A stretch of 64,000 bases of DNA, from the NCBI GenBank assembly GCA_964441335.1, contig CAYTUI010000001.1, forward strand, positions 961 to 64,960, written 5' to 3'. The stretch's first letter is position 1; the number at the start of each line of letters is the position of its first letter. Position numbers and translations under genes: made by a program. This stretch comes from an uncultured Gammaproteobacteria bacterium. Lineage in GTDB: Bacteria; Patescibacteriota; Patescibacteriia; UBA1558; 2-01-FULL-52-15. The notes beneath the pieces were generated by a model that saw nothing but the letters and a program-made list of their open reading frames with translations, was not told the origin of the DNA and did not search any database. This document shows, one piece after another, positions 1 to 64,000 of this stretch.

Positions 1-12
1 AAAAAATCCTCA

Positions 13-96
13 GGAGGAGTCGCATAGCGGCCATTGCAACGGCTTGGAAAGCCGTGATCCGAAAGGGTCCCGCGGGTTCGAGTCCCGCCTCCTCCG
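13..96 (+). tRNA. tRNA-Ser (anticodon GGA), type II with long variable arm; CCA not encoded
   Basis: Cloverleaf read directly: acceptor GGAGGAG/CTCCTCC, anticodon stem ACGGC/GCCGT with loop TTGGAAA, long variable arm, T-arm GCGGG-TTCGAGT-CCCGC. Confidence 0.8.
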
Positions 97-219
97 CTTT
101 GGCAAAATTCATACCATTCGGTATTGAATTTTGACAACATGAGTGTGGGACTCGAAGGGCACGAGAGCGCGCAATGCCCAGGCCCGAATCGGAGTGAGGG
201 GAGTCCCGCCTCCTCCGCC

Positions 220-759
220 ATGACAATTTTTTATCGGCATGACCCGAGTACCTATAATAATAAAACAATTATGGCTTTTCCTAAGACAACCGAAGTTAGT
301 GAGGAGTATAAAGCAAGAATCAATTGGTTAGTACAGCCCACATTGAATAATGTAAAATTTCAACAATTACAAAACAAGCACTTGTTTAAGTTTATATTAT
401 ACTGGATGATATTTGATTCATATTTGACTGAAATTTCTCAATGTAGAGCGGATGAAGAAAAGCTAAAATATTTCTTTAAAGAAGATAGCGATTTTAAAAA
501 ATACATCGCAGATAAAAAAATTTCTGCAAAATCGCTAAAAGAACTTTCTCCCGTACAAGACATGCGTCCAAATTCAAACAGAAGCATTCTCCTAGAAGAC
601 GAAAATAATTTAGAGCAAATAATTAGATTTTTGTATCAAATTAGATGCAATCTCTTCCATGGCGCAAAGGATTTAAAAAAAGCCAGAGAGAATGACTTAG
701 TATATGAAGGCGCCAAGTACTTAGAATTATCAGTGGGAGGCTGGATAATAGGACAATAA
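220..759 (+). CDS. Hypothetical AT-rich protein with an Rx4HG (RCNLFHG) HEPN-like motif. ORF is open from 124; start set at the first ATG after the tRNA-Ser 3' echo copy
   Basis: ORF track 124..759; C-terminal motif IRCNLFHGAK fits the HEPN Rx4-6H signature. No other recognisable domain. Start codon uncertain (ATG 140, 220 or 271). Confidence 0.4.
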   Translation: MTIFYRHDPSTYNNKTIMAFPKTTEVSEEYKARINWLVQPTLNNVKFQQLQNKHLFKFILYWMIFDSYLTEISQCRADEEKLKYFFKEDSDFKKYIADKKISAKSLKELSPVQDMRPNSNRSILLEDENNLEQIIRFLYQIRCNLFHGAKDLKKARENDLVYEGAKYLELSVGGWIIGQ

Positions 760-975
760 TTTTAAACACCCAAACCCACGTGCCCCAAGCCTATCTCTTT
801 TCAGGCCATCAAAAAACCCTTACAATACTTGTATAACTTAGGTACATAACCCGAGTGTCCCGCCAAGGTGCACCTAGTAACGTTACGCACAGATCCTTAG
901 ACTATTACCATTATAAAATTAACAATCGGCAATACCGCTGTTTTTTTTATTCCCAAACGGAGTTATAATGTAAGT

Positions 976-1602
976 ATGAAAAGAGCAGAGGTTGTCGCTT
1001 TAATTATCGTTATTCTGGCCTTTATTTTGGGCTGGTATTTTTACCCGTTATTACCGGCGCAAACGGCCTCCCATTGGAATGCGGCCGGGCAGGTTGACGG
1101 TTATATGTCCGGTTTCTGGGGAGCTTTTTTAATGCCGGTAGTGGTCTTGGGTATGTGGCTGATGTTTTTTATCATCCCGCGCATTGATCCTTTGAAAAAC
1201 AATATTGAAAAGTTTCGGAAATATTTTGATGGTTTCGTAATTTTGATTTTGTTGTACATGATCTATATTTACGGTCTGACGATTGCTTGGAACCTTGGTC
1301 AGCAGTTAAACATTGTGCTCTGGATGACTCCGGCCATGGCAGTGTTGTTTTATTTTATCGGAGTTATGATGAAACACACAGAACGGAATTGGTTTGTCGG
1401 GATTAGAACTCCTTGGACTTTAAGTAGTGATAAGGTTTGGGAAAAGACTCACCGTTTGGCTGGCTTGATGTTTAAGATCGCGGCCGTTGTAAGTTTATTG
1501 GGAGTGTTATTTCCCGATCAAGCAATTTATTTTATTTTAATTCCGATAGCCATCGCCGGACTTTTTCCAGTTATTTATTCTTATTTTATTTTTAAAAAAT
1601 AA
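976..1602 (+). CDS. SdpI/YhfL-family (DUF1648-like) integral membrane protein
   Basis: Four or more TM segments; conserved HW..G and GIRTPWTLSSDKVWEKTHR motif typical of the SdpI immunity-protein family. Confidence 0.55.
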   Translation: MKRAEVVALIIVILAFILGWYFYPLLPAQTASHWNAAGQVDGYMSGFWGAFLMPVVVLGMWLMFFIIPRIDPLKNNIEKFRKYFDGFVILILLYMIYIYGLTIAWNLGQQLNIVLWMTPAMAVLFYFIGVMMKHTERNWFVGIRTPWTLSSDKVWEKTHRLAGLMFKIAAVVSLLGVLFPDQAIYFILIPIAIAGLFPVIYSYFIFKK

Positions 1603-1606
1603 TTAT

Positions 1607-1954
1607 ATGGCTAATAAAGCTTTTGATGATTTTGATAAAAAAAAGATTGGTTTCGGTAATAAATTCAGATCAGGCCAGGGTTATTTCCAGAGGACCGGCT
1701 TGGACGGCGCTTTCAAACGACTTAAAGACCCGTCTTATGGTGGAGTGGCTAAGAATCTGTCTTCACAAGATATTGATGCATTCAAGAAGATGCTGGAGGC
1801 TAAACTCAAAAGTAAATACGATTACAGCAAGGGTTTGAATTGGCAGGACAGAAGGGATATGACTCATGTACTGGAAACTTGGGTACGGGCCGGAAAAATT
1901 ACCAGAGAGGACATGGCTGATTTTGAAGAAATTATCGGCAAGTTGTCAGACTAA
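1607..1954 (+). CDS. Hypothetical protein (115 aa), first gene of the dnaG-rpoD transcription unit
   Basis: ORF with good coding periodicity and Lys-rich composition. No recognisable motif. Sits where rpsU usually is but does not resemble S21. Confidence 0.5.
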   Translation: MANKAFDDFDKKKIGFGNKFRSGQGYFQRTGLDGAFKRLKDPSYGGVAKNLSSQDIDAFKKMLEAKLKSKYDYSKGLNWQDRRDMTHVLETWVRAGKITREDMADFEEIIGKLSD

Positions 1955-2278
1955 AGATTTGACTATTTTTGGACAAGGTGTTAATAAATAAGCGTTTGCT
2001 AAGGAAGCTCATCACGTGAGTACGAATACGTAGCTCGCTGCTAACTCACAATCAGCGGCGACTTTTGTTCCGTCCGAGCAAAGTCTGACGATTACGGTCG
2101 TCAGGGGCTGCCGAATGGGCATGGGGCTCCTTTCCAGACTGCAGATCGAGCTGCGGTTTGACGTTGAGCAGAACGTTACCCCAAGTATGAACTGCCGGAA
2201 GTACCACACATGATCAATGGGGAAAGAGGCATTCAGGCCGAATTCCTGCTACGGGGTCTGGCTCGGCCTTAGCAAATT

Positions 2279-2319
2279 GCGCCTTCTGCACTGCTCTATG
2301 CGGAAGGCGCTTTTCTTTG
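2279..2319 (+). terminator. Rho-independent terminator (GCGCCTTC...GAAGGCGC plus T-tract)
   Basis: 8-bp GC stem with 16-nt loop followed by TTTTCTTT; closes the GC-rich structured region 1955-2330. Confidence 0.6.
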
Positions 2320-2353
2320 ACTTTAGACCTGTTTCAGATTAAACTAGGCACAT

Positions 2354-4144
2354 ATGACGCCAATTGAGGAAATAAAATCACGTCTGGATATAGTGGATAT
2401 TATCGGCGGCTATTTTCCGCTCAAGCAGTCAGGCACCAACTGGAAGGCTAACTGTCCGTTTCATCAGGAAAAAACGCCGTCTTTTATGGTTTCCAAAGAT
2501 AAGCAGATTTGGCATTGCTTTGGCTGTAATGAAGGTGGTGATGCTATTTCCTTTGTGCAAAAATATGAGGGTTTGGAATTTTCCGAGGCTTTAAAAATGC
2601 TGGCTGACAAAGCCGGTGTTATTTTACCCGATTTTAAAACCGGTGATCAGAGTTTTAAAAAAAATATTCTCTGGGAATTAAATGAGCAGGCTCTGAAGTA
2701 TTGGCAAAATATTTTAAATCAGGAAACCCCGAGCGCTGTTAAGACACGTGATTATTTACATCAAAGAGGTCTAACGCCGGAAACAATTACCCAATGGTCT
2801 TTGGGTTTATCTTCAGAAAAATGGGATGGTCTTTATAATTATTTGAAAGAAAAAAAATACCAAGACGAGGATATTAATCAGTCGGGGTTAATAATCAGGA
2901 AAGACAGTAAGGTTTTTGATCGTTTCAGACAACGTTTAATGTTTCCGATTCGTGACGGTCAGGGCAAAGTAGTTGGTTTTACCGCGCGGACTTTGATGGG
3001 CTTTGTTTTTGAAGGTGAAGATTTTGGCGGTAAGTATGTCAACACTCCACAGACCGCAGTTTATAACAAGAGCGCTATTCTTTATGGTTTGGATTTTGCC
3101 AAACAGGAAATTAAACGACATGATTATGTAATTGTTGTGGAAGGCAATATGGATGTCATCATGTCGCAGCAGGCCGGAGTAAAAAATGTGGTAGCTGTAT
3201 CTGGTACCGCTCTGACCCCAGATCAATTGAGAATAATTAAGAGATATACCAATAATATAATTTTATCTTTTGACGCTGACGCGGCCGGCTCGCAGGCGAT
3301 ATACAAAAGTGGAATAATTTCCGCGGCGGACTTTGATATGAATGTTAAAGCTTTAATTTTGGAAGGCGGTAAAGATCCGGCTGACATAGTTAAGGCAAAT
3401 TCGGAAGATTGGAAGGCTTTAATTAAAAAAAGTATTCCAATTGTGGATTTTTATTATAGTGAAATATTTAAACGAGTTGATATTAACCGCGCTGATCATA
3501 AAAAAATTGCGGTTCATAAAATATTGAGCATTTTGGCGATGCTGAAGGATAAGGTGGAGCAGGATCATTACATCAGGAAAATTGCCGATGATTTGAATAT
3601 CTCCTCACAAGTTTTGTGGGAACAGTTGGCCAAGTTAAATCGGCAGAATTCTTCGCAGGTTGGTGAGGTAGTGGGAGTAAAGACCAAACTTGCGGACGAC
3701 AGGGTTGATTTATTGAGTCAGACGATTTTGGCATTGGTTGGTTCATATCCAGCCTGTTTGCCGGCTTTAATAGATAAGGTAGAACCGGAGGTCTTTTCTT
3801 TGGAGCTCCAAGACCTTTACAAAAAGATAATAATCTATTACACTAAGAACCAATCTGACGATTTAAAGGGGCTTGGTACTGCCTTAGATAGTCAACAATT
3901 GAATCAGTGGAGCAAAATAGTTCACCAGTCTGAAGAATTTTATAATGATTGGGATGAACAACAGCTGGTCAAGGAGTTTGAGCAGTTATCCAAAAGATTG
4001 CTCAAGCGCTGGTTGCAAACGCGACTTAAAGCTCTGTCTCAAAGGATTGAGGCGGCCGAGCAGGCTGGTTTGCAGGAGGATGTTGACAGTTTAACCTTAG
4101 AATTTAGCGATTTGAGTAAAAAACTCTCTGAATATTTATCTTAA
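2354..4144 (+). CDS. dnaG: DNA primase DnaG
   Basis: CHC2 zinc finger (CPFHQEKTPSF...WHCFGCNEGGDAISFV), TOPRIM region (VVEGNMDV, SFDADAAG); followed by rpoD. Confidence 0.95.
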   Translation: MTPIEEIKSRLDIVDIIGGYFPLKQSGTNWKANCPFHQEKTPSFMVSKDKQIWHCFGCNEGGDAISFVQKYEGLEFSEALKMLADKAGVILPDFKTGDQSFKKNILWELNEQALKYWQNILNQETPSAVKTRDYLHQRGLTPETITQWSLGLSSEKWDGLYNYLKEKKYQDEDINQSGLIIRKDSKVFDRFRQRLMFPIRDGQGKVVGFTARTLMGFVFEGEDFGGKYVNTPQTAVYNKSAILYGLDFAKQEIKRHDYVIVVEGNMDVIMSQQAGVKNVVAVSGTALTPDQLRIIKRYTNNIILSFDADAAGSQAIYKSGIISAADFDMNVKALILEGGKDPADIVKANSEDWKALIKKSIPIVDFYYSEIFKRVDINRADHKKIAVHKILSILAMLKDKVEQDHYIRKIADDLNISSQVLWEQLAKLNRQNSSQVGEVVGVKTKLADDRVDLLSQTILALVGSYPACLPALIDKVEPEVFSLELQDLYKKIIIYYTKNQSDDLKGLGTALDSQQLNQWSKIVHQSEEFYNDWDEQQLVKEFEQLSKRLLKRWLQTRLKALSQRIEAAEQAGLQEDVDSLTLEFSDLSKKLSEYLS

Positions 4145-4147
4145 TCT

Positions 4148-5413
4148 ATGGTAGGTAAAAAACATAACACCAAGAAAATTTTAAAAAAAGTTGCCAAAAA
4201 GAAAATCGCCGTTAAAGCTAAGAAGAGTTTAAAAACTAAGGCGGCTAAAAAGATTATCACCGGACGCTCGGCAATAAAGAGTCCGGCGAAGATTAAGTTA
4301 ATGCCGGCCAAGAAGTTGATTTTGGAACAGGAGACTGTTGACTTCTTAGAAAAGAAAGGAGCTTCCCGCGGTTTTATTACTGAAGATGAGGCTTTGCGGG
4401 TTTTTGTTGATTTGGAAAATCACGTTCAAGAGTTTGAAGATTTTTTGGACGCTTTGGAAAAGAGCAGTATCCAACTGATTAGTATGGACGGCGGTATTCT
4501 GGATTTATCCAGCAAGGAGAAGTCCAATTCTGTTTTGAGTAAATTTGGTATTGCTGGAGATCAAAAGCGTTCTGATTTAGCTGACATTTCTGCTGACTCC
4601 ATCCAGATGTATTTACGGGAAATCGGTAAGGTTCATTTGCTGACTTCGGAAGAGGAGATCTCCTTGGCCAAGCGTAAGGAAAAGGGCGAGCTGGAAGCCA
4701 GACGTCGTTTGGTGGAAGCTAATTTGCGATTGGTAGTCAGTATTGCCAAAAAATTTACCGGCCGATCATTGACATTGTTAGATTTAATTCAAGAGGGTAA
4801 CATTGGTTTGTTCAGAGCCGTAGATAAATTTGATTACCGCAAGGGTTATAAATTTTCCACTTATGCTACTTGGTGGATCAGGCAGGCTGTCACCAGAGCT
4901 TTGGCTGATCAGTCCAGAACAATCAGAATCCCCGTCCACATGGTGGAAACCATCAATCGTTTTCAGCAGGTTCAAAGACGTTTGATTCAGGATTTGGGAC
5001 GCGAACCATTGCCCGAAGAAATTGCTTCAGAAATGGGTGAAGATATTGATAAAGTCCGACACATTATTAAAATTTCACAGGAGACAGTATCTCTGGAAAC
5101 TTCGGTCGGAGATGACGGTGATGACGATAGCACCTTAGGAGATTTTATTGAGGACATAAAGACCATTACTCCTGATAGAGTCGCCTCCTTGCAGTTATTG
5201 AAAAATCATGTTAATGCAATAATCAGTGATTTAAGTCCCAGAGAGCAAAAGATTTTGGAAATGCGTTTTGGGCTGAAAGACGGTATTGCTCATACTTTGG
5301 AAGAAGTCGGTCAGGAGTTTGGTGTTACCAGAGAGCGAATCAGGCAGATTGAGGCTAAAGCTTTGGAAAAGATTAAGCATCACCGGAGTATGAGGAAGTT
5401 GAAGGATTATTAG
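4148..5413 (+). CDS. rpoD: RNA polymerase sigma-70 factor RpoD with Lys/Ala-rich histone-H1-like N-terminal tail
   Basis: Regions 2-4 motifs ([48 protein letters not shown], region 4 HTH). First 60 aa are KKxAKK repeats. Confidence 0.95.
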
Positions 5414-5530
5414 GTTAGTGAGTAGTTTGTAGTGAGTAGTGAGTAGTTTGCCCCGCCATTTCTTTATAATTATATGGTTAGCGGGATAGGAGTAGTTAGT
5501 AGTTTAGGGTTTAGAGTTTAGGATTTATAA
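5414..5530. repeat. GTAG-rich low-complexity tract (GTGAGTAGTTT / TAGTAGTTTAGGGTTTAG)
   Basis: Tandem degenerate GTAG/TAGTTT units seen directly; same style recurs at 8160-8230, 12500-12560 and 52570-52640. Confidence 0.7.
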
Positions 5531-5554
5531 TTTGCAGGCGTTAGCCTGCTACGT

Positions 5555-5631
5555 CGCGGGGTAGAGCAGTCAGGCAGCTCGCCAGGCCCATAACCTGGAG
5601 GTCGCCGGTTCAAATCCGGCCCCCGCTACCA
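5555..5631 (+). tRNA. tRNA-Met (anticodon CAT), initiator-like (1:72 mismatch C.U, GG/CC in anticodon stem), CCA encoded
   Basis: Cloverleaf read directly: CGCGGGG-TA-GAGC..GCTC, anticodon loop CCCATAA, T-arm GCCGG-TTCAAAT-CCGGC, 3' CCCCGCTACCA. Confidence 0.8.
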
Positions 5632-5720
5632 CGCCATTCGCGAATGGCGTGGGCTACCCACATCGTTCCCGAACGACATGGGCTACCCATCACGCCATTC
5701 ACGAATGGCGTGAGTCCCCC
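5632..5720 (+). repeat. REP-like hairpin array directly abutting the tRNA-Met 3' end
   Basis: Perfect palindrome ACGCCATTCGCGAATGGCGT (centre TCGCGA), then two GGGCTACCCA-flanked hairpin units (GTGGG-CTA-CCCAC) and a second palindrome CACGCCATTCACGAATGGCGTG. Units contain CTAC and echo the tRNA GCTACCA end. Confidence 0.6.
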
Positions 5721-5811
5721 ACTTTATTATGGTGTCCACAATTTTACGCGCAGCTCGAGAACGATATAGTTTATTAAATAATTATCACAATAAACAGGGA
5801 AACCTGTTTTT

Positions 5812-6078
5812 ATGTTTTATTTTTATATTATACAAAGTCAAAAAGACAAAAATTGGTTCTATAAGGGTCAAACCGGCGATTTGCGAAATAGAATGCGGCG
5901 CCATCATAGTGGGATGGTTAAATCAACCGCTAAATATTTGCCAGTTAGATTGGTTTATTATGAGGCTTATATAACTAGGAGAGCCGCTAAACAAAGAGAA
6001 TGGAGTGTAAAATATCATGGATCGGTTTCTGTCCCGTTACTTAAAAGAATAAAGAGAAGCCTTGAAGATAAGGACTAG
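5812..6078 (+). CDS. GIY-YIG nuclease superfamily protein (UPF0213/YhbQ-like), 88 aa
   Basis: FYFYIIQSQKDKNWFYKGQTGDLRNRMRRH matches the GIY-x10-YIG..R..H core; small stand-alone gene between two tRNA-Met genes. Confidence 0.7.
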   Translation: MFYFYIIQSQKDKNWFYKGQTGDLRNRMRRHHSGMVKSTAKYLPVRLVYYEAYITRRAAKQREWSVKYHGSVSVPLLKRIKRSLEDKD

Positions 6079-6120
6079 GACTTGAAAAAATGCCTATTTA
6101 AGGTATGCTTTCTATGTTTT

Positions 6121-6197
6121 GGCGGGGTAGCTCAGTTGGTTAGAGCGCAGGACTCATAAGCCTGAGGTCGTGGGTTCGATTCCCACCCCCGCTACCA
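6121..6197 (+). tRNA. tRNA-Met/Ile2-type (anticodon CAT), elongator-like, CCA encoded
   Basis: GGCGGGG-TA-GCTC AGTTGGTTA GAGC, anticodon loop CTCATAA, T-arm GTGGG-TTCGATT-CCCAC, 3' CCCCGCTACCA. Confidence 0.8.
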
Positions 6198-6310
6198 CGT
6201 CGCTCGCGAGCGACGTGGGCTACCCACATCGTTCCCGAGCGACGTGGGCTACCCACATCGTTCCCGAGCGACGTGGGCTACCCACATCATTGCGAATGGC
6301 GTGAGCCACC
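6198..6310 (+). repeat. REP-like tandem array: palindrome CACGTCGCTCGCGAGCGACGTG plus 2.5 copies of 29-nt unit GGCTACCCACATCGTTCCCGAGCGACGTG
   Basis: Direct tandem repeats seen in sequence, no spacers (so not CRISPR). Each junction forms hairpin GTGGG-CTA-CCCAC containing CTAC. Confidence 0.65.
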
Positions 6311-6391
6311 CATAATGATTATAAATTAAATAAAGTATAACAGATGCCCGTAAGGGCTGTTTTTTTATTTCTGAACATGTATACTTGGCTA

Positions 6392-6958
6392 ATGAAGAAC
6401 TTTAAACAAATTTTCTTAGCAATACTTGTGCTAATTATTGCTAATGGCTGCAGTTTATTTATCAATAAATCCAATGTTCCGGTTAAACCGATCATGCCGG
6501 TTAATTCGCCGACTAACTCTAAAATATTAGACTTGAGTAACCAGGGTTTAACATCTATTAAGGCTGAACAGTTTAATGATGCTAATGTTACTGAGCTAGA
6601 TGTTTCTAATAATAATCTGATAGGGTCGCTGCCGGCGGAGGTCAGACGTCTCCCGGCGCTACAAATAATTAATGCTTCACACAATAATTTTACCGGTATA
6701 CCGGCGGAAATAGGTCAACTTAAAAATTTAATAAGTTTGGATTACAGTTACAATAATTTGGACACCATGCCGGATGAATTACAAAATCTTGTGGGCTTGA
6801 AGTATTTGTCGCTGGCCAATAATGACTACCAAGAAGTGCCGTTTGAGATAGCCAGTTTGAAAAATTTAAAGGTCTTGGATTTGGACGCTAATCCGATTCC
6901 GTCAGATCAGATTGATAAATTGCGTCAGGCTTTGCCCCAGACTGATATAAAATTTTAG
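6392..6958 (+). CDS. Leucine-rich-repeat (LRR) lipoprotein
   Basis: Signal peptide with lipobox LIIANGC; about seven LxxLxLxxNxL repeats (LDLSNQGLTSI, LDVSNNNLIGSLP, INASHNNFTGIP, LDYSYNNL, LSLANNDYQEVP, LDLDANPI). Confidence 0.75.
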   Translation: MKNFKQIFLAILVLIIANGCSLFINKSNVPVKPIMPVNSPTNSKILDLSNQGLTSIKAEQFNDANVTELDVSNNNLIGSLPAEVRRLPALQIINASHNNFTGIPAEIGQLKNLISLDYSYNNLDTMPDELQNLVGLKYLSLANNDYQEVPFEIASLKNLKVLDLDANPIPSDQIDKLRQALPQTDIKF

Positions 6959-6970
6959 GTATAAATTACA

Positions 6971-7010
6971 ACACCCCCGTCCAGTCAGATGACAGACGGG
7001 GGTGTTTTGG
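6971..7010. terminator. Bidirectional Rho-independent terminator between convergent genes
   Basis: ACACCCCCGTC-loop-GACGGGGGTGT flanked by T-runs on both strands. Confidence 0.7.
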
Positions 7011-7011
7011 T

Positions 7012-7719
7012 TCAGACCTCGGTGAAACAGGCATCGGCCAGTGTTAGGCCGGTTCGTTGCAGTTCCGGCGCCAGGAAATCCTGCAATAGCTGTTTGAATC
7101 GCGCTTGTTGCTCGGGATCCAAGGGATTGAAGAAGGCCGCCAGTTCATGTCTGCGCTTCTCGTTGAAGTCATAGAGCATACTGGTTAACCACGTTTCCAT
7201 CGCGCGGCTGTAGCTGTAAGACAGTTGACCAGGCTTTCTGAAGTTCAATGCTTTCCACATAGTAATCAGCCCCTCAGGGGTGGAGCAGTTAACCTGAACC
7301 CAGTATTTGATATCCCTGACGCCAGGATTGCTGGTGATTGGTCGCACATTCATCCAGACTAAGGACTCATTTTCCTTAGGCTCGATGTTGATGATGTCAG
7401 CACCATTGAGACGCTGATCCCAGCGCCAGAGACGCAGATTAGTTGCTGACTGCAAGACCAGCTTGGCATCTTGACTGTCGGGTTTGATGAAGGCAGCACG
7501 ATTAGGACCGACGCTGGTCACCATAACCCAGTGAGTGAGCGGCCAGATAAGCAGCCATGCCAGGCATGACAGAAATATTGCCATTGGCAAAGCTTCGGGG
7601 TCGCTCCTATTGGTGTAGGGATCGGCCAGGACGAGCAGATAAGTGGCAGTCAGAGCCAAGCCGTAGCCGATGACACCGGTCACGAAGAATTTGTTGAACT
7701 GGACGCGTTTCATGGTCAA
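7012..7719 (-). CDS. Hypothetical membrane protein encoded on a locally GC-rich (about 50%) patch
   Basis: Long ORF with RBS GGAGG upstream; two or three N-terminal TM helices. No recognisable catalytic motif. GC clearly above flanks. Confidence 0.55.
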   Translation of the reverse strand: MTMKRVQFNKFFVTGVIGYGLALTATYLLVLADPYTNRSDPEALPMAIFLSCLAWLLIWPLTHWVMVTSVGPNRAAFIKPDSQDAKLVLQSATNLRLWRWDQRLNGADIINIEPKENESLVWMNVRPITSNPGVRDIKYWVQVNCSTPEGLITMWKALNFRKPGQLSYSYSRAMETWLTSMLYDFNEKRRHELAAFFNPLDPEQQARFKQLLQDFLAPELQRTGLTLADACFTEV

Positions 7720-7787
7720 ACCTCCTCGGTGGTTGTGTAGAGAACAAAGATCAAAGTAGCTTAGGCCGAGCGGCTTTTTTTGTCAAG

Positions 7788-8156
7788 TTACTGACGGTTT
7801 GTTTTATAAATAAAATTCTCGTCCAGATACTCTTTGAGGATAGTTCGTTGGCAGTGCTGTGACTGCTTGGCATGGCCGACTAAAGTTATATTTTCATTTT
7901 CGGCCGCTTGGGCAATTTGCTCCAGAATATTTTGAATTCGCGGTTTTTTAAGTCTTTCTAAATACTGTTGCCGGAAATAATCCCAGTCAAATTTCTGACC
8001 GTGCCAATTTTTTATTAACTCCAACTCACTGCCGAGTTCCGGAAACCACATGTCAACAATATTACGCTCGGCAAATTTTGGCCAAAAACAGCTGACTAGA
8101 ATTCTCTTGCCGTCAGTCGGTTCAATAGGGTCGTGAACTGATTTAGTTTTTATCAT
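7788..8156 (-). CDS. DUF488 family protein (YeaO-like)
   Basis: RILVSCFWPKF...W.PEL.PS..L...W.G....W..F...Y..EL pattern matches the E. coli YeaO/DUF488 family closely. Confidence 0.7.
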   Translation of the reverse strand: MIKTKSVHDPIEPTDGKRILVSCFWPKFAERNIVDMWFPELGSELELIKNWHGQKFDWDYFRQQYLERLKKPRIQNILEQIAQAAENENITLVGHAKQSQHCQRTILKEYLDENFIYKTNRQ

Positions 8157-8159
8157 GGA

Positions 8160-8460
8160 TTAGAAGATAGGGAATAGTAGATAGAAGATGGGGAATAGGA
8201 GATGGAAGGTAGGGGATGGAAGATAGAAGATTGGGGTTGCCCCTCGTTCTTAAGTTCTTTGGTTCTTTCGTTCTGTGTTCTTCGGTTCTTTTGTTTTTAC
8301 GTTCTTTAGTTTTTAGATTATAGGTATTAGGTTCCCTCGTTCTTACGTTCTTAAGTTATTTTGTTCTTCGGTTCTTCAGTTCTTAAGTTCTTTAGTCCCT
8401 CCGTTCTTCCGTTCTTTCGTTCTTCGTTCTTCAGTTTCCCCGTCCCTCTGGTAACAAATG
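8160..8460. repeat. Composite low-complexity intergenic element: AGAAGATAG/TAGTAG purine tract followed by about 30 degenerate GTTCTT(A/C)(A/G) heptamer-like repeats
   Basis: Seen directly; the same two-part architecture recurs at 12500-12650. Confidence 0.7.
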
Positions 8461-9021
8461 CTTTGTAATACTGGCAACTGATAGAATTAAAGCCAGGTAG
8501 AAAATATAGAGCACTATTGTATTGTTAAACGTATTAGCGGGCATTATCAGCAACCACAGAACGCCTAAGGTTTGGAAGGCCATTTTATATTTACCGAATT
8601 TATTGGCACCCAAACTCCGGCGCTGACCGATTTTTTCAAAAAAAGGTTTAAGTAAAAATACCAAACAAACTAATAGTATCTCCAGACCGATGGTCGACCA
8701 GACTAACCAGAGTGGTAGAATTTTAATACCCAAGAAATAAAAAATCGGCAACACCATTACCTTGTCTGCAAAAGGGTCTAAAAGTTTGCCGTTGATAGTC
8801 GTTTGACCTCTAAGCCTAGCCAATGGTCCGTCAAGGTAATCTAGGGCGGCCATGATGAGGAATAATAAAATTGTGGTGAGATGAGCAGCGTAGATAACCG
8901 AAAATAACAAAGGGATGGTCATTACCAATCTAAGAACTGTCAGGTGCATCGGATGAACTCTGGTCGGAAAAGTAGAAACAATTTTTAAGGCCAGATTTTC
9001 TTTAAATTCAAAAAATGTCAT
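8431..9021 (-). CDS. CDP-alcohol phosphatidyltransferase (PgsA-like)
   Basis: D-x2-DG-x2-AR...G-x3-D-x3-D motif: DYLDGPLARLRGQTTINGKLLDPFADKV; multi-TM. Confidence 0.85.
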   Translation of the reverse strand: MTFFEFKENLALKIVSTFPTRVHPMHLTVLRLVMTIPLLFSVIYAAHLTTILLFLIMAALDYLDGPLARLRGQTTINGKLLDPFADKVMVLPIFYFLGIKILPLWLVWSTIGLEILLVCLVFLLKPFFEKIGQRRSLGANKFGKYKMAFQTLGVLWLLIMPANTFNNTIVLYIFYLALILSVASITKHLLPEGRGN

Positions 9022-9464
9022 AAAAATTTTTCAACCACCAAAGCGATAATTGTGGCGTAAATCCCGGCTAGAATGTCGTCGGCCATGATGCCAAATGTTT
9101 TGGGTAATGATTGCAGATAATTGATACCAACCCATTTAGTAATATCAAATAGTCTAAAAGCAATGAGACCCACCGCATATAACCAAATGTTTTGGGGTAG
9201 GAAAGTAACAACCAGTAGAGCACCGACGATTTCATCGGAGACGATAAAGTGAGGGTCTTGATAATTGTACTTGCTTCTGAACAGCTCGGTTGCTGGCCAT
9301 AGTATTAACAAACTAACAATGAAAATTAACGCTCGCCAGGTAATGTCCAAAGGACTGACAAATAAATAGGCCAAAATGAAAATTATTAGGCTGGTAATCG
9401 TGCCGGAAGCGGCCAGATAGCCCAAACCGAAAAAGGTGCTTAATAGTTTGCTAATTTTTAACAT
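9018..9464 (-). CDS. pgpA: Phosphatidylglycerophosphatase A (PgpA)
   Basis: FGLGY...G.T, DEIVG, FRLFDI, G.MADDILAG motifs characteristic of PgpA. Confidence 0.8.
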   Translation of the reverse strand: MLKISKLLSTFFGLGYLAASGTITSLIIFILAYLFVSPLDITWRALIFIVSLLILWPATELFRSKYNYQDPHFIVSDEIVGALLVVTFLPQNIWLYAVGLIAFRLFDITKWVGINYLQSLPKTFGIMADDILAGIYATIIALVVEKFL

Positions 9465-10338
9465 GGCGGTTGGTGATTATTGGTAAAGCTTGTTTAATGA
9501 TCTCTATATTGAGTGATTTCTGATTGTCTTCTAAATAATCTCCGTCAACTTGAACCTTATCGTCGGTTTCCAGACGGATGACGAAATGCCTACCTTCTAT
9601 GATAGATAAATGACGAGGTGGGCTATCATGAAAATAATAATAGTAGGTAGCTTCAATAAAGCTGAAAAAATTTTTATTGGTGGCCACGGTTAATTCAAAT
9701 TTTCCGTCCTGCAAATCGCTGTTACGCTTTGGCTCAAAGCCAAAAAGTCTGGAGGTGTTGACGACAAATAGACTGTTGCCCTGTCGCTGATAATCCTGAC
9801 CGTCCACAGTAAAACTAAAATTATATTGGGGCATTCTGGTTTTCCAAAGGAAACTCATTAAATAAGCCATAAAACCGAAAGATCTTTTTAGTTTTTGTTC
9901 GGCAGCCACAACTCTTTCCGATAAATAACCGATTGCAAAAGCCTCTAAGAAGTAATCTCTTTTGTTGATTAAGCCCACATCAATGTATTCTATGTTGCCC
10001 TCGTTAATAACCTCAAGAGCCTGATGGAGTGATCGGGGAATATAAAGACTTTGGGCCAGCACGTTTGCCGAGCCGGTAGGTAGTATTCCGATGGGGATAT
10101 TAAGCTTATTTTTTAGTATGAATTCTGCTACCCGGCGAATAGTTCCGTCGCCACCGGCGATAATAATAAGGTCGTATTTATAATCTTTGGCTAAAGGTTT
10201 GACGTTCAGAAAATTTTCAAAGTTTTTAAAATACAGCTGGTATTTGGATCGTTTAAGATTCTTTTTGATGGTTGGCAAAAGTCTGGAGCGGCGTCTGCGC
10301 CCGGCGGCTAAATTATAAATGACTAAAACTTTTTTCAT
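9451..10338 (-). CDS. Diacylglycerol/lipid kinase, catalytic-domain family (YegS/BmrU-like)
   Basis: VLVIYNLAAG..., IIAGGDGT, GILPTGSANVLA motifs of DAGK_cat lipid kinases. Confidence 0.8.
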   Translation of the reverse strand: MKKVLVIYNLAAGRRRRSRLLPTIKKNLKRSKYQLYFKNFENFLNVKPLAKDYKYDLIIIAGGDGTIRRVAEFILKNKLNIPIGILPTGSANVLAQSLYIPRSLHQALEVINEGNIEYIDVGLINKRDYFLEAFAIGYLSERVVAAEQKLKRSFGFMAYLMSFLWKTRMPQYNFSFTVDGQDYQRQGNSLFVVNTSRLFGFEPKRNSDLQDGKFELTVATNKNFFSFIEATYYYYFHDSPPRHLSIIEGRHFVIRLETDDKVQVDGDYLEDNQKSLNIEIIKQALPIITNRHVKN

Positions 10339-10339
10339 A

Positions 10340-10903
10340 TTACCACCAGACTTTTTTTATTTTGAAATAATAGCCGATTAAGTTAGAGACTGGATGAACC
10401 GCCAAAGTTATAATAACAGCCGCCCAGACAATTTCCGGAGTCCAGACGACTAATAGCCAGGTTAGTAGAAAAAAACCAACAATAAAATCTAGTTGGTCAA
10501 ACACCGGCCAAGCATTGCCGGATGTAATTTTAACCCGTCTTTTAATAAAACTTTTAACTAAATCTCCGCCTAAAGCTCCTAGGCCAGCCAAAAATCCGAA
10601 CAGCAAATAATTCAGCTCCCAGTAGTTAATCAAGCGTATACTGTCCAGCCAGCCTATTTGCTGGAAAAATGTCTGTATAATAACTGTTATCATGGCTACC
10701 AGCACGCCAATTATTAATCCCCGCCAAGTTTTACCTTTGCCCAATAAATCCTGGCCGAAAAGTTTTAATCCACCGTCAATCGGTTTAGCCAGTTGTTTCC
10801 AATAGCCAAGACGTTGGACAATCACTGGCGCCATGTTTGCTAAATAAACGGGCAACAGTAAATAAATGGTGGCCAGAATCAGCAGTATGTCTAATGTCAT
10901 CAA
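10340..10903 (-). CDS. CarS/CdsA-like (DUF46) CTP-dependent cytidylyltransferase-family membrane protein
   Basis: Multi-TM protein with DGG..FG...GKGKTWRG and GGDL.KS.KRR motifs resembling CDP-archaeol/CDP-diglyceride synthase-like DUF46 proteins. Confidence 0.5.
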   Translation of the reverse strand: MMTLDILLILATIYLLLPVYLANMAPVIVQRLGYWKQLAKPIDGGLKLFGQDLLGKGKTWRGLIIGVLVAMITVIIQTFFQQIGWLDSIRLINYWELNYLLFGFLAGLGALGGDLVKSFIKRRVKITSGNAWPVFDQLDFIVGFFLLTWLLVVWTPEIVWAAVIITLAVHPVSNLIGYYFKIKKVWW

Positions 10904-11982
10904 GCGTTTTTTAAAATTCTTAAAGTTTCAGCGGCTGTTTTTTCCCAGCGGAATTCTTGGCTACGTTTCAGTCCCTTGGTAATAAGGTCGGTCTGTAGGT
11001 TTTTGTCATAGTATAGTTTATTTATCGCCTCAACAACCTCGGGAATATTATTGGCGTCAACCAGTAGGGCGGCGTCCCCGGCAATTTCTGGCATACTGGC
11101 GGCACGATTGGTAATAATGGCTGTTTGGCAGGCCATAGCCTCAATTAAGCCAAAACAAAAGCCTTCATATTTTGCCAAATGGATATAAATAGCCGCTTCG
11201 GATATAAGTTTATATTTTTCTTCTTCATTAATCCAGCCGTGACGAATAACCTTTTCTTCCAGCCGAAACTGTTTGATCAGATTTTCAGCTTCTTGCCAGC
11301 CGCGGCTAGGATAACCGACTAAGTGTAAACTTATTCTTTTGCCCCAGCTAGTCTTTTGCATAGCCGCAAAAATCCTGATGAGTTGAGCAATATTTTTTTT
11401 ACTTTCCAGCCGCCCGACAAACAGCAGATAATTTTTTTTCTGTTTTGACGCTGGAGGAATTTTTTCGGGATTACTTAAACCAAGATAAGTTACCTGAATT
11501 TTGTCGGCGGCAATTTGATAGTACTTGATAATTTCGCTTTTAGAAAATTGTGAAACAGTGATAATTTGGCTACAAAATTTTTTGGCCCACTTAGCAGATA
11601 ATCTTTGGTAAGCTCGCCCCTTCCACGACAGATCGTTTTTATACGCTTCATAGGCCACGTCGTGCAGAGTGGTAACGGTTCTTTTGGGGGAGATGATAGG
11701 GATAATTGAAGCCGGGATAAATAAGACGTCAGGAGGGTTAAACAGCATTTCTAAAGACAGGCGAACTTGCGTCCAGAGATATTTAAAGGGCCAATATAGT
11801 CGGCGATATTCCACATTAGGACCCAAGTTCAGCAGTTCGGTTTCAGGAGCGCTATTGAAATAAAGCCTAAAAGTTATAGTTGGATCCAGTTTGGGCAGTT
11901 CCTTGATTAAAAAAAAGGAGTACCATTCTACCCCGGTTTTTTGTGGTTTGTTGGCCCTGGTCGCATCAATGCCTATAATCAT
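10900..11982 (-). CDS. Family GT4 glycosyltransferase
   Basis: C-terminal EX7E-type motif (YEGFCFGLIEAMACQTAII) and GT-B fold pattern. Confidence 0.85.
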   Translation of the reverse strand: MIIGIDATRANKPQKTGVEWYSFFLIKELPKLDPTITFRLYFNSAPETELLNLGPNVEYRRLYWPFKYLWTQVRLSLEMLFNPPDVLFIPASIIPIISPKRTVTTLHDVAYEAYKNDLSWKGRAYQRLSAKWAKKFCSQIITVSQFSKSEIIKYYQIAADKIQVTYLGLSNPEKIPPASKQKKNYLLFVGRLESKKNIAQLIRIFAAMQKTSWGKRISLHLVGYPSRGWQEAENLIKQFRLEEKVIRHGWINEEEKYKLISEAAIYIHLAKYEGFCFGLIEAMACQTAIITNRAASMPEIAGDAALLVDANNIPEVVEAINKLYYDKNLQTDLITKGLKRSQEFRWEKTAAETLRILKNA

Positions 11983-12348
11983 AATGAGGGTATTTTAGCA
12001 GACTATGGCTATAAAATGAAGCGTCCACAGATTGACAGCAGAGCATATTTTTAGTATCTTAACAACGTTATTTTGTTGCCGCTGTGTCCCTCGACTTCGC
12101 CATCAGCCATTGGCTGATCGGGACAAGCGGACGTAACGTACATGATAATAGTAAGTTTGTAAGTTAGCAGTATTATTGATATTTGATGCCGCTGTGGCGG
12201 AACCCCACTTCACTGAAGTTTCGTGGGGCAGGTTGGCAGACTCCGTATCGCTAAAGCTTTGCGGGATAGGCGTGCACGACTCTTGTCAGAGGCGAATAGG
12301 CAAAATCGCGCCTTGATAAGTGTATTATGTAAATTGTTATCATTTGTT

Positions 12349-12435
12349 GCCGCGGTGGCGGAACTGGTAGACGCGTAGGTCTCAAAAACCTATAGGAGTT
12401 CTCCTGTGAGAGTTCGAGTCTCTCCCGCGGCACCA
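12349..12435 (+). tRNA. tRNA-Leu (anticodon CAA), type II, CCA encoded
   Basis: GCCGCGG-TG-GCG..CGC, anticodon stem TAGGT/ACCTA with loop CTCAAAA, long variable arm, T-arm GAGAG-TTCGAGT-CTCTC, 3' CCGCGGCACCA. Confidence 0.8.
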
Positions 12436-12499
12436 AATGGAAGTAATATACACAGGTTCGCCTGCCCGCCGTAGCTTTAGCGTAGGCGGGACCCCGACC

Positions 12500-12650
12500 A
12501 GCGGCACCATTTAGTTAGTAGCTAGTAGTTAGTAGTCAGTAGCTTGCAGCCAGTAGCTTATGGAGTAGAGCTCGTAGTCCTTAAGTTCGTCAGTTCTTAA
12601 GTTCATCGGTTCATAGGTTATTAAGCATTAAGACTTAATACTTAATTATT
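12500..12650. repeat. Composite GTAG-rich (AGTTAGTAGCTAGTAG...) then GTTCTTAAGTTC-rich low-complexity tract
   Basis: Seen directly; same architecture as 8160-8460. Confidence 0.7.
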
Positions 12651-12656
12651 ATAATC

Positions 12657-13073
12657 ATGGATATTAAACTCTGGGTGGCTACTAAAGCTTTTATTGTTTA
12701 TCAGGGCAAGCTTTTGGTTATTAGGGAATCGTCAAAATATAGTGACGGAACTCAAACGGGTAAGTACGGAGAAGTGGGCGGACGGGTGACGCCTGGTGAG
12801 AATTTTCGCGACAGTTTAATCAGAGAGGTAAAAGAAGAAACTGGTCTTGATATTAAAATTGGTAAACCATTTTTCGTCAACGAATGGCGGCCGGTCGTCA
12901 GAGGGGAGCAATGGCAAATAGTAGGGATTTTTTTTGAATGCTTTGCCGATACTGATGAAGTTGTTTTAAGCGAGGATCATGATGATTACAAATGGATTGA
13001 GCCGGCTAACTGGCAAAACGAAGGAATGATTGAGAACTTACGGCCGGTTTTTGAAGCTTATTTAAAGAAATAG
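12657..13073 (+). CDS. NUDIX hydrolase
   Basis: Nudix box GGRVTPGENFRDSLIREVKEETGL (GX5EX7REVXEETG). Confidence 0.85.
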   Translation: MDIKLWVATKAFIVYQGKLLVIRESSKYSDGTQTGKYGEVGGRVTPGENFRDSLIREVKEETGLDIKIGKPFFVNEWRPVVRGEQWQIVGIFFECFADTDEVVLSEDHDDYKWIEPANWQNEGMIENLRPVFEAYLKK

Positions 13074-13176
13074 ATAAATACCATTTCAGGTTAGATTAAA
13101 AGAACAAATTATTGCTGAACTTGTCAAAATTATTGGACATGGTATACTATGCAGTGTAGTAGAAAATAAGAGATAT

Positions 13177-13563
13177 ATGGCAAAAAACAGTATAAAAATA
13201 TTTGGCGATTTGGAAGCAGAAATAATGGAAATCGTCTGGAAATCTGGCTCGGCATCAGTCAGGGATGTTCTATTGGCTTTAGAGAAAAGAAGAAAAATCG
13301 CCTATACCACCGTGATGACTGTTATGGCCAGGCTGTATGAGAAGGGCATTTTAAAACGCAAGATGGATGCTTGTAATGCTTTTATATATTTACCGACTCA
13401 AGGTAAACAGGCTTTTATGCAAAAAGCCTCTGAGAAAATAATCAAGGGATTCTTGAAGGAATACGGTGATGTTGCTGTAGCTCAATTTGTGGGTATAATT
13501 GAAACATCGGATGCTAAACATTCCGACGAATGGAAAAGAAAATTGAGAGGTCTGATTAAATAA
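13177..13563 (+). CDS. BlaI/MecI/CopY-family winged-helix transcriptional repressor
   Basis: N-terminal E.EIMEIVW..G..SVRDV........AYTTVMT...RL..KG pattern of the penicillinase-repressor/CopY family; paired with M56 gene downstream. Confidence 0.8.
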   Translation: MAKNSIKIFGDLEAEIMEIVWKSGSASVRDVLLALEKRRKIAYTTVMTVMARLYEKGILKRKMDACNAFIYLPTQGKQAFMQKASEKIIKGFLKEYGDVAVAQFVGIIETSDAKHSDEWKRKLRGLIK

Positions 13564-13567
13564 TATT

Positions 13568-14629
13568 ATGCAACGATCTTTTGCGCAGAAAGCCAATCTG
13601 ACATTTGTAGAAATTATAGCTATTGTTTTAAGCACAGTTGGCGTGGTTATTTTTTTATTTTGGGAAATTTATCAAAGAGTTTATTTATATGGTGGTGTCT
13701 TAATTCATAAATTACTAACCGCCTGTGGTTGTACGCAGATGGCCCAGTTAATTGCTATGCACCCATTAATATTTATTGCTGTAATTACTCTCGGTTTGGT
13801 CATTATGACCTATTTATTTTATACAGTTTATCGATTAATAAAATTAATTATTCAGACAAGAAGGTTTGTATCTTTATATTTAAAACGGGCAAAAGACCAA
13901 CACTCAACAAAATTGCGCGATGTTGTAGCTGGTTTAAATATTGATGCATCCAAGGTCATTGAAATTAGAGATGTTAGGACAGTGGTGTTTTGTTTTGGTC
14001 TTTGGCGTCCCAAAGTATGTATTTCTAGCGGTTTGATAAAAATGCTGGACAAAGGCGAGTTAGAAGCTGTTTTACTACACGAATATCATCACTTGATTTC
14101 CAGGGAGCCTGTTAAAATGTTTGCTATAAAATATTTTCAAAGTATTTTCTTCTTTTTACCGGGAATAAAAGCTGGTGTAAATAAGTATCTGACATATTCA
14201 GAATTAGCTGCTGATGAACGGGCGACGAATAATTTTCTTGATAAATTGAAGTTGGCCAGAGCTTTATACAAAATATCTGAAAAAGAGGAGAACTTACTTT
14301 TGCGAACTGGCTTGGCCTTATCTTTTTTCAGTTCCGTTATTGGGGTACGGGTTAGTAAGCTTTCAAATAATGACTACGTGCCTAATTTTAAATTGCAGGT
14401 CACGAGGTTTTATACGGGGTTAGGTATAGCAATCGTGGTTCTTTTGGGTATGATGTTATTTTTAACAGATAGCTCAAAAGCGTTCGCCATGCATGACACG
14501 GGCAGTTGTATTTCAAATATCAACGGAACTCAAAATAACGGCTTGGTTTGCGATGATAATACTCAGCAATCAGCCGGCTTAAATGAAGGCAATTACTCGG
14601 CAGCGTTAACCAACTGTAAAATGAAGTAA
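13568..14629 (+). CDS. BlaR1/M56-family membrane zinc-peptidase (signal transducer/antirepressor-like) without a recognisable sensor domain
   Basis: HEXXH (LLHEYHHLISREP) in a multi-TM context following a BlaI-like gene. Confidence 0.7.
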   Translation: MQRSFAQKANLTFVEIIAIVLSTVGVVIFLFWEIYQRVYLYGGVLIHKLLTACGCTQMAQLIAMHPLIFIAVITLGLVIMTYLFYTVYRLIKLIIQTRRFVSLYLKRAKDQHSTKLRDVVAGLNIDASKVIEIRDVRTVVFCFGLWRPKVCISSGLIKMLDKGELEAVLLHEYHHLISREPVKMFAIKYFQSIFFFLPGIKAGVNKYLTYSELAADERATNNFLDKLKLARALYKISEKEENLLLRTGLALSFFSSVIGVRVSKLSNNDYVPNFKLQVTRFYTGLGIAIVVLLGMMLFLTDSSKAFAMHDTGSCISNINGTQNNGLVCDDNTQQSAGLNEGNYSAALTNCKMK

Positions 14630-14796
14630 AGGTGGTTGTGGATAACCGGGGCTGGACAAAATATATAAACCCTACTATACTGTGTAGTAGGGTTTATTAA
14701 TTAACCATAAAATACTAATTTAAAGGCTTTTTGCGAGTTATTCAATGTTAACATCAGTAAAATATTTAATTTCATTAAACTAACTAAGAATTATTT

Positions 14797-16563
14797 ATGA
14801 GTAAAATTACAGTTCCTATAAAGGGCATGCACTGCCGGTCGTGTGAGATACTAATTGAGAATAATCTACATAACGTACCGGGTGTAAAAAAAGTTGAGGT
14901 AAGTCATAAAACTGGCAGAGCTGATATTTTTTATCACCATGAATTGCCGGCTGGAGATTTGATTGATCACGCTGTCCAAAACGCCGGTTATAGTATCGGG
15001 AAGAAAGATAAATTGGCTTGGCTTTCAAGAGACAGAAATGATTATCTCAATTTGCTCAAAGGAGCGGCAATTTTATTAATTCTGTATATTGCTGCCGAAC
15101 GTTTCGGTTTATTTAGTTTGGGGGTTAATACGCAAAGCACAAGTTTGTTTGTTGCCTTGATTGTTGGTTTGGTTGCGGGAATTTCCACTTGTATGGCTCT
15201 GGTCGGCGGATTGGTATTGAGTCTATCTGCGCGTCATGCTGAATTGCATCCAGAAATTTCCACAAAACAAAAATTTGTGCCGCACCTGTACTTCAATTTA
15301 GGCAGAATATTAGGCTTTGCTTTTTTAGGAGGCGTTATTGGGTTGGTTGGCTCCGTGGCCAGACCATCAACTGGCGTGCTTGGTTTTATGACCATAATCA
15401 TAGGTGGCGTGATGATTTTCTTGGGACTCAAGTTAGTTGAAATATTCCCGATATTAAAAGATAAATCCATATCTTTACCTAAGAGTATCTCAAAATTTTT
15501 TGGCTTAGGTCGGGAGCAAAAAGAGTATAGCCATAAAAATTCAGTTATCACAGGCGCCTTAACATTTTTCCTGCCTTGCGGTTTTACTCAAGCTATGCAG
15601 TTATACGCTGTTTCTACAGGTAGTTTTGGAAAGGGTGCATTGATTATGGGATTATTTGCTTTAGGAACCGCACCTGGATTACTCGGGGTTGGTGGTTTGG
15701 CCTCGGTCTTTAAGGGTAAAAAAGCTAAAGTATTTTTTGCTGGCACTGGGTTAGCGGTTATGTTGTTGGGTTGGTTTAATGTTGCCAATGGTAGCCAGTT
15801 GTTTTTTCAGGGCAGAACACAAGCCAATGTGGGCGTAGCTAATTCCACGGGAGTTCAGGAAGTTAAAATGGCTCAAGGCAGTTCAGGTTATTCGCCCAAT
15901 GTATTTACAGTAGAAAAAGGTAAAAAGGTAAGATGGATCATTACCTCGACTAATCAATTTACCTGTGCCAGCTCACTTGTTATGCCAAAATATGGCATTA
16001 ATAAAGGTCTGCAAAAAGGTGAAAATATTATTGAATTTGTGCCGACAGAGGTTGGGGAGATTGCTTTTTCCTGTTCAATGGGCATGTATCGGGGGAAATT
16101 TATAGTGGTTGAATCAGGTCAGGTGGGCTCTGCTGGTAAAAATTTGGCAGTTGCGCCAAGTGCTAACCTGCCCGCAGGTGGCGGGTGCGGTGGTGGAGGC
16201 GGAGGAGGGGGCTGTGGCGGGTGCGGTGGTGGTGCAAAAAAACCTTTAGATGCGGTTTCAACCAACGCCAAAGAGAACGCGACCGGTGAACAAGTAATAC
16301 AGTCGGAATATACTTTAGCCAAAGATATCGTGCCCAATAAATTTACAGTGAAAAAGGGTCAACCGGTTAGGTTTGAAGTTAACGTTAAGGAAAACGGGCG
16401 GGGTTGTATGAGTACGATTATGATACCAAACTTGGTTAATGACCCTCAGTATTTGCAGGGTGGGACAAAAATCGCCCTGACTTTTACGCCGGATAAAGCT
16501 GGGGACTATAATATTACTTGTGCTATGGGAGTGCCTCGAGGCGTAATTACCGTAACAAATTAA
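14797..16563 (+). CDS. HMA-domain fused to a DsbD_2/UreH-like polytopic permease with a Gly/Cys-rich linker and two C-terminal cupredoxin-like domains
   Basis: N-terminal GMHCRSCE (MxCxxC HMA); permease with conserved ISTCMA and FLPCGFTQAMQ cysteines; GGGCGGGGGGGGCGGCGGG linker; two ~90-aa domains with C....C.MG.Y/C.MGVPRG. Confidence 0.6.
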   Translation: MSKITVPIKGMHCRSCEILIENNLHNVPGVKKVEVSHKTGRADIFYHHELPAGDLIDHAVQNAGYSIGKKDKLAWLSRDRNDYLNLLKGAAILLILYIAAERFGLFSLGVNTQSTSLFVALIVGLVAGISTCMALVGGLVLSLSARHAELHPEISTKQKFVPHLYFNLGRILGFAFLGGVIGLVGSVARPSTGVLGFMTIIIGGVMIFLGLKLVEIFPILKDKSISLPKSISKFFGLGREQKEYSHKNSVITGALTFFLPCGFTQAMQLYAVSTGSFGKGALIMGLFALGTAPGLLGVGGLASVFKGKKAKVFFAGTGLAVMLLGWFNVANGSQLFFQGRTQANVGVANSTGVQEVKMAQGSSGYSPNVFTVEKGKKVRWIITSTNQFTCASSLVMPKYGINKGLQKGENIIEFVPTEVGEIAFSCSMGMYRGKFIVVESGQVGSAGKNLAVAPSANLPAGGGCGGGGGGGGCGGCGGGAKKPLDAVSTNAKENATGEQVIQSEYTLAKDIVPNKFTVKKGQPVRFEVNVKENGRGCMSTIMIPNLVNDPQYLQGGTKIALTFTPDKAGDYNITCAMGVPRGVITVTN

Positions 16564-16573
16564 AATAATCATT

Positions 16574-16777
16574 ATGCAAATAAATTTTACAATTACCAAC
16601 ATCGACTGTGCGGCTTGTATTAAATTAAGCCAGACAGCGCTCAAAGGTTTGCCCGGGGTGCTAAGAGTGGAGGTAAAAAATAACGGTTTAGTGTTGATAG
16701 AGTCCGAACAGGATATTGCCTGGGAGGAAATCACTGAAGCCTTAGTTAAGGTCGGTAAAAACGCCAAACAAAATTAA
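16574..16777 (+). CDS. copZ: CopZ-like copper chaperone (HMA domain)
   Basis: 67 aa, NIDCAAC metal-binding motif. Confidence 0.8.
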   Translation: MQINFTITNIDCAACIKLSQTALKGLPGVLRVEVKNNGLVLIESEQDIAWEEITEALVKVGKNAKQN

Positions 16778-16795
16778 GTTACTATTAATAAATAT

Positions 16796-17839
16796 ATGCA
16801 CACAAAATTGGACATAAAAATCAGAGGAGCGGTCGGAGTTGACGATCTTAAATTAATCGAAGGTAATTTAAAATCACAGAGCGGAATCAATACCATTAGA
16901 GCCATGCTTACTAAAGGACAGGCTATAATTAGGATTGAATTTGACAGCAAAAAAATTAGTCAACAACAAATTTACGCAATAATTAAACTGAGTGGCGATT
17001 TTAGCGTTGAAGAGCAAAGTGAAACAGATACGATACACTCCAAAGAGCTAGAGAGAGCGCCTCTAAAATCAGTAATGTCTCTGCCTGCTATGGTTAACTA
17101 TGGCTCAGAAGCTAATCCAAACAGAGCTCCATTTATTTGGGGTCTGTTGTGCGGTATTTCTATAGGTTTGAATATAATTTTTGGATTCTTGTTAATGACA
17201 GGCGGTGCTAATAACTTGCTAGCCACGAATTTATTTGCTAAGACAAATGGTCAGGTTGTCCAACAGGCAGTACAGCCACAGGCTGTTGCTCCTTCACCAA
17301 GCCAAGACGCTGGCGTGATTCAAACTTTTAATATCACTAAGAGTGATCATGTCCGCGGTGATTTCAACGCCCCGGTTACCTTGGTGGAGTATTCAGATTT
17401 TCAGTGTCCGTTCTGTGGTAAACACTTTCCGACCCTAAACAAGGTTTTGAGTGATTATACTGGGAAAGTTCGTTTGGTTTACAAACATTTCCCTTTAGGT
17501 TTTCATGAAAATGCCCAGAAAGCCGCGGAGGCGTCAGAGTGCGCTAACGAGCAAAATAAATTTTGGGAGTATCATGATAAATTATTTGAGAATCAGGCGA
17601 GTGGTTTTAGTCTAGCTAATTTTAAACAGTGGGCCAATGATTTAAGTCTTAATGCCAGTAAATTCAATGATTGTCTGGACTCTGGCAAGTACGCTAGCAA
17701 GGTACAGGCTGATGCAACTGATGGTCAAAGTAGAGGTGTACAAGGCACTCCGACGACATTCGTTAACGGGCAGGCGGTATCAGGAGCGGTTCCGTATGAA
17801 TCATTGAAAGCGGTCATTGATCAAGTTTTAAATAATTAA
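16796..17839 (+). CDS. DsbA-like thioredoxin-fold oxidoreductase with N-terminal HMA-like (Cys-less) domain and one TM segment
   Basis: C-terminal [12 protein letters not shown] (CPFC active site) in a DsbA-family context; N-terminal ferredoxin-like beta-alpha-beta-beta-alpha-beta pattern. Confidence 0.7.
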
Positions 17840-17847
17840 TCAAACCT

Positions 17848-20811
17848 ATGGATAGAACTGTAAAATTAGGCATTGAGGGAATGCATTGCGGGTCTTGTGA
17901 AAAAATTATTGAAATGCAATTGCTGGAGATCCCGGGAGTAAAAGAGGCGAAAATAAGCTTTCAGACTGGGGAAGGCCAGATTGTTGTCGGATCAAATGTC
18001 AGTACTGACCAGTTGGTTGAAGCTGTTACTCAGGCTGGTTATAATAGCCGAATCATTAATGACCAAAATATCAACGATCAAGTGAGTAGTCAAGATGAGT
18101 CAGATGTTATTATTGAACAAAGAATTGTTGATTCTGAATCGCCAGTCAAGATTAGACTGGAATCATCAGTCCTGACGGATGGGGAATTTTCACAGAAAGA
18201 CAGTGTACCCAGTTTTAATGGTAAGGTTAATCACATTAAGAAAGGAGAGTTCGAAATTCCTCAAGGTCGGCCGGACATTGAAAAAATTATAAAGAATTTA
18301 TTTAGTGTATCAAAAATTAATCAAATGTTTGGTTTAATCTCGGACGAAGCCCCGGCCGGAGCCCCTGCCATAATCGCATCATCAATGCCCGTTACGGGTG
18401 TTGAATCGGTTTCAGTAGCAACAATACCTGATGGCCTTAAAGATAAAAAGGAAGAGCAAGTGCAGTTGACTTTAATAGGTATGCACTGCGCATCATGTGC
18501 TGGATTGATTGAGCGTGGACTTAAGAAAGTTTCCGGGGTTAAAACTGCTAATGTTAATTTTGCGGCAGAAAAAGCTAGAATTATTTTTGATTCTTCGCTG
18601 GCGTCGGTTAATCAGCTCATCAGTGCAGTGGAAAAATCTGGTTATAAAGCACGTTTGACAGATAGTAGCGATCCCGAAGCAGATAGGAGACGACGTGAAA
18701 ATGTAATAAAGGGCTATTGGAAAAAATTCGTCTGGAGTCTTGTTCTAAGTTTGCCGTTGTTATATTTTATGTTTTTGGATTTTTTCTTTTTCCTGCCTGG
18801 ACGGATGCTCTTGTTACCATATATAGGCGTGGTGTCGTTGATTCTTACGATACCGGTGCAATTTATCATTGGCTACAGTTTCTATCAGGGCATGTGGAGT
18901 AGTTTGCGAATGAAGACCTTTAATATGGACAGCCTGATTGCTATTGGTACCAGCACAGCCTTCTTTTATAGTTTATGGCAATTTCTTGATTATGTCGGTC
19001 GCACAGGCAGTGTAATTGGTTTGAATGGAGAAAAAATTCCCGAGCTATATTTTGAAACAGCGGCTTTCCTGATAACTTTCGTTATACTAGGTAAGTGGCT
19101 AGAAGCTAGGACCAAAGGTGCAACATCGGATGCTATAAAGAAGTTGATGGGGCTTCAGGCTAAAACAGCTAGGGTCATAAAAAATGGCGTGGTGGCAGAT
19201 GTACCGATTGAACAGGTTATCGCTGGCGATACTATTGTTGTCCGTCCGGGTGAAAAAATACCGGTCGATGGCATAGTCAGTAAAGGGCAGTCCAGTGTGG
19301 ACGAATCCATGATTACCGGCGAAAGTATCCCAGTAGAAAAAAATGTCGGTGATACGATTATCGGGGCTACGATTAATAAACATGGCAGTTTTGAGTTTAC
19401 CGCCACCAAAGTGGGAAGTGAAAGTACCCTGGCGCAGATTATTCGTGTTGTGGAGGAAGCCCAAGGGTCCAAGGCGCCAATTCAGGCATTTGCCGATAAA
19501 ATTTCCGCCTATTTCGTGCCGATCGTAATTGTTTTGGCTATCCTTACGTTTTTGATTTGGTATCTGTTGCTCGGTGCCACTTTGACTTTTGCTCTCATGG
19601 CCTTTACCTCGGTCATAGTTATTGCCTGTCCTTGCGCATTAGGTTTAGCCACGCCTACCGCAATAATGGTTGGCACCGGTAAAGGAGCCGAGCATGGCAT
19701 TTTGATTAAAGGCGGTGAACCGCTGGAAGCGGCCTGTAAAATTAAAGCTGTGGTCTTTGATAAAACCGGGACTTTAACCAAAGGCAAACCAGAAGTGACC
19801 GATGTTATAAGCGCGGGTCTTTCTGATGAAGAAGAAATTACTTCTATCGTTGCGAGTTTGGAAAAACTTTCCGAGCATCCCTTGGCCGAGGCTATTGTTA
19901 AATACGCCGAAGAAGAAAGTATCTCGCTGCGGGAAGCCACAGAGTTTCGAGCGATTCCAGGACATGGTGTGGAAGCTAGTATTGATGGTCAAAAATATTT
20001 TTTTGGTAACCGTAAACTTGTTACTGATGTCGTTAATTTGGGTCAAGAAGTAATAGAAAAAATTGAGCGCAAGATTCGTAAACTTGAAGAGAGTGGTAAA
20101 ACAGTAATGATTTTGAGCTCGACACAGGAAATTCTTGGTCTGATAGCGGTCGCCGATACTATTAAGGAAACCTCAATGGAAGCAGTGCGGGCTCTACAGG
20201 ATCGTCATATCGAAGTCTTTATGATTACCGGTGATAATCGTCGGACAGCCGAAGCGATTGCCCGGCAGGCTGGAATAAAAAATGTCTTGGCCGAAGTACT
20301 GCCAGAAGACAAAGCTAATGAAGTAAAAAAATTGCAGGGAACCGGTATTAAAGTAGCTATGGTTGGCGACGGTATTAATGACGCACCCGCCTTAGCTCAG
20401 GCTGATTTAGGCATTGCCATGGGCAGTGGCACTGATGTGGCAATGGAAACGGGCGGAATTGTTATTATCAAAAATGATTTACGGGATGTTATTACTGCCA
20501 TTCAGCTTAGCCGTGAGACAATGGGTAAAATTAAGCAGAATATGTTCTTTGCTTTGTTCTATAATGTCATTGGCATTCCTATTGCCGCTCGCGTTTTTAT
20601 GGCTTTCGGGTTGGTACTTAAACCGGAGTTAGCTGGTCTGGCCATGGCGTTCAGTTCAATTTCGGTAGTTTCCAATTCCTTGCTCTTGCGCTGGTTTCGG
20701 GCAGGCAAACCTAATTATTTTTCGCAGATCGCTCCTTATGTGTTAGCAATTATTTTTACCTTGGTTTTTGTGGAATTTAGTAGAATTAGTTCTGGCATGG
20801 CCACTACTTAA
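17848..20811 (+). CDS. copA: Copper-translocating P1B-type ATPase CopA with two N-terminal HMA domains
   Basis: GMHCGSCE and [11 protein letters not shown] motifs, TGES, CPC ([12 protein letters not shown]), [15 protein letters not shown]. Confidence 0.95.
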
Positions 20812-20822
20812 CTTAATGACGT

Positions 20823-21332
20823 ATGAAAAATAATAAAAAATTGGACAATTTCAGTTTGTGGGTGATTATTGGTACTGTTATTTTATTATCCTTGATGATT
20901 TTTTGGGGTTCTTCAGTCCAAAAGGGTGAAGCGACTAGCAATGATGATAAAGGTAGTCAACTTCAAGCCTCCGAGAGCAGCTATGACTTCGGTTCAATTT
21001 CCATGGCCCAAGGAAAAGTTACAAAAGTTTTTAGTTTTAAGAATAACACTTCAGAAGCGATTAAGGCCAAAAAACTTTACACCTCATGTATGTGTACTAA
21101 AGCCACTCTAATTAAAACTGATCAGACCCTTGGTCCTTTTGGTATGCCAGCACATGGGTTTATTCCAGAAATTAACGTGAATATTGAGCCAGGAGAAGAG
21201 GCTAAAATTGAAACCGTATTTGATCCGGCTGCGCACGGTCCAGCTGGCGTCGGTCCCATCGCCAGAGAAGTAATATTAGAAACTAGTGATGGTAAGTTAA
21301 TATTTAAATTTAACGCCCAAGTAACTCCTTAA
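20823..21332 (+). CDS. Secreted DUF1573-family protein
   Basis: Signal peptide; YDFGSI...G.....F.F.N......I......SCMCT pattern resembling the DUF1573 conserved SCGCT core. Confidence 0.5.
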   Translation: MKNNKKLDNFSLWVIIGTVILLSLMIFWGSSVQKGEATSNDDKGSQLQASESSYDFGSISMAQGKVTKVFSFKNNTSEAIKAKKLYTSCMCTKATLIKTDQTLGPFGMPAHGFIPEINVNIEPGEEAKIETVFDPAAHGPAGVGPIAREVILETSDGKLIFKFNAQVTP

Positions 21333-21342
21333 GACCCAAAGC

Positions 21343-22128
21343 ATGAAAAACCAAAGATTATACTTTATTTTATCGGTGTTAGGGATACTCATAGCCGCTT
21401 TATTGTTATTAAAATCCAGTACTGGCTCCGCGCAGTTTATTTGGAATCTCTCCAAGGGCGGAACCTTCCTTTTTCCTTTGGTTTCTTTATCGGCTCTGAT
21501 TGACAGCATTAATCCCTGTGCTTTTTCCATCTTACTTTTGACCATCGCATTTTTATTCAGTCTGGACACTTCAAGGTCTGATCTGATTAAAATTGGCTCG
21601 GCCTATATCAGTGGAATTTTTTTGGCCTATTTACTGATTGGTCTGGGTATTTTGGGTGCTTTGCACATTTTTAACACCCCGCATTTTATGGGTAAACTGG
21701 GAGCATTTATATTGATTGCCATGGGCCTGATAAATTTGCTTGGCCAATTCATTCCGCGTTTTCCGATAAAATTACAAATTCCCGGCTTCGCGCATAACAG
21801 AATGGCAGAGTTGATGAAAAAGAGTTCGGTATCGGCGGTATTTTTCTTAGGTATGCTGGTTGGGCTTTGCGAATTTCCCTGTACCGGCGGCCCTTATCTG
21901 ATGGTTTTGGGTTTATTGAATGACGGCGCATCATATGTCAGAGGCCTGTTGTATCTTGTTTGGTATAATATTCTGTTTGTTCTACCGTTAGCGGCAATTT
22001 TATTCGTGGCCAGTGATAAAATATTGCTAACCAAATTACAGAATTGGAAGCGGAATAATTTGAATCAGACCAGATTAATCGGTGGCATAATTATGGTCGT
22101 TTTGGGAATAGTCATATTATTAATCTAA
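21343..22128 (+). CDS. CcdA/DsbD-family thiol:disulfide interchange membrane protein-like
   Basis: 6-8 TM helices with conserved Cys in TM1 (NPCAFSIL) and in a CxxC-like CEFPCTGGP segment. Confidence 0.5.
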   Translation: MKNQRLYFILSVLGILIAALLLLKSSTGSAQFIWNLSKGGTFLFPLVSLSALIDSINPCAFSILLLTIAFLFSLDTSRSDLIKIGSAYISGIFLAYLLIGLGILGALHIFNTPHFMGKLGAFILIAMGLINLLGQFIPRFPIKLQIPGFAHNRMAELMKKSSVSAVFFLGMLVGLCEFPCTGGPYLMVLGLLNDGASYVRGLLYLVWYNILFVLPLAAILFVASDKILLTKLQNWKRNNLNQTRLIGGIIMVVLGIVILLI

Positions 22129-22132
22129 AATT

Positions 22133-22642
22133 ATGAGAGAAATAAGAAATTATCAGGACTTAATGCAAAAGGTTAATCAGATCAAACAAGACGGCAAAAT
22201 TGATTTGTCCATGGAAGAGGATTTGAGTATTGCTGTCATGAATTTAATCAGTTTGGAGGAGCATTTCTTTTTTACGGCGGAAAAAACCGGTAAAGACTCC
22301 TATATTAATCTATTGGAAACAGTTAGAGATATGAGGAAAGAGCTTTTGGCTATGATGATAAAAAAGTATGAGGGAGAGACTTGGTGTATTGCCAAACATT
22401 TGCTGGCCGCCTCAATGAGATTAATGGAAGTAGGGACAAAATTACAGTCTGGGGGGCAGCCTGATCAGGCCAAAAATATGTTTGCTAAATCTTACGAACT
22501 GTTCAATTTATTTTTTGCCGTACGGCTTAAACTTATTGACTTGCCTGAACTAAAAAATAACGCAAAGTCAGAAATTAATTTGGATCAGCCATGGACCAAG
22601 GAAGAGATAATGAATAAATTATTGGATTGCTGCAAAGAATAA
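22133..22642 (+). CDS. Hypothetical cytoplasmic protein
   Basis: ORF with RBS; no recognisable motif. Confidence 0.45.
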   Translation: MREIRNYQDLMQKVNQIKQDGKIDLSMEEDLSIAVMNLISLEEHFFFTAEKTGKDSYINLLETVRDMRKELLAMMIKKYEGETWCIAKHLLAASMRLMEVGTKLQSGGQPDQAKNMFAKSYELFNLFFAVRLKLIDLPELKNNAKSEINLDQPWTKEEIMNKLLDCCKE

Positions 22643-22878
22643 ATCAAATTTTTATGCATCACGATTATAAAGGAGATCATGATAGCCACAAAAAAGTAAT
22701 GTGGCTAATGATGTTAATCTGTGCCCTGCCGATATTATTTATTCTCTTCTCCGCAGCTAAGACACGTTTTTTCGCTATATTATTTTTAGCAGCTTGCTGT
22801 ATTGATGGCCATTTTTTGCTGATGAAATTATTGGGGCATTCAGGCCATACTAATAAGGACAAGCCAGATAAAGAGTAA
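22627..22878 (+). CDS. Small His-rich membrane protein (possible metal-binding)
   Basis: HHDYKGDHDSHKK N-terminus, two TM helices, C-terminal HSGHTNKDKPDKE. Confidence 0.4.
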   Translation: MLQRINQIFMHHDYKGDHDSHKKVMWLMMLICALPILFILFSAAKTRFFAILFLAACCIDGHFLLMKLLGHSGHTNKDKPDKE

Positions 22879-23025
22879 TATATTCTTTGGCAACTGGTTC
22901 GGCATATTTAATCCGCAGTTAGAAGTTAGTCGAATATTTGCTGATAAAAACGTCCGCGGTTTAAAAAAAGAGGTCATTCTGGCTAGTGGGTATACATGAT
23001 ATAATACAGTGGCAACAATATTATC

Positions 23026-25290
23026 ATGCAGACAATAAAAAATAGTCATTATTCTAGCAATCAGAAAAAAAAGTGCTCTGATTGTATCAACTGTAGTGCT
23101 TGTCAGGTAAATCATCTAAGCGTCAGCTGTGGCTGTGACAATGAGGCCAAACAATTCGAATACCGCGGACATATTCACAGCGAGCATCATGATCATGGAG
23201 GTCGGGCGCCAATCACAGCGCAAACCAAAAAAGCACATTCTGGTCATGCTAGCGCTAAGATGAATCATGCAGATCATGCGGCTGCCATGAGTAATCCGGC
23301 GATAGCGAAATTTATGGAGGAAGATATGCGCCGCCGTTTTTTTATCTCTCTGATATTGTCCATACCGACTTTTCTGTATTCCCCTGTGGGCATAGATTTT
23401 TTTAAATTAAATTTACCTACTCCTATTCCCGTCAATTTGTTGCTGTTAATTTTTACCACGCCAATCGTTCTTTGGGCTGGCTCAATTTTTATTAGCGGGA
23501 CATATCATTCTCTGCGGGCAGGAAAATTAAATATGTCAGTATTGATTTTTACCGGGGTCATGACCGCCTATTTGTTTAGCCTTTTTTTGACCTTTACGGG
23601 TGGTCAGGAAACATTTTATGAAGCCGCGGCCTTGTTGGTGACTTTTGTACTCTTTGGGCACTGGATGGAAATGCGTTCGCGTCGGGGAACATCGGATGCT
23701 TTGCGCGCGCTTTTTGATTTAGTACCGCCACAGGCGATTATAATTCGTGACGGTCGGGAAATGACTGTTGCTAGCGCGGAGATAATTAATGGCGACGTGG
23801 TAATAATTAAACCTGGCAATAAAATTCCTGTTGATGGAGAGGTGGTTGAAGGGGACACGTATATTGATGAATCTTTAGTAACTGGCGAGTCGCTGCCGGT
23901 GCATAAGGCTAGTGGCAGTTCGGTGGTTGGGGGGTCAATCAATAAGAATGGCACGATTAAATTCAAGGCCACCAAAGTCGGTAGTGATACTGTTTTAGCT
24001 CAAATCATTAAACTGGTTGAGAGTGCCCAGAATTCCAAGGCACCGGGGCAGAGGATTGCGGACAAAGCGGCTGCGATATTAGTAATTGTTGCTATCGGTT
24101 CAGGCCTAGCCGCTTTTATTGGATGGTACGTGATAGCTGGCGTCAGTTTTATCATAGCTTTGACTTTTGCTGTTTCGACTATTGTTATTGCTTGTCCGGA
24201 TGCTTTGGGGTTGGCGACTCCTACTGCGGTGGCCGTGGGCACCGGCATAGGTGCTAAACATAATATTCTAATTAAAGATGCCACAACGCTGGAAAAAACC
24301 GCTAAAATTAATGCCATTGTTATGGATAAAACAGGTACCTTGACCAAAGGACAACCGGAGGTAACCGATGTTGTTTCCTTTAACTCTTCTTTGGCAGACG
24401 AGGCTGCTGTATTTCAACTGGTGGCATCAATAGAAAAAAATTCAGAGCACCCTTTGGCCAGCACTATTATCAAGAAAGCTGTCAAAGATAAAGTTGAATT
24501 TTTACCCCTTCATAACTTTGCTGCTATTACTGGTCAGGGCGTTAAGGGGACGACTACTGATAACCAGCAAATATTTTTAGGCAACATAAAATTATTAGCT
24601 GACGCTGGCATTTCTTTAACGGCAAAAGATCAGCAAAGAGTGCAATCTTTACAGACTGAAGGCAAAACAGTAATGATATTGGCCAAAGATAAAGAGGTTT
24701 TAGGGGTTATAGCTGTAGCCGATACTGTGCGCGATAGCTCGAAGAGGGCAGTAGAATTACTGCAAAGGATGAAAGTTGAAATAATTATGATTACTGGTGA
24801 TAATATTCAGACGGCGCAGGCCATCGCGGCCAAGCTGGGCATTGAACGCGTGTTTGCCGATGTCTTGCCGGCGGACAAAGCAAACTGGATAAAAAAACTT
24901 CAAACTGAAGGCAAATTCGTGGCTATGGTGGGTGATGGCATTAATGACGCGCCAGCCTTAGCCCAGTCTGATATTGGTATTGCTATCGGCGCCGGAACAG
25001 ACGTAGCTATAGAGACAGCTAGTATTGTTTTAATGAAATCCGATCCTTTGGATATCGTCGCTGCTATTCGCCTTAGTAAGGCGACGGTAAATAAAATGCG
25101 GCAGAATTTATTTTGGGCGGCAATTTATAATCTAATAGCCATTCCTTTTGCGGCTGGCGTTTTTTATAACTCTCTAGGATGGTCTTTACGACCGGAAATC
25201 TCGGCCTTACTGATGTCAGTGTCATCAATTGTTGTCGCTACCAATGCGGTATTGTTAAAAAGAGTAGAACCAAAATTAACAGTTAATTAG
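23026..25290 (+). CDS. CopB-like heavy-metal P1B-type ATPase with Cys/His-rich N-terminus and atypical CPD transmembrane motif
   Basis: N-terminal CSDCINCSAC..SCGCD and HIHSEHHDHGG.. His-rich stretch; TGES; IACPDALGLATP (CPD instead of CPC/CPH); DKTGTLT; GDGINDAP. Confidence 0.9.
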   Translation: MQTIKNSHYSSNQKKKCSDCINCSACQVNHLSVSCGCDNEAKQFEYRGHIHSEHHDHGGRAPITAQTKKAHSGHASAKMNHADHAAAMSNPAIAKFMEEDMRRRFFISLILSIPTFLYSPVGIDFFKLNLPTPIPVNLLLLIFTTPIVLWAGSIFISGTYHSLRAGKLNMSVLIFTGVMTAYLFSLFLTFTGGQETFYEAAALLVTFVLFGHWMEMRSRRGTSDALRALFDLVPPQAIIIRDGREMTVASAEIINGDVVIIKPGNKIPVDGEVVEGDTYIDESLVTGESLPVHKASGSSVVGGSINKNGTIKFKATKVGSDTVLAQIIKLVESAQNSKAPGQRIADKAAAILVIVAIGSGLAAFIGWYVIAGVSFIIALTFAVSTIVIACPDALGLATPTAVAVGTGIGAKHNILIKDATTLEKTAKINAIVMDKTGTLTKGQPEVTDVVSFNSSLADEAAVFQLVASIEKNSEHPLASTIIKKAVKDKVEFLPLHNFAAITGQGVKGTTTDNQQIFLGNIKLLADAGISLTAKDQQRVQSLQTEGKTVMILAKDKEVLGVIAVADTVRDSSKRAVELLQRMKVEIIMITGDNIQTAQAIAAKLGIERVFADVLPADKANWIKKLQTEGKFVAMVGDGINDAPALAQSDIGIAIGAGTDVAIETASIVLMKSDPLDIVAAIRLSKATVNKMRQNLFWAAIYNLIAIPFAAGVFYNSLGWSLRPEISALLMSVSSIVVATNAVLLKRVEPKLTVN

Positions 25291-25307
25291 GGAAGGAGGT
25301 GTATAAT

Positions 25308-25442
25308 ATGATTAATTATAGTTATATGATGGGCAGTTCGGGAGGCGGCTTGATGTTTTTTTCATGGACCACTTATATTCTGTTAACTGCATTGCTGATT
25401 CTTGGCATAGCCGCTTTATGGAAATATATTAATAAAAAATAG
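25308..25442 (+). CDS. Small membrane protein (44 aa), not in ORF track
   Basis: Strong RBS GGAAGGAGG 7 nt upstream of ATG; MINYSYMMGSSGGGLMFFSWTTYILLTALLILGIAALWKYINKK, one TM helix. Confidence 0.45.
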   Translation: MINYSYMMGSSGGGLMFFSWTTYILLTALLILGIAALWKYINKK

Positions 25443-25443
25443 T

Positions 25444-25698
25444 ATGATTAGTGCGAAACATTTACTTAAAGTCAGTTTAGTATGGGTCAATATCGTTTAT
25501 GTAATTTGTTTTTTGGTCGTGGTAATTTATCCGCCGCTAAGGGAACAATTCATGCTCTACGCGTTACACACTAACGTGGAGTTAGGCCAGGACGTGACCA
25601 CGGTTACTACGTTTATTACAGGCTTGATTTGGTGGAACATTTTAGCGGTGTCGGCAGTTGGACTGTTCGCTTGGTTAGACCATAAAATTAAGAAGTAG
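25444..25698 (+). CDS. Small hypothetical membrane protein
   Basis: 84-aa ORF, two TM helices. Confidence 0.4.
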   Translation: MISAKHLLKVSLVWVNIVYVICFLVVVIYPPLREQFMLYALHTNVELGQDVTTVTTFITGLIWWNILAVSAVGLFAWLDHKIKK

Positions 25699-25852
25699 AG
25701 TTACTTAGGGGACATTTTGGTGATCCTGGTAATTGATGTTGATTAATGTTGGGATTTGTTTATTTAGGCGATGTTATAAAATTTTTCGTCTTTTAGAGTT
25801 TCTATAATGACTGATTTTTTATGATTTTAAGATTGAAAATTTAATTGAAATT

Positions 25853-26878
25853 ATGTCAGACAGCAAAACATATGTATTTCACGTGGCCGGCATGCACTGT
25901 TCGGCCTGCGAGATATTAATTGAAGACGAATTAGGAGCGGCTCCGGGCGTTAGCCAAGTGAAGGCCAATTTAGCTAAAAATCAGGTGACAGTTACTTTGG
26001 ATAATCCGGGCGAGCCAGAAGCTATTACCAAAGAGTTATCGGCTAAAATTGCCTCCAAAGGCTACAGCCTGCAGACTGAAAAAATTAAGCCTAACCGGCA
26101 GTGGCAAGATTTCTGGTATGCCGTGCCTTTGGCCGCTATTCTGATTATCATATTTGTCTATCTGCAAAAGATTGGTTTAGTAAACTTAGTTAGTGGCTCA
26201 AGAGTTAATTACGCGACAGCTTTGTTAATCGGCGCTATTGCTTCTGTGTCCACCTGTTTAGCGGTAGTCGGAGGATTAACTTTATCGTTGTCGGCTAATT
26301 ATGCTAAGAGTGGCGCTAAATTTTTACCGCACGTAATGTTTCACACTGGACGATTGGTCGGTTTTTTTCTATTAGGTGGTTTACTGGGTTTGTTAGGGAA
26401 GTCATTTAATATGAGTTTAAGTATCGGAAATACTTTGGGTTTGGTAGTAGCTGTAATTATGTTAATACTAGGGTTAAATTTATTGGATGTTTTTAAGTTC
26501 ACAAAGAAATTACAGTTTAGGATGCCGAAAATTACGGCCAAGCATGCTACTAGACAATCAGTTAAAGGCGGGCGACTAACGCCGATAATAATTGGCGTAA
26601 TAACTTTTTTTCTGCCCTGCGGTTTTACGCAATCCATGCAGGTTTATGCTTTGACAACTGGTAGTTTTCTAACCGGCGCTCTGACCATGGCGACTTTTGC
26701 TTTAGGTACGCTACCTGCTTTGGCTTTATTGTCTTTTGGCTCATTTAGCCTAGCTCATAAATCCTGGTCAGGTATATTTTTTAAGACCGCTGGTCTGATA
26801 GTTATGACCATGGCGTTATTTAATCTGGCCAATATTTTAGCAGTGATGGGCATTATTAATCCAATCTTTAATTTTTAA
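25853..26878 (+). CDS. HMA-domain fused to DsbD_2/UreH-like permease (paralog of 14797..16563 without cupredoxin domains)
   Basis: GMHCSACE HMA motif; conserved VSTCLA and FLPCGFTQSMQ positions shared with the paralog. Confidence 0.6.
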   Translation: MSDSKTYVFHVAGMHCSACEILIEDELGAAPGVSQVKANLAKNQVTVTLDNPGEPEAITKELSAKIASKGYSLQTEKIKPNRQWQDFWYAVPLAAILIIIFVYLQKIGLVNLVSGSRVNYATALLIGAIASVSTCLAVVGGLTLSLSANYAKSGAKFLPHVMFHTGRLVGFFLLGGLLGLLGKSFNMSLSIGNTLGLVVAVIMLILGLNLLDVFKFTKKLQFRMPKITAKHATRQSVKGGRLTPIIIGVITFFLPCGFTQSMQVYALTTGSFLTGALTMATFALGTLPALALLSFGSFSLAHKSWSGIFFKTAGLIVMTMALFNLANILAVMGIINPIFNF

Positions 26879-26886
26879 TTATAAAA

Positions 26887-27279
26887 ATGAAAAAAATTAT
26901 TATTCCAATCGTCATAATAGTTGTTTTAGTGGGAGGGGTATATTTATTAGGTAAGCAGGCGAGTGGCGGCACCGATAATACTGGGATTTCCGACAACGTT
27001 AAACAAGTTGGCGGACAACAGGTAGTAGAGATTTTTGCCAAAGGCGGCTATTCGCCAAGAGTTGCCAATGCTCAAGCCGGGGTAGAAACAGTTTTGAAAA
27101 TTTCCACCAACGGAACGTATGATTGCTCTTCCAGTTTGGTAATCCCCAGCTTAAATTACCGTAAATTTTTACAACCGACCGGCGTGGAAGAGATTACTAT
27201 CCCTAAAGATAAAGCCATCGGCAAATTGCGAGGACTATGCGGTATGGGTATGTATTCTTTTGAGATTAGGTTTCAGTAG
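26887..27279 (+). CDS. Small secreted cupredoxin-like protein
   Basis: Signal anchor; domain homologous to the C-terminal modules of 14797..16563 (YDCSSSLVIPSL...GLCGMGMY). Confidence 0.5.
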   Translation: MKKIIIPIVIIVVLVGGVYLLGKQASGGTDNTGISDNVKQVGGQQVVEIFAKGGYSPRVANAQAGVETVLKISTNGTYDCSSSLVIPSLNYRKFLQPTGVEEITIPKDKAIGKLRGLCGMGMYSFEIRFQ

Positions 27280-27439
27280 TCTGTTTTAAACATATATAAG
27301 TCAGAGTAGTGCGAGGTTGAAGCTTTTTAGCGTTTTTAACTGCCTGTTTTAAACATTTATAACGCCGCCAACCGGGTCATTGACAAATTTTTGGAGTAGC
27401 GTTACTATGTGTATATAATACAGTAAGTAATCCACAGGT

Positions 27440-28114
27440 ATGACAGTTAATAGAAAATATGAATTCGCCGTAATTGCTACCGACATTGCTATTTTCGCCG
27501 TAATTGATGGTAAATTACAGGTATTAATGATTGAGATGGTGAAACCACCTTTTACCGGTCAGTGGGCTTTACCGGGCGGACTGATAAAAATCACAGAGAC
27601 CGTTGAAAATGCGGCTAAGCGCACTTTGCTGGAAAAGACTGGCGTCCAGGATGTTTATCTGGAGCAGCTCTTTACTTTTGGTGAGGTTAACCGTGATCCT
27701 TTTGGGAGAGTGGTATCGGTAGCTTATTTTGTTTTAATTTCTGATCCAACCAAGTTAAAACTAAAGGCCGGACGAGAATATAGAAATATAGGCTGGAAAT
27801 CAGTTGATCGGTTGCCTGTTTTGGCTTACGATCACAAGAAAATAGTAGCGGTAGCTATTGAGCGTTTACGATCTAAATTATCTTATACTAATATTGTTTA
27901 TGGTCTATTGCCGAAAGAATTTACTTTAACAGAATTCCAAAGTCTATATGAATTAATTTTAGATCAGCAGTTTGATAAAAGAAATTTCCGTAAAAAAATG
28001 TTGTCATTAGGACTAATAAAGAAGTCAGGACGAAAACAGAGTGGAGTGGCTAACCGACCAGCCAACCTTTTTTCCTTTTCCAGCCGCTCCCCAAAAGTAG
28101 TAGAAATATTATAA
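27440..28114 (+). CDS. nrtR: NrtR-type regulator: Nudix-like ADP-ribose-binding domain fused to C-terminal winged helix
   Basis: Degenerate Nudix fold (QWALPGG...E....AAKR.L.EKTG) plus ~90-aa C-terminal domain; sits directly upstream of pnuC-nadR. A paralog lies at 40501. Confidence 0.7.
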   Translation: MTVNRKYEFAVIATDIAIFAVIDGKLQVLMIEMVKPPFTGQWALPGGLIKITETVENAAKRTLLEKTGVQDVYLEQLFTFGEVNRDPFGRVVSVAYFVLISDPTKLKLKAGREYRNIGWKSVDRLPVLAYDHKKIVAVAIERLRSKLSYTNIVYGLLPKEFTLTEFQSLYELILDQQFDKRNFRKKMLSLGLIKKSGRKQSGVANRPANLFSFSSRSPKVVEIL

Positions 28115-28162
28115 TTTTTTTTAATTAAAGATAGTGTAAATTTTACAATAAATAATAAAGCC

Positions 28163-28741
28163 ATGAGTACATATGAAATTATAGCGGTAGTCTTTGGTCT
28201 AATCTCGGTCTATCTGACTACCAGTCAAAATATTTGGAGTTGGCCAACAGGCTTAGTCAGCGTAGTAGCTTTTGGCTTATTGTTTTTTGACATCAAGCTC
28301 TACGCTGATGTTATTCTGCAAGCCTTTTTCTTTGTTACGGGTTTATTGGGCTGGTATTGGTGGAAGTTTGGAGGAAAGAATAAAACTGAGCTCCAAGTTA
28401 AGTTGTTGAAATCCGTAAGCCGCTGGTGGATATTTCTGTCTATAATTCCTTGCCTTGCTTTGATGGGTTGGCTGTTGTCAAACTACACCGACGCCTCATT
28501 ACCCTATTGGGATTCTTTTATCAGTGTCGTCAGCATTTTTGCACAGTTATTACTGACCAAAAAAATTTTTGAAAATTGGATTCTTTGGATAGCGGTAGAT
28601 ATTGTGGCTATAGGAGTTTATAGTTTTAAAGAAGTTTATTTAACAACCGGTTTGTATGTCATATTTTTATGCTTAGCGACAGTCGGATTAATAAAGTGGT
28701 ATAGATCATGGCAACAGCAAAAAAAAATAACGATAGCATAG
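28163..28741 (+). CDS. pnuC: Nicotinamide riboside transporter PnuC
   Basis: PnuC-like TM protein; the WxxW signature appears in variant form GWYWWKF; adjacent to nadR. Confidence 0.8.
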   Translation: MSTYEIIAVVFGLISVYLTTSQNIWSWPTGLVSVVAFGLLFFDIKLYADVILQAFFFVTGLLGWYWWKFGGKNKTELQVKLLKSVSRWWIFLSIIPCLALMGWLLSNYTDASLPYWDSFISVVSIFAQLLLTKKIFENWILWIAVDIVAIGVYSFKEVYLTTGLYVIFLCLATVGLIKWYRSWQQQKKITIA

Positions 28742-29712
28742 GTTTGGTGCTGGGAAAGTTTGCCCCGCTGCACAAAGGCCATCAGCTGCTAATTGAAACC
28801 GCCCGCCGGGAAATGGATAGGGTTAAGGTGATGATTTATAACTGTCCCGAAACAACAAATATTCCGTTGAACGTACGTTCCGGCTGGATCAAAAAGCTTT
28901 ATCCCGATGTCGAGGTGATTGAAGCCTGGGACGGACCAACTGAAACAGGACGGGCGGCCTGGATAAAGAAAAAAAATGAGGATTATGTTCTTAAAAAAAT
29001 AAATGAACCAATTTCAGCCTTTTACAGTAGTGAGTGGTACGGGGACCATATGAGCAAATTCTTAAACTGCGCCAATATTATGGTTGATAGGCCTCGTCAA
29101 AATTTTAACGTTTCAGGCACTAGAGTAAGAAACAACTCCTATCGTTACAGAAAGTATTTAGACCCCATTGTTTACAATGACTATTTGATCTCAGTTGTTT
29201 TATTGGGCGCTGAATCTTCTGGTAAGACAACTTTAACAAAAGCTTTGGCAAAAAAGTACAAGACAGTTTGGCTGCCGGAATACGGTCGCGAGTATTGGGA
29301 GAAAAATCAGCAGAACGGTTTATTGACTCATAATCAGCTGGTTGAGTTAGCAATTGAACATCGTCACCGTGAGTATGAGTTGATTATGAAAGCTAAAATT
29401 TTTTTATTTATCGATACTAATGCCATGACCACAGCGCTGTTTGATGAATATTACCATGGAGAAATAGATAGTCGACTCCAGAAAATGGCCAACGAAGATG
29501 CCGAGAGGCAGAATATTTTTCTGCTCTGCGATATCGATATTCCTTATGAAGACGACGGTAGCCGTTCCGGCGCAGAACATAGGATCAAATTTGCCAGGCG
29601 GATAGAGGAGGATCTACAGGCCAAAAAAGTCTCTTATTATAAGATCAGGGGAACATTGGAACAGCGTTTAAAACAGGTTAAGAAAATTTTAAATAGGATT
29701 GACATTTATTAG
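28708..29712 (+). CDS. nadR: NadR-like bifunctional NMN adenylyltransferase / ribosylnicotinamide kinase
   Basis: HxGH-type nucleotidyltransferase motif (GKFAPLHKGH) and P-loop kinase motif (LLGAESSGKTTL). Confidence 0.85.
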   Translation: MATAKKNNDSIGLVLGKFAPLHKGHQLLIETARREMDRVKVMIYNCPETTNIPLNVRSGWIKKLYPDVEVIEAWDGPTETGRAAWIKKKNEDYVLKKINEPISAFYSSEWYGDHMSKFLNCANIMVDRPRQNFNVSGTRVRNNSYRYRKYLDPIVYNDYLISVVLLGAESSGKTTLTKALAKKYKTVWLPEYGREYWEKNQQNGLLTHNQLVELAIEHRHREYELIMKAKIFLFIDTNAMTTALFDEYYHGEIDSRLQKMANEDAERQNIFLLCDIDIPYEDDGSRSGAEHRIKFARRIEEDLQAKKVSYYKIRGTLEQRLKQVKKILNRIDIY

Positions 29713-29957
29713 ATGGCTAATATTAGCAAAAAAATCCATCAGAATATTTTCGATAAGTATCTAAAATAAGGATTTTTATCGAAGATCTGCTGATTAATCT
29801 TCCTGACTTGACAAAAATGGCTAATTTTAGTAAACTTGGCCGTTTACTGTCAGGTCTTGGCAGGTAAATTTTTTTGCTCTTTGTTAAGGAATTTAGCAGT
29901 TTTAAACGCAGACCTTTTGGTCATCAACCACTACCCAGAAACGAGGAGGTATAGGCT

Positions 29958-30875
29958 ATGAAGAAGCCTTTCGGTCTCTACGATCCGTCTTTGGTCGGGA
30001 TAAACTACAAGCCGCGTATTGAAGAAGCGCGGGCAGAGGGTCGCGCGGCAGGTCTCAGTGATGCCTCAACGGATACCTTCCGGACCATGCTGGCGCTGAT
30101 CGATTTCCAGCAGTGCTTCACACGTCCGGGTATGCCGCTGTGTGTACCGGGGGCCGTGGATGATATCCGACGGATCATCGCCTGGATTCTGACCCATCCG
30201 GAGGAGATCACGCGCGTTCTGATTACCCTGGATTCTCACAGCGCCTTGCAGGTCTTCACCCGCTGGTGGTGGAAACATCGTGACGGCTATCATCCGGATG
30301 ACTTTACCGATATCCTCACCGACCGTGTGGAATCTGGTATATGGATTCCGCAGGTGATGCCGAAGTGGTCGAGAACCTACCCGCGCCGTCTTGAAGAGAG
30401 CGGACAGGCTCCGCTCAAGATCTGGCCCCAGCACGGCGAGGTGGGTAGTGAGGGCTGGCAGTTGGACCCGGCGTTGATCGAGGTGATCGAGTGGCTGTGC
30501 GCCGCCCGCAACATTGCCCCCACCTATCTCTTCAAGGGCAATGTGCCGGAGTCCGAGTACTACGGAATTTTCCGTCCCTGCATTCTGGTGCCGACTCACC
30601 CGGATGGGGGATGGAACTATCCACTACTCAACTGGTTCCCGACCTTCGACCGCGTCATTGAAGCTGGTGAAGCGGAGGAATTCTGCGTTGGCGAATCCAT
30701 GAAACAGCAGATCGCTCACTACCGCGAGGTTGATCCCGAGGTTCTCAAGAAGATCGTCTTCTTGCGCGACTGCACCTCCACTGTTCTGCCTGAGAACCGA
30801 GGCCGAGCGGATGAGCTGCTGGACACGATGAAGCACGTGGGCATCCAGGTGTCTACCACAACTGAGTTGGTCTAG
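29958..30875 (+). CDS. Isochorismatase-family hydrolase (nicotinamidase PncA-like), GC-rich
   Basis: ALIDFQQCF..G.PLCVPGA pattern resembles the isochorismatase/PncA N-terminal catalytic-Asp region; later FCVGES Cys. First gene of the GC-rich NAD island. Confidence 0.55.
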   Translation: MKKPFGLYDPSLVGINYKPRIEEARAEGRAAGLSDASTDTFRTMLALIDFQQCFTRPGMPLCVPGAVDDIRRIIAWILTHPEEITRVLITLDSHSALQVFTRWWWKHRDGYHPDDFTDILTDRVESGIWIPQVMPKWSRTYPRRLEESGQAPLKIWPQHGEVGSEGWQLDPALIEVIEWLCAARNIAPTYLFKGNVPESEYYGIFRPCILVPTHPDGGWNYPLLNWFPTFDRVIEAGEAEEFCVGESMKQQIAHYREVDPEVLKKIVFLRDCTSTVLPENRGRADELLDTMKHVGIQVSTTTELV

Positions 30876-31060
30876 TTGCTGGCTGGTTGGCAGACTGCTT
30901 GGGATGTTAAGCCGGGCTTGTGGGAGGGTCACGTCAGTGACCCTCCCACACCTAATTTTTTAGAAACTTGTTCCCAACAATCGTTGGAGACAAATTTCTA
31001 ACCTTGATTTTTTTGAGGTTATGCACCTTTCCAAGTCAACAACAAACAAGGAGGTAGCCG

Positions 31061-32449
31061 ATGCCTAAGGTGGCGGTTTTCGGAGGCAGTTTCAATCCGC
31101 CGGGTCAGCATCATTTTCTGATCGTCAGGGAATTGTTAGAGCGGGGCGGCTTTAATCAAGTGATTGTAGTGCCCTGCGGCCCGCGGCCGGATAAATTGAC
31201 TACAAACGATATCGATTCTGTCTCCAGAGCCACTATGGTCGATCTGACTTTCCGCGGCCTGGCGAACGTTGAAGTCGACCTGTTCGATCTGGAGAACGGT
31301 ACCTTTACCAGAACTCACCAGCTGGACAAGCGCTATGGCCAACGAGGTGATCTCTGGCATGTGGTCGGCACTGATTTGATCAGTGGCGGAGCCGTCGGTC
31401 AGTCCCAGATTCAGCGAGTTTGGAAAAACGGATCGGAAATTTGGAGTAGCCTCCAGTTTCTGGTCCTGGTGCGCAACGGGTACAAGCTGAATCAGGCAGA
31501 TTTGCCGCCGCGCAGTCAGGTTCAGCAACTGGATCTGGACGGTGCCAGCTCGGATATTCGGACGGCAGCCATGAATCACCGGTCGTTGGCCGGACTGGTC
31601 AGACCGGAGGTAGCCAGCTACATCGAGCGTCATGAACTCTATCGCGGTTCCTGGCCGCGGCGGACCACTCGCTTGCGCCTGGTGCAACCGCAGATCCTGG
31701 TCTTTCACGATCAGCGCAATGAGCGTGCGGTGGAAGTTGCTGCCGCTTTGCGCCGCTGGGAGTCGGATGACCCGAATCTGGTGGTGGCCGTTGGTGGAGA
31801 TGGCACTATGCTGCGCGCCATTCATCAGCACTGGCAGAGACATTTACCGTTTATCGGTATCAATGTCGGACACCGGGGGTTTCTGCTGAATAACCTGGAA
31901 GGCGATCAGCTGGCGGAAGTGGTTTCACAGGGTCTGGAGGTCCATCGTTCGCCGCTGTTGTACGTTGAGACCGTTACCAATCAGGGAGCTGAGCAACGGT
32001 CTTTGGTGGCCAACGATGCTTGGGTGCAGTGTCAGCCTGGCACTACGGGCTGGTTGGAGGTAAAAATTGACGGTCAGGTTCGCCTGCCACGTCTGGTCTC
32101 CGACGGTGTTCTGGTTTCAACCGCCGCCGGTTCTACCGCTTATGCCAGAGCCATGGGAGCAACGCCCATACCGGTTGGCACGCCGGAGCTAGTCCTAGTC
32201 GGTAACAACGTTCTGGAACCACCCAACTGGCGCTCGGCCTACCTGCCGCTGGACTCGCTGATTCAAATCAGGAGTCTCGATCAGGCTAGGCCGACCAAAA
32301 GGCCGATTCTGGGCTTTGTGGACGGTTTGTCTCTGGGCGAGATTCGGCAGTTGGATATCCGCGCCAGTCGGATAGCGGCTATTGAGCTAGCTTTCTTGCC
32401 CGGTTATAACCTCGGACACAAGCTGGCCGAGATCCAATTCCCTTCCTAG
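31061..32449 (+). CDS. Fusion protein: N-terminal NMN/NaMN adenylyltransferase (NadD/NadM-like) plus C-terminal NAD kinase (NadK)
   Basis: N-term GGSFNPPGQHH (HxGH-class); C-term GGDGTML, GINVGHRGFL and DGVLVSTAAGSTAYARAMG NAD-kinase motifs. Confidence 0.8.
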   Translation: MPKVAVFGGSFNPPGQHHFLIVRELLERGGFNQVIVVPCGPRPDKLTTNDIDSVSRATMVDLTFRGLANVEVDLFDLENGTFTRTHQLDKRYGQRGDLWHVVGTDLISGGAVGQSQIQRVWKNGSEIWSSLQFLVLVRNGYKLNQADLPPRSQVQQLDLDGASSDIRTAAMNHRSLAGLVRPEVASYIERHELYRGSWPRRTTRLRLVQPQILVFHDQRNERAVEVAAALRRWESDDPNLVVAVGGDGTMLRAIHQHWQRHLPFIGINVGHRGFLLNNLEGDQLAEVVSQGLEVHRSPLLYVETVTNQGAEQRSLVANDAWVQCQPGTTGWLEVKIDGQVRLPRLVSDGVLVSTAAGSTAYARAMGATPIPVGTPELVLVGNNVLEPPNWRSAYLPLDSLIQIRSLDQARPTKRPILGFVDGLSLGEIRQLDIRASRIAAIELAFLPGYNLGHKLAEIQFPS

Positions 32450-32459
32450 TCGTTGAAAG

Positions 32460-32491
32460 CCGCAGGGACGAGCAGCAGCTCGTCCCTGCGG
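32460..32491 (+). terminator. Hairpin terminator CCGCAGGGACGAGC-AGC-AGCTCGTCCCTGCGG
   Basis: 14-bp perfect stem; followed by AT-rich spacer with a second palindrome CCTTGTTTCAAACAAGG. Confidence 0.55.
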
Positions 32492-32600
32492 ACCCAATTT
32501 TGAAATAAAGAATTGCCAGTTTTATAAGTTGTCAGTTCCTTGTTTCAAACAAGGCCAAGTTCTTTGTAAATCTAAGAGATCAAAACCAAGGAGGAAAAAC

Positions 32601-33188
32601 GTGGAACGTACGGTGATTCATAGCGGTTTTTTGCAGCTGGAAGTTGTGGCAACACCACAGGGCCAGAGGGAGCTGGTGCGTACCACTGATTCTCTTTGCC
32701 TGTTGATTTTCGATCAGCTACGCAATCGGCTGATCTTAGTTCGACAGCCGCGGCCTTCACAGATGTCTGAACTCAATCCCGATAGTCCCCTGGCCAATCG
32801 CGAGGGGCTGATCACCGAGTGCTGCGCCGGCCGTTTCGACGGTCGGTATTCTCCGCTGGAGTTGGCGGTCAAGGAAGCCGAGGAGGAAACTGGTATTCAG
32901 GTCAATCCGGAGAATGTCGAGCTGCTGAACGGCGGGCGGCCCATGGCTGTGTCCGCCGGGGTCATCACGGAGTTATCCTATCTGGCGTACGTGAGGATCA
33001 CTTCAGATACCTCCGGTCTCGACCAGAAGTTGCACGGTCGGGCAGATGAGGGTGAGGAGATTCGTCTGGTCAGTCTGGACGCGGATCCTCGTTATCTGCA
33101 GGTGTACTTGGGCGGAGCTTGTCAGGACATTCGTGTCTTCACTCTGCTGCAGTATCATCTCAACAAGATGGAATGTCAGGTGTCCTGA
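32601..33188 (+). CDS. NUDIX hydrolase, ADP-ribose pyrophosphatase-like (start GTG at 32601 after AAGGAGG)
   Basis: Nudix box AGRFDGRYSPLELAVKEAEEETGI; strong SD 7 nt upstream of GTG. ORF track lists 32529..33188. Confidence 0.7.
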   Translation: MERTVIHSGFLQLEVVATPQGQRELVRTTDSLCLLIFDQLRNRLILVRQPRPSQMSELNPDSPLANREGLITECCAGRFDGRYSPLELAVKEAEEETGIQVNPENVELLNGGRPMAVSAGVITELSYLAYVRITSDTSGLDQKLHGRADEGEEIRLVSLDADPRYLQVYLGGACQDIRVFTLLQYHLNKMECQVS

Positions 33189-33212
33189 CAGTTTCCAGGA
33201 GAGGAGTTTTCA

Positions 33213-34838
33213 GTGAGGAGTCTGTATCAAATCGTTCAGCAGATGTTTCCCCTGCAGCGTCTACCCTGGGATGAGTACTTCGCGGCCATGGCGCAGTCCG
33301 ACTTCAAGCTCGGGCGGCACCAGATTCCGGCCACCAAGTCATTCTTTATCAGGTCGGCGCCGTTTGGCGGATCGTTTGCGCTGCTGGGCGGTATTACCGA
33401 AGCCCTACGAACCATCAACGAGTTGCGCTTTGACGCAGATTTCCGGGCGATCATGGAGGAATTCGGCTACGAAGCCGATTTCCTGGACTGGTTGCAATCG
33501 GAAGAACGGTTGAAGGTTCAGGTCTACGCGCCGCCGGAAGGCAGCGTTTTCTTCCCCAGCGAGCCCGTGGTCACTTTTCGTGGGCCGTTGGCGCACATTC
33601 GGCTGGTCGAAGGCATGATGATTGAGGCGCTGAACTTCTCTACCTTGTCACTGACCAAATGGCAGCGACTGGTCAGGGTGGTGCGCCCCGGCTCTGTGTT
33701 GGAGTTCGCTCGTCGGCGATCGCAGCATCATCTCCGATCCTCGCTTTACGGTTTGCTGGCCGGTTGCCGGCAGATCAGCAACAGCGAAGCGGCCCGTCTG
33801 ATCGGCGTAAAGCCGGTCGGTACCATGGGTCATGAGTGGATGCAGTCGTTCGGCGATGTCCGCGAGGCCTTCGATGCCTGGCTCAAGGTCAATCCGCATA
33901 AGCCTGTTGGCTTGGTGGATACCTTGCAGTGTCTGGAGATCGATTTTCCGGCTTGGCTGGAGGCGGTCTACGAGCAGCGCGAGGTTGTAAAGGCCGCTGA
34001 CAGTCCGATCTGGGGCTGGCGCAACGATTCGGGTGACCTTGCCTACCTGACTATTGAGCAGTACATTCGCTTTTGGAAGCATCTGCTGTCTCAGGATCAG
34101 TGGTTTGCCGACCGCATGCACATTGTGCTGACCAACGATCTGGATGAGTACTCTTCGGAGGAAATCATCCAGCAGATTCGTAGCCAGGCCGGAGCCGCCG
34201 GTTTGGATGCCGAGGATCTGCTCCGACGGATCATTTGGGCGGCCGGTACCAAGCCGGGCACCTGCTATGATCAGCCGGCTTTGGGCGGCGTAGCCAAGCT
34301 GATGGAAGTCGATGGTCATGGCTGCATCAAGCTGGCTTTCGATGCCGACGGTAATCCGGGCGCCAAGACCTCGATTCCGGGGTTCAATCGCTCAGCGCTG
34401 ATCCGCGATCGTGATTCCGGTGAAGTTCACTGCCTGTTGATCTATCCGGCCGAGGACACTACTTTCCATCTGTTTGAGCATGATGGAGAAGGTTACTTCG
34501 GTGACGGGCGGAAGGGAGACGCTTGGGAGACCATTACCGCACATCATCCGGACACGCCCGGTTCGGAGCTGCACATCAAGAACTATCTGGTTCAGGGACG
34601 ACAGCAGCTGGTCTTTGATACGATCGATCAGAACGGCCTGACCGACGAGTGGATAGAGGACACTGTACAGTCGGTGGCTGAACGGGTTGTGAGGGAAATT
34701 GATTCCCTGCACTGGACTGTCAGCCGTCTCCGCAAGCCTCATCGGGTCAAGGTCTCTGTCACAGAAGGTCTGTTTGAGCAGCGGACGAATCTGATTCGTA
34801 CCCGCTGTCTGCGAACGGACAAGATGTGGAAGCAGTAG
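33213..34838 (+). CDS. pncB: Nicotinate phosphoribosyltransferase (PncB/NAPRT family, long form)
   Basis: N-terminal DEYFAAMAQ...SFFIRSAPFGGSFALLGGI..AL..L.ELRF and VYAPPEGSVFFPSEPVVTFRGPLAHIRLVE..MIEALNF.TL match type II PRTase NAPRTase conservation. Confidence 0.75.
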   Translation: MRSLYQIVQQMFPLQRLPWDEYFAAMAQSDFKLGRHQIPATKSFFIRSAPFGGSFALLGGITEALRTINELRFDADFRAIMEEFGYEADFLDWLQSEERLKVQVYAPPEGSVFFPSEPVVTFRGPLAHIRLVEGMMIEALNFSTLSLTKWQRLVRVVRPGSVLEFARRRSQHHLRSSLYGLLAGCRQISNSEAARLIGVKPVGTMGHEWMQSFGDVREAFDAWLKVNPHKPVGLVDTLQCLEIDFPAWLEAVYEQREVVKAADSPIWGWRNDSGDLAYLTIEQYIRFWKHLLSQDQWFADRMHIVLTNDLDEYSSEEIIQQIRSQAGAAGLDAEDLLRRIIWAAGTKPGTCYDQPALGGVAKLMEVDGHGCIKLAFDADGNPGAKTSIPGFNRSALIRDRDSGEVHCLLIYPAEDTTFHLFEHDGEGYFGDGRKGDAWETITAHHPDTPGSELHIKNYLVQGRQQLVFDTIDQNGLTDEWIEDTVQSVAERVVREIDSLHWTVSRLRKPHRVKVSVTEGLFEQRTNLIRTRCLRTDKMWKQ

Positions 34839-34970
34839 AGCTGCTACAAGCCGGTGGTCACCAGCAGGTGACCACCGGCCCTTACTTCAGCCTTGTCATA
34901 AAGAAAATGAAAGGGTTGAAGAGAGGCTAGTTCATTCAATGTCTATTCTAAAACCAAGGAGGTGCTCTAA

Positions 34971-35927
34971 ATGAGTTCTGCTCAGCCGATCGCTCACGGT
35001 AGCGGTCAAATGGGGGCGCAGTCTATCTCCATTCAGGTATCCACGCGGGAGCGTTGCAACGCCGGTTGTCGTTTTTGCATTTCGCGAACAACGCCGGGAG
35101 TGGAAACACCGGGCAATCCTCATGAAGTTAAGTTCTGCGATGAGCCGCGTCTGCAGGTCGGGTTGAACTATGCCCGGCAGTTGGGTGCGACGCATGCTAT
35201 CCTGACATCACGAGCTGATCCTTCGCAGGAGGACCCAAGGTATCTGCACCGACTGATCAGTACCAGTCGTCAGTTCTTGCCGCTAGTGGACATGCATACC
35301 AATGGTTTTCTTTGGCTGCCTGGTAAGCCGCAAGCCGATGATCTGTCTATACTGGTGGTTTCGGGTCTGACCATGCTTACTCTGTCGATCGCTTCTTTCG
35401 ATCAAAATCAGAATAGAGAGCTGATGATGATCCGCGAAAGCGGTGCCGGTTTGATCCGTCGGGCTCGGGATTTGGGTCTGCTGGTCCGCTGCTCTTTGGT
35501 TGTCAATTCCCAGGGAGTCAACGATTACCAGGGGGTTATCAACTACATCAAACAGGCCGGCAACCTGGGAGCCCACATGGTGGTCGTTAGAGAAGTCTGG
35601 CGACCGGAAGTGTATGGCGATTTCCAGCCCGAAGTGCTGGACTGGAACAACTGCAACTGGGTGGATATCGGTCCGATCCAGAGTCAGTTTATCCAGGCCG
35701 CCGGCCAGAGGGACAACCCTTACGGCTTGCAGCTTCGTGACCCCTTGCCCTGGGGCACACCGGTTATGGTGATGGGCGGAGTGTTCGACGACCCCAATCA
35801 TGGGGTCAATATCACTTTCGCTCGTTGCGAGGAGGGTACCAGGGGCTCGACCATTAAGAGCATCGTCCATAAGCCCGATGGTCACGGTTATCGCAACTGG
35901 GATCACAACGGCGATATCCTCTACTGA
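34971..35927 (+). CDS. Radical SAM domain protein (CX3CX2C)
   Basis: RERCNAGCRFCISRT cluster-binding motif near N-terminus; no further family assignment possible by eye. Confidence 0.6.
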   Translation: MSSAQPIAHGSGQMGAQSISIQVSTRERCNAGCRFCISRTTPGVETPGNPHEVKFCDEPRLQVGLNYARQLGATHAILTSRADPSQEDPRYLHRLISTSRQFLPLVDMHTNGFLWLPGKPQADDLSILVVSGLTMLTLSIASFDQNQNRELMMIRESGAGLIRRARDLGLLVRCSLVVNSQGVNDYQGVINYIKQAGNLGAHMVVVREVWRPEVYGDFQPEVLDWNNCNWVDIGPIQSQFIQAAGQRDNPYGLQLRDPLPWGTPVMVMGGVFDDPNHGVNITFARCEEGTRGSTIKSIVHKPDGHGYRNWDHNGDILY

Positions 35928-36057
35928 TTAGGTGGAGGACGGGGCATCTGCGTCGGCGCAGATGCCCCCTTTCCCGAGGTCTTATCATCTATAGATAAGG
36001 TCTTAGGAGAGTTCAGTTCTTTAACACGCAACCATCTAAAACCAAGGAGGAGAGGGA

Positions 36058-38082
36058 ATGCTAAAGTCCGAACAGTTTATGGACGTTCGACAGCATGGGT
36101 TTATCCGTTTGGCCGTGATTGTACCCAGAGTTCATTTGGGCAATGTACCGGCAAACGTGGCTGAACATCTGATGAAGATCAGCGAGGTTCGCAGACAAGG
36201 CGCCAGTTATATAGTGGCTCCTGAGTTGAGTCTGACCGGCTACTCCAACGGCGATCTGTTTCATTCACAGGCACTGCTGGAAGCGGCCGTGATCGGTTTG
36301 GGCGAGTTGCTGGAGGCAACGGCAGCCTGGCCGCAGATCATCTCGGTCGGCCTGCCCCTGCTGGTGGACGGCGCGGTCTACAACTGTGCTGTGACCATTC
36401 ATCGGGGCGTTATTCTGGCGGTGGTGCCTAAGGCCTATCCGCCGGAGTATCGCGAGTTTTATGAGCAGCGGCACTTCGCCTCGGCCTATGAGGCTCAGTC
36501 CACTGTTATCAACCTGCTGGGTCAGACAGCTGCTTTCGGAACCGACATTTTGTTGGTTTCGGATCACAACCCGCGTCTGACGATTCACACCGAGGTCTGC
36601 GAAGATCTTTGGGTGCCGATTCCGCCCAGCACTGAGGCGGCTCTAGCTGGCGCAACGGTGCTGGCCAACCTGTCGGCTTCCAATATCACCATCGGTAAGA
36701 GCGGATATCGGGAGCTGTTGGTGGCCGGATCGTCAGCCAAGAATCTGGCTGTGCAGATGTACAGCGCGGCAGGTTTCGGTGAGTCCACGACTGACCTGTC
36801 CTGGGACGGGGAAGCCCTGATCGCCGAGCGTGGCGAAATTCTGGTCAGGGGTCAGCGTTTCAGCCTTGACGGCGGCACTTCAGTTGTGGCCGACGTGGAT
36901 CTGGAGCTGTTGGCACTGGAACGCGCCAGGCAGAATTCCTTCAGGTCAAACGCCAGTCAGCATCCCCGTAAGTTCCGGCGCATCCTGATTACTGGACAGT
37001 TATCTGATGCTGTTCAGGACGGGCTGGAGCAGGTGCATCACAAGTTGCACCGCTTCGTGGATCCGCATCCCTTCGTGCCTAGCGACCAGTCTCAGCGCGA
37101 TGAGCGCTGTCGGGAAACTTTCCTGATTCAGGCAACGGCTTTGGCCAGACGGCTGGAACAGCTGCCACAGGATCGTCGGCACGTGGTGGTGGGTATTTCC
37201 GGTGGACAGGATTCAACGCACGCGCTCAACGTGGCGGTCCATGCTATGGATCTCATGAAGATGCCGCGTCGCAACATCCTGGCGGTAACCATGCCGGGGT
37301 TCGGCACAACCGACCTGACAAAGAACAATGCCGTGGCATTGGTCAAAGCGGTCGGCGCTGAACTGCTGGTGATTCCCGTTAGTGAACTGTCGCTCCTGAT
37401 GTTCCAAAACATCGGGCATAATCCGGATGAGCACGACCTGACCTACGAGAACGTTCAGGCTTGGGCCCGGATGTATACGGAGCTGTCATTAGCTGCCGAG
37501 AAAGGAGGGTTGGTACTGGGGACTGGTGACTTGTCGGAGCTGATGCTTGGCTGGTGTACTTACCTGGGTGATCACGCCAGTCATTATGGTATCAACGCCG
37601 GTGTGCCCAAGACTCTTATTTCCTATCTGATCGCCTGGACCGCAGAGCAGGTCTATGGAGAGAAGGAACCGGAAGTTAGGGGTATTCTGCAGAGCATTCT
37701 GGTAACTCCGATATCACCGGAGCTCTTACCACCGGCGGCTGACGGTTCTATAGCGCAGAGAACGGAAGACAAGGTTGGACCATATGAGCTGCATGATTTC
37801 TTCGGTTATTACTTCGTTCGCTTTGGTTTCAGCCCCAAGCGCATCGTGCGTCTGGCATTGGCTGCCTTTGGCGACAAGTACTCCATCGGAGAGATCAAGT
37901 CTTGGTTCAGGCTCTTCCTGACTCGTTTCTTCCGGAATCAGTTCAAGCGATCTTGTTTGCCCGATGGTCCCAAGGTAGGTCTGACGTGCATCTCGCCTCG
38001 CGGTGACTGGCGGATGCCCTCGGATGCTGACCCGACTGTTTGGCTTCAGGATCTGGAGCTGGTACCGGACAACCTCAACTAG
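36058..38082 (+). CDS. nadE: Glutamine-dependent NAD+ synthetase NadE (nitrilase-like glutaminase domain plus NAD synthetase domain)
   Basis: N-terminal CN-hydrolase fold (IVAPELSLTGY, ...CEDLW); C-terminal PP-loop VVGISGGQDST and long 674-aa architecture like actinobacterial NadE. Confidence 0.9.
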   Translation: MLKSEQFMDVRQHGFIRLAVIVPRVHLGNVPANVAEHLMKISEVRRQGASYIVAPELSLTGYSNGDLFHSQALLEAAVIGLGELLEATAAWPQIISVGLPLLVDGAVYNCAVTIHRGVILAVVPKAYPPEYREFYEQRHFASAYEAQSTVINLLGQTAAFGTDILLVSDHNPRLTIHTEVCEDLWVPIPPSTEAALAGATVLANLSASNITIGKSGYRELLVAGSSAKNLAVQMYSAAGFGESTTDLSWDGEALIAERGEILVRGQRFSLDGGTSVVADVDLELLALERARQNSFRSNASQHPRKFRRILITGQLSDAVQDGLEQVHHKLHRFVDPHPFVPSDQSQRDERCRETFLIQATALARRLEQLPQDRRHVVVGISGGQDSTHALNVAVHAMDLMKMPRRNILAVTMPGFGTTDLTKNNAVALVKAVGAELLVIPVSELSLLMFQNIGHNPDEHDLTYENVQAWARMYTELSLAAEKGGLVLGTGDLSELMLGWCTYLGDHASHYGINAGVPKTLISYLIAWTAEQVYGEKEPEVRGILQSILVTPISPELLPPAADGSIAQRTEDKVGPYELHDFFGYYFVRFGFSPKRIVRLALAAFGDKYSIGEIKSWFRLFLTRFFRNQFKRSCLPDGPKVGLTCISPRGDWRMPSDADPTVWLQDLELVPDNLN

Positions 38083-38088
38083 AGGTTT

Positions 38089-38131
38089 GACCCCGCCCCA
38101 ACACTTTTGTGTCATGGGCGGGGTCTTTTTT
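38089..38131 (+). terminator. Rho-independent terminator closing the GC-rich NAD island
   Basis: GACCCCGCCC-loop-GGGCGGGGTC followed by TTTTTT. Confidence 0.7.
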
Positions 38132-38312
38132 AATTTGATAGACCTTCGTACCGCCAGCCATTGGCTGATCGGGGCTTCGGTTTGGGGGCCTTAGATTTGT
38201 TTATTTTGTTAAATATATAAGCTTCAATGCTTAGCGCAGAAGTAGTTTGATCATCCTTGACAGCCTTAATTTTACCAGCTTAAATTAAGTTATAATTTGT
38301 AGTTATAAAAAT

Positions 38313-38597
38313 ATGAAGCCCTTGAGAATAACAATTTTAATGCTGGCGATAGTTGGTTTAAATGGCTGTTTTAAACTGTCGCAAAACAATTTAAAGGATG
38401 GAAATACTAATAAAGTAAACGATGAGGTAAATACTGCAGAGATATTACCGACGACTCCCACGACAACTCCAGAATCAGATATTAGTAAAGATGATGATAG
38501 CATTAAGGATTGTGTCTTATTAACCGAGCAGGAATGTCTGGTTAGAGAAGGTTGTCAGGGAAATGGATGGAGAGGAACGTTGTTTAGAATAAAATAA
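38313..38597 (+). CDS. Small lipoprotein, Thr/Pro/Asp-rich
   Basis: Lipobox LNGCF after signal peptide; AT-rich native composition. Confidence 0.5.
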   Translation: MKPLRITILMLAIVGLNGCFKLSQNNLKDGNTNKVNDEVNTAEILPTTPTTTPESDISKDDDSIKDCVLLTEQECLVREGCQGNGWRGTLFRIK

Positions 38598-38622
38598 TTT
38601 TAAAAAGTAATTACTCAATTAT

Positions 38623-39843
38623 ATGAAAAGGTTTTCTATTTTATTAATAGCGGGCGCGATAATTTTAAGCGGTTGCATTGATAGTAGACATTTTTCTAAA
38701 ACGGAAAGATTTAATGACCCGGATATTAAGAATGAATTTTGCGGCGCGGTCATAAGTTTTCAATACTGTAAATGTGCTTTTCATAACGATTATTGCGACG
38801 AAATTGGCATGTCGCGTCCAGAAGCAGATGCTTATGTTGAATCTGAATATGAAAAATGGCGTCAGGGGCAACTTCTAACTTTTAAGGAAAACTGTAAAAA
38901 TTACGGCGGGATATTTGTTGATGACGAATGTAATTATTGTGATGAAGATTTTGCTGTCCAGGATGATAAATGTGTCCTACAGGAAGAGGTTACTGTGGCT
39001 GACAATCAGGAATTTAAACCAGACGGACCTTTGGATGAAGATTGTACTATTAAAACAGAAGAGTTTAATCAGGACTGGAAGAAATATTCAGATATTGATA
39101 ATGCCATCCCCAAGGAAGACAGGAGTTATGAAGCGCAGCAGGCTTTAACAGCCTACGAAACAATGATTGGCAAGTTGGTGGAAACTTTTGAATTACAGCG
39201 CGATATTGAAATTGAAGAGCAATCGCAGACTGATTTGAATGAGTATCGTCAGGCTTTAGTTCAGAATCAGAAAGCCAATTTGTTAAAAGCGTTTTGGCGC
39301 ATGTCCTGGGTAACTTATTCAACTATTAAGAGTGGCGTCTCGGCTGGAACATCGTATAGTAAGTTGTTAACTAGCGCCGGTAGCGCCGTCCAGAGTATTG
39401 GTTCGGGTTTAAAAACTATTCAAGCTACGATTCCGTCTAATTCAGATATTGCTATAGATAAATCCACTGTGACGGGTAAAGCTCTAAGTGTCGGGTCTAA
39501 GACGGCTATGGAAGCAGTGGAAAGTTTAGGTGATCCGACAAAAATTGCTGTGCGTCTAGCGAAATCAGCGGCTGATATGACTCTTCCTTCGGCAAATTTG
39601 ACTGACGCTGAAATTAATATTTTAAGGCAACAACAGATTGATAAGGGCGTGTTAGACCAAGTGTTAGCGGCTAGTCAGGCGGCCAATGCCGAACGTCAGG
39701 CCAGGCTGACTATCTTGGAAACAGAGATTGACGGTTTAGAAGTGCAGATTGCCGATTGGGAAACAAAAGAACAGGAAAGAGTAAAGTCTATGTTAGAGGA
39801 TAGTTGTCAGAAACAAAAAGACGGTGCAGAGACAGAGGAGTAG
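38623..39843 (+). CDS. Lipoprotein with Cys-rich N-terminal domain and C-terminal coiled coil
   Basis: Lipobox LSGCI; about 14 Cys in first 130 aa; heptad-rich C-terminus. Confidence 0.55.
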   Translation: MKRFSILLIAGAIILSGCIDSRHFSKTERFNDPDIKNEFCGAVISFQYCKCAFHNDYCDEIGMSRPEADAYVESEYEKWRQGQLLTFKENCKNYGGIFVDDECNYCDEDFAVQDDKCVLQEEVTVADNQEFKPDGPLDEDCTIKTEEFNQDWKKYSDIDNAIPKEDRSYEAQQALTAYETMIGKLVETFELQRDIEIEEQSQTDLNEYRQALVQNQKANLLKAFWRMSWVTYSTIKSGVSAGTSYSKLLTSAGSAVQSIGSGLKTIQATIPSNSDIAIDKSTVTGKALSVGSKTAMEAVESLGDPTKIAVRLAKSAADMTLPSANLTDAEINILRQQQIDKGVLDQVLAASQAANAERQARLTILETEIDGLEVQIADWETKEQERVKSMLEDSCQKQKDGAETEE

Positions 39844-40132
39844 AGATAATTGTTGAGATTTGTTTATCACAAAAACAGCTGATAAAAGCTGTTTTGTGTA
39901 ATTTATAGCGTTTTAGTTTCTAGCAGGGTGTCAAATATTGACTTTTTGCCATTTGTCCATTAACATCTATCCTTGTGATATCAACTATGACTTTTGCTTG
40001 CTGTAGCACTATAGATATCGATGGTTTCAAAAAATCACTTGGTATTGGAAACAGCCCGCTCTTCGGAATTAAGTATTTAGGAAATTGTGATTTGTTTAGT
40101 ATTTTGGTTTTGGGATTTGAAATTTATTAAAG

Positions 40133-40208
40133 CGGGGTGTGGCGCAGTTGGTAGCGCGCATGCATGGGGTGCATGAGGCCGTGGGTTCAAGTCCCGCCAC
40201 CCCGACCA
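40133..40208 (+). tRNA. tRNA-Pro (anticodon GGG), CCA encoded
   Basis: CGGGGTG-TG-GCGC AGTTGGTA GCGC, anticodon stem CATGC/GCATG with loop ATGGGGT, T-arm GTGGG-TTCAAGT-CCCGC, 3' CACCCCGACCA. Confidence 0.8.
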
Positions 40209-40369
40209 AGTGATTCTGAAAAAATTCACAGGAGATGTAGTTGCGGGTTTCGCCCAAAGGGCGACCCGGTCGAATGACCGGGCAAGTCCTGTCACCCCGA
40301 CCATTCGACTTTGTTCAGCTTAGCTTGACCAAGAAAATTATATAACAATATTAAATCTCGTTTGATGGA

Positions 40370-40444
40370 TCCGCGGTAGCTCAGTGGTAGAGCAGCTGAC
40401 TGTTAATCAGCGGGTCGTCGGTTCGAACCCGACCCGCGGAGCCA
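40370..40444 (+). tRNA. tRNA-Asn (anticodon GUU), CCA encoded
   Basis: TCCGCGG-TA-GCTC AGTGGTA GAGC, anticodon loop CTGTTAA, T-arm GTCGG-TTCGAAC-CCGAC, 3' CCGCGGAGCCA. Confidence 0.85.
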
Positions 40445-40500
40445 TCAGGTGAGATTTTTTTGTACCACATGTTTCTGATATACAATTTGACTTTTCCCCC

Positions 40501-41202
40501 ATGAAGTGTAAATATAACACTAGAAATATGACTCGACCTAAAAGTATTGACGTTAAAAAATTAAAGTTTGCTATTATTGCTGTTGATGTGGCTGTCTTTC
40601 GGATTAACAACGGGATTTTAGAAGTGTTGCTGGGGGAGGTTATGAATCCTCACTTTAGAAACAGACCTGGTCTGATCGGTGGAGTTATCGAGACAACCGA
40701 AACAGCCGAGCAGGCAGTTGTTAATCATTTAAAAAATAAGACGGGCGTCAAAGTTGATTTTATTGAACAACTTCAGACATTTAGTAGAATTGACAGGGAT
40801 CCCCGCGGTCGCGTTTTGTCGGTTGCCTATTTGGCTATTATCAATAAGATAAGCCCTGTCGGAGGAAATATTAGAACCGTTTGGGTTCCAATTAACCAGG
40901 CCAAAAATTTAGCCTATGACCACGATGAAATATTGCGGGTAGCTGGTGAAAGACTGCGGGCTAAATTTGGTTATACTAATATTGCCCAGCATTTTTTACC
41001 GTTGAATTTTACTTTAACCGAACTGCAACAGGTTTATCAGATTGTTATGAATCAAACTATAGACAAGAGGAATTTTAGACGTAAAGTATTGAATGTCGGT
41101 TTAGTAGCACCGACCGGCAGAACAACGACTAAAGGCACCAAGAAACCTGCGCAACTGTTCAGATTCGCATCGTTGAAGCCAAAAATCATTGAACTGTTTT
41201 AA
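40501..41202 (+). CDS. Second NrtR-like regulator (Nudix-like domain plus C-terminal wHTH), paralog of 27440..28114
   Basis: Same architecture and alignable motifs (GG.IE..E.....V...L..KTGV, AYDH..I...A.ERLR.K..YTNI, FTLTELQ.VY..I....DKRNFR.KVL..GL). Confidence 0.7.
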   Translation: MKCKYNTRNMTRPKSIDVKKLKFAIIAVDVAVFRINNGILEVLLGEVMNPHFRNRPGLIGGVIETTETAEQAVVNHLKNKTGVKVDFIEQLQTFSRIDRDPRGRVLSVAYLAIINKISPVGGNIRTVWVPINQAKNLAYDHDEILRVAGERLRAKFGYTNIAQHFLPLNFTLTELQQVYQIVMNQTIDKRNFRRKVLNVGLVAPTGRTTTKGTKKPAQLFRFASLKPKIIELF

Positions 41203-41418
41203 TTTATCAGGGCGATATTTTTTTGCTTGTGAATAAGTGTCTACTTGACACTTATTTTGATTGTTGCTAAGGTAGAGGCAGAGGAGAAAGTGGACAACTA
41301 TTTAAGGGATTGACAAAATTCTATAAATATTGTAGGTTCACCAACTCTGTTTCTTTGACAATTTATAAGATATTTATAGTGAAATGGCCAAGAAACCTTG
41401 AAAGGAGGTGGACGACCA

Positions 41419-42245
41419 TGATTGTGAAACACGGAGACCGGCAATTCGAAGCCGGTCGTCTGGTGGCCGATAACGGCCGTTATCGCCAGTATCTCTGCGT
41501 GGAGATTGGCGCTGACAAGGAAAAGGAGTGTTTGTTGCAGATCGCCACCGCTACCAATGGTAACGGTCAACTCGATCGGGCAGCCTACTTCCTTCAGGAA
41601 CTTGAGCGTCGAGCTCGCGAAGTGGAGAAGGAGTTCAAGAAGGTCAGAACCGATCCCAAGGTGATGCTCAATTACGGGCTGGGCTTTCCCAAGCTGGTTG
41701 ACAGCTTCGTCTGTCAGGAGCAGGGCGGCCGCCGTATCAACATCCTGGCTTTCAGACGCGTTGATCAGGTTGGTCAGATGATCCCTTTGAGTAGTGTGAT
41801 CAAAAGCAACCTGATGATTGACCGTCGTACTAGCGTCTGGATTCTGGGAAAGCTTCTCAAGCTGTTGACTTTTAGTCACAGTGAAGGGATTGCTGTCGGA
41901 CGCCTGGACGCTGACAACATTCTGCTTCAGCCGAATCAGCACTACGTGGTGTTGTTTGACTGGTCGGAAGGAAGTCAGTATCCGGAAAAAGTGCCTGCGG
42001 AAATCGCCTGTCAGGAGATCACTCAAGCTGCCATATCAGTTATGGCCGCCCTGTACTATGATCCGGAGTCTGGGAAATTCCCTGACGATCCGGATGATCC
42101 TGACGATCGTTATGTCAAGCACCTGATGACTCTGGCTAAAGGTCAGGAGCATCGGGCGGATCAGGCTCACCAGGAATTCTACAAACTGGTTGACACTATC
42201 TGGGAAAGGAGATTCTACCCCTTTACGACTCGACCGAAGTTCTGA
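41419..42245 (+). CDS. APH/ChoK-like (aminoglycoside-phosphotransferase-fold) small-molecule kinase-like protein, GC-rich
   Basis: Catalytic-loop-like GRLDADNILL and metal-binding VVLFDWSEG (IDWE-type) motifs; start ATG 41419 after AAAGGAGG. ORF track lists 41310..42245. Confidence 0.5.
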
Positions 42246-42288
42246 AGCTACGCTACGTTAGACCAACGAAAGAAGGAGGACGAGTACT

Positions 42289-43452
42289 ATGGGACGCGAT
42301 ACCTTGTCTCGTGATGCCTTTACCAGAGTCAGCTCGTTGGCGACGAGGGGTGGCAGGAAAGCCACTCACGATGCTGAAGAGCAAGTCAGACAAGGCAAGG
42401 GTATTGATCCCCTTGTTGATCCGAAAGGGCCGTCTCATCTCGGTCCGATTCGTAGGTCGCTGCCGCGTTTTGAGAAGCAGAAGTCGCTTTGGCGATTGGT
42501 GATGAACATGCCGATGGCCGAGGAGACCCTGCTGGATACGACCGGTTCTATGCAACAAAACGTGGAGCTGGCGTTCGCGGCGTTGCCGAAGTCGTTCGGG
42601 ATGTACACCGAAGGATCTTGTCCGGTACTGGGTAGATACGATGTCCAGATCGCCACCGGAATCTTCAACGACGTCGACGATCTTGATGCAAATCCGTATG
42701 CCCAGGTCCTGTGTCGTTCGCAGTTTGAAATGGGCGAGAAGATCGCCTTGCAGATGACTCGGATGATCCCGGGACGCAACGGCTGCGGCAACTTCAAGGA
42801 GGATTCACAGTTTGGGCTGTTCGGAGCCGCCTATCTGACGGATGCCAGGATCACGAAGTACGGCCTCAGGACCTATCATTTCACGGTGTCGGACGAGCCG
42901 ACCGTGGAAACGATCGAACTGGGCTGGCTGAAGAAGATCTTCGGCGACGACGTGCTGGAGCGAACGGCCGAGAACGGCTGGGACTTCACCGCGCGTACTC
43001 TGCCGGACACGGCGCAGGCAGTTCGTGACCTGCAGACGCGGGCTCACGCCTTCTTTCTGCAAGTTCCGGGTTGGCATGATGAACGCAGGGTCACGAATCA
43101 GTGGACCGAGCTTTACGGCCCGGCTCATTTCGTGATGCTGCCCGGCGGGACTGAGTATGTGCACGCTGTCAAGGGCTGCATCATCGGTCTGACCGAGGGT
43201 GTTATCAGTCTCTCGTCGGCCAAGGACTTCCTGCGCGAGCATGGGGTTCCGGCTGACGCGGCTGCCAAAATCGTCCGCGCAGTCGCGCATATTCCTCTGG
43301 CAGCGCAGACCCTGGCTCCGAACTTCGACAAGCTGCCGAAGGTTGGGGATCTCTTCAAGGAAAAGACCGACCTCTGGCCGGTTGATCCCCAAGAGGTGCC
43401 GGAAGCGACTGTTGAAGACAAGGACAAGGGCGAGGAGACCGAGTGGCTGTAG
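42289..43452 (+). CDS. von Willebrand factor A (vWA) domain protein, TerY-like
   Basis: MIDAS motif LLDTTGSM after a ~70-aa N-terminal extension; strong SD GAAGGAGGA. Confidence 0.55.
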   Translation: MGRDTLSRDAFTRVSSLATRGGRKATHDAEEQVRQGKGIDPLVDPKGPSHLGPIRRSLPRFEKQKSLWRLVMNMPMAEETLLDTTGSMQQNVELAFAALPKSFGMYTEGSCPVLGRYDVQIATGIFNDVDDLDANPYAQVLCRSQFEMGEKIALQMTRMIPGRNGCGNFKEDSQFGLFGAAYLTDARITKYGLRTYHFTVSDEPTVETIELGWLKKIFGDDVLERTAENGWDFTARTLPDTAQAVRDLQTRAHAFFLQVPGWHDERRVTNQWTELYGPAHFVMLPGGTEYVHAVKGCIIGLTEGVISLSSAKDFLREHGVPADAAAKIVRAVAHIPLAAQTLAPNFDKLPKVGDLFKEKTDLWPVDPQEVPEATVEDKDKGEETEWL

Positions 43453-43498
43453 CTCCTTAACCTGACAACCGTAAATCCTAAACCAAAGAGAGGTGACT

Positions 43499-44884
43499 AT
43501 GACCAAGAAGGTCTACCTGGTCACCGATCTCGGTCCTGGAGACGGTGGTAAAGGTGGAGTGGTACACAAAGTCTCCAAGCTGATGCGTGCCCACACCATC
43601 ATCAAGGTTGGGGGTGCGCAAGGAAGCCATGGAGTCAGAACCTCAACAGGCGAACACTTCGCTTTCAGCCAATGGGGTTGCGGCACATTCGAGGGGGTGA
43701 GGTCTTACCTCTCCCCTCGGATGGTCGTTTCCCCGGAAGGGCTACTGAACGAAGCTGACGTTCTCCGCTACCGCTGGGGTATTTATAACCCCTTTGATCT
43801 ACTGATAGTGGACCAAAGGGCGTTGTGTGCCACGGCGTATCACGGGATTGCTTCGCGTCTAAAAGAAATGGCGCGCAAGGATAATCCCCGTGGCACGATC
43901 GGTACCGGAGTTGGCGAGGCTTACCGCGCTGCACAGCGGTTCCCTGATCTGGCGATTTATGCCCGTGATCTAAAACGGGCTGATCTGCGAGATCGGTTGG
44001 CCGTTGTTAGGCAACAACAGCAACAGGAATTGGCGCCGATCATAGCGGCGGAGTTTCTGCTCTATGATCAAGACGCCGTCGCCAAGGAAGTTAGTTGTCT
44101 GTTTGATGACGACTTCCTGGATTTCGTCGTTAGGCGGTTCCAAGAAGTATCCCAAAGAGCAACCATTGTTGACCAGGACTATCTGGGACGGGAAATCCTG
44201 TCCCGAGACGGTGTGGTCGTCGTGGAAAGCTCGCATGGGGTGCTGACTGATCACTACGCCGGGTTCCATCCGCACACCAGCGCCATTCGGACATTGCCTT
44301 GTTTCACCGAGGTGATGCTCCGGGAGGCTGGTTACAACGGACCAATCATCAACCTCGGGGTAACCCGAGCCTATCAGATACGCCACGGCGCAGGTCCGCT
44401 GCCAACTGCTGATCCAGCGTTGTCAGAGAATCTGTTGCCCGGCAGTCACAAGCAGGACAATCGTTACCAGGGCCAGGTTCGCGTTGGACCTCTGGACTTG
44501 GTGCTACTGCGCTACGCTCTGGCGGCTTGCGGCGGTCCAACTAGTTTTGATGGTTTGGCCATTACCTGGTTTGACCAGATTCAAGCTAATGGAGTTTGGC
44601 GTTTCTGTGACCGTTACCAAGGCAGTGACGACCCGACCTACTTCACGCCGTCCGGTGAGTTGCGGGTGCGGTTCGGAGCTGATGAAGAGCAGTTGTCCTT
44701 TCAAGAAAATCTCGGGCGTCAGCTTGGCAGTTGTCGTCCGGAGATTACTACCCAAGATATCCCGACGAGCATGGGGCGTGATGATCTGTATGATCTTTGC
44801 GCCAATACTCTGAAGGAGAAACTGGGTGTCCCTGTTCGCATGGTTTCGTTCGGTCCGACCGAGCGGGACAAAGTCTGCAAGTAA
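43499..44884 (+). CDS. Divergent adenylosuccinate synthetase (PurA)-like enzyme
   Basis: Alignable with PurA: P-loop TDLGPGDGGKGGVV (vs GDEGKGK), GGAQGSHGV (vs QGGHNAGHT), PRGTIGTGVGEAY (vs IGTTGRGIGPAY), VVESSHGVLTDHYAGFHPHTSA (vs [22 protein letters not shown]), TRAYQIRHGAGPLP (vs KAYSTRVGAGPFP). Confidence 0.65.
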   Translation: MTKKVYLVTDLGPGDGGKGGVVHKVSKLMRAHTIIKVGGAQGSHGVRTSTGEHFAFSQWGCGTFEGVRSYLSPRMVVSPEGLLNEADVLRYRWGIYNPFDLLIVDQRALCATAYHGIASRLKEMARKDNPRGTIGTGVGEAYRAAQRFPDLAIYARDLKRADLRDRLAVVRQQQQQELAPIIAAEFLLYDQDAVAKEVSCLFDDDFLDFVVRRFQEVSQRATIVDQDYLGREILSRDGVVVVESSHGVLTDHYAGFHPHTSAIRTLPCFTEVMLREAGYNGPIINLGVTRAYQIRHGAGPLPTADPALSENLLPGSHKQDNRYQGQVRVGPLDLVLLRYALAACGGPTSFDGLAITWFDQIQANGVWRFCDRYQGSDDPTYFTPSGELRVRFGADEEQLSFQENLGRQLGSCRPEITTQDIPTSMGRDDLYDLCANTLKEKLGVPVRMVSFGPTERDKVCK

Positions 44885-44913
44885 ATGCGTGAACGCGAAA
44901 GGAGATAGTGCAG

Positions 44914-46083
44914 ATGAGTGAAGATCGGGAAGGAACGCGGCAAATTTCCGCGGGTGATGCTATCGCTTTGTTGCTCACCGACCACGGCTTGGAAGCCGCG
45001 GTTATCGACAAGATCAAGACCGATCTGGGCGCCGCTACCGTTGAGGATTTGTCGGCGCTGACCGAAGCCGACCTCGTCGGTATCGGCATGAAGAAGCTGC
45101 CGGCTCGCAAGCTGGTGGCGGATCTGAAGCCGGTGGAGGTTGCTCCGACACCTGCGGCCAGTCCGGTCAGTACCATGTCCTTCGATTCCATCCTGCCCAA
45201 CGTCCCTACGGACTCTTCCTGGCTGGAAGCGCTTCGGACGGGCGGTGTTCTCAAGGTCGATCAGTCCACCGTCATCGGCGCCATTCGGGCGGCCTTGGCT
45301 CACAAGGCCAGGCTGTATGACATCCCGGACGGGCTGGTGACCATGTTGGAACGGTTCGCCGAGGAGAACGAGGAACAGGTGGACGTCGAGTTCTTCAAGT
45401 TGAAGAAGCAGCTGACCCGCCGAAACTACGCCGAGATCTTCTCGGCCATCGAAGGGCTGGACGGCAGCTACGTGACCGAGGGTCGGAAGAAGCAGCTGTT
45501 CGGTCGCATCGACGAGCATCTCTGGCCGTCGATCGAAACCTTCTACGGCCAGTTGAAGGGCTGGCAGGAGGCTTGGCTCCAGGGCGGGGCCAATCCGATG
45601 ATCATGATGAGCGCGATCATGGCGGCTTCGGGCGGCGGCGCGGGTGTCATGCCTCCCGGCGTGATGCAACCGCCGGATACCGGGGGGCTCCGTGATCATG
45701 CCGACGCCGTGGCCGACGCCATCAACAAGTGCTTCGCTGGCACTGGCGTGCAGATCGCGTCGGCTTTGGCCTACGATGCCACCAAGATCCGGGAGACGTT
45801 GGAGAACCCGCGTCTGCCGGCACTGGTCGGAGCTGCCAACCGCGATCAGATGCTCCGGCAACTGGGAGTGGCCGTTTCGGCCACCTACCCGCGGCTGGAG
45901 ACCAATCTGACCCGCTTCGTCCTGTCGACGTTGCAGGTCAAGGACCAGGCGGCCGGCACCGAGGAGCTGCAGTACTTCAGCTCCCTGTTCATGCTCGGGT
46001 CGCAGATCCCTTGGGATCAGCTTGGTAACAAGCGTCCCAGTGGCAAGCTCTCGGGCATCGGCGTCACGAGGCGCGACCTCTAG
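44914..46083 (+). CDS. Hypothetical protein, last gene of the GC-rich 4-gene operon
   Basis: ATG 44914 with SD AAAGGAG; 389 aa, Ala/Gly-rich, no recognisable motif; followed by terminator. Confidence 0.5.
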   Translation: MSEDREGTRQISAGDAIALLLTDHGLEAAVIDKIKTDLGAATVEDLSALTEADLVGIGMKKLPARKLVADLKPVEVAPTPAASPVSTMSFDSILPNVPTDSSWLEALRTGGVLKVDQSTVIGAIRAALAHKARLYDIPDGLVTMLERFAEENEEQVDVEFFKLKKQLTRRNYAEIFSAIEGLDGSYVTEGRKKQLFGRIDEHLWPSIETFYGQLKGWQEAWLQGGANPMIMMSAIMAASGGGAGVMPPGVMQPPDTGGLRDHADAVADAINKCFAGTGVQIASALAYDATKIRETLENPRLPALVGAANRDQMLRQLGVAVSATYPRLETNLTRFVLSTLQVKDQAAGTEELQYFSSLFMLGSQIPWDQLGNKRPSGKLSGIGVTRRDL

Positions 46084-46111
46084 ATCCAACGCGGTTCTGG
46101 AGTAACCTTGG

Positions 46112-46148
46112 GGCCGGACAACGACATGTTGTCCGGCCTCTTTTTTTA
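46112..46148 (+). terminator. Rho-independent terminator (GGCCGGACAACG-ACAT-GTTGTCCGGCC plus T9)
   Basis: Perfect 11-bp stem then TCTTTTTTTT; marks end of GC-rich island 2. Confidence 0.75.
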
Positions 46149-46198
46149 TCCAAAAAAATAAACCGCGATATTTTATTAGGCAGTTTATTATTGTTTGA

Positions 46199-48127
46199 TT
46201 ATTTAGAAATTTTTGGCAGAAAAACCCGGCTGGCAAATAGTTTGGTAGCTGTTTGCCGATAACCAGAATCCCAAAAGGTGCTTTGACCGTCAATCAAATC
46301 AGAATGCGGAGTGCTAATACCACCAAAGGTAGGGAAATATCGGCTATAACCTTTATGCATTAGTCGGTAGTGCAAAGTGTCCCGTTCCATTTCTTCAAGA
46401 TATAAACCTCGTGCTTCCCGATCGTAAATTATTTTATCTGTGTCATACATATATGGCGTCAGCAATTGGCCTTGCAATTGTTTAATGGTTGTCTTATCAC
46501 CTTCCCAGGCCGCTCCAAACAAGACATGTGTCCAGGTACTATGACCAAGTGAAACATCAGGTTTGTCAAAGTCGCGGACAGCTAAGCCGTCAGCAGTTTC
46601 TTCCAGCCAAAATTCAACCACTTGCCCCTGTATCTTTTCATGAGAGAATATTTTTCTTAGTGCAGCCTGTAATTGACCGCGATTATCCGAAGAGGTGCCG
46701 GGTTTGATAAATACTCCAACATCAATGTCGGCGTTTTGCTGACCATAACCTTTGAGGCGCGAGCCAAAAATCAAAGCCACTGGGTAGATGAATTTTGTCA
46801 GTTCATGATCAGATTCAATTAAGCCAATAATATCTTGGACATCGCTCATCTCGGTTTTCATAGTTTTAAGGTTTTCGGAAAACGGGCCAGCTAATTGAGG
46901 GATGGTGATATCTAGTTTGTCTAACTGTTGATCATCTAAAATACCTAATCCGTGCAACCGACAAAATGTTTTGGACAAAGCCTCGCGGATTTCCATCGTG
47001 TCATTATCCCATAAAGATAGCAGTGTTTCCCGATAGCGATCGTATAGTGCCAGAGCTTCATCATTGGACGCAGTTTCAACAGCCATTCTAATGCCTTCAA
47101 TTAAAGCCAGTTGGCAGGTAGGATCAGCTTCAGCTGTGGCTAATTGTGAGACAATCTCAGCCGACAGTTTATTGTCGGCAATGGCCAGACTGATATCCTC
47201 GGCGGCTGATTTAACGGCTTGCTGTTTCTTTTCTTGTTTAAGCCAAGCTGTCCGTTTTTTAGTGATGCCCCTAATCTCTTCAGCGTCAATGCGACTAAAT
47301 TCTTCTCGCAGTTTATTTTGTAGTGTTGATAATGTTATGTCTGACGATTGAACTTTATCGTCATCTTTATTTTCCCATGAGCTGATAAGTATTGCCATAT
47401 TGCGAGCTAGCGGATCGGCAGAGGCCTTAAGACGCGCTATTTCAGGTTTTTGTATGAACCCTAGATCAGCTAACACGGGCAGGGTATCGGCAATACTTTG
47501 TTTTAAAGTCTCATCCTCGCTGGTTTCCAATAGTTTAAAAACGTCTTCAATTGCAATTAAATTATTTTCTACCAATTTAGGAATTAGATGAGCAGCTTTG
47601 ACGACTCGGGGTAAATCAGACACTCGCGATTCTACTTCCAGAACATCGCCGTCAACAAAATTAGCCCGGACATCATGTATATGCAGTAAATCATTCCAAG
47701 CGGCTAAATAGGCTTCTTTAAATTGTGCGGCTGCCTTTTTGAGTTCTGGCGATTCAGGCTGCCAATCAGCCTTTGGTAAAAATTCAAAAGGCAGATAGAG
47801 AACAAGACGTTTATAGTCCGAGCTGGTCTCTAATAAATTGCTTAGTGAGACGTATAATTCAGCTACCTGGCTTTCAGTTAAATGATTTTCAGAGACAGCA
47901 CTTTGTAAAGTGATATCTGGTCGCGGCAGTCTGGAGATAACAGCGTCCAGCCGTTGGTTAAGCTCTTGCCTGTCGGCCACTTGTTTTAAAAATTCTTTAT
48001 TGTCGCTAAGGTGCTCGGGCCAGGCAATTTTGGCTTGTTCAGGATCAAGCAGTAACTCTACGGCCGGTGGAGTAAAAATGTCGATTTTGGGTAACTCTTT
48101 TTGGTTGTCTAATCTTTCGTTATTCAT
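46199..48127 (-). CDS. Large (642 aa) protein with C-terminal Pol-beta-superfamily nucleotidyltransferase domain and long helical N-terminal region
   Basis: GSRLKGYGQQNADIDVGVFIKP (GS-x10-DxD) NTase signature near residue 490, with downstream acidic EFWLEE. The N-terminal 480 aa are helical and unassigned. Confidence 0.55.
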   Translation of the reverse strand: MNNERLDNQKELPKIDIFTPPAVELLLDPEQAKIAWPEHLSDNKEFLKQVADRQELNQRLDAVISRLPRPDITLQSAVSENHLTESQVAELYVSLSNLLETSSDYKRLVLYLPFEFLPKADWQPESPELKKAAAQFKEAYLAAWNDLLHIHDVRANFVDGDVLEVESRVSDLPRVVKAAHLIPKLVENNLIAIEDVFKLLETSEDETLKQSIADTLPVLADLGFIQKPEIARLKASADPLARNMAILISSWENKDDDKVQSSDITLSTLQNKLREEFSRIDAEEIRGITKKRTAWLKQEKKQQAVKSAAEDISLAIADNKLSAEIVSQLATAEADPTCQLALIEGIRMAVETASNDEALALYDRYRETLLSLWDNDTMEIREALSKTFCRLHGLGILDDQQLDKLDITIPQLAGPFSENLKTMKTEMSDVQDIIGLIESDHELTKFIYPVALIFGSRLKGYGQQNADIDVGVFIKPGTSSDNRGQLQAALRKIFSHEKIQGQVVEFWLEETADGLAVRDFDKPDVSLGHSTWTHVLFGAAWEGDKTTIKQLQGQLLTPYMYDTDKIIYDREARGLYLEEMERDTLHYRLMHKGYSRYFPTFGGISTPHSDLIDGQSTFWDSGYRQTATKLFASRVFLPKISK

Positions 48128-48650
48128 AGTGGGTATTATAAACTACTGTCTGCCTAGAACACAAGCGGGTATTTTTACGCAACAACTTGTGGTTATCTTT
48201 AGATAGAATGGAATAGATGAAGCCCCGTCCAGATGTACCGAACGGGGCTTCGCGAGCATTCATCGCACTTGCGTGCGGGCAGGAGTGAACCAACCGGTTC
48301 TGATGTCGTTTCGCCTACATATAGGGTGTCGTCTTTTGTTCCACTTGGGGAACTGTGTCCCGCTTGGGAACCCCTTTGCGAAAACGTTGCCACCAGTCAC
48401 TCCTGATTGTGCCTGATTGCCGCTCCGAGCGCTATCTACCAGCTACGGGGGATGGTCCGTCACGAGATTCACGCGAACCTCCTAGTTGATCCGACACTGG
48501 TCGATGGATAGCTAGCTCCCGAAGGAACCGCTGGCAACATACTATACTTTATTTGGTAAATTGTCAATATCAGTCGGTTTAGGGCTAAATAAATGGTATA
48601 ATATAATCATGAAATTTAAGTTTAGAGGCTTTACCCAGCACCGTTTTTGT

Positions 48651-49349
48651 ATGTCGTTTGGTGCAACTGATGCGGGGGTTAAACAGTTTATCGGAAGATA
48701 TTTTTACCAGATAAAAAAGGGTGCTGGGTTTACGTTGATTGAACTACTGGTGGTTATTTCTGTGATCAGCATCTTAAGCTCTATCACTATCGTTAGTATG
48801 TCCAAGGCTAGAGCTAAAGCCAGGGATGCTGTTAGGTTAAGTGAGATAAATACTATATTAACTGCCTTGCAGGCTTATTACCAAAATCACAATGGTTGGC
48901 CGCTAGGAGATACGGGTTCGTATTCTGCCCCCGTAGGTTTTCCAGCGACTGGTAAGTGTTCAAAACCATTAAATTATTATGTTTGTCGTTCTTATGAGCC
49001 CTGCCAGTCGCAGAAAACTGATGGGACCCCAAATGATAGTAATTGGATTGATGCTCTAGGCCCTTATTTTGCATCTGGTCATCCTCCAATGGGCCCGACT
49101 TTTTCAGGAGATAAATGTCCACATCCGGGCGCTCCTGCAGCGACACAATCTAACTATTTTTATACTTATGTACGGTATAATGAAGAAAGCTCCCGCTTCG
49201 GAGAAATGGATCTTTTCTATATTCTAGAAAATGATAATTCATTAAATAACTTAAGAGGGGAATATTTTGCAATTTGTCCTCTACAGGAGTTAAGCTCTTC
49301 TTATTGTATGCGTATAACGGGACAGGCTGATGGCAAGATAATAGATTGA
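48651..49349 (+). CDS. Type IV pilin/pseudopilin-like protein (prepilin N-terminal methylation motif) with large Cys-containing C-terminal domain
   Basis: KGAGFTLIELLVVISVISIL class III signal/N-methylation site. Start uncertain: the nearest in-frame ATG gives a 32-aa leader, and a non-ATG start closer to the G|FTLIEL site is possible. Confidence 0.7.
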   Translation: MSFGATDAGVKQFIGRYFYQIKKGAGFTLIELLVVISVISILSSITIVSMSKARAKARDAVRLSEINTILTALQAYYQNHNGWPLGDTGSYSAPVGFPATGKCSKPLNYYVCRSYEPCQSQKTDGTPNDSNWIDALGPYFASGHPPMGPTFSGDKCPHPGAPAATQSNYFYTYVRYNEESSRFGEMDLFYILENDNSLNNLRGEYFAICPLQELSSSYCMRITGQADGKIID

Positions 49350-49398
49350 GTATAAGGCATTTTTCTTGTACAATAGAACAGTTGATTTTAAATTTATT

Positions 49399-50163
49399 AT
49401 GGCCAGAGTAATCGCGATTGTTAATCAAAAAGGCGGGGTAGGTAAAACTACTACCGCTATTAATCTGGCTTCTTATTTAGCGGCGGCCGGCCGACGGGTG
49501 TTGGTTATAGATATTGATCCGCAGGGCAATGCCACTTCCGGTTTGGGACTAAATCACCGTTCGGAAGAGGCCGGCATTTATCAGGTATTGGTGAACGAAC
49601 CGTTAAAACTTAGTTCTGTTGTTAAGGTAGTCAGCGATAATTTACATTTAGCGCCTTCAACACCGCATCTGGCCGGAGCAACTGTGGAATTAGTTAATTA
49701 TCCGGGGCGGGAGTATGTTTTGCATAAGAATATTCAGGAGGTTCTGCCTTATTATGATTATATTTTAATAGACAACCCGCCGTCTTTAGGGCTGTTGACT
49801 TTAAACGGTTTGGTGGCTGCGAATGAAGTATTGATTCCGGTGCAGTGTGAATATTATGCTCTGGAAGGTTTGAGTCAGTTATTGCATACAATTAGTTTGG
49901 TGAAAGACAGCTTGAACCCTGACTTGCAAGTTTTAGGCGCTGTTATGACTATGTTTGACGGTCGCAATAAATTATCCGAGGCGGTATTTGAAGAACTTTA
50001 TCAATTTTTTCCCAATAAGATTTTTCGTTCAGTTATTCCGCGCAATGTCAAATTGGCAGAGGCGCCTTCGCACGGCTTGGCCATTAAAGATTATGATAAT
50101 AAATCACGTGGCGCTGTCGCTTATCAAAAATTAGCTGAAGAAATAGTAAAAGCATATGAATAA
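49399..50163 (+). CDS. parA: Chromosome partitioning ATPase ParA/Soj
   Basis: Deviant Walker A IVNQKGGVGKTTTAINLA. Confidence 0.9.
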   Translation: MARVIAIVNQKGGVGKTTTAINLASYLAAAGRRVLVIDIDPQGNATSGLGLNHRSEEAGIYQVLVNEPLKLSSVVKVVSDNLHLAPSTPHLAGATVELVNYPGREYVLHKNIQEVLPYYDYILIDNPPSLGLLTLNGLVAANEVLIPVQCEYYALEGLSQLLHTISLVKDSLNPDLQVLGAVMTMFDGRNKLSEAVFEELYQFFPNKIFRSVIPRNVKLAEAPSHGLAIKDYDNKSRGAVAYQKLAEEIVKAYE

Positions 50164-51025
50164 TAATACTTTAGGCAGGGGATTGGGCGCACTAATCCCG
50201 GGGTCAGATTTAAAAGATAGTCAGAAGTCACAGCCGGCTTTTAAAAGCGAGCCTGATGTTTTGGGACAGCAGATTATTAAAGTCCCGCTGGCAAAAATTA
50301 TTTCTAATCCTTGGCAGCCGCGTACCGGCTTTGATCATGACAAAATGGCAGAGTTGGCGGCCTCAATCAAGAGGTATGGAATTATTCAACCCTTAGTTTT
50401 GTCACCCGGTGACAATGACGGTTATCAGTTGATTGCCGGCGAAAGGCGATTTAAGGCGGCTCAATTGCTTGGTCTGACAGAAGTGCCGGCGATTATCCGC
50501 AAAGCGCAGGATCATGAGAAATTGGAATTGGCACTGGTGGAAAATATTCAAAGACAGAATCTTAATCCTTTGGAAGAGTCTGGTAGTTACCAGAGATTAA
50601 TGGACGAGTTTGGTTTGACGCAGGAGGAAGTGGCCGAGCGGGTTGGTAAAAGCCGTTCAACGGTAGCCAATTGTTTACGTCTGAAAAATTTACCTGATGA
50701 AGTTAAGCAGGCCTTACGTGATGAAAAGATTTCTTTTTCCCATGCCAAAGTTTTATTAGGTTTGTCTACAAAGCAGGAACAGCTGAAATTGATGAAGAAA
50801 ATTATAGACGACAGTATACCGGTGGCCGTTTTACAGCAGAAGCAAACAGTTGTTAGGCAACATACCAGACAGATTAAAGACCCTGTTTTATCAGCTTTGG
50901 AATTAAAATTAACACAGTCATTGTCAGCACGTGTGAATGTCAAGAAATCAGGTTTGGGCGGGACTGTAGAGATTGCCTGGGAATCGGAAGAAGACCTTAA
51001 ACGTTTGGCTGATCGTTTGAGTTAG
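50156..51025 (+). CDS. parB: Chromosome partitioning protein ParB/Spo0J
   Basis: ParB box GERRFKAAQLLGL and HTH region; overlaps parA stop. Confidence 0.9.
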   Translation: MNNNTLGRGLGALIPGSDLKDSQKSQPAFKSEPDVLGQQIIKVPLAKIISNPWQPRTGFDHDKMAELAASIKRYGIIQPLVLSPGDNDGYQLIAGERRFKAAQLLGLTEVPAIIRKAQDHEKLELALVENIQRQNLNPLEESGSYQRLMDEFGLTQEEVAERVGKSRSTVANCLRLKNLPDEVKQALRDEKISFSHAKVLLGLSTKQEQLKLMKKIIDDSIPVAVLQQKQTVVRQHTRQIKDPVLSALELKLTQSLSARVNVKKSGLGGTVEIAWESEEDLKRLADRLS

Positions 51026-52482
51026 TTCCAAAATTTTTCTGAACTATTTTTTCTTAGTTGATTGCGAATTTTATCACGGGCCTTACCAGTTTTGGCCATT
51101 CTTAACCAGTCGGCATTCGGCTGTTTTCTGTTTTTATCCTTAATGATTTCCACCACGTCGCCGCTTTTAAGAGGCCTATCCAAGCTGGACATTTGCTGGT
51201 TAACCAGAGCGCCTGACATGTGACCGCCAATCTCTGAATGAATGTGATAGGCAAAGTCTATCGGGGTGGCTGCTTCCGGCAAATCAATAACATCACCTTC
51301 GGGTGTAAAGACAAAAATTCGATCCTGAAAAATATCGTTTTTAATATCTTTGAGATATTGCATGTTGTCCTTAATGTCCTTTTGCCAGCCCAGCAAGTCG
51401 TCTATCCAATGCAGACTCTTTTTGGAATAAAATTTATTGGTAATTTCTTTGTATTTAGTATGGGCGGCAATACCGTATTCGGAAATTTCGTGCATCATTT
51501 CGTCGCGAATCTGAAACTCCACGACTTTGCCAAATTCGGTGAAAACAGAAGTATGTAAAGATTGATAACCGTTTGGTTTGGGTTGGGCGATATAATCTTT
51601 AACGCGGCCTTTCAGTGGCGTCCAGCGACGGTGGATAACACCCAATGCCTGATAACAATCGGCTACAGTCGGAACAATAATGCGCAAGGCTATCAGATCA
51701 TAGATTCTGGTTATATCTTTTCCGCGGCTAAGTAATTTTTTGTAGAGACTGTAGATATGTTTAACTCGGCCCTGAATTTCAATTACCGGCACATTGTTTT
51801 TCATCAGTTGGTGGTAAGCAATTTTTTGGGCCTTGTCAATGTATTTACGTTCGTTTTTTAGACGATCTTTGACCAGAGAATTGACCCACTTATATTCTTC
51901 CGGATAGACAAAGGGGAAAGAATAATCCTCTAGTTGGCTTTTTAATTCAAACATACCCAGACGATTAGCAATCGGCGCGTAGATTTCCAGGGTTTCTTGG
52001 GCAATACGCTTGGCCTTATCCGGGCGATGAATGTCTAAGGTTTTTATATTATCCAACCGGTCGGCCAGTTTGATAATGATAATTCTTAAATCGCTAGCCA
52101 TCGCCACGAACATTTTTCGCAGGTTTTCCGCGTAGCGTTCAATGCCGCGGTATTTTAATGTCCCCAGCTTGGTAATACCGGATACTAGAGTGCAGATATC
52201 ATCGCCAAACTCCCGTTTAATATCCTCTAAAGTTTTGTCAGTATCTTCAGGCACATCATGCAGTAGTCCGGTAACGATTGTGGCCATGTCCATTTTTAAT
52301 TCCACCAAATTATAAGCGGTGGCCAGACTGTGGTAGATGTATTCCTCGCCGGTTTTTCTTTTTTGACCGGCGTGCGCCTGGCGGGCAAAGTCATAGGCTT
52401 TAACCAATAAAGTAATATCTTCATCAGGATGAAGCTGAATAACAGCCGATTTCAATTTTTGCCAGGTAATTTTTGGGGTCAT
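51022..52482 (-). CDS. Short bifunctional (p)ppGpp synthetase/hydrolase Rel/SpoT homolog (HD + synthetase + TGS, no ACT/RRM tail)
   Basis: HD-domain HD motif (LHDVPEDT), RelA/SpoT synthetase region (RVKHIYSLYKKL, LIALRIIV), TGS-like C-terminus (IFVFTPEGDVIDLP). Confidence 0.85.
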   Translation of the reverse strand: MTPKITWQKLKSAVIQLHPDEDITLLVKAYDFARQAHAGQKRKTGEEYIYHSLATAYNLVELKMDMATIVTGLLHDVPEDTDKTLEDIKREFGDDICTLVSGITKLGTLKYRGIERYAENLRKMFVAMASDLRIIIIKLADRLDNIKTLDIHRPDKAKRIAQETLEIYAPIANRLGMFELKSQLEDYSFPFVYPEEYKWVNSLVKDRLKNERKYIDKAQKIAYHQLMKNNVPVIEIQGRVKHIYSLYKKLLSRGKDITRIYDLIALRIIVPTVADCYQALGVIHRRWTPLKGRVKDYIAQPKPNGYQSLHTSVFTEFGKVVEFQIRDEMMHEISEYGIAAHTKYKEITNKFYSKKSLHWIDDLLGWQKDIKDNMQYLKDIKNDIFQDRIFVFTPEGDVIDLPEAATPIDFAYHIHSEIGGHMSGALVNQQMSSLDRPLKSGDVVEIIKDKNRKQPNADWLRMAKTGKARDKIRNQLRKNSSEKFWN

Positions 52483-52559
52483 AGGCTTATCATGAATCTT
52501 AGGCTAAAAAGCCGAGGTTTTCAAGACAGCGGTATGTTAGAAATAATAAACATGTCCAA

Positions 52560-52680
52560 TTGAATTATGGATTGAAAGAGGTAGTAGGAAGTAGGTAGTA
52601 GGAAGTAGGTAGTAGCTAGTAGGTAGTAGGTTATCGCCCAGTTGGTGGTGGGCGAAGGTTGTGGGCGGGGGTTCCGATTA
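52560..52680. repeat. GTAG/CTAC-rich low-complexity tract plus terminator hairpin (CGCCCA..TGGGCG on minus strand) downstream of topA
   Basis: AGGTAGTAGGAAGTAGGTAGTAG... repeats seen directly. Confidence 0.65.
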
Positions 52681-52681
52681 A

Positions 52682-54880
52682 CTAATTTTGGTATTTGCAG
52701 TTAGAGTTGGAACACTTAATTTTATCGTTAGCGGCGTAGGTTAACAGTGAACGGCAGTCTGGGCATTTGTCGCCTGTGGGTTTTTGCCAGAGAGCAAATT
52801 TGCAGTCCGGATAGCGATTACAGCTATAGAAAATTTTGCCTTTGCGACTTTTCTTTTCGGTTATTTCTCCCTGATTACATTCCGGACATTTAACGCCGGT
52901 AGAAACCGAGTGGTTCTTAATATTTTTACAGTCAGGATAACCGGTGCAGGCTAAAAATTTTCCGAAGCGGCCGTGTTTGAAAGCCATAGGCTTACCACAC
53001 TTGTCGCAGATTTCATCAGTAGTTTCTGCCGGAGCCGGCTCGCCGTCACCGCCCAGCTGTTTGGTATTTTTGCAGTCCGGATAACCGGTGCAGGCTAAAA
53101 ATTTGCCGAAACGCCCCATTTTTACCACCATCGGCTTACCGCATTTTTCGCAAATCTCGTCGGTAGCTTCTTCAGTCAATTCTTTTTTGGTTAAGTCTTG
53201 TTCCTTTTGCATGAGATTATCTTTAAATGGATAATAAAAGTCGGCAATGACCGGCTGCCATTTGATTTCTCCTTGGGCAACTTTGTCCAGGTTATCTTCC
53301 ATGGAAGCTGTAAAATCATAGTCGATAATTTGACTAAAATGTTCTTTAAGAATATTCGTGACTAACTTACCCATGTCTGTTGGTTTGAGACGCTTTTCCT
53401 CTTTGACGACATATTTTCTGGCAATCACCGTAGAGATAGTCGGAGCATAAGTAGATGGTCGGCCAATACCTTTTTCTTCTAAAGCCTTAACCAAACCGGC
53501 TTCAGAATAACGGGCCGGTGGTTGGGTATAATGCTGATTGGCTAGTAATTCTTTTAAAGTTACTTGATCGCCTTGAGCTAAAGTCGGCAATTCTTTGTCA
53601 CCATTGCTGCTATGATAAACTTTTAACCAACCGGGAAATTTAACAACTGAACCGGTAGCTCTTAAAGTATAGGGTGTTCCTTCGGCTTTAATATCTACCG
53701 AAGTCATAGCGACTTTGGCGTCAGGCATTTGAGTAGCCAAAGCTCTAGACCAGATTAAATTATAAAGTTTGTGTTGACGGCTATCCAAGTATTGTTTGAT
53801 TGACTCTGGTTCGCGGTTGGGGTCGGTCGGTCTAATTGCTTCGTGAGCTTCCTGTGCCAGTTTGGACTTTTGTTTGAAAAAACGGGGTTTATCCAAACTG
53901 TAGTCTGAACCAAATTTTTGATTTAAATAGGTCACGGCTTGGCCGGTAAATTCGTTAGACAAATTTAAAGAGTCGGTTCTCATGTATGTAATTAAACCGG
54001 TGGAGCCTTCAGAGCCGATATCTATACCTTCGTATAGTTGCTGGGCGAGCATCATAGTTTGCTTGGCTGAAAAACCCAGTTTACGGTTAGCCTCCTGCTG
54101 TAAGGTGGAAGTGGTAAAAGGTGTTGGGGCTTTGCGGCTAATTTCTTTGCCGTTAACTTCAACAACCTTTAGTGTGCTGTTTTTGATTTGCTGTTCAGCT
54201 TCTTTGGACTGCTGTTCCTGAAGGTCAAATTTTTTGAATGGTTTATCGTCTTTGGAATATAAACTTATTTCAAAATCAATCTTATCTTTGGTTGCCAGAC
54301 CGTCCACGGTCCAGTATTCCTCTGGCTTGAATGCCTCAATTTCTTCTTCCCGTTCCACAATTAATCTGACAGCCACCGATTGAACGCGACCGGCGGATAA
54401 ACCGCGGGCCACTTTTTTCCAGAGGAAAGGCGACAGTTCATAACCGACCAACCGGTCAAGAACACGACGAGCCTGTTGGGCGTCTATTAGATTGATGTTC
54501 AGAGAATGAGGATGTTTTAAAGCGTCTAAAATAGCCTGTTTGGTTATTTCATGAAAAGTAATTCGTTTAACTTTGTCAGCCGGCACTTTAAATATCTGCT
54601 GTAAATGCCAAGAGATGGCTTCTCCTTCACGGTCTTCGTCAGTCGCGAAGTAGATTTCATCAGCCTTATCGGCCAACTTCTTTAACTCTGTGACAATTTT
54701 TTTGGCTTTCAAAGGAATAACATATTGAGGTTCGAAATCATTCTTTATATCTATACCCATCTTGCTTTTTGGCAAATCACGGATATGACCAAAGGAGGAC
54801 TTGATGGTGTAGTCCTTGTCTAAAAATTTAGAAATTGTTTTGGCTTTTGTCGGAGATTCGACGATGACCAGATTTTTCAT
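52682..54880 (-). CDS. topA: DNA topoisomerase I TopA with C-terminal zinc ribbons
   Basis: Toprim N-terminus (LVIVESPTKAKTI), active-site region, three C4 zinc-ribbon repeats (CxxC...CxxC). Confidence 0.95.
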   Translation of the reverse strand: MKNLVIVESPTKAKTISKFLDKDYTIKSSFGHIRDLPKSKMGIDIKNDFEPQYVIPLKAKKIVTELKKLADKADEIYFATDEDREGEAISWHLQQIFKVPADKVKRITFHEITKQAILDALKHPHSLNINLIDAQQARRVLDRLVGYELSPFLWKKVARGLSAGRVQSVAVRLIVEREEEIEAFKPEEYWTVDGLATKDKIDFEISLYSKDDKPFKKFDLQEQQSKEAEQQIKNSTLKVVEVNGKEISRKAPTPFTTSTLQQEANRKLGFSAKQTMMLAQQLYEGIDIGSEGSTGLITYMRTDSLNLSNEFTGQAVTYLNQKFGSDYSLDKPRFFKQKSKLAQEAHEAIRPTDPNREPESIKQYLDSRQHKLYNLIWSRALATQMPDAKVAMTSVDIKAEGTPYTLRATGSVVKFPGWLKVYHSSNGDKELPTLAQGDQVTLKELLANQHYTQPPARYSEAGLVKALEEKGIGRPSTYAPTISTVIARKYVVKEEKRLKPTDMGKLVTNILKEHFSQIIDYDFTASMEDNLDKVAQGEIKWQPVIADFYYPFKDNLMQKEQDLTKKELTEEATDEICEKCGKPMVVKMGRFGKFLACTGYPDCKNTKQLGGDGEPAPAETTDEICDKCGKPMAFKHGRFGKFLACTGYPDCKNIKNHSVSTGVKCPECNQGEITEKKSRKGKIFYSCNRYPDCKFALWQKPTGDKCPDCRSLLTYAANDKIKCSNSNCKYQN

Positions 54881-54965
54881 AAGTCTGACTATAATAGAAA
54901 AGCTTTATTTTGGCAAGTTTTTGGTTGTTGATAGTCAAAGTCATATATAATATTGTCCGTTGCGA

Positions 54966-55556
54966 TCAATCAGCATCGTTAGAATTATTTCGGTCTTTTA
55001 GCCAATTAATCGGGTTATTTTTAATGTACATACGAATTTTATATAGAGATTCTTCATTCCGTATAATATGATCGTGGAATCGCGATTGCCAGAATTGTCG
55101 TCCGAGGGTGCCGCGGTGCTGGTTAATGCGGCGGGCCGAAAATGTTTTAAAACCGCGAATTATTTCTGATACCGAATAGCGCCCGGTTGGGTAATCGTTG
55201 AAATGACGTTGATTTAATGCAAAACCCGTGGAGGCGGGTTTGAAACCCGCCTCTACAGGACGCCGGTTGCAATTATACCGGGCGTTAATGCGGATTATTC
55301 CATGAACGTGGTTCGGCATTATGACAAATGCGTCCAATCGGCAATCGCAATAATGTTTTGTTAAATCACGCCAGCATTTTTTCACGATTTGTCCCAATGG
55401 TGATAGTTGCATTTTACCGTTAACAATTTGTCCTAAATCGCAGATTCTGTTTTTGACGCAAATGGTTATAAAATAATATCCTTGATTTGAATAATCCCAA
55501 TATGGTAAACGTGTTGATTCGATTCTATATCTGCCTAGGTATTTTGAATATTTCAT
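54966..55556 (-). mobile_element. IS200/IS605-type Y1 (HuH) tyrosine transposase, RAYT/YafM-like, carrying an in-frame GTAG+hairpin (REP-like) insertion
   Basis: HuH motif MPNHVHGII and C-terminal FWQSRFHDHIIRNEESLYKIRMYIKNNP (YafM-like catalytic region). Perfect palindrome GAGGCGGGTTT-G-AAACCCGCCTC + CTAC at 55231-55256 lies inside the reading frame. Gene sits between topA and dprA. Confidence 0.75.
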
Positions 55557-56608
55557 TTCAATTCAATAATATTCCCCGGTTTTTTTTCAATCCAATTATT
55601 CAATTCCAGCTGCGAAATTGTTGAACGAACTGTGGAATTGTCTGTTGAAAGTTTTCTTAATAGTTCATTAATTTCTTGCGAACCATTTTTTAATATTTCG
55701 ATAATTTGTTTTTCTAGCGGATTGGCAGATTGATATTTGTCGGTTTGTTTCGGCGAAATTACCGGCAAACCCATTATTTCCAAAATGTCCCGGCCGGAGG
55801 TTATTAAATGAGCGCCTTGCTGTAACAGATAATTACTGCCTTCAGATAACGGCTGATTAATATTGCCCGGTATAGCCATGACCTCACGGTTAATATCAGC
55901 CGCCAGACGAGCAGTGATCAGGGCGCCGGATTTAACCGCCGCCGAAACTATCAGCACCGATTTAACTAAACTGGCGATTGTTTGATTACGTCTGGGGAAG
56001 TTAATGCGATCAACCGGACTGTTTTTTGAAAATGGCGAAATAATTAAACCGTTGGCCTTTAATATATTTTTGGCTAGTCCTAAATTTGATTGCGGATAGA
56101 TTTCCTGATCGGAAATAGGTGTGCCAAGGACCGCAATTGTCGGTAAATTATGTTCCAGAGCTAATTGATGCGCTAGGGCGTCTATGCCGTAAGCCAGACC
56201 GCTGACAATCGTTAAACCACTGTTGTTTAAATCTTGGAAAATTTTTTTTAAAGCCGGCGCATTATAGTTATCCAATCGCCGGCTACCAATAATAGCTAAA
56301 CAAGTGGTTGTTAATAAATTTAGATTACCCCGATAGTAGAGTAACGGCTCGGGATAGCCGTCTTTAAGGATCTCCGGATAATCATCATCAACCATGGTGA
56401 TGAATTGAGGATTGTTCAGCCGATGCTCTTGCCATTGGGCCAGAGACCCATTAAGACCGCCCCTTTTTTCCTGCTCCCAGGCAAATTTAAAAGAACCATA
56501 ATGGTCCCTGATTTTCATTAAGCTGGCCGGTCCGATCCCTTTGGTATTTAGCCAAGCAAAAAAATAAATTTTTTCTTCTTCAGTTGTCATAAAATCGCTT
56601 TTCCGCAT
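55553..56608 (-). CDS. dprA: DNA processing protein DprA (Smf)
   Basis: Rossmann-like DprA core (GLAYGIDALAHQ, VLGTPI, AVKSGALITARLAADINREV) plus C-terminal wHTH-like tail. Confidence 0.9.
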   Translation of the reverse strand: MRKSDFMTTEEEKIYFFAWLNTKGIGPASLMKIRDHYGSFKFAWEQEKRGGLNGSLAQWQEHRLNNPQFITMVDDDYPEILKDGYPEPLLYYRGNLNLLTTTCLAIIGSRRLDNYNAPALKKIFQDLNNSGLTIVSGLAYGIDALAHQLALEHNLPTIAVLGTPISDQEIYPQSNLGLAKNILKANGLIISPFSKNSPVDRINFPRRNQTIASLVKSVLIVSAAVKSGALITARLAADINREVMAIPGNINQPLSEGSNYLLQQGAHLITSGRDILEIMGLPVISPKQTDKYQSANPLEKQIIEILKNGSQEINELLRKLSTDNSTVRSTISQLELNNWIEKKPGNIIELK

Positions 56609-56725
56609 TAGTTGTCCCCAAAAACTCTGGAGCCCTAGACTAATATTGACATTTTAAATCATTGGCGATAAATTTCAAGTGCAGTTCATCGAAAACCCCG
56701 TGTTTTCTTGCGAAAGGAGAAAACC

Positions 56726-56983
56726 GTGTCAATCAGCGTGAATACGGAGCAGCCAAGCAAAGGCCCGCCGCCGATAGCTCGAATGTCCAACAGACAGTTG
56801 GCAACCGAGCTGGCAACCTTTGGCAATCAGAGCGACATGGCGCTGTTGAAGCCTCAAGATTTTCTTACCTTCAATGGTCGTCAGGTGCCGCGACAAGATC
56901 TGTTGGACGAAGTCCAGTATGTTCGGACCAACGGCAGATCGCTGTGGGTCAAGGAGGTTCTGGAGAGAAAGAGTCGGACGTAG
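56726..56983 (+). CDS. Small hypothetical protein on a GC-rich (about 52%) patch
   Basis: GTG start after GAAAGGAGAAAACC; 85 aa; followed by hairpin terminator 57028-57062. Confidence 0.35.
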   Translation: MSISVNTEQPSKGPPPIARMSNRQLATELATFGNQSDMALLKPQDFLTFNGRQVPRQDLLDEVQYVRTNGRSLWVKEVLERKSRT

Positions 56984-57027
56984 GCTCTAGATAGGGGGAG
57001 CGGTGTGGTCAATACGAGAGCTGCGAT

Positions 57028-57062
57028 AAAGCCTGTTTTCCATCATGGACGGACAGGCTTTA
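57028..57062. terminator. Bidirectional hairpin terminator (AAAGCCTGT...ACAGGCTTT)
   Basis: 9-bp stem, 16-nt loop, between convergent genes. Confidence 0.55.
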
Positions 57063-60008
57063 CCTTTGTAGCGAAATAACAGAATCTTTTAGATATTTAT
57101 GCCAGTTCTGCAGACTGGATTTTTTTATTTTCAATTTATCCTTAGTCCAGATCCAGTCAGGAAATTTTTGTAGTAGCGTTTTGAGATAATCAACAGACGG
57201 TTCGTTGGTAAAAAATATTTCCAGCCAGTAATCAGCAACTGGCGATTGACCTCGGGCAGAAATTTTTTCAATTAAACTATCCTGCGCTAAAATTCGCAGT
57301 CCTTGAATATAGCGGATGTTATCAAAAACCTGACCGTCATAGTTTTTAAAAAAAGCCTGAAGCTCATGAGTGGTTCTGATAGCCGCCAGTTGTTGCCAGA
57401 AAAATATTTTGGCCTGGACATGCGGAAATAAATTATCGGGTAAAGCCGTGTCTAACGGCAACTCAATTTCCACCTGACGCCAGATTTTTGTTTCCATTCC
57501 TCTTAGCTCGTTCACTGATTGTTCAATCAATTCCTGATACAATTGCAGACCAATCGCCTTTACTCGGCCATGCTGATTTTTACCCAGAATATTTCCTACA
57601 CCCCTTAACTCCATATCACGGTTGGCAATTCTAAAGCCACTGCCCAAAGCTGTCTCTCTTTTGATGGTTTTTAATCTTTCCAGAGCATCGCCTTGAAGTT
57701 TTTGCTGATTGTAAAGAAAATAAGCATAGGCCTGGCGATCACTACGGCCGACTCGTCCTCGTAACTGGTGTAATTGCGCTAAACCAAAATTAACCGTGTC
57801 AGTTACAATGATAGTATTGACGTTGGCCAAATCCAGACCGTTAGTAATAATAGTAGAGCAGATTAAAATATCTATCTTTCCTTCGTCAAAATTATGCATG
57901 GTCCTGGCCAGCTGTTTATCGTCCATTTGCCCATGAGCAATGGCTAGCTTGGCTTTGGGGAATAGTTTGGTTAAAGTTTGTTTGGCAAAATCAATAGTCT
58001 CTACTTTATTATGTAGATAATAGACTTGGCCGTGGCGTTTAAGCTCATTGCTGATAACTTTTTTTATCAGCTCTTCGTTCCAAGGTAAAACTTCGGTTTT
58101 AATATCTTGGCGTCCTTTGGGCGGCTCTGTCAGCAAACTGATATTGCGGATGTTGGATAGTGATAAGTGTAAAGTCCGAGGGATAGGAGTGGCTGATAAA
58201 CTTAAGACATGAATTTGATCGGCCAGCTCTTTAAGTTTTTCTTTATCTTTAACGCCAAAATTTTGCTCCTCATCAATAATCAGTAATCTTAGATTGGAAA
58301 ATTTAATGTCTCGGGATAATAAGCGGTGCGTACCGACAACGATATCGGCTTTAGCTTGGCTGATTTTTTTTACAATGTCGTGTTGTTGTGTTTTTGTCTG
58401 CCAGCGGGATAAAAGTTCAATATCAGCGCCGTATTTGCTTAATCGTTTATTAAAGGTGTCAAAATGTTGTTGCGCCAAAATAGTTGTCGGACAGATTAAA
58501 GCAACTTGTCCGCCATTCAGAACAGTCCGCCAGCTGGCTCGCAGAGCAATCTCTGTTTTACCAAAGCCAACATCGCCGCAAATCAGTCTTTCTGTCGGGT
58601 AATCCTTCGCCAAGTCGTTCAAGGTATCAGACAGTGCGGTTAACTGCGAAGGAGTTTCTTCAAAAGGGAAATCATCAGCTACTAGGCGTTCATCTTTTTG
58701 TTGACTTAGGGGTCTAATGTGTCGCAGTTTTCTTTGCGCTTCATGACGCAAGATTTTTAAGGCCAAAGCCCAAGTTTCCTCTTTGATTTTTTTAATACTG
58801 TTGATCCAAGAGCTGTCATTAGATAAACGTGAAATTTTGGGCTGACTGGGCCCGACATATTTGGAAATTTTGTCAGCCTGATCGGTCGGCAGGTAGATTT
58901 TATCTTGGGCCGCGTATTCAATGGTTAAATATTCTCTGGTAATACCATCCACAGTCAGCGGTTCAATATTAATTAATTGACCAATACCATGGTCACGATG
59001 CACTACATAATCGCCTGGTTTAATTTCCGCCAGCCAGATATTAGACCGTTTAGTCAGTTTTTCAGCCGGTGGTAGCAGATGATTATCGTTTAAAACCAGA
59101 ATTTTATCTTGGGCCGATTGCCAGCCGGGAGGAGTCTGTAATAAATTATTCGACAGTTTCAGTAAGTTAATTTTTAGATGGTGTTCCTTAATAATTTTCA
59201 GCGCTTGTTGTGACTGACTGCTTAACCAATAAATAGAGTAATTAGATAATTGACGGAGCTGTTGCCAGTTCTGTGCGCCCTGTAAATAGGAAAAATCCGG
59301 CCAGGTTTCATTTTTGACAATGTCCGGTTCCTGATCAAGTTCGGAAATAATTAATTGCTGGGGTAAATTATTATCCTGATAGCCGATAGTTAATACCCGG
59401 TCGCTTAAATAATCCTCCAAATGGCCCTTGGGCATGGTAATGTTGAGTGGTGGTATTTGAACTATATTTATGGAAGCTATTTTAGTTTGATCATGGAGTG
59501 TTAACCAGTGAATACTTTCCAAATTATTACCGCTAAATTCCAGCCGCAAAATTTTTCCAAATAACCCAAGATCAATAATTCCACCGCGGGCAGCCACTTC
59601 ACCCTCTAGATTAACCTGAATGTTCGGCTCAAAACCAATATTTTGACATTGTGTAATTAGTTTGGAAAAATTATAGGTTGAGCCAACTTCCAGTGATAGG
59701 CTGTATTTTTTTGTTTGTTCAAGACTGGGAATTTTTAACTTCAGATTGTTGGTAGTCGTTAGGATGATTGCATTTTTATGATGGAGAAAAGCATCGGTGA
59801 CAGCTGGAGATAGGGGAGAATCGCTGACCCAAGTTAGAATTGGTTTAGAATATTTCCAAATGTTTAAACTGTCAGCTAGATTTTTTATTTGATGATCGTC
59901 TTCCAGTAAACACAAAAGCACCTCATACTTATTTAAGAGGGGGGTGTTCGCCAGCCAATAGCCCAGCGAATTATAGTTCCATATGCCGTTTACGATAATT
60001 TTTTTCAT
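57060..60008 (-). CDS. mfd: Transcription-repair coupling factor Mfd (short form, 982 aa)
   Basis: RNAP-interacting domain, SF2 helicase motifs (GDVGFGKTEIALRA, LLIIDEEQNFGV), TRCF C-terminal domain. Confidence 0.9.
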   Translation of the reverse strand: MKKIIVNGIWNYNSLGYWLANTPLLNKYEVLLCLLEDDHQIKNLADSLNIWKYSKPILTWVSDSPLSPAVTDAFLHHKNAIILTTTNNLKLKIPSLEQTKKYSLSLEVGSTYNFSKLITQCQNIGFEPNIQVNLEGEVAARGGIIDLGLFGKILRLEFSGNNLESIHWLTLHDQTKIASINIVQIPPLNITMPKGHLEDYLSDRVLTIGYQDNNLPQQLIISELDQEPDIVKNETWPDFSYLQGAQNWQQLRQLSNYSIYWLSSQSQQALKIIKEHHLKINLLKLSNNLLQTPPGWQSAQDKILVLNDNHLLPPAEKLTKRSNIWLAEIKPGDYVVHRDHGIGQLINIEPLTVDGITREYLTIEYAAQDKIYLPTDQADKISKYVGPSQPKISRLSNDSSWINSIKKIKEETWALALKILRHEAQRKLRHIRPLSQQKDERLVADDFPFEETPSQLTALSDTLNDLAKDYPTERLICGDVGFGKTEIALRASWRTVLNGGQVALICPTTILAQQHFDTFNKRLSKYGADIELLSRWQTKTQQHDIVKKISQAKADIVVGTHRLLSRDIKFSNLRLLIIDEEQNFGVKDKEKLKELADQIHVLSLSATPIPRTLHLSLSNIRNISLLTEPPKGRQDIKTEVLPWNEELIKKVISNELKRHGQVYYLHNKVETIDFAKQTLTKLFPKAKLAIAHGQMDDKQLARTMHNFDEGKIDILICSTIITNGLDLANVNTIIVTDTVNFGLAQLHQLRGRVGRSDRQAYAYFLYNQQKLQGDALERLKTIKRETALGSGFRIANRDMELRGVGNILGKNQHGRVKAIGLQLYQELIEQSVNELRGMETKIWRQVEIELPLDTALPDNLFPHVQAKIFFWQQLAAIRTTHELQAFFKNYDGQVFDNIRYIQGLRILAQDSLIEKISARGQSPVADYWLEIFFTNEPSVDYLKTLLQKFPDWIWTKDKLKIKKSSLQNWHKYLKDSVISLQR

Positions 60009-60052
60009 CGGCCCAGTCAGTTTAGCTGAAGACTGGTTTTTGGTCTAGCTGG

Positions 60053-60127
60053 GTCACGCCTCTCGCGAGAGGCGTGACTAATGTTTACGAGCGACGGGAT
60101 TGACCCAGCACCTCGCGAGGTGCTGGG
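60053..60127. promoter_or_regulatory. Two perfect GC-rich palindromes centred on TCGCGA (26 bp and 24 bp) in the mfd upstream / divergent promoter region
   Basis: GTCACGCCTC-TCGCGA-GAGGCGTGAC (60053-60078) and CCCAGCACC-TCGCGA-GGTGCTGGG (60104-60127). Confidence 0.5.
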
Positions 60128-60501
60128 TTGACACAAATCTCAATTTATGATAGCTTCGGCTGTTAACCTTTGGTTCTTATATCTACTCGCCAGGCAGTGA
60201 TGGAAATGACACCCCCTCCTTGTTGTTGAAATCATTGCGCTAAGGCCGCGGTCTTCATGGCTTTAGGTCTTGGCTTTTGCTGGTGGGTAGTTATAAGTGT
60301 CAGAGGTTTTTATTTTTGTTAATTTTTATTACTTCATTAATGACATTGAAGTTGGAAAATTAAGACGGAAAATTATTAAACTGAGAATAGATTATTTGTA
60401 ATTTTGGGTTGACTTTTTCCAAAAAAAGGAGTATAATTAATCAATAAGACTAAATTTTGTGGATAATTGAGAACACAAAATAATACTACGCGAGCGCACC
60501 C

Positions 60502-61170
60502 ATGGCGCCTAAAAGAAAAACTTTATCAGCACTAGTTATTATCTCGACACTGATGTTGATGGTTTTTTTTAATTTTCCATGGTTACGGACAGTCTGGGCG
60601 GTCAACACCACTACTTTATCCCAGACGATTAATGCGGGCACCTTAGCGGTTAGTATTGTTGATGGCGATGGTAACGCGGTAGGGTCTCCGGCAGTTGCTT
60701 TTGGAGCCTTGGCTTTTTCTTTTGATGCCGCCACTACAACAGCTACATTAGGCACAGCATCGGAAAAGATTCGTTTATCAAATCCCACTGCTACTGCCGC
60801 TTGGAGTGTGACTTTGGCCGGCAGTGCTCCGACCGCAGTCTGGACTGACGGAGGCAGTAATACTTTTGACTTTAATGATTCTGCTTGGTCGCAGGATGGA
60901 GCAGATGACGATACTAAAGGTGGCAGGTTAGCTGTAGATCCTTCTGCCGGTACCATCACTGGTGTTAACGGTTGTGCCACCACCAATACTTCCCTAGGGT
61001 CTTCATCGGCCTTTGTGGAAACATCCAATAATTCTATCACCTTATTTTCCTCCACCACAGCTGCTACTTATTGTCGTTTTGAGTTGATAGATGTGTCCTT
61101 GTCACAAGCTATACCGGCGGCTCAACCAGCGGCAGTTTATACCTTGGGCTTGACACTGACCGCTAGTTAA
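60502..61170 (+). CDS. Secreted Thr/Ala/Ser-rich cell-surface protein, WxL-domain-like (small)
   Basis: Signal peptide; domain shared with C-terminus of the 62723.. protein (TL[AS]VSIVD[GA]DG..VGSP.V, TLG.AS.KIR). Confidence 0.5.
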   Translation: MAPKRKTLSALVIISTLMLMVFFNFPWLRTVWAVNTTTLSQTINAGTLAVSIVDGDGNAVGSPAVAFGALAFSFDAATTTATLGTASEKIRLSNPTATAAWSVTLAGSAPTAVWTDGGSNTFDFNDSAWSQDGADDDTKGGRLAVDPSAGTITGVNGCATTNTSLGSSSAFVETSNNSITLFSSTTAATYCRFELIDVSLSQAIPAAQPAAVYTLGLTLTAS

Positions 61171-61275
61171 AATAATTTGATGAAGAGAGATATTTGACGC
61201 AGCAGTAATGCGGCGTTTTAATTTGTGGCAGAGCTGAATAGATGGTATAATTTATGAGTTAATAGCTATATTTAA

Positions 61276-62700
61276 ATGACAGAAAACTCAAGAAATTTTT
61301 TTATAAAACGGCACTGGATCATCTATTCGCTGATAATTATTTTTTCATTATTAATATCTAACGCCAGTATTGTTCGGGCTCTGGATTATGGCGGTATTGG
61401 TGGTAGGCCGGCGACTTCTGATCCGAATGTTCAAAACTCACAGAGCTGGTTTATTTATAATTTGGCGGCCAAAACTCAAAAGCAAGATGTTTTGATTGTG
61501 GTCAATTCCACCAATGAAGAACAGGAAATAATGGTTTATCCGGCCGACTCCACGCCCTCTTCTGACGGGGCGTTTGCTTTGAAACAAAAAACTGAAGCCA
61601 TGACCGATATCGGTAGCTGGATTAAATTATATCCGTCCGAAGCTGTCTTTGCAGATGAGGCGGTTTGGAAAGCGCTGTATCCTAAGGAAGCTGATTCTAA
61701 GTCTATTATTGATCGATGTTCGATTATACAGTTGGGCGCTGGTGATTTAGCCAAGTCATTGGAAGTGGTTGAGTCGCTCAAAGGAAAAAAAATATCTGCT
61801 GTGGAAATAGCTTACCTGACAGCTTTAGTTCCCTGGTGTCAGGGAGTCAGCGAATATACTTTTAAATTAGCGTCGAACACTCAAACAGAACTACCTTTTG
61901 TTATTAGTATTCCGGAGACAGCCGATGTGGGGGAGCATACCGGCGGTATTATGGTACAGAAAGTTGAAGCTCAACAGGTTCAGGGCACCGGCATCGCTTT
62001 AACTACCAGAGTGGGTGTCAGGGTTTATGAGACTGTTCCGGGTGAACAAATCTCCAAAATTACCTTGGGTAATTTTAATTATACCTATGATGTGGTCAAA
62101 AAATCTTATTCATTTTCTGTAGCTGTGAAGAATGAGGGCAATGTCGGTAAAGATGTTTTAATTACTTTGCATATTATTAATAAGTTGACAGGTCAGGAAG
62201 TTATATTAGACCAAGGCAAGAAGTCAACTTTTGAACGACCGTTGCAAGTTATGCGTAATGATCAGTTGATTTCTAATTTTGAATGGCAGGCGCCTGTCTT
62301 TGGCTATTATCAGGTGCGGGCGGAAGTATCTTACGATGATAATGGTCAGGCGATGACTTTAAATACCAGTGATTTAATAATCATTGTTGTACCTTGGCTG
62401 TATGTAGGAGCGATATTAGTTTTGATGGTTTTAGTCGTAGTTATTATTATATACAGAAAATCCCGATATCGTCAGAAGGTTAAGAAACATCAGTGGAAAC
62501 AGTATCGCATGAAAAAAGATGTTTCGCTGATGCAGTTGGCCCGCGTTTCCGGTGTTAACTGGAAGACCTTGGCTAAGGTCAATAAAATTAGGAAGCCATA
62601 TTTTGTCGAGGCTGGTCAAACTGTTAAACTGCCCGCGGTAGCTGTTAAACCAAAAGCGCGAAGGTCAGCGACTGGGGTTAAGAAAACGAAACGCCCATAG
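61276..62700 (+). CDS. Cell-surface protein, DUF916/DUF3324-like, with C-terminal TM anchor and LysM domain
   Basis: Signal peptide, long beta-rich ectodomain, TM helix (VVPWLYVGAILVLMVLVVVIIIY), C-terminal LysM (DVSLMQLARVSGVNWKTLAKVNKI...GQTVKLP). Confidence 0.55.
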   Translation: MTENSRNFFIKRHWIIYSLIIIFSLLISNASIVRALDYGGIGGRPATSDPNVQNSQSWFIYNLAAKTQKQDVLIVVNSTNEEQEIMVYPADSTPSSDGAFALKQKTEAMTDIGSWIKLYPSEAVFADEAVWKALYPKEADSKSIIDRCSIIQLGAGDLAKSLEVVESLKGKKISAVEIAYLTALVPWCQGVSEYTFKLASNTQTELPFVISIPETADVGEHTGGIMVQKVEAQQVQGTGIALTTRVGVRVYETVPGEQISKITLGNFNYTYDVVKKSYSFSVAVKNEGNVGKDVLITLHIINKLTGQEVILDQGKKSTFERPLQVMRNDQLISNFEWQAPVFGYYQVRAEVSYDDNGQAMTLNTSDLIIIVVPWLYVGAILVLMVLVVVIIIYRKSRYRQKVKKHQWKQYRMKKDVSLMQLARVSGVNWKTLAKVNKIRKPYFVEAGQTVKLPAVAVKPKARRSATGVKKTKRP

Positions 62701-62722
62701 CTTAACTCATTTTTGTTTAACC

Positions 62723-64000
62723 ATGGAGGAGTGTTGGCAGAAAAAATTTTCATTCAAGTTAGTCAAAGTCACTGCTGTGGCTTTGATTGTTTTTATGATT
62801 TTAAGTCAGTGGGGGAGAGTTGTTTTTAATATTTCATATTACGAACTGAAGAAAGTTCAAGCGGTGGCGACTGATAATTTTATTGCTTTTTGGGCTGGAG
62901 GATCCGCACCAACTGACTGGACTATTATTTCCGATGATGTAGGAGAAGATTTTTATCAGAAATTTCCCCGCGGTGCCTCCACCTATAGCAGTACTGGCGG
63001 AGCCACCATTCATAGTGATCATACTATCACCCGTGTCTCAGTTGCCGCGCAGTCCGCCTCTCCACTCACAAAAACTGCTGGGGCTGTTAGTCAAGCGAGC
63101 AAAGCTCATACCCATGGCACAATTTCCAGCACTACAATGGGGTCAGGAACTTTACTGCCGGTTTACCGGGATATTGAGGTGATTAAGTATAACTTAACAG
63201 GAACTCCTACTGTGATTCCTTCGGGAGTCATACTGATGTTTGATGCCGCCCAATCAGCCCCGTGGTCTAGGTATACAGTGCAGGACGGAAACTTTATTTA
63301 TGGTGCCGCCGATGTCTCAGGAACAGGCGGTAGTGCCACCCATACCCATGGGAGTGTGGGTTATACTGTGGACGCATCTTCTGGCGCCAATACTTTAGCT
63401 TGTGTCACTTGCGCTGGTTCGGGTTCGTTTAATCCTCATACACATACTGTATCAGGTAAGACAACAGCATCAGGCGATCATACACCGCCTTACATGGATG
63501 TTCTGCTTTATCAGGCAACGACGGATACTACTTTGCCTGATGGCGCAATTGCTATGTGGGACGCGACTCCGGCAGATACTAACTGGACAGTCAATTCTGG
63601 CGCCTCGCAGACGTTTAACGGAAAATTTTTACGTGGTACTGCAAGCTATACAGGCACGCCGGGAGGAAATTCAGCACATAACCATAGTAATTTATCAAGC
63701 GCTACAAGCGGGTCAGTAGAAGGAGCTAATTATGCTGATCAGTCTACGTTTGGTGGCGCGACTTCAAATCACACACACACCGCTGTTGTTTCTTTTGGTA
63801 ACTCCAATAATTTACCGCCGTATATTGATGTGATTATGGCCAAATACACGGCGCCGCCGGCTGGTACGTTATCAGTCTCAATCGTTGATGCTGACGGCGT
63901 TGATGTCGGTAGTCCGTCTGTTACTATGGATGCGGGAGAATATTCTTTCGTTTACCAAACTGTCAGTGGCACGCTGGGAGCAGCTAGTCAAAAAATCAGA
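62723..64000 (+). CDS. Large surface protein (partial, runs off window end) with about 50-aa repeats each carrying an H-T/N-H motif and a WxL-like domain
   Basis: Open frame from ATG 62723 with no stop to end of window (absent from ORF track because incomplete). Repeats KAHTHGT, SATHTHGS, NPHTHTVSG, SAHNHSN, SNHTHTAV. 3' part homologous to 60502 protein. Confidence 0.6.
   Translation, partial: MEECWQKKFSFKLVKVTAVALIVFMILSQWGRVVFNISYYELKKVQAVATDNFIAFWAGGSAPTDWTIISDDVGEDFYQKFPRGASTYSSTGGATIHSDHTITRVSVAAQSASPLTKTAGAVSQASKAHTHGTISSTTMGSGTLLPVYRDIEVIKYNLTGTPTVIPSGVILMFDAAQSAPWSRYTVQDGNFIYGAADVSGTGGSATHTHGSVGYTVDASSGANTLACVTCAGSGSFNPHTHTVSGKTTASGDHTPPYMDVLLYQATTDTTLPDGAIAMWDATPADTNWTVNSGASQTFNGKFLRGTASYTGTPGGNSAHNHSNLSSATSGSVEGANYADQSTFGGATSNHTHTAVVSFGNSNNLPPYIDVIMAKYTAPPAGTLSVSIVDADGVDVGSPSVTMDAGEYSFVYQTVSGTLGAASQKIR

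What the first reader, a model, noticed from the sequence alone, without database searches (positions are those of the whole stretch)
40133..40310. tRNA-Pro followed 75 bp downstream by a 20-nt echo of its 3' end (18/20 identical, CCA included) inside a hairpin
AAGTCCTGTCACCCCGACCA (40284-40303) matches the tRNA 3' end AAGTCCCGCCACCCCGACCA with 2 mismatches. It is embedded in the inverted repeat GTCGAATG...CATTCGAC. Together with Ser, Leu and both Met genes, all five tRNAs with readable downstream sequence show an echo. That argues for a systematic process (serial mini-element integration or excision, or a tRNA-3'-mimic RNA) rather than coincidence. tRNA-Asn is the only gene without a clear echo.
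Basis: seen in the sequence. Interest (0 to 1): 0.55.

Follow-up and report, generated by a model that had tools for sequence, protein, structure and literature searches.

The report
Duplicated tRNA tail: probable insertion scar
A near-exact 20-base copy of the end of a proline tRNA gene lies 75 bases behind that gene in a groundwater Patescibacteria genome; it is real and non-random, is most likely a scar of DNA that once inserted into the tRNA gene rather than a tRNA mimic, and it led to an apparently undescribed pattern in which hairpins, copies of tRNA tails and small nuclease genes pile up exactly at tRNA 3' ends in these bacteria.

Summary
tRNA-Pro(GGG) is at 40133-40208. Its last 20 nt recur at 40284-40303 (18/20, CCA included; 19/21 from 40283), inside the inverted repeat 40269-40276 / 40302-40309. 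Four other assemblies of the same organism contain it, and chance is excluded.

The copy starts sharply in the T-loop and stops exactly at CCA. The 74-75-nt spacer shows no similarity to a tRNA body, a GIY-YIG gene or any other fetched sequence. No acceptor/T minihelix forms.

These boundaries match the direct repeats left by DNA inserted into tRNA genes. A metagenomic tRNA-Pro locus (L111) shows the full-size version, with an integrase fragment between the repeats. L003 has a GIY-YIG gene in that position.

The two tRNA-Met "echoes" are a different thing: 29-nt tandem units made of a conserved palindrome plus the tRNA's last 4-5 nt and CCA. The same module follows tRNA-Trp or tRNA-Ser in six other Patescibacteria genomes, usually just upstream of a small GIY-YIG nuclease gene.

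Verdict: a systematic DNA-level process at tRNA 3' ends is supported. The tRNA-mimic reading is not. The mechanism is inferred, not shown. I rate it a new variant of a known kind, of moderate interest.

The parts
40133..40208 (+). tRNA-Pro(GGG), CCA encoded; T-stem GTGGG/CCCGC
   Evidence: ARAGORN; Rfam RF00005 63.7 bits
40209..40282 (+). 74-nt spacer, no ORF. Contains hairpin CGGG..TCGCCC-AAA-GGGCGA-CCCG (about 40244-40268) and the perfect 7-bp hairpin CCCGGTC-GAAT-GACCGGG (40265-40282).
   Evidence: Folds. No similarity to the tRNA body (z=-1.1), to GIY-YIG proteins or to any fetched locus.
40283..40303 (+). Echo: copy of tRNA-Pro positions 56-76 (T-loop C56 to CCA), 19/21 to the resident gene. 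It is 21/21 to the commoner CCTGT allele of tRNA-Pro seen in other organisms.
40269..40309 (+). Inverted repeat GTCGAATG/CATTCGAC plus inner CGGG/CCCG pairs enclosing most of the echo, followed by TTTGTT. Possible weak terminator of the tRNA-Pro transcript.
   Evidence: -19.1 kcal/mol, z=-2.5. Not called by the terminator scan because the loop is 13 nt.
40325..40352 (+). Promoter-like TTGACC-16-AATATT ahead of tRNA-Asn
   Evidence: consensus match only
40370..40444 (+). tRNA-Asn(GTT), no echo
13..96 (+). tRNA-Ser(GGA); the gene does not encode CCA (..CCGCTTT)
201..220 (+). Echo of the tRNA-Ser 3' end (GAGTCCCGCCTCCTCCG + CCA), 20/20 from T-loop position 57. It pairs with GAGTGTGGGACTC (141-153) in the spacer.
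12349..12435 (+). tRNA-Leu(CAA)
12465..12490 (+). Hairpin CCCGCC-GTAGCTTTAGCGTA-GGCGGG. It belongs to a hairpin family with a conserved loop and covarying stems found in tRNA trailers of other Patescibacteria (L003, L233, L236 x2).
12491..12509 (+). Two tRNA tails in tandem: ACCCCGACCA (last 10 nt of tRNA-Pro) then GCGGCACCA (last 9 nt of tRNA-Leu)
   Evidence: (this 10-mer occurs only 3 times in the window: tRNA-Pro, its echo, and here)
5555..5631 (+). tRNA-Met (initiator type, C1/A72)
5629..5721 (+). Three tandem units of about 29 nt: a palindrome that starts with the tRNA's CCA (CCACGCCATTCG/CGAATGGCGTGG), then GCTACCCA; the last tail is GTCCCCCA.
5812..6078 (+). Small GIY-YIG nuclease gene (88 aa, MFYFYIIQSQKD...), immediately preceded by a terminator-like hairpin plus T-run (about 5793-5811)
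   Evidence: Pfam PF01541; homologues; every homologue with DNA except L234 lies next to a tRNA
6121..6197 (+). tRNA-Met (elongator)
6195..6312 (+). Four tandem 29-nt units (CCACGTCGCTCG/CGAGCGACGTGG + GCTACCCA; last tail GCCACCCA). This trailer is homologous to the Met1 module but has no nuclease gene.
   Evidence: (nhmmer E=1.7e-15)
54966..55556 (-). RAYT-like (REP-associated) Y1/HUH transposase gene between dprA and topA. It is a candidate handler of palindromic repeats; any link to the echoes is untested.
   Evidence: Pfam Y1_Tnp 1.7e-10; NCBIfam NF047646 1.3e-18, 67 bits, below the 80-bit cut-off; HVH motif visible in the translation

Best explanation
The echo is a DNA-level duplicate of the 3' part (T-loop position 56 to CCA) of a tRNA-Pro gene. 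It is the distal direct repeat, attR-like, left when foreign DNA inserted into the 3' part of the gene while bringing or regenerating an intact 3' end. Only a 74-nt hairpin-rich remnant of the insert survives, or the insert was a miniature element from the start. The tRNA upstream is the working gene. The echo has no tRNA-like function of its own, although its hairpin may now serve incidentally as the end of the tRNA-Pro transcript.

In this lineage, tRNA 3' ends are the preferred landing place for small cassettes: GIY-YIG nuclease genes, conserved palindromes and other hairpin modules. That preference explains why Ser, Leu and both Met genes also carry tail copies.

Shown: the repeat and its boundaries, its non-randomness, the analogous loci with an integrase fragment or a GIY-YIG gene between repeats, and the recurrent nuclease/palindrome/tail modules. 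Inferred: that an insertion, and not another process, created the Pro echo; which enzyme did it; and that the spacer is a remnant.
For: 1. Boundaries match a recombination junction. Identity starts abruptly in the T-loop, the spacer has no residual similarity to the tRNA body (z=-1.1, against z=5.3 for the L196 pseudo-tRNA control), and identity ends exactly at CCA with no flank similarity.
2. The same boundaries occur in L111, where a tyrosine-recombinase fragment and cargo lie between tRNA-Pro and a 35-nt echo 1.67 kb downstream. In L003 a GIY-YIG ORF lies between tRNA-Ser and its echo.
3. A graded series of spacer lengths exists: 1.67 kb (L111), 319 nt (L003), 164 (L112), 140 (L012), 105 (window Ser), 75 (window Pro) and 19 (L162).
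4. The two mismatches turn the rare resident T-stem allele CCCGC (3 of 124 loci) into CCTGT, the second commonest allele (24 of 124). The echo is 21/21 to real tRNA-Pro genes of other organisms, as expected if one of the two copies came from elsewhere.
5. A tRNA-Pro tail sits in the tRNA-Leu trailer, and an Asn-like tail sits in the L236 tRNA-Trp trailer. Tails therefore travel with hairpin modules.
6. Of 17 non-redundant small GIY-YIG ORFs in held DNA, 15 lie within 500 nt of a tRNA on the same strand. In L191 one sits next to a 5' tRNA-Pro fragment that ends in the T-loop (GGTT|).
7. Tail copies occur only downstream and on the same strand.
Against: - No integrase, reverse transcriptase or GIY-YIG gene, and no coding remnant of one, is in or next to the Pro spacer. 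No integrase or reverse transcriptase was found among about 50 window ORFs scanned.
- The spacer has no homologue in any fetched sequence, so no 'occupied versus empty site' pair was found. Synteny-based relatives lacked the tRNA.
- Spacers of 19-165 nt are too short to be autonomous or to circularise, so a deletion history must be assumed.
- The repeats are kept nearly perfect while the interiors are unrelated, which could also reflect selection.
- The echo's CCTGT would pair poorly with the resident 5' T-stem, so it is not simply the displaced original end of this gene.
- The trailers fold better than shuffles (z about -2.8), and echoes are usually preceded by a small stable hairpin with a GAA(K) loop, which hints at constraint.
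Confidence: 0.5

Rival explanations
1. The hairpin plus tRNA tail is a functional part of the tRNA 3' trailer at the RNA level. It could be a terminator or processing signal, or a decoy that presents or sequesters a copy of the tRNA's 3' tail to an enzyme that reads tRNA ends, such as RNase P, a 3' exonuclease, the CCA-adding enzyme or a toxin. On this view it is kept matched to its tRNA by selection.
For: - Trailers fold better than shuffles (Pro z=-2.8 and -2.9, Ser z=-2.8, Met arrays z=-8.3 and -6.8).
- The palindrome after the CCA shows compensatory changes: 98.6% of cells paired, and 3 of 10 pairs with changes on both sides. Its sequence is identical in five genomes whose GIY-YIG proteins are only 54-84% identical.
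- For tRNA-Ser, a 12-bp helix followed by the same free tail CUCCGCCA appears both in the window (long echo) and in L219 (short echo).
- The Met2 trailer has the module without any nuclease gene.
- The Pro hairpin is followed by TTTGTT.
Against: - No acceptor/T minihelix forms, there is no tRNA-model hit, and the CCA is partly paired.
- Echo-versus-native competition for the tRNA 5' strand is no stronger than with shuffled spacers (p=0.44, 0.14, 0.39).
- Tails sometimes belong to a different tRNA (Pro tail behind Leu, Asn-like tail behind Trp), and distal tails decay (GTCCCCCA, GCCACCCA).
- Most tRNAs in the same genomes, and about 96% of unselected tRNA-Pro loci, lack any echo.
- The Pro spacer is not conserved anywhere.
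Confidence: 0.25
2. The echo is copied from RNA. A 3' fragment of a mature tRNA (T-loop to CCA, like a tRF-3) was reverse-transcribed or used as filler during repair. Equivalently, the complement on the minus strand is a primer-binding site for a tRNA-primed retroelement.
For: - Both boundaries coincide with RNA landmarks: the T-loop cleavage zone and the mature CCA end.
- The Ser echo carries CCA although the Ser gene does not encode it.
- Tails of other tRNAs occur in trans.
- The Pro echo matches another tRNA-Pro allele or isoacceptor.
Against: - No reverse transcriptase was found among about 50 window ORFs scanned.
- In L003 the repeat runs about 35 nt past the tRNA end. I read L182 the same way by eye. 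That is DNA-level duplication.
- Integrative elements give the same boundaries (L111).
- The CCA in the Ser echo is equally explained if the echo is the original gene end.
Confidence: 0.08
3. The spacer plus echo is a decayed second tRNA-Pro gene from a tandem pair. The CCA-to-CCA distance is 95 nt, about one tRNA plus an 18-nt spacer, as in the real tandem tRNA-Pro pairs of L163.
For: - The distance fits.
- L196 shows a decaying tandem tRNA-Pro copy.
- The echo allele is a real tRNA-Pro allele.
Against: - There is no residual similarity between the spacer and any tRNA-Pro body (z=-1.1, against z=5.3 for L196).
- The Rfam tRNA model finds nothing at E<=10.
- Uniform decay would not leave 19/21 identity next to random sequence.
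- Ser, L012 and L112 show the same sharp edge.
Confidence: 0.07
4. The match is a coincidence of GC-rich sequence.
For: None beyond the modest length of the match.
Against: - Window-internal null: 6 of 8616 positions reach 18/20.
- 26 downstream, 0 upstream and 2 opposite-strand 8-mer echoes, against 0.5 expected.
- The echo is reproduced in independent assemblies.
Confidence: 0.01

Closest known systems
attL/attR direct repeats of elements integrated into tRNA genes by tyrosine recombinases (P4-type islands; the T-loop and anticodon-loop sublocation classes described by Williams 2002, cited from my own knowledge)
   Same: A same-strand direct repeat of 17-35 nt made of the tRNA 3' part. It begins inside the T-arm, ends at the tRNA 3' end, and leaves the tRNA gene intact. 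One copy can carry a foreign allele. L111 from the same scan is a textbook case with an integrase fragment.
   Different: Only 75 bp lie between the repeats. There is no integrase, no cargo and no recognisable arm-type sites, and several tRNAs in one 64-kb stretch are affected.
Free-standing GIY-YIG homing endonuclease genes in tRNA gene clusters (phage T4 SegB, PMC2330249)
   Same: Small GIY-YIG genes wedged directly against tRNA genes, in several copies per genome (L219, L061, L210, L236), with partial tRNA fragments at their borders (L191, L003).
   Different: Cleavage and homing are untested here. The proteins are about 85 aa with no obvious DNA-binding extension. They come with conserved palindromes and copies of tRNA tails, which are not described for Seg endonucleases. 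None is present at the Pro echo.
REP/BIME palindromic repeats and their RAYT (Y1/HUH) transposases
   Same: GC-rich imperfect palindromes lie in tandem or alternating clusters after gene ends. The window encodes a RAYT-like protein. On the opposite strand the Met units read GTAGCC + palindrome, like the REP GTAG motif.
   Different: Only four TCGCGA-centred palindromes occur in 64 kb. In other genomes the motif next to the palindrome is the local tRNA's tail (CTCCGCCA, CCTGCCA), not a fixed GTAG. Placement is exactly at the CCA.
tRNA-like structures, acceptor/T minihelices and tRNA pseudogenes
   Same: They contain the T-stem 3' strand, the acceptor 3' strand and CCA of a tRNA.
   Different: There is no complementary 5' acceptor strand, the T-loop is truncated, the tRNA model gives no score, and no similarity to a tRNA body remains.
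Retroviral/LTR-retrotransposon primer-binding sites and Neurospora retroplasmid tRNA/CCA insertions (from my own knowledge)
   Same: An 18-20-nt stretch corresponding to a tRNA 3' end including CCA.
   Different: No reverse transcriptase or retroelement is nearby. The echo is on the same strand as the tRNA and directly behind its own gene.

Membership tests
tRNA-integrated element scar (attL/attR) | Same-strand direct repeat consisting of the 3' part of the tRNA gene, downstream of an intact tRNA | tested here: met
   19/21 repeat at 40283-40303 behind an intact tRNA-Pro
tRNA-integrated element scar (attL/attR) | Repeat starts within the T-arm or anticodon arm and ends at or near the tRNA 3' end, with unrelated flanks | tested here: met
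   Starts at T-loop C56. There is no body similarity and no flank similarity. L111 has the same boundaries.
tRNA-integrated element scar (attL/attR) | Integrase gene or remnant, or cargo, between the repeats | tested here: not met
   The 74-nt spacer has no ORF. No integrase was found among the window ORFs scanned. This feature is met only in the comparison locus L111.
tRNA-integrated element scar (attL/attR) | Empty-site allele in relatives | tested here: inconclusive
   No orthologous locus was recovered. The four other assemblies are the same strain.
GIY-YIG homing-endonuclease cassette | GIY-YIG ORF within or next to the duplicated segment | tested here: not met
   No ORF and no coding remnant at Pro, Ser or Leu (hmmsearch E>1). 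The feature is met at Met1 (5812-6078) and in L003, L061, L191, L210, L219, L229, L230, L233, L236 and L251.
GIY-YIG homing-endonuclease cassette | Site-specific cleavage of the cassette-free allele, and homing | not testable with these tools
   Needs enzyme assays or population data.
tRNA mimic / acceptor-T minihelix | 5' strand pairing with the acceptor 3' strand, intact T stem-loop, free NCCA | tested here: not met
   No CGGGGTG precedes the echo, the T-loop lacks TT, and the MFE pairs the CA of the CCA. No RF00005 hit at E<=10.
tRNA pseudogene (tandem duplicate) | Residual similarity over the tRNA body | tested here: not met
   z=-1.1 for Pro and -1.6 for Ser, against 5.3 for the L196 control.
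REP/BIME with RAYT | RAYT gene in the genome | tested here: inconclusive
   ORF 54966-55556(-) matches NF047646 at 67 bits, below the 80-bit cut-off. An HUH-like HVH motif is present.
REP/BIME with RAYT | Many dispersed copies of one palindrome with a fixed GTAG-type motif | tested here: not met
   Four TCGCGA-centred palindromes in 64 kb. The adjacent motif varies with the tRNA. The Pro hairpin is unrelated in sequence.
Riboswitch-like bistable precursor | Spacer biased toward sequestering the native 3' strand so that the echo closes the acceptor stem | tested here: not met
   ddG(echo minus native) is -1.5, -4.5 and -1.7 kcal/mol, within the shuffled-spacer distribution (p=0.44, 0.14, 0.39).

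The most novel reading that the evidence does not exclude
Hairpin-plus-tRNA-tail modules might be a dedicated system of Patescibacteria rather than passive scars. On this reading, a structured element is placed exactly at the CCA of tRNA genes, always followed by a copy of that tRNA's own last nucleotides plus CCA. It would be maintained by selection, which the compensatory changes in the palindrome suggest, and serviced by a small GIY-YIG nuclease.

Two versions are possible. One is a new kind of mobile element that targets, or is templated by, tRNA 3' ends, with tails possibly copied from mature tRNA (the Ser echo's CCA is absent from the gene). The other is a device for tRNA 3'-end processing or protection in organisms with a reduced RNase set. 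The Pro, Ser and Leu echoes would then be members or derivatives of it.
Probability: 0.15. Interest if true: 0.8.

Novelty: new variant of a known kind. Interest (0 to 1): 0.5.

Why it matters
On its own, the Pro echo is a small scar. It does, however, mark tRNA 3' ends as recombination hot spots even in a roughly 1-Mb streamlined genome.

The wider pattern it exposed includes:
- a conserved palindrome that starts with the tRNA's CCA;
- tandem copies of the tRNA tail;
- small GIY-YIG genes pressed against tRNAs in at least eight Patescibacteria genomes;
- further hairpin families confined to tRNA trailers.

I could not find this pattern described in four full-text searches of the paper library. 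If these are mobile cassettes, they are a compact new example of selfish DNA that uses tRNA genes as safe harbours. They would also be a practical source of tRNA-end-specific nucleases.

There is a practical point for genome annotation and island-finding tools as well. Short orphan tRNA 3' fragments in these genomes should not be read as tRNA genes or as boundaries of large islands.

Tried and rejected
- Rfam. With gathering thresholds on the whole window, and with E<=10 on 40100-40500, only the real tRNAs are found.
- Decayed tandem tRNA. Rejected because the spacers show no body similarity.
- GIY-YIG coding remnant in the Pro, Ser, Leu, L012 and L112 spacers. Profile search of six-frame translations gave all E>1.
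- Homology of the Pro, Ser and Leu trailers to the Met/GIY-YIG module. nhmmer found only the Leu hairpin family, and Met2 matching Met1. blastn of the spacers against all loci found nothing for Pro or Ser.
- Extension of the repeats into the flanks. My by-eye impressions for Ser, L012 and L162 were not significant; only L003 extends.
- Designed bistable precursor in which the echo replaces the native acceptor strand. The full-length fold does choose the echo, but no more often than with shuffled spacers.
- Orthologous loci through the upstream 406-aa protein. Relatives exist (Komeilibacteria-like), but synteny with tRNA-Pro is not kept.
- Phage attP search. The Met palindrome has no match in viral contigs. 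The 12 matches to the Pro 21-mer are unusual phage tRNA-Pro(TGG) genes that ARAGORN misses, not att sites.
- Literature. Four full-text searches found no description of tRNA-tail echoes or tRNA-linked GIY-YIG genes in Patescibacteria. The paper on tRNA group I introns (PMC13011429) concerns the anticodon loop only.
- A shared 'CGAAK..TGA' motif before the long echoes. I first read it as the 3' end of a dead ORF. It is better described as small stable hairpins with GAA(K) loops (GCGAAGC, CCGAATCGG, GGTCGAATGACC), and its meaning is unknown.

Full report
**Setting.** The window is chromosomal DNA of a Patescibacteria (CPR) bacterium. It carries dnaG-rpoD, parAB, topA, dprA, mfd and relA/spoT. 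Its RpoD is 63-67% identical to Falkowbacteria and Moraniibacteria MAGs. The protein upstream of tRNA-Pro has its named relatives in Komeilibacteria and the Parcubacteria group. Identical proteins occur on groundwater contigs of project PRJNA292723. ARAGORN and Rfam agree on six tRNAs, all on the + strand.

**The observation.**
- tRNA-Pro(GGG) ends at 40208 with ...TCAAGTCCCGCCACCCCGACCA.
- GTCGAATG (40269-40276) and CATTCGAC (40302-40309) flank it.
- Four other assemblies from different samples contain it. L081 and L084 are 657/658 identical over the intergenic region, and L082 and L083 are 100% identical over the 336 nt they reach.

It is not chance. Inside the window, 6 of 8616 non-tRNA 20-mers recur at >=18/20 within 200 nt. 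The 26 include redundant strains and reduce to about 9 independent cases. In an unconditioned sample of about 120 metagenomic tRNA-Pro loci, the background best match is 8-12 of 17 and only about 4 loci have a true echo. The window, with Ser 20/20, Pro 18/20 and Leu 9/9, is strongly enriched.

**Anatomy of the Pro echo.**
- Identity begins abruptly at T-loop position 56. The 74-nt spacer has no similarity to a tRNA-Pro body (z=-1.1, against z=5.3 for the decaying tandem copy in L196).
- Identity stops at CCA, and the flanks are unrelated.
- The spacer has no ORF, no GIY-YIG coding remnant, no Rfam hit and no homologue in about 2.4 Mb of related and metagenomic DNA.
- It folds into two GC hairpins plus a hairpin that encloses the echo (z about -2.5 to -2.9), followed by TTTGTT and a promoter-like site ahead of tRNA-Asn.
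- It is not a minihelix. No 5' acceptor strand is present, the T-loop lacks TT, and the CA of the CCA is paired.
- When the tRNA and trailer are folded together, the echo rather than the native strand closes the acceptor stem. Shuffled spacers do the same equally often, so this is a trivial result of having two identical strands.

**The two mismatches.** They convert the resident T-stem CCCGC, a rare allele (3 of 124 loci), into CCTGT, the second most common allele (24 of 124). The echo is 21/21 to real tRNA-Pro genes elsewhere. One of the two copies therefore probably came from another tRNA-Pro gene.

**Comparison loci.** The same architecture, with sharp T-loop and CCA boundaries, occurs in four other places:
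- tRNA-Ser in the window (echo 201-220, with CCA that the gene itself lacks);
- tRNA-Ser(GGA) of another Patescibacteria MAG, L012;
- tRNA-Pro of L112;
- tRNA-Pro of L162.

Two loci still show what can lie between such repeats.
- In L111, tRNA-Pro is followed by a tyrosine-recombinase fragment and cargo, then a 35-nt echo 1.67 kb downstream. This is a classical attL/attR pair.
- In L003, tRNA-Ser(CGA) is followed by a trailer hairpin, an 83-aa GIY-YIG ORF, then the echo. Here the repeat continues into the trailer.
- In L191, a GIY-YIG ORF lies between a 5' tRNA-Pro fragment that ends in the T-loop (..GGTT|) and a complete tRNA-Pro.

Spacer lengths form a series from 1.67 kb down to 19 nt. I therefore read the window's Pro echo as the distal repeat of an insertion into the tRNA's 3' part. 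Its interior has been almost entirely lost, or was tiny from the start. This is an inference; no empty-site allele was found.

**The Met 'echoes' are something else, and the more interesting part.**
- Behind both tRNA-Met genes lie 3.0 and 3.4 tandem 29-nt units. Each is a palindrome that begins with the preceding CCA (CCACGTCGCTCG/CGAGCGACGTGG) followed by GCTACCCA.
- The window's small GIY-YIG gene (5812-6078) follows the Met1 array, separated from it by a terminator-like hairpin.
- Homologues of this protein led to six other genomes, L210, L219, L229, L230, L233 and L251. In each, the same palindrome directly follows the CCA of tRNA-Trp or tRNA-Ser and is followed by that tRNA's own tail: CCTGCCA for Trp, CTCCGCCA for Ser. 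After about 90 nt and a terminator-like hairpin comes the GIY-YIG gene. Several units sometimes occur in tandem.
- In a seventh genome, L236, the homologous gene also lies behind tRNA-Trp, but a different hairpin and an Asn-like tail (CGGAGCCA) follow the CCA.
- The palindrome is identical in five genomes although the proteins are only 54-84% identical. The variants change both arms together: 98.6% of cells are paired, and 3 of 10 pairs show changes on both sides.
- The Met2 trailer is homologous to the Met1 module but lacks the gene.
- Of 17 non-redundant small GIY-YIG ORFs in the held DNA, 15 lie within 500 nt of a tRNA on the same strand. One subfamily sits upstream of tRNAs and another downstream.

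**Other trailer features.**
- The tRNA-Leu trailer carries a hairpin with a conserved loop (AGCTTTAGCG) and covarying stems. The same hairpin is found in tRNA trailers of L003, L233 and L236.
- That hairpin is followed by the last 10 nt of tRNA-Pro and then the last 9 nt of tRNA-Leu. Tails evidently travel with hairpin modules.
- The window also encodes a RAYT-like Y1 transposase. Whether it, the GIY-YIG proteins or an integrase elsewhere in the genome creates these structures cannot be decided here.

**What it is like, and what it is.** It works like, and most resembles, the att direct repeats of tRNA-integrated elements. It fails the membership test on the integrase and cargo criterion. It is not a tRNA, a tRNA pseudogene or a minihelix.

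The functional-RNA rival keeps some weight for three reasons: the trailers are structured, the palindromes covary, and a 12-bp helix followed by the free tail CUCCGCCA recurs for tRNA-Ser in two different designs. An RNA-templated origin is not excluded, because the boundaries coincide with T-loop cleavage and the mature CCA end, and because the Ser echo carries CCA. It lacks a reverse transcriptase, though.

**Novelty and score.** The Pro echo itself is a new, extreme variant of a known kind of scar. The tRNA-tail/palindrome/GIY-YIG modules appear undescribed in the searchable literature and deserve a genome-wide survey. Overall interest is moderate (0.5). The mechanism is inferred rather than shown, and the piece actually flagged is probably inert.

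Noticed in passing
window 30000-38100 and 41300-46100: Two islands of 55-59% GC in a roughly 40% GC genome. The first carries NAD salvage and synthesis genes: an NMNAT/NAD-kinase-like fusion, a NUDIX protein, NAPRTase, a radical-SAM-like protein and NAD synthase. The second carries unknown ORFs and an adenylosuccinate-synthetase-like gene. An NrtR-type regulator precedes each island (27440-28114 and 40501-41202). The first island has its own GC-rich hairpins after genes (30919, 32460, 34849, 35939). This looks like horizontal acquisition, and tRNA-Pro/tRNA-Asn sit between the two islands.
   Followed up: partly
window 54966-55556 (-): RAYT-like (REP-associated) Y1/HUH transposase gene between dprA and topA. 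NCBIfam NF047646 scores 67 bits, below the 80-bit cut-off, and an HVH motif is present.
   Followed up: partly
window 60052-60079 and 60102-60129: Two further perfect palindromes centred on CTCGCGAG, in the intergenic region upstream of mfd. They are not next to a tRNA and have the same core as the palindromes behind tRNA-Met.
   Followed up: no
window 5416-5527, 8157-8436, 12512-12612, 52579-52631; also L233 7325-7440: Intergenic tandem repeats of 7-8 nt units rich in stop codons (TAGTGAG, TAGAAGA, GTTCTTTA, TAGCTAG, AGGTAGT), often next to tRNA genes.
   Followed up: no
window 12465-12490; L003 about 2651-2674; L233 about 7550-7577; L236 about 397-422 and 1034-1062: A hairpin family confined to tRNA trailers, with conserved loop G(A/T)AGCTTTAGCG(A/T)A and covarying stems (CCCGCC/GGCGGG, CCCTCC/GGAGGG, CCCTTC/GAAGGG, GTCCGCC/GGCGGAC). 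In L003 its 5' arm is the tRNA's own last 5 nt.
   Followed up: partly
L233 7749-7920: Directly after the CCA of tRNA-Thr(TGT) sits a MITE-like insert of about 170 nt bounded by 17-nt inverted repeats (GATTATCGCTAAACTCG ... CGAGTTTAGCGATAATC).
   Followed up: no
L182 (minus strand, behind tRNA-Pro 6614-6688): Three tandem 77-nt units. Each is the tRNA's T-arm 5' strand plus GGTTC, a 20-nt hairpin insert in the T-loop, the T-stem and acceptor 3' strands, and the trailer. The genome is 55% GC, so probably not CPR.
   Followed up: partly
L239-L250 (IMG/VR phage contigs rich in tRNAs and tmRNA): A conserved tRNA-Pro(TGG)-like gene with an odd D-arm and T-loop TGCAAGT lies behind tRNA-Gln and is not called by ARAGORN.
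   Followed up: partly
L012 13382-13534 (-): A 51-aa C-terminal fragment of a GIY-YIG protein (E=4e-8), far from any tRNA. It is a decayed copy, showing that these genes do erode.
   Followed up: no
L234 7960-8226: The one homologous small GIY-YIG gene not next to a tRNA. It sits inside a pyrimidine-biosynthesis operon, overlapping its neighbours' stop and start codons.
   Followed up: no
window 46199-48127 (-): A 642-aa ORF with a Pol-beta-type nucleotidyltransferase domain (weak MntA-like match) at the edge of the second GC-rich island.
   Followed up: no
window 14797-27279: A duplicated copper/heavy-metal cluster: two P-type ATPases, two HMA-DsbD_2 proteins (one also carries a cupredoxin domain), one separate cupredoxin ORF, a DsbA-like protein and a BlaI/BlaR-like pair. 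This is unusual ballast for a streamlined genome.
   Followed up: no

What the first reader, a model, noticed from the sequence alone, without database searches (positions are those of the whole stretch)
41300..46150. GC-rich 4-gene operon: APH/ChoK-like kinase, TerY-like vWA, divergent PurA-like ligase and an unknown protein - candidate uncharacterised nucleotide-metabolite or conflict system
Four tightly spaced, co-directional genes sit on about 60% GC DNA. All have strong AAGGAGG-type RBSs and the operon closes with a perfect terminator.
- The kinase-like protein has APH-family catalytic (GRLDADN) and IDWE-type (FDWSEG) motifs, i.e. a small-molecule rather than protein kinase.
- The second protein has a vWA MIDAS (LLDTTGSM) as in TerY of tellurite-resistance and phage-stress loci.
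- The third is clearly homologous to adenylosuccinate synthetase but with altered P-loop and substrate-site residues (GDGGKGG; VESSHG for FEGAQG). This is reminiscent of PurA paralogs such as phage PurZ that act on non-IMP purine nucleotides.
- The fourth has no detectable homology.
A housekeeping purA would not be expected in this context, so the combination suggests synthesis or modification of a nucleotide-like compound.
Basis: partly seen in the sequence, partly recalled or inferred. Interest (0 to 1): 0.8.

Follow-up and report, generated by a model that had tools for sequence, protein, structure and literature searches.

The report
NAD-linked PurA-like ligase module
The four genes are real and, with a fifth gene next door, form a module built around an enzyme that looks like adenylosuccinate synthetase but has lost its aspartate site; the module occurs across the ultra-small CPR bacteria, is tied to the NAD regulator NrtR, shares its core with large phages, and has no known function.

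Summary
**Observation:** confirmed. Four co-directional genes (41418-46083) have foreign GC (GC3 0.58-0.81 against 0.32-0.45 for host genes) and end in a 14-bp terminator.

**Interpretation:** partly right.
- g3 is a PurA-fold enzyme. It keeps the GTP and catalytic residues but lacks the aspartate loop and most IMP-phosphate ligands. It is neither a housekeeping PurA nor PurZ-like.
- g2 has a vWA fold with a MIDAS-like motif. A TerY assignment is unsupported.
- g1 has a kinase fold, but its "catalytic" motifs are not conserved among orthologs, so it is a pseudokinase and not APH/ChoK.
- g4 is a SAM/HhH-like domain followed by a novel helical domain.

**New findings:**
- The convergent gene 46199-48127 (Pol-beta nucleotidyltransferase) belongs to the system. 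It is syntenic in 13 of 13 other CPR loci and is fused to the PurA-like protein in other bacteria.
- The vWA + PurA-like pair recurs in large Mycobacterium, Rhizobium and Vibrio phages.
- In CPR the module sits beside NrtR and NAD genes and shares an AGTGT-N7-ACACT box with them.

**Best reading:** an NrtR-controlled multiprotein GTP-dependent ligase acting on a non-IMP, non-aspartate substrate in NAD/ADP-ribose metabolism. The chemistry is unknown. I found no description in the searchable literature.

The parts
40528..41202 (+). NrtR-family regulator (inactive NUDIX domain plus winged helix). It has host-like composition and is the likely regulator of the module.
   Evidence: Pfam NrtR_WHD 1.6e-22, AraR_C and NUDIX. 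The public gene call starts at the position equivalent to 40528. GC3 is 0.38. An NrtR homolog lies directly upstream of g1 in L006 and L023 too, and upstream of nadB-nadA-g1 in L017.
40504..40522 (.). Candidate NrtR operator upstream of nrtR (AAGTGTAAATATAACACTA)
   Evidence: It is one of 12 GTGT-N7-ACAC sites in 314 kb of CPR loci, all of them intergenic and next to module or NAD genes.
41232..41256 (.). Perfect 10+10 palindrome AATAAGTGTC-TACTT-GACACTTATT, a candidate NrtR operator. It overlaps a TTGACA hexamer at 41245-41250. It could alternatively be a weak nrtR terminator.
   Evidence: The terminator scan also lists it, with only 3 GC pairs.
41418..42245 (+). g1: protein-kinase-fold protein without conserved catalytic residues (pseudokinase), 275 aa
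   Evidence: PHROG 3043 'kinase' 6e-12. The family profile hits CK2 and StkP in PDB at about 1e-6. The ortholog alignment shows that the HRD-Asp, VAIK-Lys, catalytic-loop Asn and DFG-like Asp positions vary. It is homologous to the cluster C phage 'kinase' gp250.
42289..43452 (+). g2: vWA-fold protein, 387 aa. It has an invariant D83-x-T85-x-S87 and D202, a conserved N-terminal MG..F/W..Y peptide and a C-terminal ...WL.
43499..44884 (+). g3: divergent PurA-superfamily GTP-dependent ligase, 461 aa
   Evidence: Pfam PF00709 1.5e-31. NCBIfam purA scores 72 bits against a cutoff of 402. Residue mapping onto E. coli PurA. The 120 listed CPR orthologs are 63-75% identical. The family has 1374 50%-identity clusters at E<=1e-30.
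44914..46083 (+). g4: SAM/(HhH)2-like N-terminal domain (about residues 13-71), a disordered linker and a novel all-alpha domain, 389 aa. It is CPR-specific and dispensable in some lineages.
46110..46140 (+). Intrinsic terminator closing the operon
   Evidence: 14-bp stem, 9 GC pairs, T-run.
46199..48127 (-). p642: fifth component. It has a conserved helical N-terminal half and a Pol-beta-type nucleotidyltransferase domain (GS...DxD at about residues 455-469). It is convergent to the operon and has host-like composition.
   Evidence: Pfam Polbeta 6.9e-6 and NCBIfam MntA-like 1.8e-5. Syntenic in all 13 other CPR loci. Fused C-terminally to the PurA-like protein in P0396 and P0441. Alignment.

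Best explanation
The four genes plus the convergent gene 46199-48127 form one conserved five-protein module. Its catalytic core is a PurA-type, GTP-dependent ligase (g3).

**g3.** It keeps the phosphoryl-transfer machinery of adenylosuccinate synthetase. Its acceptor and nucleophile pockets are rebuilt. So it most likely phosphorylates an oxygen on a ribonucleotide-type substrate other than free IMP, then lets a nitrogen nucleophile other than L-aspartate displace the phosphate.

**g2.** This vWA/MIDAS protein is the obligate partner. The vWA + PurA-like pair is the unit conserved from jumbo phages to CPR bacteria. g2 probably docks onto or presents something to the enzyme.

**g1, g4 and p642.**
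- g1 is a catalytically dead kinase-fold scaffold or ligand sensor.
- g4 is a CPR-specific SAM/HhH-helical adaptor.
- p642 is a Pol-beta nucleotidyltransferase that acts with or on the ligase; in some bacteria the two are one polypeptide.

**Regulation.** In CPR bacteria the module is transcribed under an NrtR-family (ADP-ribose-sensing) repressor together with NAD salvage and synthesis genes. Its job therefore lies in the NAD/ADP-ribose nucleotide economy rather than in purine synthesis.

**Shown:** gene structure, folds, residue conservation and loss, synteny, fusions, phage distribution, shared operator-like box.

**Inferred:** complex formation, GTP use, substrate class, NrtR control, link to NAD.

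The exact substrate and product are not known.
For: **Enzyme**
- PF00709 matches over the full length.
- These PurA positions are invariant in 120/120 CPR orthologs and present in the phage homologs: P-loop G12, D13, G15, K16, G17; His41; E221; G225; D333; G416. S414 is kept in 118/120 and P417 in 104/120.
- The aspartate loop TTGRRRR becomes (Y/W)QG-K(V/F)R.
- T129 becomes I, R131 becomes T, R143 becomes E/D, V273 becomes H, K331 becomes W.
- Q224 becomes H in CPR only.
- NCBIfam purA equivalog scores are 37-72 bits against cutoffs of 368-700.

**Module**
- The order g1-g2-g3-(g4) with a convergent p642 holds in all 13 other CPR loci, which include MAGs labelled Saccharibacteria, Peribacteria, Pacebacteria and Paceibacterota.
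- Rosetta-stone fusions PurA-like::p642-like exist (P0396, 1129 aa; P0441, 1102 aa). In P0396's locus the two genes upstream match the g1 and g2 profiles (hhalign 99.7% and 99.9%). P0441's locus has upstream genes of matching size (312 and 364 aa) that were not compared.

**Phages**
- Kinase-like, vWA and PurA-like genes are adjacent in 203 cluster C mycobacteriophages and in two other large viral contigs.
- The vWA + PurA-like pair is also found in Rhizobium phage RHph_TM30 and Vibrio phage pv27 (hhalign 99.5% and 99.6%).

**NAD link**
- NrtR lies directly upstream in the window, L006 and L023, and with nadB-nadA in between in L017.
- NAD or PRPP genes lie within 10 kb in the window, L006, L010, L016, L017, L023 and L025.
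- All 12 GTGT-N7-ACAC sites in 314 kb of CPR loci (shuffle mean 4.2) lie in intergenic regions. They sit upstream of nrtR, g1, nadB, the divergent p642/nadE region, the intergenic region upstream of the p642 homolog in L023, and prs/NUDIX.
- g1-g4 and the NAD block 29958-38082 share the same foreign GC3.
Against: - No biochemical evidence exists for any step.
- NAD genes are not adjacent in about half of the CPR loci (L008, L011-L013, L015, L024).
- They are also not adjacent in cluster C mycobacteriophages, where the neighbours are a polynucleotide kinase and an RlaP nucleotidyltransferase.
- The operator assignment rests on motif recurrence only. The window's palindrome could instead be the nrtR terminator.
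- Retention of Asp13 and His41 is compatible with ordinary AdSS chemistry.
- The roughly 70% identity across CPR classes looks like a housekeeping enzyme.
- Complex formation is inferred from synteny and fusion, not shown.
- No multimer model could be run.
Confidence: 0.42

Rival explanations
1. g3 is simply the organism's, and the phages', adenylosuccinate synthetase. It would make AMP from salvaged IMP, for example to feed ATP into NAD synthesis. The neighbouring genes would be unrelated or merely regulatory.
For: - Full-length PF00709 match, with the catalytic Asp and His, the P-loop and the guanine-specificity Asp/Ser retained.
- Sources annotate it as adenylosuccinate synthetase.
- Very high conservation, 63-75% identity over the 120 listed orthologs.
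- No other purA in the 64-kb window.
- NAD synthesis consumes ATP.
Against: - The aspartate-binding loop is replaced: T300, T301 and R305 are substituted and R303 is deleted. The IMP 5'-phosphate ligands T129 and R143 are also replaced, in 120/120 orthologs.
- Scores lie 5-10 fold below every NCBIfam purA equivalog cutoff.
- There is an obligate vWA partner, and fusion to a nucleotidyltransferase protein.
- No purB lies nearby.
- The family has 1374 clusters that are closer to g3 than E. coli PurA is.
Confidence: 0.12
2. It is a conflict system. Either it is an anti-phage defence or toxin-antitoxin-like module (vWA plus kinase-fold sensor, MntA-like nucleotidyltransferase, nucleotide-modifying effector), or it is a phage counter-defence captured by CPR bacteria.
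For: - The core genes occur in large phages.
- One bacterial copy lies next to terminase and recombinase genes.
- The operon has foreign composition in this genome.
- There are weak PADLOC hits: PD-T4-6 and MkoA kinases for g1, PDC-S09 for the p642 nucleotidyltransferase domain.
- It resembles the vWA-kinase 'TerY-P' theme (own knowledge).
Against: - PADLOC hits are all E>=1e-4 and cover only generic domains.
- No nuclease, NADase, pore or other effector domain is present.
- The module is found throughout CPR, with orthologs 63-75% identical in the same gene order. This is unlike patchy, fast-evolving defence islands.
- It is co-regulated with biosynthetic NAD genes.
Confidence: 0.12
3. It is a protein-directed ligase. 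The amine that replaces aspartate would be the alpha-amino group of the conserved N-terminal glycine of the vWA partner, or another protein amine. g3 would then covalently join a nucleotide to g2, and the NTase and pseudokinase would build on or read that mark.
For: - The vWA + PurA-like pairing is strict across very distant lineages.
- The Arg-rich aspartate site is replaced by aromatic and aliphatic residues.
- The N-terminal motif M-G-x-x-x-[FW]-[SDN]-x-x-x-Y is kept in 98/120 CPR orthologs and in all five phage homologs, despite about 25% overall identity.
Against: - The fused-type bacterial homologs (L026, L028) start MRTTD and MTRPTD, without Gly2.
- 22 of 120 CPR orthologs also lack MG.
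- A conserved terminus may be only a docking peptide.
- There is no precedent for this chemistry in the PurA family.
Confidence: 0.08
4. It is an RNA repair or modification module. The PurA-like enzyme would modify a base (inosine- or guanosine-type lactam) in RNA or tRNA, together with a nucleotidyltransferase and an HhH-type nucleic-acid-binding protein.
For: - In cluster C phages the triad lies between a polynucleotide kinase and an RlaP RNA-repair nucleotidyltransferase. The genome also encodes Ro-like and RNA ligase proteins.
- A CCA-adding enzyme lies near the triad in L022.
- g4 has an (HhH)2/SAM-like domain.
- Loss of the free 5'-phosphate ligands would fit a polymer-embedded nucleotide.
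Against: - No RNA-repair genes are linked in any CPR locus.
- RlaP is not detectably homologous to p642.
- NrtR and NAD linkage is the recurrent signal in bacteria.
- The SAM-like fold is as likely a protein-interaction domain.
Confidence: 0.08

Closest known systems
Adenylosuccinate synthetase PurA (EC 6.3.4.4; Pfam PF00709)
   Same: Same fold over the full length. It shares the GDxGKG P-loop with the catalytic Asp, the catalytic His, the FEGxxG-region Glu/Gly, the (T)xxD guanine-specificity Asp and the SxGP motif. It therefore probably shares GTP-dependent O-phosphorylation followed by N-displacement.
   Different: - The aspartate loop and most IMP 5'-phosphate ligands are replaced.
- It scores far below the equivalog cutoffs.
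- It is always paired with a vWA protein.
- It is sometimes fused to a nucleotidyltransferase protein.
- It is under NrtR, not purine, control.
PurZ (phage 2-aminoadenine pathway PurA paralog)
   Same: Both are PurA paralogs carried by phages and thought to act on a non-IMP substrate. PHROG 1211, named for PurZ, is the best phage-family hit (1.8e-42).
   Different: - PurZ still uses aspartate (own knowledge). In the one example examined, Microbacterium phage Htur, the PurA-like gene sits among replication genes.
- g3 lacks the aspartate loop.
- At E 1e-5 g3 matched only cluster C phages, while E. coli PurA also matched Microbacterium, Vibrio, Acinetobacter and other phages.
- g3 scores 27 bits against the replication-module PurA-like protein of Microbacterium phage Htur, which has no vWA neighbour.
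- I did not verify biochemically which phage homologs are true PurZ.
TerY-P triad (vWA TerY + Ser/Thr kinase + PP2C phosphatase of Ter stress loci; own knowledge of Anantharaman, Iyer & Aravind 2012)
   Same: A vWA/MIDAS protein encoded next to a kinase-fold protein in a compact operon. One phage copy (RHph_TM30) lies beside PRTase_3, HAD and NUDIX genes. From memory, PRTase_3 is a Ter-associated family; this was not checked here.
   Different: - The kinase-fold protein lacks conserved catalytic residues.
- There is no PP2C and no TerD/TerZ genes.
- g2 matches no Pfam vWA family by sequence.
- A PurA-like ligase and a nucleotidyltransferase replace the phosphatase.
Phage NAD+ reconstitution pathways NARP1, NARP2 and NARP3
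   Same: These are gene sets shared by phages and bacteria that are tied to NAD/ADP-ribose. The window itself carries PnuC + NadR (the NARP3 composition; PMC13464706) and NAPRT/NMNAT genes next to the module.
   Different: None of the NARP enzymes (Adps, Namat, NampT, Nmnat, PnuC, NadR) is homologous to g1-g4. Any NAD-rebuilding role for the module is hypothesis only.
Glutamine synthetase with its GlnE adenylyltransferase (own knowledge)
   Same: A ligase that phosphorylates an oxygen and then adds nitrogen, controlled by a Pol-beta-fold nucleotidyltransferase. This is offered as an analogy for g3 and p642.
   Different: No homology of g3 to GS. p642 has a single NTase domain with a novel N-terminal half. 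Regulation by nucleotidylation is untested.

Membership tests
Adenylosuccinate synthetase (PurA) | PF00709 fold with the GDxGKG P-loop, catalytic Asp13 and His41 | tested here: met
   (1.5e-31, residues 16-458); invariant in 120/120 orthologs.
Adenylosuccinate synthetase (PurA) | L-aspartate-binding loop (Thr300, Thr301, Arg303, Arg305 in E. coli) | tested here: not met
   Y/W, Q, deletion and V/F at these positions in all CPR orthologs and phage homologs.
Adenylosuccinate synthetase (PurA) | IMP 5'-phosphate ligands (Thr129, Arg143', Thr239) and Gln224 | tested here: not met
   I, E/D and S respectively. Gln224 becomes His in CPR but is kept in three of the phage homologs.
Adenylosuccinate synthetase (PurA) | Score above the curated equivalog cutoff (NCBIfam TIGR00184 / NF002223) | tested here: not met
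   70.9 and 72.4 bits against cutoffs of 395.55 and 402.
Adenylosuccinate synthetase (PurA) | Catalyses IMP + Asp + GTP -> adenylosuccinate | not testable with these tools
   Needs an enzyme assay or purA complementation.
PurZ | Closer in sequence to PurZ-type phage enzymes than to other PurA-like proteins, and located in a replication / dATP-removal module | tested here: not met
   g3 hits only cluster C phages at 1e-5; 27 bits to the replication-module homolog. There are no DNA-metabolism neighbours in CPR.
TerY-P triad / TerY vWA | vWA fold with a MIDAS motif | tested here: met
TerY-P triad / TerY vWA | Active Ser/Thr kinase and PP2C phosphatase partners, with linkage to ter genes | tested here: not met
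   catalytic residues are not conserved; no PP2C or TerD-family genes in any locus.
APH/ChoK small-molecule kinases | Match to the APH/ChoK family, and a conserved HxDxxxxN...D catalytic signature | tested here: not met
   no family hit at E<=0.1; the positions vary (GRLDADN, SQLTGSN, EQLDGDS, GPITPGK; FDW/FNW); the nearest solved relatives are protein kinases.
NrtR regulon (NAD metabolism) | Adjacent NrtR-family regulator, and an operator shared with NAD genes | tested here: met
   for adjacency. for the AGTGT-N7-ACACT box upstream of nrtR, g1, nadB, the p642/nadE divergent region, the region upstream of the p642 homolog in L023, and prs/NUDIX. Actual binding was not testable.
MntA-HepT type VII toxin-antitoxin (for p642) | Small MntA-type NTase paired with a HEPN toxin | tested here: not met
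   24.5 bits against a cutoff of 60, covering the NTase motif only. p642 is 642 aa, and no HEPN gene is present in any locus.
Catalogued anti-phage defence systems (PADLOC-DB 2.0) | Significant match of the components to a defence-system model | tested here: not met
   only E>=1e-4 hits to generic kinase or NTase domains. g2, g3 and g4 have none.

The most novel reading that the evidence does not exclude
The vWA + PurA-like pair is a previously unknown machine for rebuilding NAD+ or recycling ADP-ribose.

**Proposed chemistry.** g3 would use GTP to phosphorylate an oxygen of an NAD breakdown product, for example the anomeric 1''-OH of ADP-ribose or the carboxylate of a nicotinate nucleotide. 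A nitrogen nucleophile (nicotinamide or ammonia) would then displace the phosphate and regenerate a pyridine nucleotide in one active site.

**Proposed biology.** Large phages would carry it to survive NADase-based immunity. CPR bacteria, which live on salvaged nucleotides, would have domesticated it under NrtR together with a nucleotidyltransferase partner.

The aromatic replacements in the former aspartate pocket (Y/W, V/F, W, H) would fit a pyridine ring.
Probability: 0.12. Interest if true: 0.95.

Novelty: categorically new. Interest (0 to 1): 0.78.

Why it matters
**Annotation.** Thousands of CPR/Patescibacteria genomes carry this gene labelled 'adenylosuccinate synthetase'. If it is not PurA, metabolic reconstructions of these organisms are wrong at that step. 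An abundant, highly conserved five-protein module is then functionally blank.

**NAD metabolism.** The module is wired to the NAD/ADP-ribose regulator NrtR, and its core is shared with large phages of three unrelated hosts. NAD depletion and reconstitution is currently a central theme of phage-bacterium conflict. A new GTP-dependent ligase chemistry in that arena would matter for phage biology, for CPR physiology (dependence on hosts for nucleotides) and for enzymology of the PurA superfamily.

**Testability.** The fusions, the pseudokinase and the vWA partner make it a directly testable multiprotein system.

Tried and rejected
**Family searches that found nothing**
- Pfam, NCBIfam and PADLOC gave nothing significant for g1, g2 and g4.
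- PHROGs gave nothing for g2 and g4.
- PDB profile searches gave nothing for g2, g4 and p642 beyond weak SAM or NTase signals.

**Homology tests that failed**
- The cluster C phage nucleotidyltransferase (RlaP, 1.5 kb downstream of the phage PurA-like gene) versus p642: no homology by hhalign.
- The extra C-terminal domain of the 700-aa PurA-like protein P0425 versus g1: no homology.
- RHph_TM30 genes EVB93_014 and EVB93_016 versus g1: no homology. The pseudokinase is therefore undetected in that phage.

**g4 helical domain**
- The afdb50 library was unavailable.

**Collection scans**
- The genome-contig scan returned only 6 loci because the peptide patterns were strict.

**Literature**
- Eight searches found no description of a PurA-like + vWA + kinase module. 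Terms covered PurA-like, vWA, kinase, NAD, anti-defence, CPR, NrtR and RlaP.
- The jumbo-phage survey (PMC7824862), NARP3 (PMC13464706) and a CPR metabolism survey (PMC7304191) do not mention it.

**Considered and rejected**
- APH/ChoK kinase, TerY membership, PurZ membership, and MntA-HepT toxin-antitoxin.

**GC-rich region 48190-48560**
- It is not a known Rfam family and is not conserved upstream of p642 elsewhere.

Full report
**1.

Four co-directional ORFs lie on the + strand. The sequence around each start gives these coordinates:
- g1: 41418-42245 (ATG, preceded by GAAAGGAGG)
- g2: 42289-43452 (GAAGGAGG)
- g3: 43499-44884 (GAGAGGTGA, weaker)
- g4: 44914-46083 (AAAGGAGA)

Public gene calls on identical contigs give the same lengths of 275, 387, 461 and 389 aa. 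A 14-bp, 9-GC hairpin with a T-run at 46110-46140 closes the operon.

The block is compositionally foreign. GC3 is 0.58-0.81, against 0.32-0.45 for neighbouring host genes. Those host genes include the regulator upstream and the convergent gene downstream. A second block, 29958-38082, has the same foreign composition and encodes NAD enzymes: an NMNAT-NAD kinase fusion, a NUDIX protein, NAPRTase, a radical-SAM protein and NadE.

The window is chromosomal DNA of a groundwater Patescibacteria (CPR) genome. It carries DnaG, RpoD, Mfd, TopA, ParAB, RelA and a type IV pilin.

**2. What the four proteins are**

*g3.*
- It matches Pfam Adenylsucc_synt over its full length (1.5e-31) and bacterial PurA structures at about 1e-9.
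- It reaches only 37-72 bits against NCBIfam purA equivalogs, whose cutoffs are 368-700.
- I aligned it to E. coli PurA together with 120 CPR orthologs and three phage homologs.
- Retained residues, listed by E. coli position. All are invariant in the 120 CPR orthologs except where a count is given:
  - the P-loop (G12, D13, G15, K16, G17)
  - His41 (one alignment shifts it by one column)
  - E221 and G225
  - the guanine-specificity D333
  - S414 (118/120), G416 and P417 (104/120)
- Changed residues:

| E. coli residue | Role (own knowledge of the E. coli structure) | g3 family |
|---|---|---|
| T300 | aspartate site | Y/W |
| T301 | aspartate site | Q |
| R303 | aspartate site | deleted |
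| R305 | aspartate site | V/F |
| T129 | IMP 5'-phosphate | I |
| R143 | IMP 5'-phosphate | E/D |
| R131 | - | T |
| V273 | - | H |
| K331 | - | W |
| Q224 | - | H in CPR only |

- So the phosphoryl-transfer apparatus is kept, but the pockets for aspartate and for a free 5'-NMP are rebuilt.
- The family is large: 1374 clusters at 50% identity with E<=1e-30.

*g2.*
- It matches no sequence family.
- D83-x-T85-x-S87 and D202 are invariant across 40 orthologs, which is consistent with a working MIDAS.
- Two termini are unusually conserved:
  - an N-terminal M-G-x-x-x-[FW]-[SDN]-x-x-x-Y, in 98/120 CPR orthologs and all five phage homologs
  - a C-terminal ...W-L, in 111/120 orthologs, CPR only

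*g1.*
- It has a protein-kinase-like fold. It hits PHROG 3043 'kinase' at 6e-12. Its family profile hits CK2 and StkP at about 1e-6. It is homologous to the phage 'Ser/Thr kinase'.
GRLDADN appears as SQLTGSN, EQLDGDS, TLLSGNN and GPITPGK, and FDW appears as FNW. The beta3 Lys position is Gln.
- It is therefore best called a pseudokinase.

*g4.*
- A disordered linker follows, then an all-alpha domain with no match in PDB or BFVD.
- It is as conserved as g3 in CPR, mostly 60-75% identical.
- It is missing in L009, L026 and L028, and its C-terminal part is replaced in L006.

**3. The unit is larger than the finding**

The convergent gene 46199-48127 (p642) has a conserved helical N-terminal half and a Pol-beta nucleotidyltransferase domain with a GS...DxD motif. 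It follows the operon in all 13 other CPR loci examined. Those loci include MAGs labelled Saccharibacteria, Peribacteria, Pacebacteria and Paceibacterota.

Two proteins from other bacteria (P0396, 1129 aa; P0441, 1102 aa) are end-to-end fusions of a PurA-like domain and a p642-like protein. In P0396's locus the fusion is preceded by a g1 homolog (hhalign 99.7%) and a g2 homolog (99.9%), with no g4. P0441's locus has upstream genes of 312 and 364 aa in the same positions and no g4; I did not compare them with g1 and g2. This is classic Rosetta-stone evidence that the ligase and the nucleotidyltransferase protein work together.

**4. The core is shared with phages**

- g1, g2 and g3 each hit cluster C (Bixzunavirus) mycobacteriophages, and g1 and g3 each hit 203 records. 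There the kinase-like gene, gp251, a 90-aa ORF and the 'PurA-like' gene are adjacent.
- The triad recurs in two unrelated large viral contigs (L019, 224 kb; L022, 134 kb).
- The vWA + PurA-like pair alone occurs in Rhizobium jumbo phage RHph_TM30 and Vibrio phage pv27. The upstream gene matches the g2 profile at hhalign 99.5% and 99.6%.
- By contrast, the PurA-like gene of Microbacterium phage Htur sits in a replication module, which is the setting expected of PurZ. It has no vWA neighbour and shares only 27 bits with g3.
- At E 1e-5, g3 found none of the Microbacterium, Vibrio or Acinetobacter phages that E. coli PurA finds.
- The minimal conserved unit is therefore vWA + PurA-like. The pseudokinase is frequent, and the nucleotidyltransferase protein is bacterial.

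**5. Link to NAD**

*Gene neighbourhoods.*
- In the window an NrtR-family regulator (40528-41202) sits directly upstream. The NAD block lies 3 kb further up.
- In L006 and L023 the order is NrtR, then g1-g4, then p642. NAD genes follow: PncA, NADK, NUDIX, NAPRT and NadE in L006, and NMNAT, NAPRT, Prs and NadE in L023.
- In L017 the module is embedded in the order NrtR-NadB-NadA-[module]-NadE-rSAM-NADK-NUDIX-NMNAT-NAPRT-PncA.
- L010, L016 and L025 have NadE/NAPRT, Prs/NUDIX and an NMNAT-like gene nearby.

*Shared motif.*
- The motif GTGT-N7-ACAC (extended form TWAGTGTA-N5-TACACTAA) occurs 12 times in 314 kb of these loci, against a shuffle mean of 4.2.
- Every occurrence lies in an intergenic region. 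The sites are upstream of nrtR, of g1 (window, L006, L016), of nadB, in the divergent region between the p642 homolog and nadE in L017, upstream of the p642 homolog in L023, and between prs and a NUDIX gene.
- In the window it is a perfect 10+10 palindrome at 41232-41256 that overlaps a TTGACA hexamer.
- I infer that this is the NrtR operator and that the module belongs to the NrtR regulon. Binding is untested. The window palindrome could double as a weak terminator.

*Limits.* The linkage is not universal. Six CPR loci and the mycobacteriophages show no NAD genes within 10 kb.

**6. Mechanism**

*Shown:* a conserved five-gene module; a PurA-type catalytic centre with changed substrate pockets; an obligate vWA/MIDAS partner; a kinase fold without catalytic residues; fusion to a nucleotidyltransferase protein; co-location and a shared operator-like box with NAD genes.

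*Inferred:*
- The proteins form a complex.
- g3 uses GTP to phosphorylate an oxygen of a ribonucleotide-type substrate that is not free IMP.
- A nitrogen nucleophile that is not aspartate displaces the phosphate.
- g2 adapts or presents the substrate.
- g1 and g4 scaffold or sense.
- p642 acts with or on g3, by analogy with GlnE and glutamine synthetase (own knowledge).
- Expression follows ADP-ribose/NAD status through NrtR.

I put 0.42 on this general statement. The rivals are:

| Rival | Confidence |
|---|---|
| Ordinary PurA | 0.12 |
| Defence or conflict system | 0.12 |
| Protein-directed ligase using the partner's N-terminal Gly | 0.08 |
| RNA repair or modification | 0.08 |

The remaining probability is 'something else'. 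The most novel reading not excluded is a GTP-driven NAD-rebuilding or ADP-ribose-recycling enzyme shared by phages and CPR (0.12).

**7. Comparison with known systems and novelty**

The module fails the defining tests for PurA (aspartate loop, phosphate ligands, equivalog score) and for PurZ. It also fails them for the TerY-P triad (no active kinase, PP2C or ter genes), APH/ChoK, MntA-HepT and all PADLOC systems.

Eight literature searches and three papers read gave no description of it. I therefore rate the system architecture as categorically new, although each fold is familiar. The rating rests on absence from a partial literature library and on inference, not on biochemistry.

**8. Horizontal transfer**

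In this genome g1-g4 and the NAD block share a donor-like GC3, while NrtR and p642 are native in composition. In other CPR loci the operon is also 5-10 points GC-richer than its flanks. This suggests repeated replacement of the operon in place, or a compositional constraint on these genes. I did not resolve which.

Noticed in passing
window 29958-38082: This is a second GC-rich block (GC3 0.60-0.71). It encodes an unknown 305-aa protein, an NMNAT-NAD kinase fusion, a NUDIX protein, NAPRTase, a radical-SAM protein of unknown role (also present in the NAD cluster of L017) and NadE. Almost every gene is followed by its own GC-rich hairpin and preceded by AAGGAGG. The block was probably co-acquired with g1-g4.
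   Followed up: partly
window 27281-29712: A second NrtR paralog (27440-28114) lies with PnuC (28163-28741) and a NadR-like NMNAT/kinase (28708-29712). This is the gene content of the phage NARP3 pathway. Two exact copies of CTGTTTTAAACAT (27281 and 27344) precede it, a different candidate operator from the AGTGT-N7-ACACT box.
   Followed up: partly
window 48190-48560 (minus strand): This is a GC-rich intergenic stretch between the pilin gene and p642. It folds well on the minus strand (z = -3.45; the plus strand gives -0.36). It has a TTGACA-17-TAGTAT promoter-like site at 48567-48539 and a strong hairpin near 48219-48251. It has no Rfam family and no counterpart in the other loci. It may be an unclassified small RNA or a leader.
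   Followed up: partly
window 41353-41365; also L008, L010, L012, L015 upstream of g1: A short motif CTTTRACAAYTT lies between the TTGACAAAT-type promoter and the ribosome-binding site of g1. It recurs in several distant CPR lineages that lack the NrtR box. It may be a second regulatory element in the 5' UTR.
   Followed up: no
window 42289-42321 and 43444-43449 (g2 termini): The N-terminal peptide MG...[FW][SDN]...Y of the vWA protein is conserved between CPR and phages despite about 25% overall identity. The C-terminal Trp-Leu is conserved in 111/120 CPR orthologs. These are possible docking or modification sites.
   Followed up: partly
L029 (Rhizobium phage RHph_TM30 4623-17531): The phage vWA + PurA-like pair lies a few genes downstream of a HAD hydrolase, a PRTase_3 (ComF-like phosphoribosyltransferase) and a NUDIX protein. 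A HIRAN-domain protein sits between them. This suggests a nucleotide-metabolite context in a phage as well.
   Followed up: partly
L028 (contig of fusion protein P0441): In this non-CPR bacterium the module is a PurA::NTase fusion preceded by genes of 312 and 364 aa in the g1 and g2 positions (not compared). It lies directly next to a terminase-like gene, a ParB-methyltransferase and a serine recombinase, that is, in or beside a prophage-like element.
   Followed up: no
window 13568-26878: A metal-handling cluster contains two P-type ATPases with HMA domains, two HMA-DsbD-like membrane proteins (one with a cupredoxin domain) and a BlaR1/M48-type peptidase. This is an unusually large copper-type resistance investment for a small CPR genome.
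   Followed up: no
L022 4282-5292 and 9663-10973; L015 16467-17693: A TPM-domain protein precedes the triad in viral contig L022, and an HI0933-like FAD protein follows it. An HI0933-like FAD protein also lies near the module in CPR locus L015. This may be coincidence.
   Followed up: no

What the first reader, a model, noticed from the sequence alone, without database searches (positions are those of the whole stretch)
46199..48127. 642-aa protein with C-terminal minimal nucleotidyltransferase (GS-x10-DxD) and a 480-aa helical N-terminal region
The architecture does not match GlnE or GlnD (no HD or ACT domain), CCA-adding enzymes or PAPs. The NTase core followed by an acidic EFWLEE segment resembles cGAS/DncV-like or MNT-type nucleotidyltransferases. 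It is encoded convergently next to island 2 and could be a regulatory NMPylating enzyme or a conflict-system NTase.
Basis: partly seen in the sequence, partly recalled or inferred. Interest (0 to 1): 0.5.

Follow-up and report, generated by a model that had tools for sequence, protein, structure and literature searches.

The report
HEAT-repeat nucleotidyltransferase tied to NrtR operon
This gene encodes an uncharacterised enzyme, found widely in Patescibacteria (the tiny "CPR" bacteria), that probably attaches nucleotides to a partner; it almost always sits beside an operon carrying the binding site of an NAD-sensing regulator, which points to an undescribed NAD-linked pathway rather than a phage-defence gene.

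Summary
Window 46199-48127 (-) encodes a 642-aa protein with an acidic HEAT-like helical N-terminal region (~1-440) and a C-terminal Pol-beta nucleotidyltransferase (NTase) core (G455-S456-x10-D467-x-D469, conserved in 250-252 of 252 relatives).

It is not a mobile or conflict gene. It defines a sharply bounded family (542 clusters at 50% identity) with host-like GC and no relatives in viral contigs. All named hits are Patescibacteria.

In 61 of 64 informative genomes it lies tail-to-tail with one operon: a kinase-like protein, an unknown protein, a repurposed adenylosuccinate-synthetase-fold enzyme, and sometimes a SAM-domain protein.

The operon carries a 21-bp palindrome (TnAGTGT-N7-ACACTnA) that fits the published NrtR operator signature. 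The NTase gene generally lacks it.

The closest folds are AMP-transferring enzymes (MNT/MntA, DrrA, ANT, GlnE). It fails the tests for MntA, CD-NTase, GlnE, GlnD and CCA/PAP families.

Best reading (about 0.35): a separately expressed, GlnE-like regulatory adenylyltransferase acting on a product of the neighbouring operon. Substrate and chemistry are untested.

The parts
46199..48127 (-). Gene for the 642-aa HEAT-like + Pol-beta NTase protein (NT642)
   Evidence: ORF. Full-length homologues at 46-61% identity among the 120 best hits; the few named ones are all Patescibacteria. 542 representative clusters in the exhaustive search.
46808..48127 (-). N-terminal helical HEAT/ARM-like region (residues ~1-440), acidic
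47579..47683 (-). Highly conserved N-terminal motif (residues 149-183): D152-V-R154-A-N156-F157-x-D159-G160-D161 ... K177..H180..P183. Residues 156-163 form a low-confidence loop.
   Evidence: Conservation 234-252 of 252. pLDDT <50 for residues 156-163. This is one of the most conserved blocks of the protein.
46448..46807 (-). Pol-beta NTase core (residues ~441-560)
46721..46765 (-). Catalytic signature G455-S456-x10-D467-x-D469 (also fits G-x11-D-x-D)
   Evidence: G and S 252/252, D467 251/252, D469 250/252.
46202..46447 (-). Conserved, mildly basic C-terminal helical tail (residues 561-642) with E581, R588, H591, D620, R624
   Evidence: Conservation 247-252 of 252. Blocks 581-600 and 621-640 are the most conserved in the protein. 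Confident only in the full-length model (block-mean pLDDT 76-94) and poor in isolation (38-46), which suggests it packs on the N-terminal region.
46110..46140 (+). Terminator-like hairpin (14-bp stem, then a T-run) between the two convergent stop codons
   Evidence: sequence.
44908..46083 (+). Operon gene D (391 aa): SAM-like N-terminal domain, the rest unknown. It has the highest GC (0.63, GC3 0.81). Variable accessory gene, undetected in about a third of loci.
   Evidence: No hit in solved structures by profile.
43493..44884 (+). Operon gene C (463 aa): divergent adenylosuccinate-synthetase-fold enzyme, not a PurA equivalog
   Evidence: PF00709 110 bits. NCBIfam purA 71 bits against a cutoff of 395. 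About 40 bits to solved PurA; keeps GDGGKG and the catalytic His but loses the EGAQG and TTGRxRR signatures. Convergent within 3 kb of NT642 homologues in 61/64 loci.
42289..43452 (+). Operon gene B (387 aa): unknown family with a DxTxS (LDTTGSM) motif; always paired with gene C, even in the sister clade that lacks the NTase
41418..42245 (+). Operon gene A (about 275 aa): protein-kinase-like. Its sister-clade orthologues carry an extra J domain.
   Evidence: phrog_3043 'kinase' 7.9e-12. Weak Pkinase. Sister-clade DnaJ + Pkinase. Homology at the same operon position.
41234..41254 (.). Candidate NrtR operator upstream of the operon (TAAGTGTCTACTTGACACTTA)
   Evidence: Exact core AGTGT-N7-ACACT. 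The same motif lies within 400 nt upstream of the operon in 20/52 genome loci and 11/37 metagenome loci. It fits the published NrtR signature of a 21-bp palindrome with core GT-N7-AC (PMC2330246).
40503..40523 (.). Second exact candidate NrtR operator, overlapping the nrtR start codon
40501..41202 (+). nrtR (NUDIX + NrtR winged-helix regulator) immediately upstream of the operon
   Evidence: PF21906 1.6e-22, PF00293. nrtR lies within 10 kb of the module in 15/74 loci.

Best explanation
NT642 is a catalytically competent Pol-beta-superfamily nucleotidyltransferase. It is fused to an acidic HEAT-like scaffold and a conserved C-terminal helical tail, and it founds an uncharacterised family in which all named members are Patescibacteria.

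It is functionally coupled to the adjacent operon, which carries an NrtR-type operator. That operon encodes kinase-like A, unknown B, adenylosuccinate-synthetase-fold C and, in many genomes, SAM-domain D.

Proposed mechanism (inferred, not shown). NT642 is expressed from its own promoter, independently of the operator. It uses the HEAT-like region to bind one of the operon's proteins, or a ligand. It then transfers a nucleotidyl group, most likely AMP from ATP, to a hydroxyl group of that protein. This would add covalent post-translational control on top of the ADP-ribose-responsive transcriptional control of the operon. GlnE acts on glutamine synthetase in this way, MntA on HepT, and DrrA on Rab1.

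Confidence by layer:
- Active NTase of a new family: about 0.9.
- Functional coupling to the operon: about 0.8.
- Protein-adenylylating regulator specifically: about 0.35.
For: Shown:
- GS-x10-DxD is conserved in 250-252 of 252 relatives.
- The AdSS-like gene lies tail-to-tail within 3 kb in 61/64 informative genome loci. Reciprocally, every informative locus whose AdSS-like gene is >=37% identical has the NTase next door, 31 convergent and 1 co-directional.
- Pairwise divergence of NT and C across 52 genomes correlates (r=0.69) as well as that of operon genes B and C (r=0.67).
- An NrtR-type 21-bp palindrome lies upstream of the operon in 20/52 and 11/37 loci, but upstream of the NTase gene in only 2/64 and 0/21. 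Exact sites number 26 against 1.2 expected from shuffles (signature from PMC2330246). This fits a regulator expressed separately from its target.
- The N-terminal half is strongly acidic (pI 4.7, net -16), which fits protein or ligand binding better than nucleic-acid binding.
- The gene is not mobile: GC and GC3 are host-like, and no relative occurs in viral contigs.
Against: - No substrate has been identified, and no structural contact or complex prediction could be run.
- The expected third catalytic carboxylate, E505, is acidic in only 83% of members (Q in 23 of 252).
- Nucleotide specificity (ATP or another NTP) is unknown.
- A sister clade of the A-B-C operon works without any NTase, so the NTase is accessory, not essential, to the core chemistry.
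- In a Saccharibacteria-type subset (L041, L072, L073, similarly L052) the NTase gene lies downstream of, and co-directional with, a nadE and nrtR gene string. L041, L072 and L073 have an exact box at the head of that string. 'Separately expressed' may therefore not hold everywhere.
Confidence: 0.35

Rival explanations
1. Pathway enzyme acting on a small molecule. NT642 nucleotidylates a hydroxyl group of a metabolite, for example the nucleotide-like product or substrate of the AdSS-fold enzyme, as aminoglycoside or lincosamide nucleotidyltransferases do. The conserved tail and the N-terminal motif would form the substrate pocket.
Against: A pathway enzyme would be expected to share the operon's strand and operator. 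Instead the gene is convergent and lacks the NrtR-type box in 62/64 and 21/21 loci. The sister clade runs A-B-C without it. A 440-residue HEAT-like scaffold is unusual for small-molecule NTases.
Confidence: 0.25
2. Nucleotide second-messenger synthase or conflict-system NTase (CD-NTase/CBASS-like).
For: CD-NTases appear among the fold matches (CdnG 5.6, CdnB 5.6, CdnE 5.2). A kinase-like and possibly vWA-like neighbourhood recalls NTP-dependent conflict systems (PMC7159879; resemblance only).
Against: No SMODS or CD-NTase model hits, and the only PADLOC hits are weak PDC-S09 matches at the generic motif. No effector, HEPN, TIR, SAVED or patatin neighbour was seen. Conservation is vertical across many lineages with host-like GC. 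The gene is absent from viral contigs. The partner operon carries an NrtR-type box alongside NAD-metabolism genes.
Confidence: 0.08
3. RNA 3'-end nucleotidyltransferase (tailing or repair enzyme) that uses the HEAT/ALK-like region to hold nucleic acid, as AlkD holds DNA.
Against: The N-terminal region is strongly acidic family-wide (pI 4.7, net -16). No PolyA_pol, PAP or CCA family model is hit apart from the shared GS..DxD region. The context is metabolic or regulatory rather than RNA-related.
Confidence: 0.07
4. MNT-type antitoxin of a type VII toxin-antitoxin pair.
For: The best fold and weak HMM matches are MNT/MntA.
Against: The MntA equivalog scores 24.5 bits against a cutoff of 60. No HEPN gene is adjacent in the four neighbourhoods with gene calls. 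The protein is about five times larger than MNT proteins. Its synteny is with a different, multi-gene operon.
Confidence: 0.02

Closest known systems
MntA / MNT minimal nucleotidyltransferases (type VII TA antitoxins; PDB 5yep, 7ae2, 2rff, 1no5)
   Same: Best structural and HMM match for the catalytic core. Both have GS-x10-DxD. MntA AMPylates a protein (HepT) (my knowledge of the family; fold scores).
   Different: MNTs are single-domain proteins of about 100-140 aa paired with a HEPN toxin. NT642 is 642 aa with a HEAT-like N-terminal region and a conserved tail, has no HEPN partner, scores below the MntA cutoff (24.5 vs 60), and is conserved with a different operon.
GlnE (glutamine synthetase adenylyltransferase)
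   Different: GlnE has two tandem NTase domains and its own Pfam families, none of which is hit. NT642 has a single NTase domain, at the C-terminus. No glutamine synthetase is involved.
DrrA/SidM AMPylation domain (Legionella)
   Different: DrrA is a secreted effector with GEF and P4M domains. There is no detectable sequence similarity and the biology is unrelated.
Aminoglycoside/lincosamide nucleotidyltransferases (ANT(9), ANT(3'')(9), ANT(4'), LinB)
   Different: These are about 250-290 aa resistance enzymes. None has a HEAT region, and no family HMM is hit.
CD-NTases (cGAS/DncV-like, CBASS)
   Different: No family model hit, no effector genes, and the gene is neither patchy nor mobile.

Membership tests
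Pol-beta nucleotidyltransferase superfamily | hG[GS]-x9-13-Dh[DE]h motif on the first two strands | tested here: met
   G455-S456-x10-D467-I-D469, kept in 250-252 of 252 relatives.
Pol-beta nucleotidyltransferase superfamily | alpha/beta minimal NTase fold | tested here: met
Pol-beta nucleotidyltransferase superfamily | third catalytic carboxylate on the next strand | tested here: inconclusive
   E505 lies on the predicted strand 504-511. It is E or D in 209/252 and Q in 23.
MntA/MNT antitoxin (type VII TA) | reaches the NCBIfam equivalog NF047752 cutoff | tested here: not met
   24.5 bits against a cutoff of 60.
MntA/MNT antitoxin (type VII TA) | adjacent HEPN (HepT) toxin gene | tested here: not met
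   No HEPN gene in the window or in three distant loci with gene calls and Pfam. The C-terminal R588-x2-H591 does not fit Rx4-6H.
CD-NTase / SMODS (CBASS) | match to CD-NTase/SMODS family models | tested here: not met
CD-NTase / SMODS (CBASS) | operon with an effector (and Cap) genes; patchy, mobile distribution | tested here: not met
   The neighbours are the A-B-C-D operon. Synteny holds in 61/64 loci across many lineages. No viral relative.
GlnE | two tandem NTase domains with GlnE-specific family models | tested here: not met
GlnD | NTase + HD + ACT domains | tested here: not met
   No HD or ACT hits. H151 of the 'HD' pair is conserved in only 137/252.
CCA-adding enzymes / poly(A) polymerases | PolyA_pol head domain followed by C-terminal RNA-binding body/tail | tested here: not met
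   Only a 14.6-bit MTPAP-like hit at the shared motif. The helical region is N-terminal and acidic.
NrtR regulon (genes preceded by an NrtR operator) | 21-bp palindrome with core GT-N7-AC upstream of the gene (PMC2330246) | tested here: not met
   For NT642 itself there is no site in 48128-48560, and only 2/64 and 0/21 homologue loci have one. For the partner operon the test is met: an exact site at 41234-41254, and sites in 20/52 and 11/37 loci. Binding of NrtR to these sites was not tested.
Protein-AMPylating NTases (GlnE/DrrA/MntA-like function) | transfer of AMP to a protein hydroxyl group | not testable with these tools
   Requires biochemistry. Only fold resemblance and context support it.

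The most novel reading that the evidence does not exclude
NT642 is the covalent-control arm of an undescribed five-gene module that responds to ADP-ribose/NAD through NrtR. The module is conserved across many Patescibacteria lineages. In it, a repurposed adenylosuccinate-synthetase-fold enzyme, a kinase-like protein and an unknown (possibly vWA-like) protein carry out new NAD-linked chemistry or signalling, and the HEAT-NTase switches it on or off by adenylylation. An older A-B-C core, also NrtR-linked, exists in a sister clade on contigs of quite different GC. That core might correspond to the long-unassigned NrtR-regulated genes 'nrtX-nrtY' (PMC2330246); this last point is an untested lead.
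Probability: 0.25. Interest if true: 0.78.

Novelty: new variant of a known kind. Interest (0 to 1): 0.58.

Why it matters
Patescibacteria have tiny genomes, so a 642-aa protein kept in a fixed position in so many lineages is likely to matter for their biology. Public records call it only a "hypothetical protein" or "nucleotidyltransferase domain-containing protein".

Its constant partner is annotated as adenylosuccinate synthetase. That label is probably wrong, which would distort metabolic reconstructions of purine salvage in these organisms.

Linking the module to an NrtR-type operator gives a concrete, testable entry point. ADP-ribose-responsive control can be tested by EMSA, and covalent control by in-vitro nucleotidylation. 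Both bear on NAD homeostasis in bacteria that depend on their hosts for cofactors. [quoted passage not shown]

Tried and rejected
1. NadD/NMNAT replacement. Rejected: the window already encodes two cytidylyltransferase-like NMNAT domains, one NadR-like and one in an NMNAT-NAD-kinase fusion.

2. The GC-rich 330-nt segment upstream of NT642 as a family-wide riboswitch or leader. Rejected: there is no Rfam hit at E<=1, and it is not conserved upstream of any other homologue. It remains a candidate organism-specific ncRNA.

3. The 21-bp palindrome at 41234 as an operator repeated within the window, using the long pattern. Only the one site was found. The shorter core AGTGT-N7-ACACT, derived from cross-locus comparison, then succeeded.

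4. HD-domain reading of 'H151-D152'. Rejected: H151 is only 54% conserved and there are no HD hits.

5. Domain fusions in unusually long family members (P0166, P0249, P0259, P0180, P0020). They carry no extra Pfam domains.

6. Profile searches of B (A3) and D (A4) against solved structures gave nothing significant.

7. vWA identity of B rests only on a DxTxS motif and one weak VWA_4 hit (E 0.0074, 1 of 19 members). It is left as a lead.

8. Full-length Foldseek against PDB gave only insignificant ARM/HEAT matches.

9. The isolated C-terminal model was poorer (pLDDT 68), so matches involving the tail are unreliable.

10. Literature searches for the family, the module and nrtX/nrtY found no description.

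Full report
**1. The observation**

The ORF at 46199..48127 (minus strand, ATG, 642 aa) exists as described. It is a real gene. An identical protein is on public contigs of up to 175 kb. The word-index search found 325 homologues at E<=1e-3; the 120 best listed are mostly full length at 46-61% identity. The few hits that carry names are all Patescibacteria/CPR (Uhrbacteria, Falkowbacteria, Spechtbacteria and others).

An exhaustive HMMER search of 1.84 billion cluster representatives found 542 clusters at E<=1e-3, 502 at <=1e-10 and 411 at <=1e-30. The 150 best listed are nearly all close to full length, so the family is discrete and sharply bounded.

The NTase motif is G455-S456-x10-D467-x-D469. 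Over 252 near-full-length relatives, G455 and S456 are invariant, D467 is kept in 251 and D469 in 250. A confident AlphaFold model (pLDDT 87.5, pTM 0.87) shows an almost purely helical region up to about residue 445, an alpha/beta NTase core (about 447-560) and a helical tail.

E505, on the strand where the third catalytic carboxylate is expected, is acidic in 83% and Q in 9%. E509 and E510 vary.

**2. Family assignment**

Curated libraries see only the generic motif:
- Pfam Polbeta scores 26.6 bits against a cutoff of 26.9, and NTP_transf_2 17.8.
- The NCBIfam MntA equivalog scores 24.5 against a cutoff of 60.
- PADLOC gives only weak PDC-S09 hits, and PHROGs gives none.
- There is no sequence match in the PDB. 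A profile of the C-terminal part finds only weak matches at the GS..DxD region: HI0073/MNT E 0.0056, GLD-2, MntA and LinB.

All of the better matches transfer AMP to a hydroxyl group of a protein or an antibiotic. The scores show a generic Pol-beta fold and not membership of any of these families.

Three other blocks are conserved about as strongly as the catalytic motif:
- an N-terminal motif, D152-V-R154-A-N156-F157-x-D159-G160-D161 ... K177, H180, P183, whose central loop is modelled with low confidence;
- residues 581-600;
- residues 621-640, with E581, R588, H591, D620 and R624.

The tail is confidently modelled only in the full-length context. I infer that the tail, the N-terminal motif and the NTase cleft form one functional site. 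I could not inspect the coordinates to check this.

The N-terminal half is strongly acidic throughout the family (median pI 4.7, net charge -16). That argues against an AlkD-like nucleic-acid-binding surface.

**3. Context: the neighbour is a conserved partner, not a foreign island**

The GC-rich block 41.3-46.1 kb encodes four co-directional genes:
- A is about 275 aa and kinase-like (phrog 'kinase' 7.9e-12, weak Pkinase).
- B is 387 aa with no family match.
- C is 463 aa with the adenylosuccinate-synthetase fold.
- D is 391 aa with a SAM-like N-terminal domain.

NT642 converges on this block, and a strong terminator-like hairpin lies between the two stop codons.

In three distant homologue loci the same arrangement recurs. 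Across 72 distinct loci from GTDB species representatives, 61 of 64 informative loci have the AdSS-like gene convergent within 3 kb downstream of the NTase gene. The window's housekeeping neighbours do not recur: ParA, TopA and the pilin-like gene never, RelA once.

The reciprocal test used a metagenome scan with the AdSS-like profile. Every informative locus whose C gene is at least 37% identical to the window's carries the NTase next door, 31 convergent and one co-directional.

Pairwise divergence of NT and C across 52 genomes correlates at r=0.69. Operon genes B and C correlate at r=0.67. So the NTase shares the operon's evolutionary history.

No relative exists in 2.9 million viral contigs. 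NT642 has host-type composition (GC 0.42, GC3 0.37), whereas the operon genes have GC3 of 0.58-0.81. This difference is systematic. Across about 60 loci the operon genes exceed their flanks by 7-15 GC points, whatever the host GC, while the NTase gene differs from the flanks by +0.4 points. I have no explanation for it.

**4. The partner enzyme is not PurA**

Gene C is annotated 'adenylosuccinate synthetase' in public records. It scores only 71-72 bits against PurA equivalogs whose cutoffs are 395-402, and about 40 bits against solved PurA structures.

The alignment keeps the phosphoryl-transfer elements, the P-loop GDGGKG and the catalytic His. It replaces PurA's EGAQG (IMP-binding Gln) with ESSHG, and the aspartate-binding TTGRxRR with YQGQVRV. 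Assigning roles to those PurA residues rests on my knowledge of E. coli PurA. C scores better against the phage PurZ-type PHROG (146.8 bits), but scores from different libraries are not comparable. I read C as a repurposed AdSS-fold NTP-dependent ligase with an unknown substrate.

**5. An older core and the NrtR link**

A sister clade of C (33-38% identity, on contigs of GC 0.48-0.70) keeps a B-like gene immediately upstream, by profile HMM at E 1e-8 to 1e-32. It has no NTase within 6 kb.

In that clade the gene upstream of B is a J-domain plus protein-kinase-like protein. It is homologous to A at the same operon position. The ancient unit is therefore A-B-C, and the clade containing the window adds the HEAT-NTase and, variably, D.

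An NrtR-family regulator (NUDIX plus NrtR winged helix) lies directly upstream of the operon in the window. It lies within 10 kb of the module in 15 of 74 genome loci, with NadE in 8 and NMNAT/NAD kinase in 7, and it is again divergent from the sister-clade operon.

The window's other GC-rich island (30-38 kb) is a set of NAD genes: an NMNAT-NAD-kinase fusion, a NUDIX protein, an NAPRTase, a radical-SAM-like protein and NadE. A NadR-like gene lies just upstream.

Comparing NrtR-operon intergenic regions from 13 loci revealed a shared palindrome, T(T/A)AGTGT-N7-ACACT(A/T)A. The exact core occurs 26 times in 1.18 Mb of genome loci against 1.2 expected from shuffles, and 20 times against 0.8 in the metagenome loci.

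| Region scanned (400 nt upstream) | Genome loci | Metagenome loci |
|---|---|---|
| First operon gene | 20/52 (11 exact) | 11/37 (6 exact) |
| NTase gene | 2/64 | 0/21 |

Many of the operon sites are in loci with no nrtR gene nearby.

[quoted passage not shown] In that study ADP-ribose suppressed NrtR binding to DNA in vitro (PMC2330246).

In the window, exact sites lie at 41234-41254 (upstream of A) and 40503-40523 (over the nrtR start codon). A one-mismatch site at about 28131 precedes the NadR-like operon. None lies upstream of NT642.

The operon therefore carries an NrtR-type box and is a candidate regulon member. The NTase is a syntenic, co-inherited neighbour that generally has no box of its own. 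There is one nuance. In a Saccharibacteria-type subset (L041, L072, L073, similarly L052) the NTase gene lies downstream of, and co-directional with, a nadE and nrtR gene string. L041, L072 and L073 have an exact box at the head of that string, so read-through is possible there.

**6. Mechanism**

Shown:
- an intact, strongly conserved Pol-beta catalytic signature;
- near-obligate synteny and co-inheritance with the operon;
- an operator on the operon but not on the NTase gene;
- an acidic HEAT-like scaffold;
- no features of mobility or defence.

Inferred: NT642 is a separately expressed nucleotidyl (probably adenylyl) transferase. It would use its scaffold to bind a product of the operon and modify it covalently, as GlnE does to glutamine synthetase. 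My confidence in this specific reading is about 0.35.

The main rival, at about 0.25, is a small-molecule NTase working on the substrate or product of the AdSS-fold enzyme. The ANT-like fold matches and the polar conserved pocket favour it. The separate strand, the missing operator and the large scaffold count against it. A second-messenger synthase (0.08), an RNA-tailing enzyme (0.07) and an MNT antitoxin (0.02) are less likely, for the reasons given under the rival explanations.

**7. Novelty**

I found no description of the family or the module in the searchable literature. Public names are 'hypothetical protein' or 'nucleotidyltransferase domain-containing protein'.

It is a new variant of a known kind. 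The catalytic fold is known, but the architecture and the genomic system it belongs to appear undescribed.

[quoted passage not shown] I could not establish whether these correspond to the A-B-C core, because no locus tags or supplement were available.

Noticed in passing
window 30000-38100 and 41300-46100; also about 60 homologue loci: Both GC-rich 'islands' (GC 0.55-0.63, GC3 0.58-0.81, against background GC3 of 0.33-0.45) are functionally coherent: one holds NAD-metabolism genes and the other the A-B-C-D operon. Across about 60 genomes the operon genes exceed their flanks by 7-15 GC points whatever the host GC. This is not a one-off foreign island, and the cause is unexplained (selection on codons, or recurrent exchange among lineages?).
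   Followed up: partly
window 48200-48540 (minus strand): A GC-rich segment of about 330 nt lies between the pilin-like gene and the NT642 start. It is preceded by the best sigma-70-like promoter in the scan (TTGACA-17-TAGTAT, 48567->48539) and ends in a 14-bp perfect hairpin. Fold z-score is -3.3. There is no Rfam, tRNA or tmRNA hit, and it is not conserved in other loci. It is a candidate unclassified ncRNA or an organism-specific leader.
   Followed up: partly
window 43493-44884 (+): This gene is annotated publicly as adenylosuccinate synthetase, but it scores far below the PurA equivalog cutoffs and lacks PurA's IMP- and aspartate-binding signatures. It is probably misannotated across Patescibacteria genomes, which affects purine-salvage reconstructions.
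   Followed up: partly
window 40503-40523, 41234-41254, about 28131-28151; 31 operon loci elsewhere: A candidate NrtR operator, T(T/A)AGTGT-N7-ACACT(A/T)A, occurs at the nrtR start, upstream of the operon, and (with one mismatch) upstream of the ORF 28163-28741 / NadR-like operon. The exact core is about 20-fold over shuffle expectation.
   Followed up: yes
L130-L159 (e.g. L143:3771-7302, L148:2831-7332, L137:3252-7383): A sister clade of the operon, on contigs of GC 0.48-0.70, has a J-domain + kinase-like protein, a B-like protein and an AdSS-like protein, often with a divergent nrtR but no NTase. It might correspond to the unassigned NrtR-regulated 'nrtX-nrtY' genes of PMC2330246; this was not tested.
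   Followed up: partly
window 42289-43452 (+), residues ~83-88: Protein B carries an invariant D83-x-T85-x-S87 (LDTTGSM) that resembles a vWA MIDAS motif. Only 1 of 19 members gives a weak VWA_4 hit (E 0.0074), and there is no PDB profile hit.
   Followed up: partly
window 31061-32449 (+) and 28708-29712 (+): A fusion of a cytidylyltransferase-like (NMNAT-type) domain with NAD kinase (462 aa), and a separate NadR-like protein (NMNAT-type + AAA_28 kinase).
   Followed up: no
window 48128-48150 compared with 41400-41420, 31045-31063 and 29940-29960: NT642 has no Shine-Dalgarno-like sequence, and a perfect TATAAT lies 7 nt upstream of its ATG, so it may be leaderless. The GC-rich island genes have strong GGAGG sites (sequences).
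   Followed up: no
window 40133-40208 and 40370-40444 (+): tRNA-Pro(GGG) and tRNA-Asn(GTT) lie immediately upstream of nrtR.
   Followed up: no
L012, L015, L018, L027, L030, L032, L059, L076: The record titles call these MAGs Gammaproteobacteria, Omnitrophota or Deltaproteobacteria. Most of them nevertheless carry the same NTase-plus-operon module at 43-51% identity (L076 is more distant, 27% by tblastn). They are probably mislabelled or mis-binned.
   Followed up: no
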